Origin: Bacteroidales bacterium
GTDB taxonomy: Bacteria; Bacteroidota; Bacteroidia; Bacteroidales; UBA932
DNA: 32,000 nt
Direction of reading: 5' to 3'
Assembly: GCA_017961345.1 (NCBI GenBank)
Contig: JAGCXP010000065.1
Location: 5,461 to 37,460 of the forward strand
Below the pieces are notes generated by a model. The model searched no databases, was not told where the DNA came from, and saw only the letters and a program-made list of their open reading frames with translations. Below, in pieces: positions 1-32,000 of this stretch (position 1 is the first letter of the stretch; the number at the start of each line of letters is the position of its first letter). Position numbers and translations under genes: made by a program.

Positions 1-456
1 ATCCTGAAAAAAATCATTCTCTGGATCTGCATCATCGGCGTGCTGGCCGGTGCAGGCATTTTCTATTTCCACTTCTATTTCGTCTTCGGCGAAGGCACGA
101 AGGCCGGCGAGCTGAATTTCGTCGTCTATAAAGGCATCGTCTTCAAGACCTACGAAGGCCGTCTGATCCAGTCCGGTTTCAATTCAAAAGGCAACTCCGG
201 CACCCAGGGCGGCGGCATCCAGTCCAACGAATTCAATTTCTCCATCAAGGACAAGAACATCGCCGAGACGCTGATGCGCAAGAGCGGTTCCTTCGTCCGT
301 CTCCACTACAAGGAATACCGTGGCACCCTCCCCTGGCGCGGCCACAACCGTTTCGTCGTCGATAAGATCGAGGAACTCCGCGATCCAAACAATGACGAAT
401 CCGGCGACCGCAACACCCTACCGGTCGAAGCGGTCAACGCCACCATCGCACTCTAA
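1..456 (+). CDS. hypothetical membrane-anchored protein (5' partial, frame open from window edge)
   Basis: Frame 1 is open from nt 1 (ILKKIILWICIIGVLAGAGIFYF..., one hydrophobic helix) to the stop at 454-456. The soluble part has no motif I recognise. Convergent with the SDR gene. Confidence 0.5.
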   Translation: MLKKIILWICIIGVLAGAGIFYFHFYFVFGEGTKAGELNFVVYKGIVFKTYEGRLIQSGFNSKGNSGTQGGGIQSNEFNFSIKDKNIAETLMRKSGSFVRLHYKEYRGTLPWRGHNRFVVDKIEELRDPNNDESGDRNTLPVEAVNATIAL

Positions 457-482
457 AAAACACTCCCCACCGGGCTCGAATG

Positions 483-1313
483 TCAGCCGCGACGCGGGAG
501 TTTTCCCAGGAGGCGGGCGAAGCCGTCCCACAGACAGGTAGGAAGGACGGCATGGAGGAAGAGAAGGGAGAACGCGCCCAGACCGACGGCATAGCGGGCG
601 CACGGCCAGCGGCGGTTGACGGCGCAGGAAATGGCGCGGGCAACCACCTTCGGAGATGAGAGGAAGTTGCCGGAATACCCCTTGTTCAGCCAATACGCCT
701 CGTTGAGCGCATTCTTTTCATAGGCCGTTCCCCGCGAAGACTCCTCCAGAAGGCGCGCGGCAATGAATCCCCAGTTGGTCTTGATGCCCCCCGGCTCAAT
801 CATCACCACCTTCACCCCGAAGGGTTTCATTTCAATCCGGAGCGCATCGCTGAACGCCTCCACGGAATATTTGGATACGTGATACCAGCCACCGTAGAGC
901 AACACGCTGCGGCCGGCGACGGAAGAAACATTCACGATACGGCCGCCATGCTGCGCCCGTAGAATCGGCAGCACCTCCTTGGTCATCGCCGCCAGACCGA
1001 AAAGGTTAACTTCCATCTGGCGCCGCGCCTCCTCCAGCGGAACGTTCTCAATCGCTCCGAAATAGCCGAAGCCCGCATTGTTGATCAGCACATCGATCCG
1101 CCCCTCCTTTTCCATGACGGAGGCGACGAACGCGCGGATGGAGGCTTCATCGGTCACGTCCAGCGGCAGGGTGACCACCCCTTTTTCGGCCAGCGCCGCC
1201 ATCTTGTCCAGGCGGCGGGCCCCCGCATAGACTTTGTGTCCCTGCGAAGAGAGTTTCAAGGCCGCCTCGTAACCAATCCCGCTGCTCGCCCCGGTAAGAA
1301 GAATTACGGCCAT
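483..1313 (-). CDS. classical short-chain dehydrogenase/reductase (SDR), last gene of the glyco-operon
   Basis: 276 aa with the TGASSGIG cofactor motif, NNAG, and catalytic Y-x3-K (YHVSKYSVEAF). Its ATG (1311-1313) lies 1 nt after the rfbB stop codon (1315-1317). Confidence 0.85.
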   Translation of the reverse strand: MAVILLTGASSGIGYEAALKLSSQGHKVYAGARRLDKMAALAEKGVVTLPLDVTDEASIRAFVASVMEKEGRIDVLINNAGFGYFGAIENVPLEEARRQMEVNLFGLAAMTKEVLPILRAQHGGRIVNVSSVAGRSVLLYGGWYHVSKYSVEAFSDALRIEMKPFGVKVVMIEPGGIKTNWGFIAARLLEESSRGTAYEKNALNEAYWLNKGYSGNFLSSPKVVARAISCAVNRRWPCARYAVGLGAFSLLFLHAVLPTCLWDGFARLLGKLPRRG

Positions 1314-1314
1314 A

Positions 1315-2451
1315 TCAGCGGTCTTTATACATTTGTTCGTAATACTTGAGGTAGTCCCCGCTCGTCACGTTGTCCAGCCAGGCCTCGTTGTCCAGATACC
1401 AGCGCACCGTCTTCTCAATCCCCTCTTCGAACTGCAGGGAAGGCTCCCAGCCGAGTTCCTTCTGGAGTTTGGACGAATCGATGGCATAGCGCAGATCGTG
1501 GCCAGCACGGTCCGTCACATAGGTAATCAGGTCCATGTCGGCTCCTTCGGGACGTCCCAGCAGGCGGTCGACCGTCTTGATCAGCACCTTGATGATGTCG
1601 ATGTTCTTCCACTCGTTGAAACCGCCGATGTTGTAGGTCTGCGCGATTTTTCCTTCGTGGAAAATCACGTCGATGGCCCGCGCGTGGTCCACCACGTAGA
1701 GCCAGTCGCGCACGTTCTCACCCTTGCCATAGACCGGCAGGGGCTTGCGGTGGCGGATATTGTTGATAAAGAGCGGAATGAGCTTCTCTGGGAACTGATA
1801 GGGCCCGTAGTTATTCGAACAGTTCGTAACAATGGTGGGCAGGCCGTAGGTGTCGTGGAAAGCGCGCACGAAATGGTCCGAAGACGCCTTGGAAGCGCTG
1901 TAGGGACTGTGCGGCTGGTATTTCAAATCCTCCGTAAAGAACTTTTCCCCATAGGCGAGATGGTGCTCCCCGGAAGAGGCCTTGGTCGTGAACGGCGGCT
2001 CAATCCCTTCGGGATGGGTCATTTCCAGCGCTCCGTACACCTCGTCGGTTGAAATGTGGTAGAAGCGCTTGCCTTCGAACTTCTCCGGAAGGCTTTCCCA
2101 ATAGAGTTTGGCGGCCTGCAGGAGCGAGAGCGTACCCATCACGTTGGTCCTGGCGAAGGTAAAGGGATCCTTGATGCTGCGGTCCACGTGGCTTTCGGCT
2201 GCCAGGTGAATGACTCCGTCCACTTTCTCGCGCTGCATCAGCGCATAGATGGCATCGAAATCACAGATATCGATGCGCTCGAAGCGGTAATTGGGTTTGT
2301 CCTCGACATCCTTGAGGTTCGCGAGGTTCCCGGCGTAGGTCAGCTTGTCGACATTGATGATCTTGTAGTCGGGATATTCGTTGACGAAAAGGCGGACGAC
2401 ATGGCTTCCGATAAAGCCGGCGCCGCCGGTGATGATCAGGCTTCTTTTCAT
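1315..2451 (-). CDS. rfbB: dTDP-glucose 4,6-dehydratase
   Basis: 378 aa. N-terminal [11 protein letters not shown] Rossmann motif, extended-SDR YSASKASSD catalytic motif, and typical RmlB length and layout. ATGA start/stop overlap with rfbA (2448-2451). Confidence 0.93.
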
Positions 2452-3323
2452 GCTTTGGCCAGGTTAAGAAGATATTGTCCGTAGGGATTCTTTTTCATGG
2501 GCTCGGCTACCTCAATCAGTTTTTTCGCGCTGATCCAGCCGTTCTTGAAGGCAATCTCCTCGAGGCAGGCCACCTTCAGGCCCTGGCGTTTTTCAATCAC
2601 TTCAATGTAGGTGGACGCCTCGGAAAGGGAATCGTGCGTCCCCGTGTCCAGCCAGGCAAATCCCCTGCCGAGCGTTTTCACCTTCAGGTCCTTGCGGGAA
2701 AGGTATTCCTGGTTGACCGTGGTGATTTCCAGTTCGCCGCGGGCAGAAGGCTTGATCTGTTTGGCAATGTCCACGACGCTGTTGGGGTAGAAATACAGGC
2801 CCACAACCGCATAGTTGGACTTCGGTTGCGCAGGCTTTTCTTCAATGCTCAGGCAGTTGCCCTGCTCATCGAACTCCGCCACGCCGTAGCGCTCGGGATC
2901 CTTCACCCAGTAGCCGAAGACGGTCGCCTTGTTTTCCTTTTCCGCATCCGAGACGGCCTCGTGCAGCATTTTCTTAAAGCCGGGGCCATAGAAGATATTG
3001 TCACCGAGCACCAGGCAGGCCGCATCGTCGCCGATGAACTTCTCGCCGATAATGAAGGCCTGGGCCAGTCCGTCGGGAGAAGGCTGCTCGGCATATTCGA
3101 AGCGTACGCCGAAGTCACTGCCGTCGCCCAGCAGACGCTTGAAACCGGGGAGGTCGTAAGGCGTGCTGATAATCAGGATTTCCCGGATGCCGGCGAGCAT
3201 CAGCACGGAAATGGGATAATAGACCATCGGTTTGTCGTAGATGGGTATCAACTGTTTGCTGACCCCTTTGGTAATCGGATAGAGGCGGGTTCCGCTGCCT
3301 CCGGCGAGAACGATTCCTTTCAT
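2448..3323 (-). CDS. rfbA: glucose-1-phosphate thymidylyltransferase
   Basis: Track ORF 2448..3497 trimmed to the internal ATG at 3323. From there the protein reads [25 protein letters not shown]..., the canonical RmlA N-terminus (GGxGTRL), giving 291 aa. The 58 upstream codons overlap the 3' end of the glycosyltransferase gene. Confidence 0.93.
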
Positions 3324-3342
3324 GGTATGGATACTTATTATT

Positions 3343-5808
3343 CTACAAAGGTACACATTTTGAGACAATATCGCATATTTCTTCTCCGTGCCGGGACCAG
3401 GAGAAATGCTCCCCGGCCCGCCGGGCCTTTTCGCCCATTTCCTTGCGACGCTTTTCATCGACGGCGAGGGCGAGCATCGCTTTCGTGAGGTCGGCAATCA
3501 CTTCTTCGCGGCTCCGCTCCCGCTCCGCGTCGAGGCGGGGTATCAGGATACTGTATTCGTCCGAGAAATAGCGGGTATAGCCCGTGGTGTCGAGGCAGAT
3601 CAGCGGTTTCCCGAGGGCGAGCGAGTCGAAGGACACCGTGACGGCGCCCTCCCGCAGGGACGCGTTGACGAGCACGTCACAGCCCGAGACAAAACGACGG
3701 TACACCTCCATCGGCACTTTCCCGGTAAAGGTCACGTAGTCCTTGGAGAGGCCCAGCGAACGGGCCAGGCGACGGAGCTTGCCCGCATCGGGTCCCCCGC
3801 CCATCAGCGTCAGGCGCATCGGCGGAAGGTCCTCCTCCATCAGCGCGCGGCGGAGCGAAGCCTCGAAACGGGCCTTGGCAAAGGCCTCCAGCACCAGGTC
3901 AAATCCCCGCCAGCCTTCCAGCCTTCCCACGGAGAGAAAATCCACGAAGTCCTTTTGGGCTGGTTCCGCAGGCTGCCACCCCGCTTCGGGGGTAAACGCG
4001 GCCTCGTTTTCCACGGCCACGTCGGTAAAGAGCACGGCCTTGCCGCGATACTTTGCGGGAATCTTTTCGCGGGAGATTTCCGTCTTGCACAAAATCAGGG
4101 AAGCCTCCCGGCAACGCCGGTGAAAGGCAGGGCTCAGGGGCGCCAGGGCAACGGTCAGTCGGCGCAGGCCTTCAAACAGGCGGGAGCGTAGGCTGTAGAA
4201 ACGGCTGTAGGAAGAAGGCACTGTCTCCATGCCCCCTACCGGTCCCCAAATGAAGGTCTTCGCCCGACGGCCGCTGCGGCTCACTTCCCAGAGCATATTG
4301 CCGTAAGTCAGGTGATGGAAGATGTCTATCCCCTCCTCCCGCAGGGTTTTCCGGATAATGGAATCGGAGAATCGCTGCCAAAGCGTATAATATAAATGAA
4401 TGCCGCGACGGCCCTTTTTCCACCAACGGGCCCAGCGGGGCAAGTCATACCAGAGGAAATGAAGATGGGGATTGCCGCCCGTTTCCGCCACCCATTTTTC
4501 TATGGCGGGCCGGTTGCTTCGTCGCGTCAGCACCCAGACTTCGAAGCGGCGGCTCAGTTCCAGCACCCAATGCCAGCCCACGCCCACCTCGCTGCCCAGG
4601 CCGGGCTCGCAGGCATAGGCGCTCACCAGCATTTTTGTCCGGCCGTTTTCAGCGGGGCCGGACGCGGCGGTCAACGCGTGGGCGGTGGAGGAAGGTTCAC
4701 CTAAACTAGGCTCATAGAGCCGTTCATAGCCGGCGACAATGTCTTTCCAGCAATAGTGTTCGAAGGCCAGTTTTTCCAGAGCGGCCGCATCGCTTTCGGG
4801 ATAAGGGAGAGCCAGCATTCCGGCCAGCTGCTCGGCGGTCCTAAAGTAGCGTGCTTTCCCGAAAGTCGTCTTCCGATTGTAGTTCACATCGAAGGCCAGA
4901 ACGGGCCGTCCGAAGAACATCGCTTCGACCAGGGAGGGGTTGGTTCCGCCCGCGCTGTGAGCGTGGACATAAAGGGCCGCGTTGGACCGCAGGACGGCGA
5001 GCTCGTCGAGGTCGTAAACGGCGCCTGCAAGGCGGATACCGGGGCGGTTTTCATACCGCTTTTTCAGCGTTCTCGCCCAGGGGCTGTGGTCCCAGTTGCC
5101 GACGAAAAGAAGGGGCATCTTTCCCGCCTTTTCAAAGGCCTCCAAAATCAGATGACAGTTGTTCTCCGGCTCGACACGACAGAGCGCAAAAGCATAACTG
5201 TTTTGTTTTACTCCGTATTTATCAAGTATTTGCAAAGACCTGTCCGAGGCCACTTCGCGGCGGACATGATCGCCTCCGTAGGCGATGGTAACCAAACGCG
5301 TACCCCAGCGCGAGAGCGGATAAGTCTCCCGAACATAGTCTGCAATCGCCGGATTGTCGGCCACGACAACGTCCGAAAAGCGCACCGCCAGGCGCTCGCT
5401 TACCCGCAGGACGAAGCGGGCCATCCGGCTCCACTTTTGGCGGCGGTGTTCGAGCCCGTCGATGTTCACGATCAGGCGGGTTTTCCGGGAAAGGAAGCAG
5501 CGAACGAGGGGGAAAAACAGACCGCCGGAAACGCCGAGAACCAGCAGGGCGTCATAGCCCCGCAACGCGCGAAAAAGTGACAGTCCGTCGTAGAGAATGC
5601 TCTGCGCTCCGTTGGCCCTGAGCGCCACATAGCGAAGGCGTGCGCCCCGGTAGGTATCACCTGGCTCACGGGCCAGGTCACGGGAGGAACAGAAGACGGT
5701 ATATTCCACCTCCTTCGAAGCATAAGCGAGCAGGTTTTCCGCCAGCGATTCGAAGCCGCCGTAGTGTGCCGGCACCCCTTGCGTTCCTATGATAGCCACC
5801 CGTTTCAC
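3343..5808 (-). CDS. fused double GT-B (GT4-like) glycosyltransferase, 821 aa
   Basis: The N-terminal half (about aa 1-365, nt 4633-5808) starts [26 protein letters not shown], the signature N-terminus of DUF1972-type group-1 glycosyltransferases. A Ser/Ala/Pro linker ([25 protein letters not shown]) follows. The second half begins at an internal Met (nt 4630-4632) with [22 protein letters not shown], which looks like a stand-alone GT4 N-terminus, and carries a C-terminal [19 protein letters not shown] donor-binding motif. GTG start in a GTGA overlap with the upstream gene stop (5805-5808). Confidence 0.8.
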
Positions 5809-8126
5809 AGCATTTCCAACATTTGCATCCAGGCCTTCATTTCAGGCGAAGTCACACAGGAAACATCCCGGCGGAGATAGCGGGCGGCCATCCCCAGCAG
5901 GTACATCCGGTAGTGATCCACCTGTCCGGAAGGAAGGATGATTTCCCGGACGATCCGCTCCGGGCTCCAGCGACGCTCCAGCAGGGCCGTCTGCACCCGG
6001 AAATGGCAGGCGTCCAGCCCCACGGGATTGCAGAAGGAAGCATATTCCCAGTCGAAGACCTCGAGCCTTCCGCCGCTGACATAGAGATTCCAGGGCGTGA
6101 AATCATTGTGGGCGAGCGTACAGGCGAGCACGGTGCCACGATGCTGGGAAAGCAGTATTTCCGCCTGCCTTTTCAACGCCTCCGGCATCAAGTCCAGTGT
6201 CTGCCGCAAATCCTCGCAGAGGGAGGTCTGCTCGAAGGGGGCGTCGCCGCCCGTGAGTTGCTCCAGGCGACCCAGGTAATGGGCCATCAGAGGGCTCCAA
6301 CGATGCGGCGTTCCCGAGAACGGTGTTTTATGGCTGTCCTGCACGAAGGCGGTTCCCTCCCCTGTCGCTTCGAGGGCCACTACGCGGGGAATGCCCTCCA
6401 TCCCACGGGCGCGGAGATTATCCAGAATGGTTTTCTCGTGTTCGAACAGGGCAATGACGGCGGGATTGTCCGAGAGTTTGACATAGCCCTCGATCTTCCC
6501 GTTCCGGAAGATTTGCAGGGTCACTTTTTTATGAACGGAAGGGGTTCCTTCAAAGACGGCATATGAGTGCTCGCCACGGCCGAAACAGTGCTGGAAGAGC
6601 GTTTGAAGTTGCGGATAGGGCTCCGGCACCTCTTCCATTTTCAAGGCCTTACGGACAAGGGCACTGCCTCCCAGCAAGGGCAGGAAGCATTTGAGGGCCT
6701 TTCCTTTCAAACTGCCGGGCTGATACAGGCAGAGGGCGGTACGCATTTTCCTCGAAGGCAGCACCCACGCCTTTCCGTCGGCATTCTGAATGCGGAACCA
6801 ACGCAGTTTTTCGCCCAAAATACGCCGGCGGTTTTTGGTATGCTGCCCTGCATAGACGCTGCGAAGAATCGTCCGGACCGCCTCCTCGGGCGCCCCGTCA
6901 TTGGTCACTTTCAAATAGAGTCCCGGCCCGCCTCCCTGCTTTTCCATCAGGCGCTCCATCACCCCGGAAATCGCCTCCACCTCTTCGCGGGACAGTTCCT
7001 TCTTGCGGGAAAGAATGGTGTCCGTAGAAGCCGTCAGCAGAATATTGTAATCCAACGAGGGGACAAACAGACGGCCCCAGGCATAAAGGAAGTCGAAGGG
7101 AAGATAGATTCGGCTCCGGCGCGAGTCGCAGATGATATCGGTGTAGTAGCGGTCGAAAAAGACCAGGAAGGTGTAGCGAGTCCTGCTTTTAACCTTGATC
7201 CACCAGCCCAGGAGGTAATCGGTGGTGTAGTAGCAAAGGCGCAGGAACGAACTCAGCACGCCCGTTTTCCCGCCGCGGTGGGGATTGCTGTAGTTGTCGT
7301 CCACCGACTTCTTGAGGCCGGCGGAATGGGCCACGTCGCTGATGTTGCCAAAGAGCGTGGGCCGGAAATGGTAGAGCACGTGCGCCTTGGAAAAGACCTT
7401 CGAAAGCGCGGAGAGCACCCCTTCGATGACCGTGGTCTTCCCCACTCCGTCCGGGCCGGTGAACCCCAGGGTAAACCCTGTATCGGAACAGAAATAATTG
7501 CGCAGGCGGGCATACTCGAAACGAAGGAAACGGCCGGCGTTCTCCAGGGGCTCGCGCCGGAAAGCGGCCCAAAGCAACTGACGGGGAGCAGCCGCATCGC
7601 AAGCGGCCGTTCCGTCCTGGCCGAAGACCGTCCTCAGCGTATCCCGCACCATGGAGCTGTCCCCCACGGTAGCGCGCACCGAGGCGTATTTTTCGGGGTA
7701 GGCCGCCCCTACCGCCCTGTCATAGAGATATTTGTCGAGAAATTCGATTTCCGGGGATACCACGCGAAGAGGCACCTCCCCTTCCACTGTCCGGACCCCG
7801 GCGAGCAATTGCTCCGCGCTCAGCAGGCGGATGCCATAGACCGAGCAGTCGAAGAAAAAGTCCAGTTGCAGCAGGCCCTCTTCACACCCGATCACCCAGG
7901 TCACCAGCCGGTCGCTCCAAAGATAGGTCACGACCTTCCAGCCGGCGTTTTCCACCAGAGCGAAGAGTTCGTTTTTCAGCCCCTGATAATCGCTCCGCCG
8001 CAGGACAATGTCGATATCGCGGCTGTCGCAGCGCTCGGGAAGCCCCTCGGCATTGCGCAGCACCGCGTAGTCCGCCCGCTCGCCCAGGAAGGAAAAAAAG
8101 GATTTCAGGAAGGCGGAGGTACTCAT
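5805..8126 (-). CDS. three-domain protein: NTase-like N-terminal domain + P-loop thymidylate-kinase-like domain + choline/aminoglycoside-kinase-like (APH/ChoK fold) domain
   Basis: Start moved to the ATG at 8124-8126 (MSTSAFLKSFF...), which forms an ATGA overlap with the porin-like gene stop (8123-8125). N-terminal domain: YAVLRNAEGLPERCDSRDIDIVL, resembling a pol-beta NTase hG..(S)xDIDhhh motif. Middle domain: Walker A GFTGPDGVGKTT (nt ~7431-7463) plus FFDRYYTD, a TMK/dNK-like DRY motif. C-terminal domain: HNDFTPWNLY (catalytic HxDxxxxN, nt 6087-6110) followed by EVFDWEYA, matching the choline-kinase/APH pattern HNDLxPxN...IDWEY. Confidence 0.75.
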   Translation of the reverse strand: MSTSAFLKSFFSFLGERADYAVLRNAEGLPERCDSRDIDIVLRRSDYQGLKNELFALVENAGWKVVTYLWSDRLVTWVIGCEEGLLQLDFFFDCSVYGIRLLSAEQLLAGVRTVEGEVPLRVVSPEIEFLDKYLYDRAVGAAYPEKYASVRATVGDSSMVRDTLRTVFGQDGTAACDAAAPRQLLWAAFRREPLENAGRFLRFEYARLRNYFCSDTGFTLGFTGPDGVGKTTVIEGVLSALSKVFSKAHVLYHFRPTLFGNISDVAHSAGLKKSVDDNYSNPHRGGKTGVLSSFLRLCYYTTDYLLGWWIKVKSRTRYTFLVFFDRYYTDIICDSRRSRIYLPFDFLYAWGRLFVPSLDYNILLTASTDTILSRKKELSREEVEAISGVMERLMEKQGGGPGLYLKVTNDGAPEEAVRTILRSVYAGQHTKNRRRILGEKLRWFRIQNADGKAWVLPSRKMRTALCLYQPGSLKGKALKCFLPLLGGSALVRKALKMEEVPEPYPQLQTLFQHCFGRGEHSYAVFEGTPSVHKKVTLQIFRNGKIEGYVKLSDNPAVIALFEHEKTILDNLRARGMEGIPRVVALEATGEGTAFVQDSHKTPFSGTPHRWSPLMAHYLGRLEQLTGGDAPFEQTSLCEDLRQTLDLMPEALKRQAEILLSQHRGTVLACTLAHNDFTPWNLYVSGGRLEVFDWEYASFCNPVGLDACHFRVQTALLERRWSPERIVREIILPSGQVDHYRMYLLGMAARYLRRDVSCVTSPEMKAWMQMLEML

Positions 8127-10663
8127 TTCCGGATGCTTGGATTGGGGATATGGCCGATATAGAAAGGCCAGAAAATGCCCACTTTCACGCAACTCTGGGT
8201 ACGGATGTAGTGTGCCGCGGAGAAGTAATCCCGCTGTCGCATCGGCCAGCCCATATTGGCGTTCTCATACTTGATATACACACAGCAGCGTTTCCACTGG
8301 AGATTGAGGAAGATATCGAAAATCGGCGTGTTGCCGTAGAAGGTGGTCGTCTGGTTGAAGAAGGCGCCGGTCGAGGGATTGTAGCCGGGCATGTGCCAGC
8401 TGGTCATATACCAGGCGTTGACGCCCACCTGCATGTCCAGCACCTGCTTGACCACCCCGAACTGGAAGTACCAGCGCAGGTTGGCGGAGAAATGGGGCAG
8501 CGGCAAAACCTGATCGTTGGAAGAGAACTGAGCCAGCAGGCGGTTCTCCAGGTGGAATTTCCAAATGGTGAAATCCTTGCGCAAATCGATGGAAAGCACG
8601 TTCACGACGCCGTCGTGCTGCACCGGCAGGGCATCCGTGCCGAAATAGACCGGATTGGCCAGCAGGCCGTAGCCGACGTGAAGGGCTAGGTCCCAGTGCG
8701 GAATTTCCAGCCCGCCGGTAAAGCGGGTGACGGATTCCTGGCGGAAGGCGTTGTCCCAACGGTAGTGGTTGGTGTAGTAGTGCTGCATCAGGAAATCCGG
8801 CGTCTGGAGCTTGGTATCGAAACGGAAAACGAAGGACATCGGGCTGTTGCGGGCCTTGCGGAAAGGATAGAGGTTGAAACGCAGGCCGGCGTCGATGAAG
8901 AAGTCGTTGCGTTCGGCCCCGGCAAAATTGTACCTTCCGTTGGCATCCCATTCAAAGTACTTCTGGAACTGTCCCTTGACGGCGGCGTAGGCATACACGC
9001 TGTTGAGATAGGTATCCGTCGATTTCGACAGGTACATGTCGGGCGAGGGCATGAAATAGCAGAGGAACTTGTCTCCGATACCCACATCAATTTTGGAAAC
9101 GATGGCGTCGCTCTTCCAGGGCTGCAGGCGCAGGTAAATGCGGTTTTCCAAGCGGGCGTTTCGCAGGGAGTCGCTGGTGGCGCGGGGGTTGATGTAACAG
9201 GCCGGGTAGAAGGCCTTGTCCGCGGTCGTCGTCATCGCATCCTTGTAGGTGCGGCGGTACACGCTGAACTCACTGCTGTGGCCGATGAAGGCGCTGGTAA
9301 CATCCCGTTCCAGGGGGTCGTCGCTCTCCTCCTTTTTTCCGGAGAAGAAAGACATGGGGAAACGGTAACTCTGGTCGAGGAAGACGGTAAAGCGCTTGAT
9401 GGCGCTGGAAGCATTGGAAAGGTTGACGGGAATCTCACGGGCATCGACCGTCGTGTCCTTGATCCAGTTGATGCCGGTCTTGGGATCGTCGTCGATGGCG
9501 CCGCCGTTTTCCTTCCGCTCAACGTGGTTGTAGATAAAGCCGGCGTGCATCAGGTAGCGTTTGCCCAGATAGTTCAGGCCTACGTGGGCGGTTCGGTTCA
9601 TCGTCTCCTCCTTCTGGAGATAACCCTTCGCACCGTAGCGGTAGATACCCAGGGTCAGGTTCAACGCCGGGGTGATATTCTGGCTGGCCAGCACCCCCAC
9701 GTTCAGGTCTTCCTTCTCCTGTCCGTTGAAGAGCGTTCCGGAATACCAGAGTTCGGTATAGGGGGTCTTGGTATTGTACTGCGGCATCGTCTCGGGCGTG
9801 AAGGTCCAGTCCAGATAGGGCGTGTAGAAGAAGGCGTTTTCCTGACTGCGCCGTTTGAACCAGTCCTGCGTCTGGGCCGGTGAACCGGACACACCCAGCC
9901 AGGTCGCGTTCACATCGTCGCGGTAGATGCTGTAATCCGGGTAGTGATAGTTGTAGGAGGTATCCTGGGGCGTCAGTTTCATATCGCCGAAACGCCGGTC
10001 GAGCGTCCACATCAGCAGTCGCCGGTATTGCAACGAACCCGGAAGGGCCCAGGTCTCAAGGATACGCGGCGTGTTGTCCCGGATGGAATCCCGGACCTGA
10101 CGGACCGAGTCGTTGTAGGCCTCACGGGCCTCCAGACGGGCCAGTTTCTCGGCATTGCGGGCGGCGAGGCGCTTATCGCGGTCGTATTCCCGGCGTTCCT
10201 TCTTGCTCAGGGACCAGTACCATTTGTCAAACAGCCACTGCTGACGGCCGGCGGAGTCCAGGGCCCAGATGGAGTCGAGCAACGCCCGGGTGGCGGTATC
10301 TTTGCGGGCATCCAGGCTATCCCGCACGGCAGCGAGGGTGGCGGAATCCCGCAGGGCAATAAAGTATTTGTAGCGGAAACTGTCCTTTTGGGCGAGGGAA
10401 TCGGGGATCCGCATCGTATCGATGGGATAGAAGAGAAGGGCCTCTTCGGCCATCAGCGAATCGGCGAAATAGGCGCTGTCCGCGCGGGCCATTGAGTCGA
10501 GTTTCGCTCGCAGCCGTTCATCCCGTGCGCTGCGGGGTTCGAGACGGAGACTGCCGTCCTGCGAACGCAACGGCTGACCCGGAAAAATCCGGGCAAAAAC
10601 AGCCAGGGTCAGCAGGGTCGCCAGGACCGGAAAAGCTCTAAATCTCCGCATCTGTCTTCTCAA
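8123..10663 (-). CDS. large outer-membrane beta-barrel protein (Bacteroidota 'putative porin' type), first gene of operon
   Basis: 846 aa. Basic and hydrophobic signal peptide (MRRQMRRFRAFPVLATLLTLAVFARI). A charged Asp/Arg/Ala-rich helical region of about 170 aa follows. Then a long Tyr/Asn/Gly/Phe-rich alternating region (TPYTELWYSGTLFNGQEKEDLNVGVLASQNITPALNLTLGIYRYGAKGYL...ENGGAIDD) typical of beta-barrels. From memory this resembles the PF14121 putative porin family. The alternative start at 10651 is equally possible. Confidence 0.7.
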   Translation of the reverse strand: MRRQMRRFRAFPVLATLLTLAVFARIFPGQPLRSQDGSLRLEPRSARDERLRAKLDSMARADSAYFADSLMAEEALLFYPIDTMRIPDSLAQKDSFRYKYFIALRDSATLAAVRDSLDARKDTATRALLDSIWALDSAGRQQWLFDKWYWSLSKKERREYDRDKRLAARNAEKLARLEAREAYNDSVRQVRDSIRDNTPRILETWALPGSLQYRRLLMWTLDRRFGDMKLTPQDTSYNYHYPDYSIYRDDVNATWLGVSGSPAQTQDWFKRRSQENAFFYTPYLDWTFTPETMPQYNTKTPYTELWYSGTLFNGQEKEDLNVGVLASQNITPALNLTLGIYRYGAKGYLQKEETMNRTAHVGLNYLGKRYLMHAGFIYNHVERKENGGAIDDDPKTGINWIKDTTVDAREIPVNLSNASSAIKRFTVFLDQSYRFPMSFFSGKKEESDDPLERDVTSAFIGHSSEFSVYRRTYKDAMTTTADKAFYPACYINPRATSDSLRNARLENRIYLRLQPWKSDAIVSKIDVGIGDKFLCYFMPSPDMYLSKSTDTYLNSVYAYAAVKGQFQKYFEWDANGRYNFAGAERNDFFIDAGLRFNLYPFRKARNSPMSFVFRFDTKLQTPDFLMQHYYTNHYRWDNAFRQESVTRFTGGLEIPHWDLALHVGYGLLANPVYFGTDALPVQHDGVVNVLSIDLRKDFTIWKFHLENRLLAQFSSNDQVLPLPHFSANLRWYFQFGVVKQVLDMQVGVNAWYMTSWHMPGYNPSTGAFFNQTTTFYGNTPIFDIFLNLQWKRCCVYIKYENANMGWPMRQRDYFSAAHYIRTQSCVKVGIFWPFYIGHIPNPSIRK

Positions 10664-10689
10664 AATCCGAGAATAATCCTAAAAAGGCT

Positions 10690-10697
10690 GCAATTTA
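10690..10697 (-). promoter_or_regulatory. possible -7-like box TAAATTGC for the six-gene glyco-operon
   Basis: Imperfect match, 26 nt upstream of the ATG at 10663. It sits in the only non-coding gap (75 nt) upstream of the operon, next to a tandem CGAATTTTT x2 repeat (10698-10718). The related variant TAACTTGC occurs upstream of dprA (12041-12048) and of the H1-like gene (24371-24378). Confidence 0.3.
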
Positions 10698-10738
10698 CGA
10701 ATTTTTCGCGAATTTTTGCGTCTACAAGGCCATTTTTG

Positions 10739-12016
10739 TCAGTCTGAACCGATGCGGCAGCGCTTCAGAAGGTCCACGTTGATCAGCCCGTCCGCCTCAA
10801 GCAGGGAACTCAGGGCGCCCACTTTGTACTCCGAGAGATGCAGGTCTTCCGCCAGTTGCATCAGGGTGACGCCGCAGTCGGCGCGGATGCGGATGAGCAT
10901 CTTCGTCACGGCCTCCAGGTCGTCCGGCGACATTTTTTCCGCATAAAAGCGCCGGGCCGTCTTCCGCGAAGCCTCCTCCATACTGCCCGGGCCACACCCT
11001 ACCGCCCCTCCCCCGCTTTCGTCCGCCAGGCCGAGCCCCCCAGCCACACCGGGCCTCCCCCCTACCGCGGGTGCCGGGCCGCTCCTGCGTCCGGGCGTCG
11101 GCTGCCTCAGGCCCATCGCTTCGAGCAACTCCTCCGGCGAAGTGTACGCTTCCGCCACTTTGGTCGCTATCAGGCGGTTACAGCCCTGCGAGCGCAGATC
11201 GTCCAACCTTCCCGGCAGCGCATACACCTCCCGGCCATAGCCAAAGGCCAGACGGGCGGTAATCATTCCCCCACCCTTCTCCCGCGACTCCACCAGCACC
11301 GTCCAGCGGGAGAGGGCCGCAATGATCCGGTTGCGGCGGACAAAGTTCAGGGCCACGGCCGGCGTATCCAGCGGATAATCGGTAAGCAGGGCGCAACCGG
11401 GGGTATTGGCCATCGCTTCCGCGTCCATACGATGCTGCCAGGGATAAATCCGGTCGATGCCCGTCGCCATCACGGCCAGCGTAGGCAGGCCGCAGTGCAG
11501 GGCCGTCCGGTGGGCACAGATGTCGATGCCGTACGCCAGACCGCTAACAATCACGGGCGCGGGTTGAAGGGTGGAAAGTGCCTGTACGAGGGCCTCGCAC
11601 TGTTTCAGGCCATAGGGACTGGCGTCCCGCGTCCCCACGATGCTGACGCAGGGCCGCTCCGGAGCGAAAATCTCTTCCGCAGGCGAGCAGCCGCGGTAAT
11701 ACAGGCCCACCGGCGGATCTTCCGAATCCCGCAGCGCTCCGGGATAAGCCGCGTCGGTACACGGCAGGTAACGCGCCCCCATCTTCTCCAGGGACTGACT
11801 TTCGCTTCGGGCCTCCTCCAAGGCACGGGCGGAAAGCAATCCGCGGTAGCGGCTGCCCGGGCCTAGAACTTCTTCGAGTTGCCGATCCCCCGCTTCAAAA
11901 ACCGCCTGCGCGCTCCCGAAGCATTCGATCAGAGCGAGGGCGATCCGGGGCTTTTCCCCGAACACCCGCCCCAGCGCCAAGGCGCAGATTTTTTCGTTTT
12001 CCGAGTCCATATCCAT
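10739..12016 (-). CDS. dprA: DNA-processing protein DprA (Smf)
   Basis: Rossmann-like DprA core: IVGTRDASPYG...VIVSGLAYGIDICAHRTAL...ATGIDRIYP...NFVRRNRIIAALS...VLVESREKGGGMITARLA...GREVYALPGR. C-terminal winged-helix-like tail. The track ORF starts at a TTG (12031); I prefer the first ATG at 12016. Confidence 0.88.
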   Translation of the reverse strand: MDMDSENEKICALALGRVFGEKPRIALALIECFGSAQAVFEAGDRQLEEVLGPGSRYRGLLSARALEEARSESQSLEKMGARYLPCTDAAYPGALRDSEDPPVGLYYRGCSPAEEIFAPERPCVSIVGTRDASPYGLKQCEALVQALSTLQPAPVIVSGLAYGIDICAHRTALHCGLPTLAVMATGIDRIYPWQHRMDAEAMANTPGCALLTDYPLDTPAVALNFVRRNRIIAALSRWTVLVESREKGGGMITARLAFGYGREVYALPGRLDDLRSQGCNRLIATKVAEAYTSPEELLEAMGLRQPTPGRRSGPAPAVGGRPGVAGGLGLADESGGGAVGCGPGSMEEASRKTARRFYAEKMSPDDLEAVTKMLIRIRADCGVTLMQLAEDLHLSEYKVGALSSLLEADGLINVDLLKRCRIGSD

Positions 12017-12241
12017 CAATTTTTTCAACAATTAGCGGATGCAAGTTAGGAACGAATCCCCCACAAAAACAAGGGCGGACGGCCGCTTTGGTAGCGCCGC
12101 CCGGCAGATTTTTCTTTTTTTTGACCTTTTTTCCGCATTTTGTCGCAAAAAAACTGTGTTTTTTCTTTTTTTGATGAAACAAATTTTTCCGCTACGGGTA
12201 TAATAGGTAATTGTCTATAGATTTAGAGACACCGTATCACC

Positions 12242-13291
12242 ATGAAACTCTCGCAATTCTCCTTCAATCTCCCCAAGGAAAAAATCGCTTCCGAGCCCGT
12301 CAAGTGGCGTGACGAATGCAAACTGATGGTTCTGCACAAAGACACGGGCGAGATTGAGCATCGCATCTTCAAGGATATTCTCGACTACTTCGGCAAAGGC
12401 GACACCTTTGTCTTCAACGACACCAAGGTCTTCCCCGCCCGTCTGTACGGCAACAAGGAAAAGACCGGCGCCTGCATCGAAGTGGACCTGCTGCGGGAGC
12501 TCAACCGCGAGCAGCGGCTCTGGGACGTCATTGTCGATCCCGCCCGGGAGATTCGTATCGGCAACAAACTCTATTTCGGAGAAGACGAGAGCCTCGTCGC
12601 CGAAGTCATCGACAACACGACTTCCCGCGGCCGTACCCTCCGTTTCCTCTATGACGGACCCTATGAGGAGTTCAAGAAAGTGCTCTTCGATATGGGCGAG
12701 ACCCTCGTCCCCACCTGGGTCAAGGAAAAAGTGACGCCCGAAGACGCCGAGAACTACCAGACCATCTACGCCCGTCACGAAGGCGCCGTGGTGGCTCCCG
12801 CCGCCGGCTTGCACTTCAGCCGCGAGCTGCTCAACCGAATGATTCTCAAGGATGTAGAGAAAGCGTTCATCACCCTGCACATGGGTCTTGGACACTTCAG
12901 CAGCGTGGATGTGGAAGATCTCTCCAAGCACAAGATGCACTCCGACCGCCTTATCATTACGCCCGAGACCGCCGAGATCATCAACAAGGCCAAACGCGGC
13001 GGCAAGCGGGTCGTCGCCGTCGGCATTACGACCATGCGCGGCCTCGAGACCTTCTACACGACTAAGGACGAAGTCGAGCCCTTCGACGGCTGGACCAACA
13101 AGTTCATTTTCCCGCCCTACCGCTTCGCCGTACCCAACGCCATTGTCTCCAACTTCCACCTCCCCTGCTCTACGATGCTCATGTCCGTCGCCGCATTCGG
13201 AGGTTTCGAAAAGGTAATGAAGGCGTACGACGTTGCCCTCAAGGAGGACTACCGCTTCGGTCCCTACGGCGACGCCATGCTGATTCTCTAA
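12242..13291 (+). CDS. queA: S-adenosylmethionine:tRNA ribosyltransferase-isomerase
   Basis: 349 aa reading [31 protein letters not shown]...[13 protein letters not shown]...HFSRELL...[10 protein letters not shown]...[16 protein letters not shown], with full-length QueA architecture. Confidence 0.93.
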
Positions 13292-13324
13292 GCGCCGTTT
13301 CGCAAGCTTTTTAAAAGGAAAAAA

Positions 13325-14212
13325 CTACCGCCTGGGATGATGCGACAGGATATCCTGTTGCCAGGTGGAGGAGTCGATGTGGGTGTAGATTTCGGTGGTG
13401 AGGATGCTTTCGTGTCCGAGCATTTCCTGCACCACGCGAAGGTCTGCGCCGTTTTCCACCAGATGCGTGGCAAAACTGTGGCGGAGCGTATGCGGCGATA
13501 TTTCCTTGTTGATGCCCGCCAGCAGCGCCTGCTTTTTGATCATCTTGAAGATGGAAATGCGGCTTAATCCCCTTCCGAAACGATTGAGAAACACAAGGTT
13601 GGCATCCTGCGGACGGTCCGGCTGCGGACGCACGGCAAACCAGGCGTTCAACGCTTCCAGGGCGCACTCCCCGATGGGAATGACCCGCTGCTTGTTGCCC
13701 TTTCCCACCACGCGCACGAAACACTCCTTTTCGAAAATGTCGCTCAGGCGAAGCCCCGCCGCTTCGGACACCCGCAGCCCGCAACCGTATAGCACTTCCA
13801 ACAGCGCCCGGTCCCGCGCCCCGTTCCAAGTGGAGGTATCCACCGTATCAATCATCGCCTCCACCTCCTCCACGGACAGCACCTGCGGAATGTAACGCCC
13901 GATCTTGGGCATATCCACCCCGTCGCAGGGATTTCCCTCAAGATCTCCCTCCGCCACCATCCAGGTAAAAAAGGAACGCAGCGCACTCAGAAGCCGCGCC
14001 TGCGAACGCTTGGACAGGTCTTCCCGCGCCTTGAAATACAGGAGGATATCATCGGGGGTAATGCCGGAGAGGTCTCCCTCGGGTTCCACGCCCCGTTCTT
14101 CTTCCGCCCAGCCTAGGAAGGCCGCGGTATCCCGCAGATAGGACGAGGCCGTATTCGCGGCCATCGCCCGCTCCATTCGGAGCCAGTAGGCATATTGTTC
14201 CAGGCGCGTCAA
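13325..14212 (-). CDS. xerD: site-specific tyrosine recombinase XerD
   Basis: 295 aa. N-terminal SAM-like domain (LRMERAMAANTASSYLRDTAAFLGW). Catalytic region has RVSEAAGLRL, HTLRHSFATHLVENGADLRVVQEMLGHESILTTEIYTH with the R..HxxR..Y residues. The start is a TTG, so the start coordinate is less certain. Confidence 0.85.
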   Translation of the reverse strand: MTRLEQYAYWLRMERAMAANTASSYLRDTAAFLGWAEEERGVEPEGDLSGITPDDILLYFKAREDLSKRSQARLLSALRSFFTWMVAEGDLEGNPCDGVDMPKIGRYIPQVLSVEEVEAMIDTVDTSTWNGARDRALLEVLYGCGLRVSEAAGLRLSDIFEKECFVRVVGKGNKQRVIPIGECALEALNAWFAVRPQPDRPQDANLVFLNRFGRGLSRISIFKMIKKQALLAGINKEISPHTLRHSFATHLVENGADLRVVQEMLGHESILTTEIYTHIDSSTWQQDILSHHPRR

Positions 14213-14229
14213 GGCCGTTTCTGGGACGC

Positions 14230-16251
14230 TTACAGCGTACGGTACTCCCGGCCGTAACGCAGGGACTGGCTGAGGAAATCCTCGTCGTAGGAAATCTTGA
14301 AATCCACGATTTCCCCGTCCTTACAGACCGGAATGATTTCCGGATTGACAAAGCCGCCGTAGGGCTTGAGGTTCAGGGCGGCGTAACGCTCGAGGATTTC
14401 GCGGTGCAGGTCGTAGTCAATCTTGACGGCGTAGTCCTCCACCAGACGCTTTCCCGCCGCATAATCCCCTTCGGATTTGATGCGCTGGACCTCGGCGAGC
14501 AGTTCGCCGAAAAGCCCCCGCAGCCCCGCATAGTCGTTCACCACGAAATAGGTCTTGCCGTCCTTCACCTTTTTCTCAATGATATCGGTGGTGCCTTCGA
14601 CACCGCTGCGGCCCAGGCCCTTTTCGTAGCACCAGGCGGCAATCAGCAGCCGGTTCTGCATATGGGCTTCCGTGTTGTCACGACCCAGTTCCACGCGGGT
14701 AAACTGCGTCAGCAGACCATTGCGGATGTAGTTGGCATACTGGGCCTTGAAGGCCTCGCCGTCCGGCAGGATTCCCAGTTCGACGAGTTTGTCATCCGCG
14801 ACATAGTAGAGGCCGAAGAGGTCGGCACGCGCTTCCTCCAGCGTGGAGGAATACTCGCCCAGGGCCCCCGAGGGCGTTCCGGGCAGAAGTTGGCCGCTGC
14901 CGTGCCCCAGACACTCGTGCAGGTCGGTATGGATATCGTTGGTCAGTTCCAGGTACTTTTTCGCGAGCGCCACCTCCTCTTCGTCGTAGGCATATTCAGC
15001 GAGGGTGCTGCGGGGCGACTCCTGCGCAGCCAGGTTGTAGGCGCGCGTAATGTTGGAAATGGTCACGGACTTCGAGCCGTATTCCTTGCGGATCCAATCC
15101 GCATTGGGCAGGTTGACGCCAATGGGCGTAGAGGGGTAGCAGTCTCCTGCCAGCACGGCGGCTTCGACCACCTTCGCCGTCACGCCCTTCACTTCCTTTT
15201 TCTTGAAACGCGCATCCACGGGAGAATGGTCTTCGAACCACTGGGCGTTGGCGGAAATCAGTTCGCTGCGCCGGGAAGCGGCCACATCCTTGATTTCCAC
15301 GATGCTCTCCCAGGTTGCCTTGCGTCCGAGAGGGTCTTCATAATCTTCCACGAAACCGTGAATGACATCCACGGCCCCCTCCTTCTCCTGTACCCAGGCG
15401 ATGTTGAAATCATCCCAGGTCTTCAAGTCACCGCTGCGGTAATAGTCGATCAGCAGGGCCAGGTAAGCGCGCTGGGCCTCGTTCTCGGCATATTCCGCCG
15501 CTTTTTCCAGTTCGGCGATAATCTTTTCGAGGGCAGGACCATAGACGCTCTGCGCATTCCATACCTCTTCATAGACACGGCCATCGCGTTTGACCAGGCG
15601 GCTGTTCAGGCCGAAGGAAATCGGACGGGGGCCGCTTCCCGCCGCCATGCCGGCATAGAAGGCATCCACCTCCGAACGCGTCAGTCCCCCGTCGTAGAAA
15701 TTGATGCCGGAGGCCGCCACCAAGTCCTTCGAAGAGTCGGTACAACGACGCTGAGGCGCGATTTCGGGGTCGTACATCATCTCCAGCAAGGCTTGCGCAT
15801 CCGCTACCGCAGCCCCTTCGAGCAGCATCGCGAAGTACTCCTTCGGACAGGCGGGGAAGAACTTGTCCTGGGCATAGTGGTGATGGATGCCGTTGGAGAA
15901 GAACACCCGTTTGGCATAGACCAGGAAGTTGTCCCAGTCCTCGCCTTTGCGCTCCCCTTTCCAGTTTTCAAGAATTTGCTCGAGGGCGTGACGGACCTGG
16001 AGATTGTACTTTCCATACTGATCCCAGAGAATGTCGCGGCCCCATTTGGCCGACTCCGCCAGGTGGTAGGCATAGCGTTTCTGATCGAGCGTGAGGGAAT
16101 CCCATGCGTCAATGCGGTAGCGCATGATTTTCACGTCCGCGAATTCATCGATCAAGTATTTGAAATCCTGCGTTTTCGGGGCGCAGCCCACGACCATCGT
16201 CACACTCATCGCTGCCAGAAAGATTTTGGAAAGGGTTTTCATAAATTTCAT
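14230..16251 (-). CDS. dipeptidyl-peptidase III (peptidase family M49), lipoprotein
   Basis: 673 aa. Zinc motifs HECLGH (nt 14902-14919) and EEARAD, the bacterial DPP III variants of HEXXGH/EEXR(K)AE(D). Signal peptide with lipobox (SVTMVVGC). Confidence 0.9.
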   Translation of the reverse strand: MKFMKTLSKIFLAAMSVTMVVGCAPKTQDFKYLIDEFADVKIMRYRIDAWDSLTLDQKRYAYHLAESAKWGRDILWDQYGKYNLQVRHALEQILENWKGERKGEDWDNFLVYAKRVFFSNGIHHHYAQDKFFPACPKEYFAMLLEGAAVADAQALLEMMYDPEIAPQRRCTDSSKDLVAASGINFYDGGLTRSEVDAFYAGMAAGSGPRPISFGLNSRLVKRDGRVYEEVWNAQSVYGPALEKIIAELEKAAEYAENEAQRAYLALLIDYYRSGDLKTWDDFNIAWVQEKEGAVDVIHGFVEDYEDPLGRKATWESIVEIKDVAASRRSELISANAQWFEDHSPVDARFKKKEVKGVTAKVVEAAVLAGDCYPSTPIGVNLPNADWIRKEYGSKSVTISNITRAYNLAAQESPRSTLAEYAYDEEEVALAKKYLELTNDIHTDLHECLGHGSGQLLPGTPSGALGEYSSTLEEARADLFGLYYVADDKLVELGILPDGEAFKAQYANYIRNGLLTQFTRVELGRDNTEAHMQNRLLIAAWCYEKGLGRSGVEGTTDIIEKKVKDGKTYFVVNDYAGLRGLFGELLAEVQRIKSEGDYAAGKRLVEDYAVKIDYDLHREILERYAALNLKPYGGFVNPEIIPVCKDGEIVDFKISYDEDFLSQSLRYGREYRTL

Positions 16252-16264
16252 ATTGCGTTATCTG

Positions 16265-16272
16265 CAAATTTC
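16265..16272 (-). promoter_or_regulatory. possible -7 box GAAATTTG for the DPP III gene
   Basis: One mismatch to TAnnTTTG, 13 nt upstream of the ATG at 16251. It is packed back to back with the C11 promoter in a 48-bp spacer. Confidence 0.35.
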
Positions 16273-16284
16273 GCAAAAATTCAA

Positions 16285-16292
16285 TATCTTTG
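16285..16292 (+). promoter_or_regulatory. Bacteroides-type -7 promoter box TATCTTTG (consensus TAnnTTTG) for the C11 peptidase gene
   Basis: Exact consensus match 7 nt upstream of the ATG at 16300, implying a very short leader. Confidence 0.6.
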
Positions 16293-16299
16293 CAAGACG

Positions 16300-17496
16300 A
16301 TGAGAAAATTTTGCCTCTCGATTTTCAGCGTCCTGCTGTTTCTGGCTGCCGCCTGCGAGCGGGAGCCCGCCCCTACACCGGGTCCCCAGCCCGCCCCTTT
16401 CACGCCCCTGGACTCCACCCACCTGATCTTTTTCTACACCTGCGGGCACAACAACGGGCTCTCCACCAACATCGAGAACAACTTCAACGAAATCCTGAAG
16501 GGAACGTATATCCCCTATCTGGCGGACACCAGCCGCATCGTCCTGTTTCACAGTCACTCCAACGACAAGGCCCCCCTGCTGCGGCGCATCGGCCGCGATG
16601 ATAGCGGGAACGTGACCACCGTCGACCTCCACTGGGAAGAATTCGACAACTGGGACGACAGCACCTTCTGCATCTCGAGTGACACCCTCTCCAAAATGCT
16701 GACGGCCGCGAACGCTCGCTTCCACGCCAAAAGGAATTACCTCGTCTTCTCCTCCCATGCCAGCGGATGGACGCCGGCGGGTGCCTTCCTCTCCGACAAA
16801 TATATTCCCGTCGCCTCCTCCATCGGCCAGGACCTGGGCAAGGATGGCGTACACGTGTATGAAATGGAACTGCCCCGCTTTGCAGACAAACTGCCCTTCC
16901 GTCTCAACGGCATCATTTTCGACGCCTGTCTGATGGCCTGCGTGGAAACGGCCTGGGAACTGCGGGGAAAATGCGACATCGTGGGCTTCTCCCCCACCGA
17001 AATCATGGCGCACGGCATGTACTACGAAACGATGCTCGACAACCTGTTCAAGGACGACGTCGTGCAGGTAGCCAAAGACTATATGAGTTTCTACCGGAAT
17101 CGGGGCAGCAATCCCTACGGCTGCTACACCGTCGTGGACTGCCGGAAAATGGACGCCCTCGCAGAAGCCTGCAAACAGATTTTCAACGCCCACCGCAGCC
17201 GGATCGACGGTGTCAACCCCGACGACGTCCAGCACTATTTCCGGGACAACCACACTTGGTTCTACGACCTGCGCGACCTCACCCGCGCGCTGGGATCCGA
17301 TCCGGGGGAACTCGCTTTGATGGATGCCGCCCTCGCCTATTGCGTCCTCTTTGCCGACCACACGGATTATTTCCTGACTCTGAAAATCGAACGCAGCTGC
17401 GGCCTGAGCACCTACCTGCCCCGCACGGGAAGCACGGATCTTTCCGCGTATTACAAGCTGCTGAAGTGGAACGAGGCGACGGAGTACGTCCGCTAA
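16300..17496 (+). CDS. clostripain-family (C11) cysteine peptidase, lipoprotein
   Basis: Only the 3' third of track ORF 14404..17496 is real. The in-frame ATG at 16300 gives MRKFCLSIFSVLLFLAAAC (lipobox). Catalytic His context is LVFSSHASGW and catalytic Cys context is IIFDACLMA (Cys codon 16927-16929), as in C11 peptidases. 398 aa. Confidence 0.82.
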   Translation: MRKFCLSIFSVLLFLAAACEREPAPTPGPQPAPFTPLDSTHLIFFYTCGHNNGLSTNIENNFNEILKGTYIPYLADTSRIVLFHSHSNDKAPLLRRIGRDDSGNVTTVDLHWEEFDNWDDSTFCISSDTLSKMLTAANARFHAKRNYLVFSSHASGWTPAGAFLSDKYIPVASSIGQDLGKDGVHVYEMELPRFADKLPFRLNGIIFDACLMACVETAWELRGKCDIVGFSPTEIMAHGMYYETMLDNLFKDDVVQVAKDYMSFYRNRGSNPYGCYTVVDCRKMDALAEACKQIFNAHRSRIDGVNPDDVQHYFRDNHTWFYDLRDLTRALGSDPGELALMDAALAYCVLFADHTDYFLTLKIERSCGLSTYLPRTGSTDLSAYYKLLKWNEATEYVR

Positions 17497-18714
17497 TTAT
17501 TCCCCTTGATGAATCCGCCGGGCGGGAACGAGTGCAATCACCCAACCGATCAACGCCACGCTGAGGGCGGTCACCACGACATCCCAGGGACGGATGACGA
17601 CCGGATAGGCATCGACCATGAAATTGCCCGGCATCTGGATCAGGCCGGTGCGCTGCTGCAGGTAGCAAAATCCCAGGCCTACCACCAGACCGATCAGAAG
17701 TCCCAGCAGGGAAATCAGCCAGCCCTCCAGCACGAACACGTGCCGCACCTTCTCCAGCGGCATGCCGAGGAACTGCATTGTAAGGATATCTTCCCGTTTT
17801 TCAATCATCAGCATGGAGAGACTGCCGAAAATATTGAAGGCGATAATCACGATGACGAAGACGAGAATCAGCCAAATGACGATTTTCTCGTACTCCATCA
17901 TTTTATAAAGCCCTTCGTTCTGCTGATACCGGTTCTTGACGGTAAATTCGGGGCCTAAGCATTCCTCCACCCGTTTGTGAACGGCCTCTGCATCCGCGTC
18001 GGGAAGCAGGCGGATTTCAACGGCGGAGACTTCCTCCTCGTATTCCAGGAGTTCGCGCAGGGTCTCCAGGGGTACGAAAACGGTCGCGGCATCCACATCG
18101 GAATTGATGGAGAAGGTACCGGAGGGCCATACTTTCGTCCGCCCCAGCGAGGCGGCCGGATTCGCCAGAGACACCGGTTTCGTACGGGAAGGATAGTAGA
18201 GTTCCAGCGGGGTGACAAAATGGGGATTGAGGCCCAGGTTCCAGGCCAGGCCCACGCCCACGACGGCCTCGGGAACATCGCCCCGGTGAAGGCGGAAACG
18301 GCCGCTGCGAAGGTACGCCCCGAAAATTTCCGTACCCTGACGCTCATACAGGCTGTCCACACCCTTGGCCAGGGCGGACGCCTGGCGCTCGTCGTAACTG
18401 ACGAACACGCTTTCTTCCAGCACCTCAAAGCAAGCGGCCACTCCCTCCAGCGAACGCACGGCATCCCAGTCCGCCTGACGGGCGGAAGGAACAAAGGTCT
18501 TGCCTTGCGCAGGAACGACTTTCAAGTCGGGGTCCACGGTACTCATCGAACTCCGCACCAGGTCGTCGAAGCCGTTGTACACGGACAGGATGATGATCAG
18601 CGCCGCCGTCCCTACCGCCATGCCCGCCGCGGAAATGGCGGAAATGATGTTGATGACATTGTGGGACTTACGCGCGAAGAGGTAGCGGAGCGCGAAGAAA
18701 AAGGGAACGTTCAT
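17497..18714 (-). CDS. FtsX/LolC/LolE-family ABC transporter permease
   Basis: 405 aa. N-terminus FALRYLFARKSHNVINIISAISAAGMAVGTAAL is typical of LolE-like permeases. Large periplasmic loop, then three C-terminal TM helices. ATGA overlap with rbfA. Confidence 0.85.
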   Translation of the reverse strand: MNVPFFFALRYLFARKSHNVINIISAISAAGMAVGTAALIIILSVYNGFDDLVRSSMSTVDPDLKVVPAQGKTFVPSARQADWDAVRSLEGVAACFEVLEESVFVSYDERQASALAKGVDSLYERQGTEIFGAYLRSGRFRLHRGDVPEAVVGVGLAWNLGLNPHFVTPLELYYPSRTKPVSLANPAASLGRTKVWPSGTFSINSDVDAATVFVPLETLRELLEYEEEVSAVEIRLLPDADAEAVHKRVEECLGPEFTVKNRYQQNEGLYKMMEYEKIVIWLILVFVIVIIAFNIFGSLSMLMIEKREDILTMQFLGMPLEKVRHVFVLEGWLISLLGLLIGLVVGLGFCYLQQRTGLIQMPGNFMVDAYPVVIRPWDVVVTALSVALIGWVIALVPARRIHQGE

Positions 18715-19058
18715 TGCTTAAGCAACTCGTCAATATGGGCCACGTAATCGAGCGAATTGTCCACAAAGAAAGACAGTTCGGGAATGATGCGAAGTTGACG
18801 GCCCATGACGGAGCCGAGTTCCCCGCGAAGCGCCCGTGCGTTCTCTCCGATAATGGCCATGACGGCCTCCGTCTTGTCGGAAGGATAGACGCTGACATAG
18901 ACGCGGGCGACGGACAGATCGGGTGAAATCTTCACACCGCTGACGCTCACCAGCGCACCCCCGAAGAAGGCCATACCGCGGCCGCGGATGGCTTCCGCCA
19001 GGACTTTTTCAATTTCGCGGGCAACCTTGCGCTGCCGGGTGGTTTCCTTTTCTTCCAT
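18711..19058 (-). CDS. rbfA: ribosome-binding factor A
   Basis: 115 aa with RQRKVAREIEKVLAEAI...VSVSGVKISPDLSVARVYVSVYP, the RbfA KH-like pattern. Starts 1 nt after the tyrS stop. Confidence 0.9.
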   Translation of the reverse strand: MEEKETTRQRKVAREIEKVLAEAIRGRGMAFFGGALVSVSGVKISPDLSVARVYVSVYPSDKTEAVMAIIGENARALRGELGSVMGRQLRIIPELSFFVDNSLDYVAHIDELLKQ

Positions 19059-19059
19059 A

Positions 19060-20349
19060 TTACGAGAGCGTAATCAGGTAGTAGTTTTTCTTGCCTTTCT
19101 GCACGAGGATATACTTGCCGTCTAGGACGAAACTTTCATCCACAACGGCGTTGATATCGCTCATTTTCTCCTTGTTGATGCTGATGCCGCCGCCCTGGAC
19201 CATCTTGCGGGCTTCCCCTTTGGAGGGCAGAATGTCGGTCTTGACGGCCAGCAGGTCCAGCAGGCCCACGGCGAGTTCCGAGCGGGACAGGGTGTAGTTG
19301 GGCACGCCGCCGAAAACGGCCAGGAAGGTCTTTTCATCGAGGGCTTTCAGCGCCTCGGCCGTCCCCCGTCCGAAGAGCATTTCGGAAGCGGCTACGGCAT
19401 TCTCATATTCCTTCTGCCCGTGCACCATCACGGTCACCTCGCGGGCGAGCAGTTTCTGGAGTTCCCTGCGTTCGGGTGCCTCGCGATGGGCGGCGATGGC
19501 CGCTTCCACGGTAGGTTGGTCCAGCAAGGTGAAAATCTTGATATAACTCTCGGCGTCCTCGTCGGTGACGTTCATCCAGAACTGATAGAACTCGTAGGGA
19601 GAGGTCTTCTCCGGGTCGAGCCAGATACTCCCCTTCTCGGTCTTGCCGAACTTCGTGCCGTCCGCCTTGCGGATCAGCGGGCAGGTCAGCGCGAACGCCT
19701 CGCCGCCGTCCATGCGGCGAATGAGTTCGGAGCCGGTCGTGATGTTGCCCCACTGGTCGCTGCCGCCGAACTGCAGGACGCAGCCCTTGTTGCGGTACAG
19801 CCAGAGAAAATCATAGCCCTGGAGCAGTTGGTAACTGAATTCGGTGAAGGACATGCCCTCGGAAGAATCGCGGGAAAGGCGCTTCTTGACGGAGTCCTTC
19901 GCCATCATATAATTGACGGTAATGTGCTTGCCGATGTCGCGGATGAAATTCAGGAAGGTGTAGTCCTTCATCCAATCGTAGTTGTTGACGAGTTCGGCGT
20001 GGTTGGGCGCGTCGGAATCGAAATCGAGGAAACGGCTCAGCTGGGCCTTGATGCCCGCCACGTTGTGCGCGAGGGTCTGCTCGTCGAGAATGTTGCGTTC
20101 ATGGGACTTCATCGACGGGTCGCCGATCATGCAGGTCGCACAGCCGACCAGGGCGATGGGCTTGTGGCCGCACTCCTGAAAATGCTTGAGAATCATCACG
20201 CTCACCAGGTGGCCGATATGCAGGGAATCCGCCGTGGGGTCAATGCCTACATAGGCGGCCTTGGGGCCTTCCGCCAACTTTTCTTCCGTTCCGGGCATGA
20301 TATCCTGGATCATCCCTCTCCACCGGAGCTCCTCTACGAAATTCTTCAT
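19060..20349 (-). CDS. tyrS: tyrosine--tRNA ligase
   Basis: HIGH motif (SLHIGHLV), KMSKS variant (KFGKTE) and a C-terminal S4 domain. ATG at 20349 ([12 protein letters not shown]) preferred over the GTG two codons upstream at 20355. Confidence 0.93.
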
Positions 20350-20374
20350 ATACACCTTATTTATTAAAACGACT

Positions 20375-20382
20375 GCAAAGAT
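20375..20382 (-). promoter_or_regulatory. possible -7 box CATCTTTG for the tyrS-rbfA-permease operon
   Basis: One mismatch to TAnnTTTG, 25 nt upstream of the tyrS ATG. Confidence 0.35.
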
Positions 20383-20416
20383 GGGACTTTTAATCCGCTA
20401 AAACAAAAAAAATGGG

Positions 20417-20424
20417 TATATTTG
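20417..20424 (+). promoter_or_regulatory. -7 box TATATTTG for tpiA
   Basis: Exact TAnnTTTG match 42 nt upstream of the tpiA ATG, in the AT-rich divergent tyrS/tpiA spacer. Confidence 0.6.
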
Positions 20425-20466
20425 CAGGATTTTTGAGGAAATTACACAATTAAACACCCATACATT

Positions 20467-21222
20467 ATGAGAAAGAACATCGTTGCCGGAAACTGGAAAA
20501 TGAACACCACCGTTCCGGAAGGTATTGCCCTGGCCAAGGACGTCGTCGCCGCCAGCGCGAAAGTCCCCGCCTCCGTCAAACTGATCATCGCCACCCCGTT
20601 TACCCACCTCGTTCCCGTCGCGGACGTCGTGAAGGGCAGCGTCGTGAGCCTCTCCGCCGAGAACTGCGCCGACAAGGAGAAAGGTGCCTACACCGGTGAG
20701 GTGTCCGCCGCCATGCTCGCCTCCGCCGGTTGCGAGTACACCATCCTCGGCCACTCCGAGCGCCGTCAGTACTATGGCGAGACCGACGAGAAACTCGTCG
20801 AGAAGACCAAGCTCGCCCTTGCCAATGGCCTGAAAGTGATCCTCTGCGTGGGTGAAAACCTCGAGGAGCGCGAAGCCGGCAAACACTTCGACGTCTGCAA
20901 GAGCCAGACCGAGAACGTCCTCTACAACTTCAGCGAGGAAGACCTTAAGAACATCGTCATCGCCTACGAGCCCGTCTGGGCCATCGGCACCGGCAAGACC
21001 GCCACGGCCGAACAGGCGGAAGAAATCCACGCCTTCATCCGCAAGGTGGTTGCCGACAAGTTCGGTGCCAAGGCGGCCGAGGACATGAGCATCCTCTACG
21101 GTGGCAGCTGCAAGCCCTCCAACGCGAAGGAACTCTTCGCCCAGAAGGACATCGACGGCGGTCTGATCGGAGGTGCCGCCCTCAAAGCGGAAGACTTCAT
21201 CCAGATTGCGCTGTCGTTCTAA
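20467..21222 (+). CDS. tpiA: triosephosphate isomerase
   Basis: 251 aa with [27 protein letters not shown] and YGGS motifs. Confidence 0.95.
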
Positions 21223-21310
21223 AAGGACACTCGCGCTTTCAGGAGCGCATGCAACATTTTCACTAAGACCTGCATCTTATAGATGGTTTAGGTTTTAGTA
21301 CACGCTAAAA

Positions 21311-21357
21311 AAGGGAACGCCAGGGCTGTGAAGTTCGACGTTCCCTTCTTGTTTTTG
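21311..21357 (+). terminator. probable terminator of tpiA
   Basis: Stem AAGGGAACG / CGTTCCCTT (9 bp) with a rather large 19-nt loop, followed by CTTGTTTTTGG. Confidence 0.5.
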
Positions 21358-21371
21358 GCAGATTTTTTGCC

Positions 21372-21379
21372 TATTTTTG
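21372..21379 (+). promoter_or_regulatory. -7 box TATTTTTG for the M6 protease operon
   Basis: Exact TAnnTTTG match 19 nt upstream of the ATG at 21399 and just downstream of the tpiA terminator. Confidence 0.6.
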
Positions 21380-21398
21380 CAGAGATATACCTAAACCG

Positions 21399-23666
21399 AT
21401 GTCTTTTCGTCTCAAATATCTGCTGCCGTTGTTGCTGGTCCTGCTGATGCCGGTCCTCCCCGCCGCCGCCATTCCCGCACCGGACTTTCCCCTGCGCTTC
21501 GAGCAGCCCGACGGGAGTTCTTTCACCGGCTACACCCACGGCGACGAAGCCTTTCACTACGCCACGACGGAAGACGGACGCCCGATCTGTCCGGATGAAA
21601 AGGGATGGTGGTGCTACGCCTCCTTCGACAACGACGGAAAACTCGTCTGCAGCGGTGTGCGCGTCGGACTGACCAAGGGACTCACCCTCGCCGCCGGGAC
21701 GACGCTCCCCGAAGCCGCCCTGCAGCAGGCCGCCCGCGCCCGCGCCGCCTTCCATAAAGGACAGCCCGGAAACAACACGCCAATCAGCCTGACGGATGGC
21801 GGTGGCCCCGCCAAAGCCGCCCTGACCAAGGGAGGCACCTCCCAGGTACGCCACGGCATTGTCATTCTCGTTGCCTTCCCCGCCCAACTTCCGACCGACC
21901 AGGCCATTCCCTTCACCTACGAGAAGGCCAACTTCGAGAACCTGCTGACCCAGGAAGGCTACAGCCACGACGGTGCAGTCGGCTGTGCCCTGGAGTATTT
22001 CCGGGGACAGTTCGACGACCAGCTCAACTTTGATTTCGACCTCGCCGGACCCGTCACCCTCCCCCATTCCGTCTCCTACTACGGCGGGAACGACGGCGCC
22101 GGACAGGACAGCAATCCCGCCCAAATGGTCGTGGACGCCTGCGTAGCCCTGGATTCGGAGGTCAACTTCGCCAAATATGACGACAACGGAGACGGCTTTA
22201 TCGACAACGTCTTCATCTTCTACGCGGGCCGGGGCGAATCCGACGGCGGCAGCGCCAACACCATCTGGCCCCACGCCTGGTACGTATACCACGGAGCCGG
22301 CAAGACCTGCATGCTAGACGGCGTGCAACTCGACCGCTACGCCTGCTCCTCCGAACTTGAGCAGCGGCTCGACGCACGCATCCACATGGCCTCCATCGGC
22401 ACCTTCTGCCACGAATTCAGCCACACCCTGGGCTTTCCCGACCTCTACGACACCGACTACGGCGGCAGTTCCTCCGACAATACCTGCTGCGCCGGCTGCT
22501 GGAAATGCACGGCCCTGATGGATGGCGGCAACGGCAACAACGGCGGCAATACGCCCCCTTACTACAATGCGGTGGAGCGTATCCTGCTGCCCGACTATTT
22601 CCCCGCTCCCCTATCTCTCAATCTGGGTGAGAACCGCCTGAGTCCGCTTTCCGCCGGCGGAGCGGTCCGCTTCCTGCCCACCGATACGACCGGCGAGTAT
22701 TTTATTTTCGAGTGCCGGGACAACAGCGGATGGGACGCGCACATCGGCGGATCGGGCCTGCTGATTTACCATTTCGACAACTCGAACAACGCCGCCGGCT
22801 TTTCGCAGAACTACAACCGGACGCTCACCGCCCTCGAGCGTTGGAGATACAACGAGGTCAACGCCAACCCGGACTATCCCTGTGGGGCCATCGTCCCCGC
22901 CGACGCCTCCCTGAGCACCCATATCGCCTACAACGCCTACATCGCCCGCGCCGGCAGCCCGCAGTCCTTTACGCGCAACATATCCCGCATCTTTTTCCCC
23001 ACAGGCGGCACCTCGCTGTCCAACCGCGACCGCCTCGTGTTCCGCAGCGGGCAGTCCAGCCCCTACAGCGTGACGGATGTCCATTGGGACGGCAGCGACA
23101 TTGTCTTCACCCTCACCAGCAGCCCCGTACCGCCCACGCCCGTTATCAGTAGCGTGCTCGCCCTGCAGGACTGCGCCCTCATCCAGTGGGAAGCGGCCGA
23201 ACCGGCCGAAGGTACCCAGGCGTGGATTGCCTGCACCGAATCCGGGGAAGAGCCCCATTTCGTCAAGGTAGAACCCTATGAGGAAGGCAAATACTTCCAC
23301 TGCTTTGAAAACCTGACGCCGGGCAAATACTACAGCATTGAGGTCTATTTCACGCTGGAGACCATGAAAAGCCGTTCGAAGACCCAGGGTGTCACGACGG
23401 CAGCCCGCCGGGGCGACACGCCCTATATCTGCGTGAAACAGGCCGCCCGCAATACCGACGGCACGTTCAAACCCGATGCTGCCCTGCCCCTGCGCCTTTA
23501 TAACGCCTCGACCGCCAGTTCCGTCGTCTGGTACTTTAACGGAGAAGAAGTATCGGTGGGTCCGGACGGCTATTTCAAGCCCGGCAAGTCCGGACGGCTC
23601 AAGGCCGAAGTCTTCTATCCCAACGGAAGCCGCTGCTCCATCTTTAAACAAATCACGGTACGATGA
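21399..23666 (+). CDS. secreted M6-family (immune inhibitor A-like) zinc metalloprotease
   Basis: 755 aa. Signal peptide MSFRLKYLLPLLLVLLMPVLPAAA. Zinc site CHEFSHTLGFPDLYDT (HEFSH at nt 22410-22424) matches the M6 signature HExxHxLGxPDxYD. C-terminal beta-rich, Ig/FN3-like region. Confidence 0.85.
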   Translation: MSFRLKYLLPLLLVLLMPVLPAAAIPAPDFPLRFEQPDGSSFTGYTHGDEAFHYATTEDGRPICPDEKGWWCYASFDNDGKLVCSGVRVGLTKGLTLAAGTTLPEAALQQAARARAAFHKGQPGNNTPISLTDGGGPAKAALTKGGTSQVRHGIVILVAFPAQLPTDQAIPFTYEKANFENLLTQEGYSHDGAVGCALEYFRGQFDDQLNFDFDLAGPVTLPHSVSYYGGNDGAGQDSNPAQMVVDACVALDSEVNFAKYDDNGDGFIDNVFIFYAGRGESDGGSANTIWPHAWYVYHGAGKTCMLDGVQLDRYACSSELEQRLDARIHMASIGTFCHEFSHTLGFPDLYDTDYGGSSSDNTCCAGCWKCTALMDGGNGNNGGNTPPYYNAVERILLPDYFPAPLSLNLGENRLSPLSAGGAVRFLPTDTTGEYFIFECRDNSGWDAHIGGSGLLIYHFDNSNNAAGFSQNYNRTLTALERWRYNEVNANPDYPCGAIVPADASLSTHIAYNAYIARAGSPQSFTRNISRIFFPTGGTSLSNRDRLVFRSGQSSPYSVTDVHWDGSDIVFTLTSSPVPPTPVISSVLALQDCALIQWEAAEPAEGTQAWIACTESGEEPHFVKVEPYEEGKYFHCFENLTPGKYYSIEVYFTLETMKSRSKTQGVTTAARRGDTPYICVKQAARNTDGTFKPDAALPLRLYNASTASSVVWYFNGEEVSVGPDGYFKPGKSGRLKAEVFYPNGSRCSIFKQITVR

Positions 23667-24073
23667 AACGCCTTGCACTCTTCTTCCTGGCTCTTGCCTG
23701 CGTCGCCGTCTCCTGCACCCCGGAAGACGTGATGCTGCGCGACAGCCTGATCAGCGGCAACGGCATCTGGGCCCAAAAAGCCGACACCCCGCTCTTTTCC
23801 TACGACGAGAACAACTGTCAGTATTCCTACTCGCGGGATGAAGTCGTTTTCCACCTTTTCGACGACAACATGTCCAACTGGCTGAAACTGGACTGCAAGG
23901 GTGCGAAGCTTTCGCTCGGCGCCTCCATCCAGGCCAACCTCGAATGGACGACCAGCGCCAATGTCCTGCGCCTGAACAGCGTCCCCTTCGAACTGCTCAA
24001 AATTGAAAACGGGCTCTACTACTTCTGGTGCTCCCGCGACAACATCGCCCTGCGCCTGCGGGCAGATTTCTGA
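23663..24073 (+). CDS. small hypothetical lipoprotein, translationally coupled to the M6 protease
   Basis: 136 aa. MKRLALFFLALACVAVSC is a signal peptide with a lipobox Cys, followed by TPED (acidic residues just after the Cys, compatible with a Bacteroidota surface-export signal). ATGA overlap with the protease stop (23663-23666). No recognisable family. Confidence 0.6.
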   Translation: MKRLALFFLALACVAVSCTPEDVMLRDSLISGNGIWAQKADTPLFSYDENNCQYSYSRDEVVFHLFDDNMSNWLKLDCKGAKLSLGASIQANLEWTTSANVLRLNSVPFELLKIENGLYYFWCSRDNIALRLRADF

Positions 24074-24091
24074 TTTACCTGGAAAGACAAT

Positions 24092-24132
24092 AAAAAAATA
24101 GCGCTGGCCATTTTGGTCAGCGCTATTTTTTC
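24092..24132. terminator. bidirectional rho-independent terminator between the lipoprotein gene (+) and the H1-like gene (-)
   Basis: A7 tract, then stem ATAGCGCTGGCC / GGTCAGCGCTAT (12 bp with one G-U pair), a 5-nt loop (ATTTT), then a T6 tract. It therefore reads as hairpin plus U-tract on both strands. Confidence 0.8.
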
Positions 24133-24146
24133 TGAAGAGGAAATCC

Positions 24147-24320
24147 TTATTTGGAAGCTTCGACAGAGGCTTTGCGGAAGTCCTTGAGGTCCTTCATAAG
24201 GCTCAGAGCAGCTTTGCGGGCGCGGCCACCGGCAGCTTTGTTACCTTTGACAACCTGAGCGTCGGCGTTGGCGACGAACTCTTCGATTTCCTTCTTGATT
24301 TTTTCAACAAGCGCGTTCAT
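24147..24320 (-). CDS. histone H1-like / Hc1-like small basic DNA-binding protein (57 aa, absent from ORF track)
   Basis: My own translation of the minus strand gives MNALVEKIKKEIEEFVANADAQVVKGNKAAGGRARKAALSLMKDLKDFRKASVEASK plus a stop. It closely resembles the ~58-aa proteins annotated as histone H1 in Bacteroides genomes (pattern GNKAAG.RARK....L.K.LKEFRK.S.E). It has its own AT-rich leader and a strong terminator. Confidence 0.8.
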   Translation of the reverse strand: MNALVEKIKKEIEEFVANADAQVVKGNKAAGGRARKAALSLMKDLKDFRKASVEASK

Positions 24321-24333
24321 TGTAGTTAGATAT

Positions 24334-24347
24334 TAGTGGGTTAAACA
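24334..24347 (-). repeat. leader motif copy 1 (sense UGUUUAACCCACUA) in the 5' UTR of the H1-like gene
   Basis: Exact 14-mer tagtgggttaaaca on the plus strand, ending 13 nt upstream of the ATG at 24320. Identical to 29753-29766. Confidence 0.6.
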
Positions 24348-24436
24348 AATGTTTGCTTTCAAATCTGACTGCAAGTTAATGATTGTCTTTGAAAAAACAA
24401 AAACTTTTTCCAAAATTTTATCAAAAAATGCAATTT

Positions 24437-25021
24437 TTACTCGTTTTGAGCCGTTTTCTGCGCTGAATTGACCAAATTCATCGCTTTATCGGCCCCTGCG
24501 AAGGTAAAAGTCTTGATTCCCTCGATAACCTTTTCTGCCAGTAGCGGGACTTTTTCGAGCTCCTCCTGACTGAGGTTTCCCAGCACGAAATCCACCTGCT
24601 CGCCCCGATGGAAATCGTTGCCGATACCCAGGCGGATTCGCGCATAATCGGTCGTCCCGATCAGTTCGTTGATGCTCTTCAGTCCGTTGTGTCCCCCGTC
24701 GCTTCCACTGCGCCGCATCCGGGTGGTCCCGAAAGGCAGGTTCAAATCGTCGGAGACAACCATCAGCCGTTCGGGTCCGATATTCAGCTGCTGCATCCAG
24801 TAACGGACGGCTTTGCCGCTGAGGTTCATAAAGGTGGAAGGCTTGAGCAGGGTTATCTTGCGGCCCCGGTAACTCACCTCGGCCGTGCTGCCCAGTTTTC
24901 CGGGCGTAAAAGCAATATTGGATGCCTTTGCCCAGGCATCCAATACCATAAAACCCATGTTGTGACGGGTATTTTCGTACTCGGGACCGATATTGCCCAG
25001 TCCTGCGACGAGAAAATTCAT
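24437..25021 (-). CDS. pth: peptidyl-tRNA hydrolase
   Basis: 194 aa with LVAGLGNIGPEYENTRHNMGF, LKPSTFMNLSG and GGHNGLKS motifs. Starts 9 nt downstream of the L25 gene. Confidence 0.93.
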   Translation of the reverse strand: MNFLVAGLGNIGPEYENTRHNMGFMVLDAWAKASNIAFTPGKLGSTAEVSYRGRKITLLKPSTFMNLSGKAVRYWMQQLNIGPERLMVVSDDLNLPFGTTRMRRSGSDGGHNGLKSINELIGTTDYARIRLGIGNDFHRGEQVDFVLGNLSQEELEKVPLLAEKVIEGIKTFTFAGADKAMNLVNSAQKTAQNE

Positions 25022-25030
25022 CGCGGAAGA

Positions 25031-25612
25031 CTATTCAGCGGCTGCGGCGGCACCCTGCTGGGAAGCCCTCGTAGCGAGGACGGAGCAGATGATCGTACCC
25101 TTCGGGGAAACGATGTTCACACCGTCGAGGGTGATGTCACCAGCAACGATCTGCTTGCCAATCTGCAGGTGGGTCGTATCGACTTCGATGAAGTCGGGCA
25201 GCTTGTCCATCAAGGCGCTCACGCGGAGTTTGCGGACGGCCACATAGAGTTTACCACCGAGTTTGACACCCTCGGAATGGCCGGTCACCTTCACGGGCAC
25301 GTCGATGACGACGGGTTTGCCGGGGTTCACGGCGAGGAAGTCGATGTGGAGCGCTTCATCGGTGACAGGATGCCACTGCGCCTCGTGGAGAACGCCGGTA
25401 ATCTTCTTGCCGTCGGAGAGCTTGAGGTCGACGATATAGGAGTTGGGGGTGTTCGTAAGGGCTTTCAGAGCCTTGGCGTCCACGGTGAAGAGGATGTTGT
25501 CCATACCGGGACCATAGATGTTGCAGGGAACGAGACCCGCTTTGCGGATGGCTTTGACGGCGGCTTTGCCTTCAGCCTGACGGATGGTACCGTCGAGAGA
25601 AATGTGCTTCAT
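25031..25612 (-). CDS. rplY: 50S ribosomal protein L25 (Ctc form)
   Basis: 193 aa with RKAGLVPCNIYG, HPVTDEALHIDF, and a C-terminal Ctc-type extension. Confidence 0.9.
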   Translation of the reverse strand: MKHISLDGTIRQAEGKAAVKAIRKAGLVPCNIYGPGMDNILFTVDAKALKALTNTPNSYIVDLKLSDGKKITGVLHEAQWHPVTDEALHIDFLAVNPGKPVVIDVPVKVTGHSEGVKLGGKLYVAVRKLRVSALMDKLPDFIEVDTTHLQIGKQIVAGDITLDGVNIVSPKGTIICSVLATRASQQGAAAAAE

Positions 25613-25694
25613 AGCGCTTTAAAATAAAATGTGTTACTCAGTCTCCACAGGAGACCCCATTGCACCAAAAGTCACAGGGACTTTTAAGCGGTTG

Positions 25695-25702
25695 CAAATA
25701 TA
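25695..25702 (-). promoter_or_regulatory. -7 box TATATTTG for the rplY-pth operon
   Basis: Exact TAnnTTTG match on the minus strand, 82 nt upstream of the L25 ATG (25612). Confidence 0.55.
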
Positions 25703-25728
25703 CGGATAATTTTGGAAACTCCAAGCAG

Positions 25729-26814
25729 TTACTCTGCGGCGGAGGCCGCTTTGGCCGCTTCCCGCTCGGCTTTCTGCTTCTCGGAAATCGCCTTGTGATA
25801 CTCCTTGGAGAATTGCTGGTGCTCCGAATAGGTGGAAGTAAAGCGGTTCGTTCCGTCGAAGGCGGGATTGGCACTGAAATACAGGTAATTCCCCTCGGCC
25901 GGATTGAGCACCGCGTCGATACAGGCCTTGGGCGGCACGCAGATCGGTCCGGGCGGCAGTCCTTCATACATATAAGTATTATAAGGAGAGTCGTTCTTCA
26001 AATGCGAGCGCAGCACCCGGGTAATCTTGTAGTCATAGATATAGCAGATGGTCGGGCAGGCCTGGAGTTTCATGTGCTTGTGAAGGCGGTTCAGATACAC
26101 CCGCGCCACATACGGGTATTCGTCGCGGCGGTTGGTCTCCCCGGCCACGATGGAGGCCAGAATGGAGACCTCCAGGGGCGTAAGGCCCTGCTGCCGGGCT
26201 TTCTTGATACGGTTTTCGTTCCAGAAGGCCTCGTACTCGACGTAGAAACGCTTGAGAATCTCGTACGGGGTGGCGTTCCAATACATTTCGTAGGTATCGG
26301 GCAGCACCATGCTGAAGACATTGCCGGAATGGAAGCCGAACTGGCCGAGGTAGCCGTCGTCATTGAGGGCATCGGCTATCTGGGTGGAATCCACCATCAT
26401 CTGGGCGGCAATCTTGGAAGCCAGCACCCCTTTGGTGCGGATGGTACCGGAAATCGTGAGCCGGCAGGGACGCTGCCAGCCGCGCTTGATCATCCGGGCC
26501 ACCTCGATACTGGACTGCTCTTTCTTGATTTCATAGCGGCCTTCGCGGATCTGATGGGCCATATCCTCTTTGCGGAAGGCCCGCTCGAGGCTGCGGATGC
26601 TCTTGACCAGCGTATCCCCCCGGAAGCGGTCCAGGAGCTGGTCCGCCGTCGTGGTGTCGTTGATGAAAATAATGAAATCTCCCCGGAAGTTGGACATCCG
26701 GTTGTCGCGGATATAGACGGTCGTCATAATCAGGATAGCCATGACAATTAACATGGATACCCCAATTACAATACGCACCCACCTGGGATATTTCGGATGT
26801 CGCGCGCGAGCCAT
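25729..26814 (-). CDS. mltG: endolytic murein transglycosylase MltG (YceG-like)
   Basis: 361 aa with an N-terminal TM helix. YceG-type motifs: LASIVAGETNRRDEYPYVARVYLNRL, SPYNTYMYEGLPPGPICVP, YLYFSANPAFDGTNRFTSTYSEH. Starts 1 nt after the upstream gene stop. Confidence 0.88.
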   Translation of the reverse strand: MARARHPKYPRWVRIVIGVSMLIVMAILIMTTVYIRDNRMSNFRGDFIIFINDTTTADQLLDRFRGDTLVKSIRSLERAFRKEDMAHQIREGRYEIKKEQSSIEVARMIKRGWQRPCRLTISGTIRTKGVLASKIAAQMMVDSTQIADALNDDGYLGQFGFHSGNVFSMVLPDTYEMYWNATPYEILKRFYVEYEAFWNENRIKKARQQGLTPLEVSILASIVAGETNRRDEYPYVARVYLNRLHKHMKLQACPTICYIYDYKITRVLRSHLKNDSPYNTYMYEGLPPGPICVPPKACIDAVLNPAEGNYLYFSANPAFDGTNRFTSTYSEHQQFSKEYHKAISEKQKAEREAAKAASAAE

Positions 26815-26815
26815 C

Positions 26816-27808
26816 TTACCTGAGTTTGATCACGTCCCCTTCCGCCAGGAAATAATTCTCGCCAAAAGAGTTGCGTTTGCGGATGCTGTCGAGGGTCACA
26901 CCGTAGCGCTGGGCAATCTCCCAGAGCGTTTCGTCGGCGGACTCGACGACGTGCTTGTCCAGACCCCGCGCCGTCTTTCTTTTCTTGGCGTGGATATAGA
27001 CCACTTCGCCCGGAACGGGCTGGCGGGAACCTTTCTTCAGGTCGTTGAAGCGGTAGATTTCCCGCACGAAGAGGTTGAAGGACTCGGCGATGTCCTCATA
27101 GGTCTCCCCCTCCATCGCATAGACGAAGGGAACGCCGTTCTTGGCATAGATGCTGCGGCTGAGTGAGAAAGTAATCTCCCCGGGATTTTCCACACGGGTA
27201 GCCTCCTCCAGCTTGAGGGGCGGCCAGGGAACGCCCTGCGCCACGGCTTCCTTGTCGGCCTTCTTCTTTTCTTCGGAAGGCGGCGTACTCTCCAGCCCCG
27301 CGTCTCCGGGCTGCATCGTGTCGAAACGCTGGAGGTTGTAGCGCTCGATCAGTTCGATCAGCTTGGTCGGATAGGCCGGGTCGGTCGCGTAGCCGGCTTT
27401 CTTGAGGCCATAGGCCCAGCTCTTATAGTCGGTCAGCGGATAGTCGAAGAGGTATTTGTAGCGGTCGCGGTAGCGGAGGAAATCTGAATGATCGCGATAC
27501 GACTCCTCGGCGTGGGCGTATTTGCGGAAACATTCCTTCTTGCGGTCGTCGTCGTAACGCATCGAAGGGCCTTTCCAGTCGCGGTGGCACTTGATGCCGA
27601 AATGGTTGTTGCCCTTGGTGGCGAGTTCGGACTGCCCGGCATTGGATTCAAGCAGGCCCTGGGCCAGGGTAATGCTGGCGGGAATACCGCTCCGGTACAT
27701 CTCCGAAACGGCCACCGAAGCATATTGACGGATATAGGCGTCCTGCGGCGTGGTGCCTGAAAGCAGCGCAAAAACAAAGGCCAGCAGGAAGAGCATTCTC
27801 TTTCTCAT
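26816..27808 (-). CDS. exported GH73-type N-acetylglucosaminidase with two C-terminal LysM domains
   Basis: Signal peptide MRKRMLFLLAFVFALLSG. Glucosaminidase core SITLAQGLLESNAGQSELATKGNNHFGIK...GYATDPAYPTKLIELI. Two LysM-like repeats (YAMEGETYEDIAESFNLFVREIYRFNDL and HVVESADETLWEIAQRYGVTLDSIRKRN). Confidence 0.85.
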   Translation of the reverse strand: MRKRMLFLLAFVFALLSGTTPQDAYIRQYASVAVSEMYRSGIPASITLAQGLLESNAGQSELATKGNNHFGIKCHRDWKGPSMRYDDDRKKECFRKYAHAEESYRDHSDFLRYRDRYKYLFDYPLTDYKSWAYGLKKAGYATDPAYPTKLIELIERYNLQRFDTMQPGDAGLESTPPSEEKKKADKEAVAQGVPWPPLKLEEATRVENPGEITFSLSRSIYAKNGVPFVYAMEGETYEDIAESFNLFVREIYRFNDLKKGSRQPVPGEVVYIHAKKRKTARGLDKHVVESADETLWEIAQRYGVTLDSIRKRNSFGENYFLAEGDVIKLR

Positions 27809-27812
27809 ACTG

Positions 27813-27820
27813 CAAAGATA
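27813..27820 (-). promoter_or_regulatory. -7 box TATCTTTG for the GH73/LysM-mltG operon
   Basis: Exact match only 4 nt upstream of the ATG at 27808, which would give a leaderless or near-leaderless mRNA. It lies downstream of the rpsA terminator. Confidence 0.5.
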
Positions 27821-27843
27821 AGAAATATTTGCGAAAGCGATAC

Positions 27844-27873
27844 GAAAAAGGGCTGACCCTGCGGCCAGCCCTT
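27844..27873 (-). terminator. rho-independent terminator of rpsA
   Basis: Stem AAGGGCTGACC / GGCCAGCCCTT (10 of 11 bp), loop CTGC, followed on the minus strand by TTTTT. It lies about 20 nt after the rpsA stop. Confidence 0.7.
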
Positions 27874-27894
27874 CTTCCTTATGGTTTGCAAATT

Positions 27895-29733
27895 CTATTC
27901 GCCTTTCTCGAGTTTTTCCTTGAGTGCGGCGAGGGCGTAGATGTCGCCGAGGGTGGTCTTCTCAACATTGTTGTTGATCATCTTGACCGCCTTGTCGGTG
28001 GAAGCGCTCTCGGAAGCGGCTTTCTCGGCCTTCTTCTCAGGAGAAGCATAGGTCTTCACGTGGGAGAGGGTCGCCGTCTTGGCCTGCTTGCGCAGACCGA
28101 CCACCTTGAAGGAGAGGGTCTCGCCGGCGGCAGGGGTGCTGCCGTCTTCCTTCACGAGGTCTTTCGCGGAGCAGACACCGTCGATGCCGTCGAGGGCCAC
28201 CTTGGCGTTGCCTTTCTCGTCGATGGAGGTAATGGCGGCCTCAATCGTGTTGCCGACACCGTACTTGGACTCGATTTCGTCCCAAGGGTTCGGGAGAAGC
28301 TGCTTGTGACCGAGGGAGAGTTTGCGGTTCGCCTCGTCAAAGTCGAGGATGACGACTTCAATCTTCTCGCCGCTCTTGACCAGGTCGGAAGGATGGGCGG
28401 GCTTGGTCCAGGAGAGGTCTCCGGTGTGGATCAGGCCTTCGACACCTTCTTCGAGTTCGGCGAAGACACCGAAGTTGGTCACGTTGCGCACGAGGGCTTC
28501 GTGCTTGCTGCCGACGGGATATTTCTCGCGGATGCTGTCCCAAGGGTTGGGGGTCAGCTGCTTCAGGCCGAGAGACATCTTCTTCTCTTCGCGGTCGAGG
28601 GTGAGGATCTGGGCCTCCACCTCGTCACCGACCTTGAGGAAGTCCTGGGCAATGCGAAGACGGGGGCTCCAGCTCATTTCAGAGACATGGATCAGGCCTT
28701 CGACACCCGGCTCAATCTCAACGAAAGCGCCGTAGTCGGCGATGAGCACCACTTTGCCCTTCACCTTGTCACCCACCTTGAGGTCGGGATCCAGCGCGGA
28801 CCAGGGATGAGGAGTAAGCTGTTTGAGGCCGAGGGCGATACGCTTCTTGGTCTCGTCGAAGTTCAGGATCACGACATTGATCTTCTGATCGAGGGCGACC
28901 ACCTCTTCGGGATGGTTGATACGTCCCCAGCTGAGGTCGGTGATATGGATGAGACCGTCCACACCGCCCAGGTCGACGAACACGCCGTAGTTGGTGATGT
29001 TCTTGACGGTACCTTCGAGCACCTGTCCCTTCTCGAGTTTGCCGATGATTTCGCTCTTCTGGGCTTCCAGCTCGGCCTCGATGAGGGCCTTGTGGGAAAC
29101 GACCACGTTGCGGAATTCGGGGTTGATCTTGACGATCTTGAAGTCCATGGTGGTGTCCACGAACTGATCGTAGTCGCGGATGGGCTTGACGTCGATCTGG
29201 CTGCCGGGGAGGAAGGCCTCGATACCGAACACGTCGACGATCATACCGCCCTTGGTGCGGGTCTTGACATAACCCTTGACGATTTCGTCCTTGTTGAACG
29301 CGTCATTGACCATATCCCAGGAACGAAGCTGACGGGCTTTCTTGCGGGAAAGGATGAGCTGACCTTTGCGGTCCTCGGTGTTCTCGACAAAGACTTCCAC
29401 CTTGTCGCCGACCTGGAGGTCGCCGTCGAAGCGGAATTCGGGGGCCATGATGACACCCTCGCTCTTGTAGCCGATGTTGACGACCACCTCGCGTTTGTTG
29501 ATGGCGGTCACGGTGCCTTCTACGACCTCACCTGCCTGCACTTTGGACAGGGTCTGGGCGTACTGCTCTTCCACGGCGCTCTTGTCGCCGTAGTCTTCTT
29601 CGTTCTCGAAAGCGTCCCAGTCAAAATCCTCGGGAGCGACGGACTTGTTGGAGACGGCCTTCGCGGGTTCTTCTACTGCAAGGGGAGCCTCCATGACGGG
29701 CGCTTCCTCTGCAATGATGTTGTTTTCTTCCAT
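27895..29733 (-). CDS. rpsA: 30S ribosomal protein S1
   Basis: 612 aa with six tandem S1/OB repeats (G.VVEGTV..., GQVLEGTVKNITNYGVFVDLGGVDGLIHITD, GDKVKGKVVLIADYGAFVEI..GVEGLIHVSE and so on). Acidic N-terminal extension typical of Bacteroidota S1. Confidence 0.95.
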   Translation of the reverse strand: MEENNIIAEEAPVMEAPLAVEEPAKAVSNKSVAPEDFDWDAFENEEDYGDKSAVEEQYAQTLSKVQAGEVVEGTVTAINKREVVVNIGYKSEGVIMAPEFRFDGDLQVGDKVEVFVENTEDRKGQLILSRKKARQLRSWDMVNDAFNKDEIVKGYVKTRTKGGMIVDVFGIEAFLPGSQIDVKPIRDYDQFVDTTMDFKIVKINPEFRNVVVSHKALIEAELEAQKSEIIGKLEKGQVLEGTVKNITNYGVFVDLGGVDGLIHITDLSWGRINHPEEVVALDQKINVVILNFDETKKRIALGLKQLTPHPWSALDPDLKVGDKVKGKVVLIADYGAFVEIEPGVEGLIHVSEMSWSPRLRIAQDFLKVGDEVEAQILTLDREEKKMSLGLKQLTPNPWDSIREKYPVGSKHEALVRNVTNFGVFAELEEGVEGLIHTGDLSWTKPAHPSDLVKSGEKIEVVILDFDEANRKLSLGHKQLLPNPWDEIESKYGVGNTIEAAITSIDEKGNAKVALDGIDGVCSAKDLVKEDGSTPAAGETLSFKVVGLRKQAKTATLSHVKTYASPEKKAEKAASESASTDKAVKMINNNVEKTTLGDIYALAALKEKLEKGE

Positions 29734-29740
29734 AAAAAAA

Positions 29741-29766
29741 GGTTAAACAAACTAGTGGGTTAAACA
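29741..29766 (-). repeat. leader motif copies 2 and 3 in the rpsA 5' UTR
   Basis: The exact 14-mer tagtgggttaaaca at 29753-29766 is identical to 24334-24347. A second core copy, ggttaaacaaa at 29741-29751, is identical to 24339-24349. Both lie 7-33 nt upstream of the rpsA ATG. Confidence 0.6.
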
Positions 29767-29809
29767 TTATGTCTTGCATTTTCTGCGCATAACGCGCACG
29801 AAAAGCCCG

Positions 29810-29817
29810 CAAAGATA
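29810..29817 (-). promoter_or_regulatory. -7 box TATCTTTG for rpsA
   Basis: The reverse complement of caaagata is an exact TAnnTTTG match about 76 nt upstream of the rpsA ATG (29733). This leaves a ~70-nt AU-rich leader. Confidence 0.6.
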
Positions 29818-29848
29818 GCAAAAATTTTTTAGTTTGCAGATAGTTTGC

Positions 29849-29856
29849 TACTTTTG
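29849..29856 (+). promoter_or_regulatory. -7 box TACTTTTG for the deoxynucleoside kinase gene
   Basis: Exact TAnnTTTG match 24 nt upstream of the ATG at 29881. Confidence 0.55.
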
Positions 29857-29880
29857 TAAGAAATTTAAGCAGACGAGTTT

Positions 29881-30501
29881 ATGCACATCGCCATCGCTGG
29901 AAATATCGGCAGCGGGAAAACCACGCTCACCAAGATGCTTGCCGCCCGTTTCGGCTGGGTGCCCAGGTATGAATCGGTGGACTACAACCCCTACCTCTCC
30001 GATTTCTACGAGGACATGGAGCGCTGGTCTTTCAACCTTCAGATCTACTTTCTCAACAAGCGTTTCAAGGACGTGCTGGAGATTGCCGCGAGCGAAGACA
30101 TCATCGTCCAGGACCGCACCATCTACGAGGACGCGCGCATCTTTGCGCCCAACCTCCACGCGATGGGCCTGATGAGCAGCCGCGACTACGAGTCCTACAG
30201 CGAACTCTTCGACATGATGATGAGCCTGGTGAAGGCGCCCGATCTGCTGGTCTATCTGCGTTCTTCCATCCCCAACCTCGTCGCCCAGATCCAAAAACGC
30301 GGACGCGAGTTCGAAAAGAACATCCGCATCGATTACCTCAAGGGGCTCAACGCCCGTTACGAAGAATGGATTGAGCACTATCCCGAACGCCTGCTGGTCG
30401 TGGACGTGGACGAGTGCCGCTTCGAAGAAGACCCGAAGGCCTTCGCGAGCCTGACGGGACAGATTGAGGAGGCCCTCAAAGACAAATTAGGCGCGCTGTA
30501 A
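29881..30501 (+). CDS. deoxynucleoside kinase (dAK/dGK/dCK family)
   Basis: 206 aa. P-loop IAIAGNIGSGKTTL, NPYLSDFYEDMERWSFNLQIYFL, and DRTIYED (DRS/ERS-type motif). Confidence 0.88.
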   Translation: MHIAIAGNIGSGKTTLTKMLAARFGWVPRYESVDYNPYLSDFYEDMERWSFNLQIYFLNKRFKDVLEIAASEDIIVQDRTIYEDARIFAPNLHAMGLMSSRDYESYSELFDMMMSLVKAPDLLVYLRSSIPNLVAQIQKRGREFEKNIRIDYLKGLNARYEEWIEHYPERLLVVDVDECRFEEDPKAFASLTGQIEEALKDKLGAL

Positions 30502-30517
30502 AGCACGCCATTTTTTT
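30490..30517 (+). terminator. possible terminator of the deoxynucleoside kinase gene, enclosing its stop codon
   Basis: Stem GGCGCG / CACGCC (5 of 6 bp), an 8-nt loop containing the TAA stop, then A plus T7. The T-tract overlaps the stop codon of the convergent GNAT-like gene. Confidence 0.4.
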
Positions 30518-31643
30518 ACAACGCCTTGCCGTAGACGCGGCGGCGCTTGTGAATCTTCGCGCTGAAATAACTCCAGAGATTCTGGACGGCGGCGTTGGTT
30601 TCGAGTTCGGGATTGGACTCCGCCCATTTGAAACCGCGTTCCTTGAGGCGAGGATACAAATCACTGAAAATCAAGGCGGGAACACCCTGGCCACGCAGGT
30701 CCTTGCGCACGGCGATAATCAACATGTCCACCACCTCGGTCCTGTGGTTCTTGAGGGCCTGGAGCAAATGCCACCAGCCGGTGGGCAGATAATGGCCGTC
30801 CGCCTTCTGGAGGGCCCTGCTGATAGAGGGAATCATCACGCCGAAGCCCACGATTTCCTCCACGTCGTCCACGATGAAGGACACCAGGCCGAGGTCGATC
30901 AGCACCATGTAATTGTCCACATACTGCTTGATCTGGCCTTCGGACAGGCGGGAGAAGCCGTAGAGTTCGGAGTAGGTATTGTTGACCAGGTTGAAGAGCT
31001 TGTGGCCCACGTTGAAACGACGGATTTCCTGACGGGTGTAGTGGCGGGAACGCAGATGGTATTTTTCCATCAGCATCTTGGAATGCCGCACATAACGCTC
31101 GGGAAGGACGTCCGGCAGTTCGATTTTGTACTCCACCCAGTCGGTCTGCTTGGCATAGCCCAGGGCTTCCAGATGGTCCTTGTAATAGGGGTGGTTGTAA
31201 ATCGTGGACATCGTGCCGAGTTGGTCAAAGCCCTCGATCAGCATGCCTTCCGGATCGAAATCCGTAAAGCCCATCGGCCCTTCGATAAAGTCGCAGCCGC
31301 GCTCCCTCCCCCATTCGGAGACGGCCTCCAAAAGGGCGGCGGACACTTCCCGGTCGTCGATGAAATCAATCCAGCCGAAACGCACGCTGTTGCGCTGCCA
31401 GGTCTCAATGGCCCGGGGATTGTAGATGGCGGCCACGCGTCCAACCAGTTTCCCGTCCTTGTAGGCAAGGAAATAATCGGCGTCACAGAACTCGAAAGAG
31501 GCGTTTTCCTTTTTATTGAGATTCTTGACCTCATCGCGGATCAGCGAGGGGACATAGTAGGGATTTTTCCGGTACAGTTCGTTGGGGAAGGCGGCAAAAC
31601 GCTTCAAATCCATCCGGGAGGAGACTTTTTCGACAGTGACCAT
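30516..31643 (-). CDS. GNAT-like acyltransferase of unknown specificity (~375-aa family)
   Basis: The N-terminus MVTVEKVSSRMDLKRFAAFPNELYRKNPYYVPSLIRDEV...FLAYKDGKLVGRVAAIYN resembles a widespread uncharacterised N-acetyltransferase-like family. The acetyl-CoA-binding-like segment is IAVRKDLRGQGVPALIF. Confidence 0.6.
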   Translation of the reverse strand: MVTVEKVSSRMDLKRFAAFPNELYRKNPYYVPSLIRDEVKNLNKKENASFEFCDADYFLAYKDGKLVGRVAAIYNPRAIETWQRNSVRFGWIDFIDDREVSAALLEAVSEWGRERGCDFIEGPMGFTDFDPEGMLIEGFDQLGTMSTIYNHPYYKDHLEALGYAKQTDWVEYKIELPDVLPERYVRHSKMLMEKYHLRSRHYTRQEIRRFNVGHKLFNLVNNTYSELYGFSRLSEGQIKQYVDNYMVLIDLGLVSFIVDDVEEIVGFGVMIPSISRALQKADGHYLPTGWWHLLQALKNHRTEVVDMLIIAVRKDLRGQGVPALIFSDLYPRLKERGFKWAESNPELETNAAVQNLWSYFSAKIHKRRRVYGKAL

Positions 31644-31650
31644 AGTACGC

Positions 31651-31688
31651 TAAAAAAATGTGCCGCGAACCTTGCGGAACGCGGCACA
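31651..31688 (-). terminator. rho-independent terminator of gap
   Basis: Stem TGTGCCGCG / CGCGGCACA (9 bp, 31659-31667 and 31680-31688), followed on the minus strand by T7 (31652-31658). Confidence 0.7.
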
Positions 31689-31694
31689 AATATA
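31687..31694 (-). promoter_or_regulatory. -7 box TATATTTG upstream of the GNAT-like gene, overlapping the gap terminator stem
   Basis: Exact TAnnTTTG match on the minus strand, 43 nt upstream of the ATG at 31643. Its last 2 nt are the first 2 nt of the terminator hairpin. Confidence 0.45.
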
Positions 31695-31709
31695 AGAAAT
31701 AAATTGGAA

Positions 31710-32000
<291 letters not shown>

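What the first reader, a model, noticed from the sequence alone, without database searches (positions are those of the whole stretch)
5805..8126. 773-aa fusion of NTase-like, thymidylate-kinase-like P-loop and choline-kinase/APH-like domains
One polypeptide carries three nucleotide-using modules. (1) An N-terminal region with ...LRNAEGLPERCDSRDIDIVL..., resembling the pol-beta nucleotidyltransferase hG/S...DxD motif. (2) A Walker-A GFTGPDGVGKTT plus FFDRYYTD segment, like TMK/dNK-fold kinases. (3) A C-terminal eukaryotic-like kinase fold with HNDFTPWN and FDWEYA, the Brenner motif and metal-binding Asp seen in LicA-type choline kinases and aminoglycoside phosphotransferases. A kinase + kinase + NTase combination suggests sequential activation of a small substituent or sugar (phosphorylation, then nucleotidylation). 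That would be analogous in logic to LicA/LicC phosphocholine activation but built from different folds. I know of no characterised protein with this architecture. Substrate and product cannot be read from the sequence.
Basis: partly seen in the sequence, partly recalled or inferred. Interest (0 to 1): 0.72.

Follow-up and report, generated by a model that had tools for sequence, protein, structure and literature searches.

The report
Fused nucleotidyltransferase–double kinase glycan enzyme
This is a real three-domain enzyme (one nucleotidyltransferase and two different kinases), formed when two neighbouring genes of a Bacteroidales surface-sugar operon fused; the same domain set is widespread, always sits with one particular glycosyltransferase, and has never been characterised.

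Summary
The ORF is real: minus strand, 8126 down to 5805, 773 aa. All three domain calls hold.

- **Residues 1-213:** a pol-beta-type nucleotidyltransferase (NTase) core plus a helical bundle. It has no Pfam family, and D37, D39 and D89 are conserved.
- **Residues 214-441:** a thymidylate-kinase (TMK)-like P-loop kinase.
- **Residues 442-773:** a LicA/aminoglycoside-phosphotransferase (APH)-type kinase.

It is not an artefact. Three 773-aa sequence variants exist in separate assemblies, one of them NCBI MBP5398072.1, annotated "phosphotransferase".

The fusion is lineage-specific. In all six related loci examined (five nearest species, 62-68% identity), the first two domains (~440 aa) and the APH-like part (~342 aa) are separate, overlapping genes.

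The architecture is not unique. Distant relatives carry the same three domains fused in two different orders. One is fused to a Wzx-like flippase, and others to glycosyltransferases.

The set is tightly linked to one GT4 glycosyltransferase, called "GT4b" here. GT4b is present in 79 of 86 loci and also beside fused forms in distant high-GC bacteria.

No characterised member was found. The best reading is a dedicated phosphorylation and nucleotidyl-activation module serving the GT4b step of surface-glycan assembly. Substrate and reaction order are unknown.

Interest is moderate: an uncharacterised, widespread module rather than a one-off architecture.

The parts
5805..8126 (-). Whole 773-aa ORF including the stop codon (5805-5807). 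The start ATG at 8126 overlaps the porin stop (ATGA); the stop overlaps the GTG start of the downstream glycosyltransferase gene (GTGA).
   Evidence: identical to P0378/MBP5398072.1
7761..8126 (-). Residues 1-122: pol-beta-type nucleotidyltransferase core (alpha-beta-beta-alpha followed by five beta strands). Carries D37-x-D39 on strand 2 and D89 on a later strand. R24-N25 sit where hG[GS] is expected.
   Evidence: AF2 model pLDDT 94.7; all top Foldseek PDB hits are NTases, best JHP933 4ok0 at E 2.3e-4; D37/D39/D89 invariant among nine fused proteins at about 24% identity; no Pfam hit
7488..7754 (-). Residues 125-213: helical bundle attached to the NTase core, the same two-part layout as JHP933.
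   Evidence: secondary structure; Foldseek alignment to JHP933 spans about 244 columns
6804..7487 (-). Residues 214-441: thymidylate-kinase-like P-loop kinase. Features: Walker A GPDGVGKTT (D226, K230), HFRP (R255), DRY (D325-R326-Y327), R374-K375 aligned to the TMK lid region, and a conserved low-confidence insert at 260-286.
   Evidence: Foldseek hits to TMKs at E 4e-8, target TM-score 0.6-0.73; family profile vs PDB gives Aquifex TMK at E 8e-10; Pfam PF02223 passes its threshold in distant fused homologues P0203 and P0233 but not in this protein
6789..6830 (-). Residues 433-446 (RRRI-LGEKL-RWFRI): the fusion junction. Five of the six related loci examined have TGATG (stop overlapping start) here and the sixth (L011) has a TGA stop. 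The window has several substitutions plus 4 extra bases, no stop, and stays in frame.
5808..6803 (-). Residues 442-773: choline-kinase/APH-type kinase. Features: K550, E564, Brenner motif H673-N-D675...N680, D692-W-E694, and a choline-kinase-like tail EYAsfcNpvgLDacHF.
   Evidence: Pfam APH E 5.9e-6, 26.6 bits vs 23.2 cut-off; Choline_kinase E 6e-4; LicA 4r77 at E 5e-7 and 8e-5 with family profiles
3343..5808 (-). Partner gene, 821 aa, itself a second fusion: a DUF1972 / Cps2T(WchF)-like rhamnosyltransferase (residues 1-367), a 27-aa linker, then GT4b (N-terminus [22 protein letters not shown]). GT4b is the conserved partner of the kinase module.
   Evidence: GT4b present in 79 of 86 loci and beside fused kinases in L087, L089 and L090
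8123..10663 (-). Porin_10 outer-membrane protein (846 aa), first gene of the operon and translationally coupled to the kinase. This association is limited to the window's own clade.
   Evidence: (9 of 86 loci)
1315..3323 (-). RmlA (2448-3323) and RmlB (1315-2451), downstream in the same orientation. They supply dTDP-6-deoxyhexose for the rhamnosyltransferase.
   Evidence: NCBIfam TIGR01207 at 490 bits (cut-off 361) and TIGR01181 at 457 bits (cut-off 365)

Best explanation
**Shown.**
- The gene encodes a cytoplasmic tri-domain enzyme: a pol-beta-fold nucleotidyltransferase with a helical bundle, a TMK-like P-loop kinase, and a LicA/APH-type kinase.
- It arose in this Bacteroidales lineage when the stop/start overlap (TGATG) between two translationally coupled genes was replaced by an in-frame 5-residue join.
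- Catalytic hallmarks of all three domains are conserved down to about 24% identity.
- The three domains form a recurrent functional unit. They occur split, fused as NT-TMK-APH, or fused as APH-NT-TMK.
- The unit is an obligate neighbour of one GT4 glycosyltransferase family (GT4b). In Bacteroidales it also sits with a Cps2T-like rhamnosyltransferase inside surface-glycan loci.

**Inferred (my commitment).** The unit is a dedicated phosphorylation and nucleotide-activation pathway feeding the GT4b step.
1. The ChoK/APH-like domain phosphorylates a hydroxyl of a sugar or small alcohol X.
2. The NTase domain joins X-phosphate to an NMP from an NTP, giving NDP-X.
3. The TMK-like domain, which is joined to the NTase in nearly all family members seen (separate in a few short representatives), performs a second phosphoryl transfer on a phosphate-bearing, nucleotide-like species. 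This could be the nucleotide moiety of NDP-X, by the logic of CoA synthase, PAPS synthase and the Campylobacter MeOPN pathway. Alternatively it could re-phosphorylate the released nucleotide.
4. GT4b or an associated transferase then uses the product on the lipid-linked glycan.

The substrate, the nucleotide and the order of steps are not determined.
For: **Anatomy.**
- ORF and motifs.
- NTase fold: AF2 pLDDT 94.7, and every top Foldseek hit is an NTase.
- TMK fold: Foldseek E 4e-8; profile E 8e-10.
- APH/ChoK: Pfam above its threshold; LicA is the best solved relative.

**Active sites retained.** D37, D39, D89, D226, G227, G229, K230, H253, R255, R326, D330, R337, K550, E564, H673, D675, N680, D692 and E694 are invariant among nine fused homologues at 23-26% identity.

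**The TMK-like domain keeps TMK-type features.** It has the acidic P-loop residue, an Arg after strand 2, and the DRY arginine. From established TMK structures these residues hold the phosphate-bearing acceptor.

**Fusion is real and recent.**

**Rosetta-stone evidence.** Among the top 150 cluster representatives:
- 48 are APH alone
- 34 are NT-TMK
- about 17 are NT-TMK-APH
- about 31 are APH-NT-TMK
- 4 are TMK-APH

**Genomic coupling.** APH lies within 6 kb in 73 of 86 loci and GT4b in 79 of 86. A GT4b orthologue is present in all three distant loci that carry fused forms: directly adjacent in L087 (66% GC) and L089 (59% GC), and about 7 kb downstream in L090 (56% GC).

**Domain packing.** pTM of 0.82 for residues 1-441 suggests the NTase and TMK-like domains pack in a fixed arrangement.

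**Precedents (my knowledge).** Kinase-NTase and NTase-P-loop-kinase fusions include HldE, Bacteroides FKP, CoA synthase (PPAT-DPCK), PAPS synthase, and C. jejuni Cj1415-Cj1418.
Against: - No biochemical data exist for any family member.
- A pol-beta-fold NTase making an NDP-sugar or NDP-alcohol has no precedent that I know of. Known enzymes for this step are RmlA/LicC-type or HIGH-type.
- The closest structural relatives of the N-domain act on other substrates. JHP933's own closest relative is LinA (PMC4125220), which nucleotidylates a hydroxyl of a finished glycoside, and the MenT toxins act on tRNA. None acts on phospho-monoesters.
- Fusions to a Wzx-like flippase (P0333), to GT4b (L005, P0289) and to a GT11 enzyme (P0172) fit action on the membrane-bound glycan at least as well as cytosolic precursor synthesis.
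- The role proposed for the TMK-like domain is the weakest link.
- The hG[GS] motif is missing.
Confidence: 0.4

Rival explanations
1. [quoted passage not shown] The APH-like domain phosphorylates a sugar hydroxyl, as WbdD, WaaP, KdkA and POMK do. The NTase and TMK-like domains then extend or activate that phosphate (nucleotidylation or pyrophosphate formation) to install a phosphodiester-linked decoration or a chain-end cap.
For: - Relatives are fused to a Wzx-like flippase: P0333, 1340 aa, sitting between the initiating transferase and GT4b.
- APH is fused to GT4b in L005 and P0289, and NT-TMK is fused to a GT11 enzyme in P0172.
- Methyltransferases lie beside a fused form in L090, which recalls WbdD's kinase plus methyltransferase cap.
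- The N-domain's best structural match, JHP933, has as its own closest relative LinA, an O-nucleotidyltransferase acting on a sugar hydroxyl (PMC4125220).
- Fructosamine-3-kinase is among the nearest solved kinases.
Against: - The TMK-like domain keeps nucleotide/phosphate-acceptor-type motifs rather than anything suggesting a glycan site.
- The APH-like domain is closest to small-molecule kinases such as LicA. Profile searches did not hit WbdD or WaaP.
- In this lineage neighbouring genes fuse readily (the GT-GT fusion), so fusions to neighbours are weak functional evidence.
- No glycan carrying such a decoration is known from these organisms.
Confidence: 0.3
2. **Nucleotide supply.** The middle domain is simply a thymidylate kinase paralogue that boosts the dTDP/dTTP supply for dTDP-rhamnose synthesis. 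The other two domains have unrelated roles.
For: - RmlA, RmlB and a Cps2T-like rhamnosyltransferase are in the same operon.
- TMKs are the best structural and profile hits.
- JGI annotates relatives as 'thymidylate kinase'.
Against: - The Pfam TMK score is far below threshold here (12 vs 27 bits).
- The canonical REPGGT region is replaced by a conserved insert of about 30 residues.
- The domain is joined to the NTase in nearly all family members seen.
- RmlA lies nearby in only 13 of 86 loci.
- The distant loci L087, L089 and L090 have no rml genes.
Confidence: 0.05
3. **Artefact.** A sequencing, assembly or frameshift error joined two separate genes.
For: All close relatives examined have two genes. 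Most evidence comes from metagenome assemblies.
Against: - The junction differs from relatives by several substitutions plus a 4-nt insertion, not by a single indel.
- Three 773-aa variants on different contigs share the same junction.
- L004 aligns without gaps.
- Natural fusions of the same domains exist elsewhere.
Confidence: 0.02
4. **Toxin or defence module.** A DUF1814/MenT-like nucleotidyltransferase toxin controlled by kinases.
For: The best structural match, JHP933, is cited in the literature on DUF1814/MenT/AbiEii NTase toxins, some of which are neutralised by phosphorylation (PMC7450476 and PMC7205606 listed).
Against: - No PADLOC hit.
- The gene is embedded by 4-nt overlaps in a glycan operon.
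- Synteny with glycosyltransferases is conserved across 86 loci and several phyla.
- The structural match is weak (E 2e-4, TM-score 0.37).
Confidence: 0.03

Closest known systems
LicA choline kinase and the APH / choline-kinase family (PF01636, PF01633)
   Same: The C-terminal domain passes the Pfam APH threshold. It has the Brenner motif HxDxxxxN, the metal-binding D of DWE, the beta3 Lys and the alphaC Glu. LicA (4r77) is the best solved relative.
   Different: Only about 20-25% similar over the catalytic core. It is not in a lic locus, and no LicC-type cytidylyltransferase or LicD is present. The substrate is unknown.
Thymidylate kinase (PF02223)
   Same: The fold matches (Foldseek E 4e-8, target TM-score up to 0.73). 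The P-loop has the TMK-type acidic residue, and the DRY motif and lid basic residues align.
   Different: Below the Pfam threshold in this protein. A conserved insert of about 30 residues replaces the REPGGT region. The domain is joined to an NTase domain in nearly all family members seen. dTMP is unlikely to be its substrate.
JHP933 / LinA / DUF1814-type two-domain pol-beta nucleotidyltransferases
   Same: NTase core followed by a helical bundle, with [DE]h[DE]h and h[DE]h carboxylates present (PMC4125220).
   Different: No detectable sequence similarity. The hG[GS] motif is absent. The structural match is weak. The genomic context is a glycan operon, not antibiotic resistance or a toxin system.
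Bifunctional activation enzymes: HldE, Bacteroides FKP, CoA synthase (PPAT-DPCK), PAPS synthase, and C. jejuni MeOPN enzymes Cj1415-Cj1418
   Same: The same logic of a kinase plus a nucleotidyltransferase, plus a P-loop kinase acting on the nucleotide product, fused or clustered to make an activated donor for surface glycans or cofactors (my knowledge; Cj1415 is named in the papers).
   Different: All three folds differ from those enzymes. Their kinases are GHMP or ribokinase type rather than APH type, and their NTases are RmlA or HIGH type rather than pol-beta type. This is an analogy only, with no homology shown.
WbdD (E. coli O9a O-antigen chain terminator)
   Same: A kinase-fold domain working with GT4 glycosyltransferases on a surface glycan; methyltransferases lie nearby in L090 (my knowledge of WbdD).
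   Different: No sequence hit to WbdD. There is no coiled coil or fused methyltransferase, and no ABC transporter in the operon. WbdD has no NTase or P-loop domain.

Membership tests
Pol-beta nucleotidyltransferase superfamily | Alpha-beta-alpha-beta-beta-beta core fold | tested here: met
   AF2 pLDDT 94.7. All 50 listed Foldseek PDB hits are NTase-fold proteins, although scores are modest (best E 2.3e-4, TM-score 0.37).
Pol-beta nucleotidyltransferase superfamily | [DE]h[DE]h on strand 2 and a third carboxylate h[DE]h | tested here: met
   D37-I-D39-I and L88-D89-F90. These are invariant in close homologues and in nine fused homologues at about 24% identity.
Pol-beta nucleotidyltransferase superfamily | hG[GS] motif at the end of strand 1 | tested here: not met
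   The sequence reads V-L-R24-N25. The nearest glycine, G28, is conserved only among close relatives.
Pol-beta nucleotidyltransferase superfamily | Nucleotidyl-transfer activity | not testable with these tools
   Requires an enzyme assay.
Thymidylate kinase (PF02223) | Pfam gathering score | tested here: not met
   12.2 bits against a 27-bit cut-off for this protein. The threshold is met in distant fused homologues P0203 (34.5 bits) and P0233 (29.8 bits).
Thymidylate kinase (PF02223) | TMK fold with P-loop GxxGxGK[ST], DR[YHF] motif and lid basic residues | tested here: met
   Foldseek TMK hits at E 4e-8. The profile alignment to Aquifex TMK covers the P-loop, DRY and lid (E 8e-10).
Thymidylate kinase (PF02223) | dTMP-binding REPGGT region and dTMP kinase activity | tested here: inconclusive
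   The region is replaced by HFRP plus a conserved insert of about 30 residues with low pLDDT. Activity was not testable.
APH / choline kinase family (PF01636) | Pfam gathering score | tested here: met
   26.6 bits against a 23.2-bit cut-off, E 5.9e-6.
APH / choline kinase family (PF01636) | Brenner motif HxDxxxxN, metal-binding Asp, beta3 Lys and alphaC Glu | tested here: met
   H673, D675, N680, D692, K550 and E564 are invariant across fused homologues.
LicA/LicC/LicD phosphocholine pathway | LicC-type (RmlA-fold) cytidylyltransferase and LicD transferase in the locus | tested here: not met
   The only RmlA-fold enzyme is a genuine RmlA (TIGR01207, 490 bits). No LicD hit appeared for the N-domain even at E <= 10.
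Anti-phage defence / toxin NTases | Match to a known defence-system model | tested here: not met
   No PADLOC family matched at E <= 0.01.

The most novel reading that the evidence does not exclude
The NT-TMK-APH set is a previously undescribed route of nucleotide activation. In this route a pol-beta-fold nucleotidyltransferase, not an RmlA/LicC-type enzyme, works with two kinases to make a new kind of activated donor, for example a 3'-phosphorylated NDP-sugar or NDP-alcohol. That donor is consumed by the GT4b family and gives a conserved, so far unnoticed phosphate-containing feature of surface glycans in many gut Bacteroidales and in unrelated high-GC bacteria.
Probability: 0.2. Interest if true: 0.8.

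Novelty: new variant of a known kind. Interest (0 to 1): 0.55.

Why it matters
**Prevalence.** The module is common in gut, rumen and mouse Bacteroidales, including Bacteroides rodentium, B. stercorirosoris, Duncaniella freteri and Muribaculum intestinale. One 90% cluster was seen on hundreds of contigs.

**Location and state of knowledge.** It sits inside loci that build surface glycans, which are the main interface with host and phage. No member has been studied, and its N-terminal domain has no Pfam family.

**What the fusion patterns offer.** The repeated, order-independent fusions and the strict pairing with one GT4 family make a clean, testable hypothesis of a four-activity pathway.

**Possible payoff.** Solving it could reveal a new glycan decoration or a new way of making activated donors. 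It would also correct the misleading database labels "thymidylate kinase" and "phosphotransferase".

Tried and rejected

**Searches that gave little or nothing.**
- Sequence-only PDB searches found nothing for the N-domain.
- The third homologue search, using a profile of fused proteins, returned mostly the same close relatives. It added only P0332 and P0333.
- Four literature searches for a characterised member, or for a kinase-bearing Bacteroides glycan locus, found nothing relevant.

**Ideas tested and dropped.**
- Typical Bacteroidales loci are the lfg protein O-glycosylation locus. A metG signature scan found nothing within the flanks. The lfg terminal enzyme is a GT2 fucosyltransferase, not the DUF1972 enzyme seen here (PMC8698959). 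Dropped.
- The B. thetaiotaomicron LOS cluster has only one 'LPS kinase', with no evident link to this module (PMC5850320).
- Defence or toxin reading: no PADLOC hits.

**Untested lead.** The compact operon might make the unknown Man-Rha core of the Bacteroidota O-glycan (PMC12871550). This is kept only as a low-probability lead. It is untested, and the module's presence across the phylum was not established.

Full report
**1. Observation**

The window carries an open frame on the minus strand from 8192 (TTG) or 8126 (ATG) down to a stop at 5805-5807.

This ATG is the likely start. It overlaps the stop of the upstream gene as ATGA, and homologues begin at the matching residue. The stop overlaps the GTG start of the next gene as GTGA.

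All quoted motifs are present:
- LRNAEGLPERCDSRDIDIVL at residues 23-42
- GFTGPDGVGKTT at 221-232
- FFDRYYTD at 323-330
- HNDFTPWN at 673-680
- FDWEYA at 691-696

They are K230 and D675 in the 773-aa protein.

**2. Domain identities**

*C-terminal third (residues 442-773).*
- Pfam places it in the APH family above the curated threshold (E 5.9e-6, 26.6 vs 23.2 bits).
- It also gives a weaker Choline_kinase hit.
- Family profiles find LicA choline kinase (4r77) as the best solved relative (E 5e-7; E 8e-5). Fructosamine-3-kinase and APH(2'') follow.

*Middle domain (residues 214-441).*
- By single-sequence search it shows only P-loop-level hits.
- An AlphaFold model of residues 1-441 (pLDDT 84.6, pTM 0.82) matches thymidylate kinases throughout the top 50 Foldseek hits (E 4e-8, target TM-score 0.6-0.73).
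- A more diverse family profile hits Aquifex TMK at E 8e-10, with the P-loop, DRY motif and lid region aligned.

*N-terminal domain (residues 1-213).*
- It has no Pfam or PDB sequence match.
- Modelled alone, it reaches pLDDT 94.7.
- Its Foldseek hits are exclusively pol-beta-type nucleotidyltransferases: H. pylori JHP933 (E 2.3e-4), mimivirus poly(A) polymerase, terminal uridylyltransferases, Pol mu/lambda/TdT, and the SpoT synthetase domain.
- The scores are modest, but the fold class is unanimous.
- Two of the three superfamily motifs are present, D37-x-D39 and D89. The hG[GS] motif is replaced by R24-N25.
- JHP933 is an NTase core plus a further domain. Its own closest relative is the lincosamide O-adenylyltransferase LinA (PMC4125220).

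**3. The fusion is real but recent**

*Split in relatives.* Apart from P0001, the 120 best listed homologues of the full protein are 430-447 aa and cover only residues 1-441. All 49 homologues of the C-terminal part are stand-alone proteins of 339-383 aa.

*What the nearest relatives look like.* In the six related loci examined (five nearest species, 62-68% identity; L001, L007-L011), synteny is conserved: DprA, Porin_10, NT-TMK, APH, DUF1972 glycosyltransferase, GT4, RmlA. There the two parts are separate genes. In L001 and L007-L010 the stop and start overlap as TGATG.

*What the window has instead.* The window reads CGT ATT TTG GGC GAA AAA CTG CGT TGG, with no stop, several substitutions and four extra bases. 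This is not a single-indel error.

*Independent support.*
- An independent metagenome scaffold (L004) matches 7,843 bases with 6 mismatches and no gaps, and encodes the fusion.
- The 90% cluster holds three distinct 773-aa variants from different contigs. One is identical to the window protein and deposited as MBP5398072.1, 'MAG: phosphotransferase [Bacteroidales bacterium]'.

*A second fusion in the same operon.* The DUF1972 rhamnosyltransferase-like gene and the following GT4 gene are joined by a 27-residue linker. They are separate in relatives.

**4. The architecture is not unique**

An exhaustive search of 1.84 billion cluster representatives found 5,282 relatives. I classified the top 150 by domain:

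| Architecture | Count |
|---|---|
| APH alone | 48 |
| NT-TMK | 34 |
| NT-TMK-APH (some N-domains too diverged for phmmer) | about 17 |
| APH-NT-TMK (permuted order) | about 31 |
| TMK-APH | 4 |

Nine collinear fused proteins at 23-26% identity keep the hallmark residues of all three active sites: D37, D39, D89; D226, G227, G229, K230, H253, R255, R326, D330, R337; K550, E564, H673, D675, N680, D692, E694.

Other fusions also exist:
- GT4b+APH in L005, and a GT4+APH protein, P0289
- NT-TMK plus a GT11 fucosyltransferase, P0172
- A Wzx-like flippase plus NT-TMK-APH, P0333, 1,340 aa

Fusion in two different orders is strong evidence that the three activities work together.

**5. Genomic partners**

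I examined 86 loci: 80 species representatives, mostly Bacteroidaceae, Prevotellaceae, Muribaculaceae and other Bacteroidales, plus 6 others.

Within 6 kb of the NT-TMK gene:
- 79 loci contain an orthologue of the second half of the window's fused glycosyltransferase. I call it GT4b; its N-terminal signature is SAYACEPxxGSExxVGW.
- 73 contain the APH-type kinase.
- At least 50 contain the DUF1972 / Cps2T-like enzyme.

Among the 80 species representatives, clustering of neighbours also shows a GT2 in 71, a 407-aa membrane protein in 58, and another GT4.

Three distant loci from non-Bacteroidales organisms (56-66% GC) carry a fused tri-domain gene together with a GT4b orthologue. GT4b lies immediately downstream in L087 and L089, and about 7 kb downstream in L090. 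In L089 the order is initiating phosphoglycosyl transferase, flippase-NT-TMK-APH, GT4b, then a Wzy-type protein.

The window's own operon adds a genuine RmlA and RmlB. It starts with a Porin_10 outer-membrane protein that is specific to this clade (9 of 86 loci). The surrounding genes are housekeeping: TyrRS, Pth, L25, MltG, S1, QueA, DprA.

**6. Mechanism**

*Shown.* There are three intact catalytic domains. They are coupled to each other and to GT4b, and they sit in surface-glycan loci.

*Inferred.* I favour a dedicated phosphorylation and nucleotide-activation pathway:
1. The ChoK/APH-type domain makes X-phosphate.
2. The NTase makes NDP-X.
3. The TMK-like domain carries out a second phosphoryl transfer on a nucleotide-like species. 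This domain keeps the residues that in TMK hold a phosphate-bearing acceptor.
4. The product serves the GT4b step.

This follows the logic of HldE, FKP, CoA synthase, PAPS synthase and the Campylobacter MeOPN pathway, but uses different folds. That comparison rests on my knowledge and is analogy only.

The main rival is direct modification of the lipid-linked glycan, in the manner of WbdD, WaaP or POMK kinases and LinA-like O-nucleotidylation. The flippase and glycosyltransferase fusions and the neighbouring methyltransferases in L090 favour this rival. I cannot separate the two readings with sequence data. I give them 0.4 and 0.3.

Three other readings are unlikely:
- A plain dTMP-kinase role: Pfam score below threshold, altered substrate region, and rml genes absent from most loci.
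- A defence or toxin role: no PADLOC hit.
- An artefact: refuted in section 3.

**7. Comparison with known systems, and novelty**

Each domain belongs to a known superfamily, with one failed defining feature apiece for the NTase (hG[GS]) and TMK (Pfam threshold, dTMP site) assignments. The protein is not a member of the LicA/LicC/LicD pathway.

I found no characterised protein with this domain set in four literature searches. Databases label members 'hypothetical protein', 'thymidylate kinase' or 'phosphotransferase'.

The window's gene is therefore a new, fused variant of a widespread but unstudied module built from known folds. The interest lies in the module, not in the uniqueness of this polypeptide.

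**8. A speculative lead**

Reviews state that the conserved mannose-rhamnose core of the Bacteroidota protein O-glycan is made by unknown genes located outside the lfg locus (PMC12871550, PMC8698959).

The window's compact, housekeeping-embedded operon contains a rhamnosyltransferase-like enzyme, GT4b, RmlA and RmlB. It could be examined in that light. I did not test this, and the module's presence across the phylum was not established.

Noticed in passing
window 3343-5808 (-): The downstream glycosyltransferase (821 aa) is a second lineage-specific fusion in the same operon. A DUF1972/Cps2T-like enzyme and GT4b are joined by a 27-residue linker that still contains the old start Met. They are separate, overlapping genes in relatives (L001).
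   Followed up: yes
window 8123-10663 (-); L004 1-1511: A Porin_10 outer-membrane protein (846 aa) is translationally coupled (ATGA) to the kinase gene, but only in the window's clade (9 of 86 loci). In scaffold L004 three SNPs fall in this gene and it is called as two pieces, which suggests a premature stop in that variant.
   Followed up: partly
L005 11474-13858; P0289; P0172; P0333 (L089 2335-6357): Other natural fusions of the module's parts exist: GT4b+APH, GT4+APH, NT-TMK plus a GT11 fucosyltransferase, and a Wzx-like flippase plus NT-TMK-APH (1,340 aa).
   Followed up: partly
window 14404-17496 (+) versus 14230-16251 (-) and 16258-17361 (-): The 1,030-aa plus-strand ORF is part shadow, part real. 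Its residues 678-930 (about 16.4-17.2 kb) match Peptidase_C11, while the M49 peptidase on the minus strand is real at 14.2-16.3 kb. The 367-aa minus-strand ORF with no Pfam hit is therefore probably the shadow of a plus-strand clostripain-like gene.
   Followed up: partly
window 21399-23666 (+): The 755-aa plus-strand ORF carries a Peptidase_M6 (immune inhibitor A-like) domain. The three minus-strand ORFs over it (20398-21030, 21288-22292, 22611-23678) have no Pfam hits and are probably shadows. This stretch has the highest GC (0.62) and the strongest negative GC skew in the window.
   Followed up: partly
window 29881-30501 (+): A canonical stand-alone deoxynucleoside kinase (Pfam dNK, E 3e-56) lies in the same window. 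It is an orthodox member of the TMK/dNK fold and a useful contrast with the divergent TMK-like domain of the fusion.
   Followed up: no
window 6567-8162 (+): A 531-aa ORF lies antisense to the kinase gene and has no Pfam hit. Long antisense ORFs are frequent in this 59% GC window and should not be read as genes.
   Followed up: partly
L013, L056, L066, L084, L020, L072 (record titles): Several loci carrying typical Bacteroidales versions of the module are labelled Akkermansia sp., Saccharibacteria or Streptococcaceae MAGs. Given 50-58% identity to Bacteroidales proteins and the same synteny, these look like binning or labelling errors rather than true hosts.
   Followed up: no
L090 2977-10124: Beside a distant fused tri-domain gene lie three methyltransferases (two Methyltransf_21/FkbM type), a polysaccharide deacetylase and several GT4 genes. 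This recalls kinase-plus-methyltransferase capping of O-antigens.
   Followed up: no
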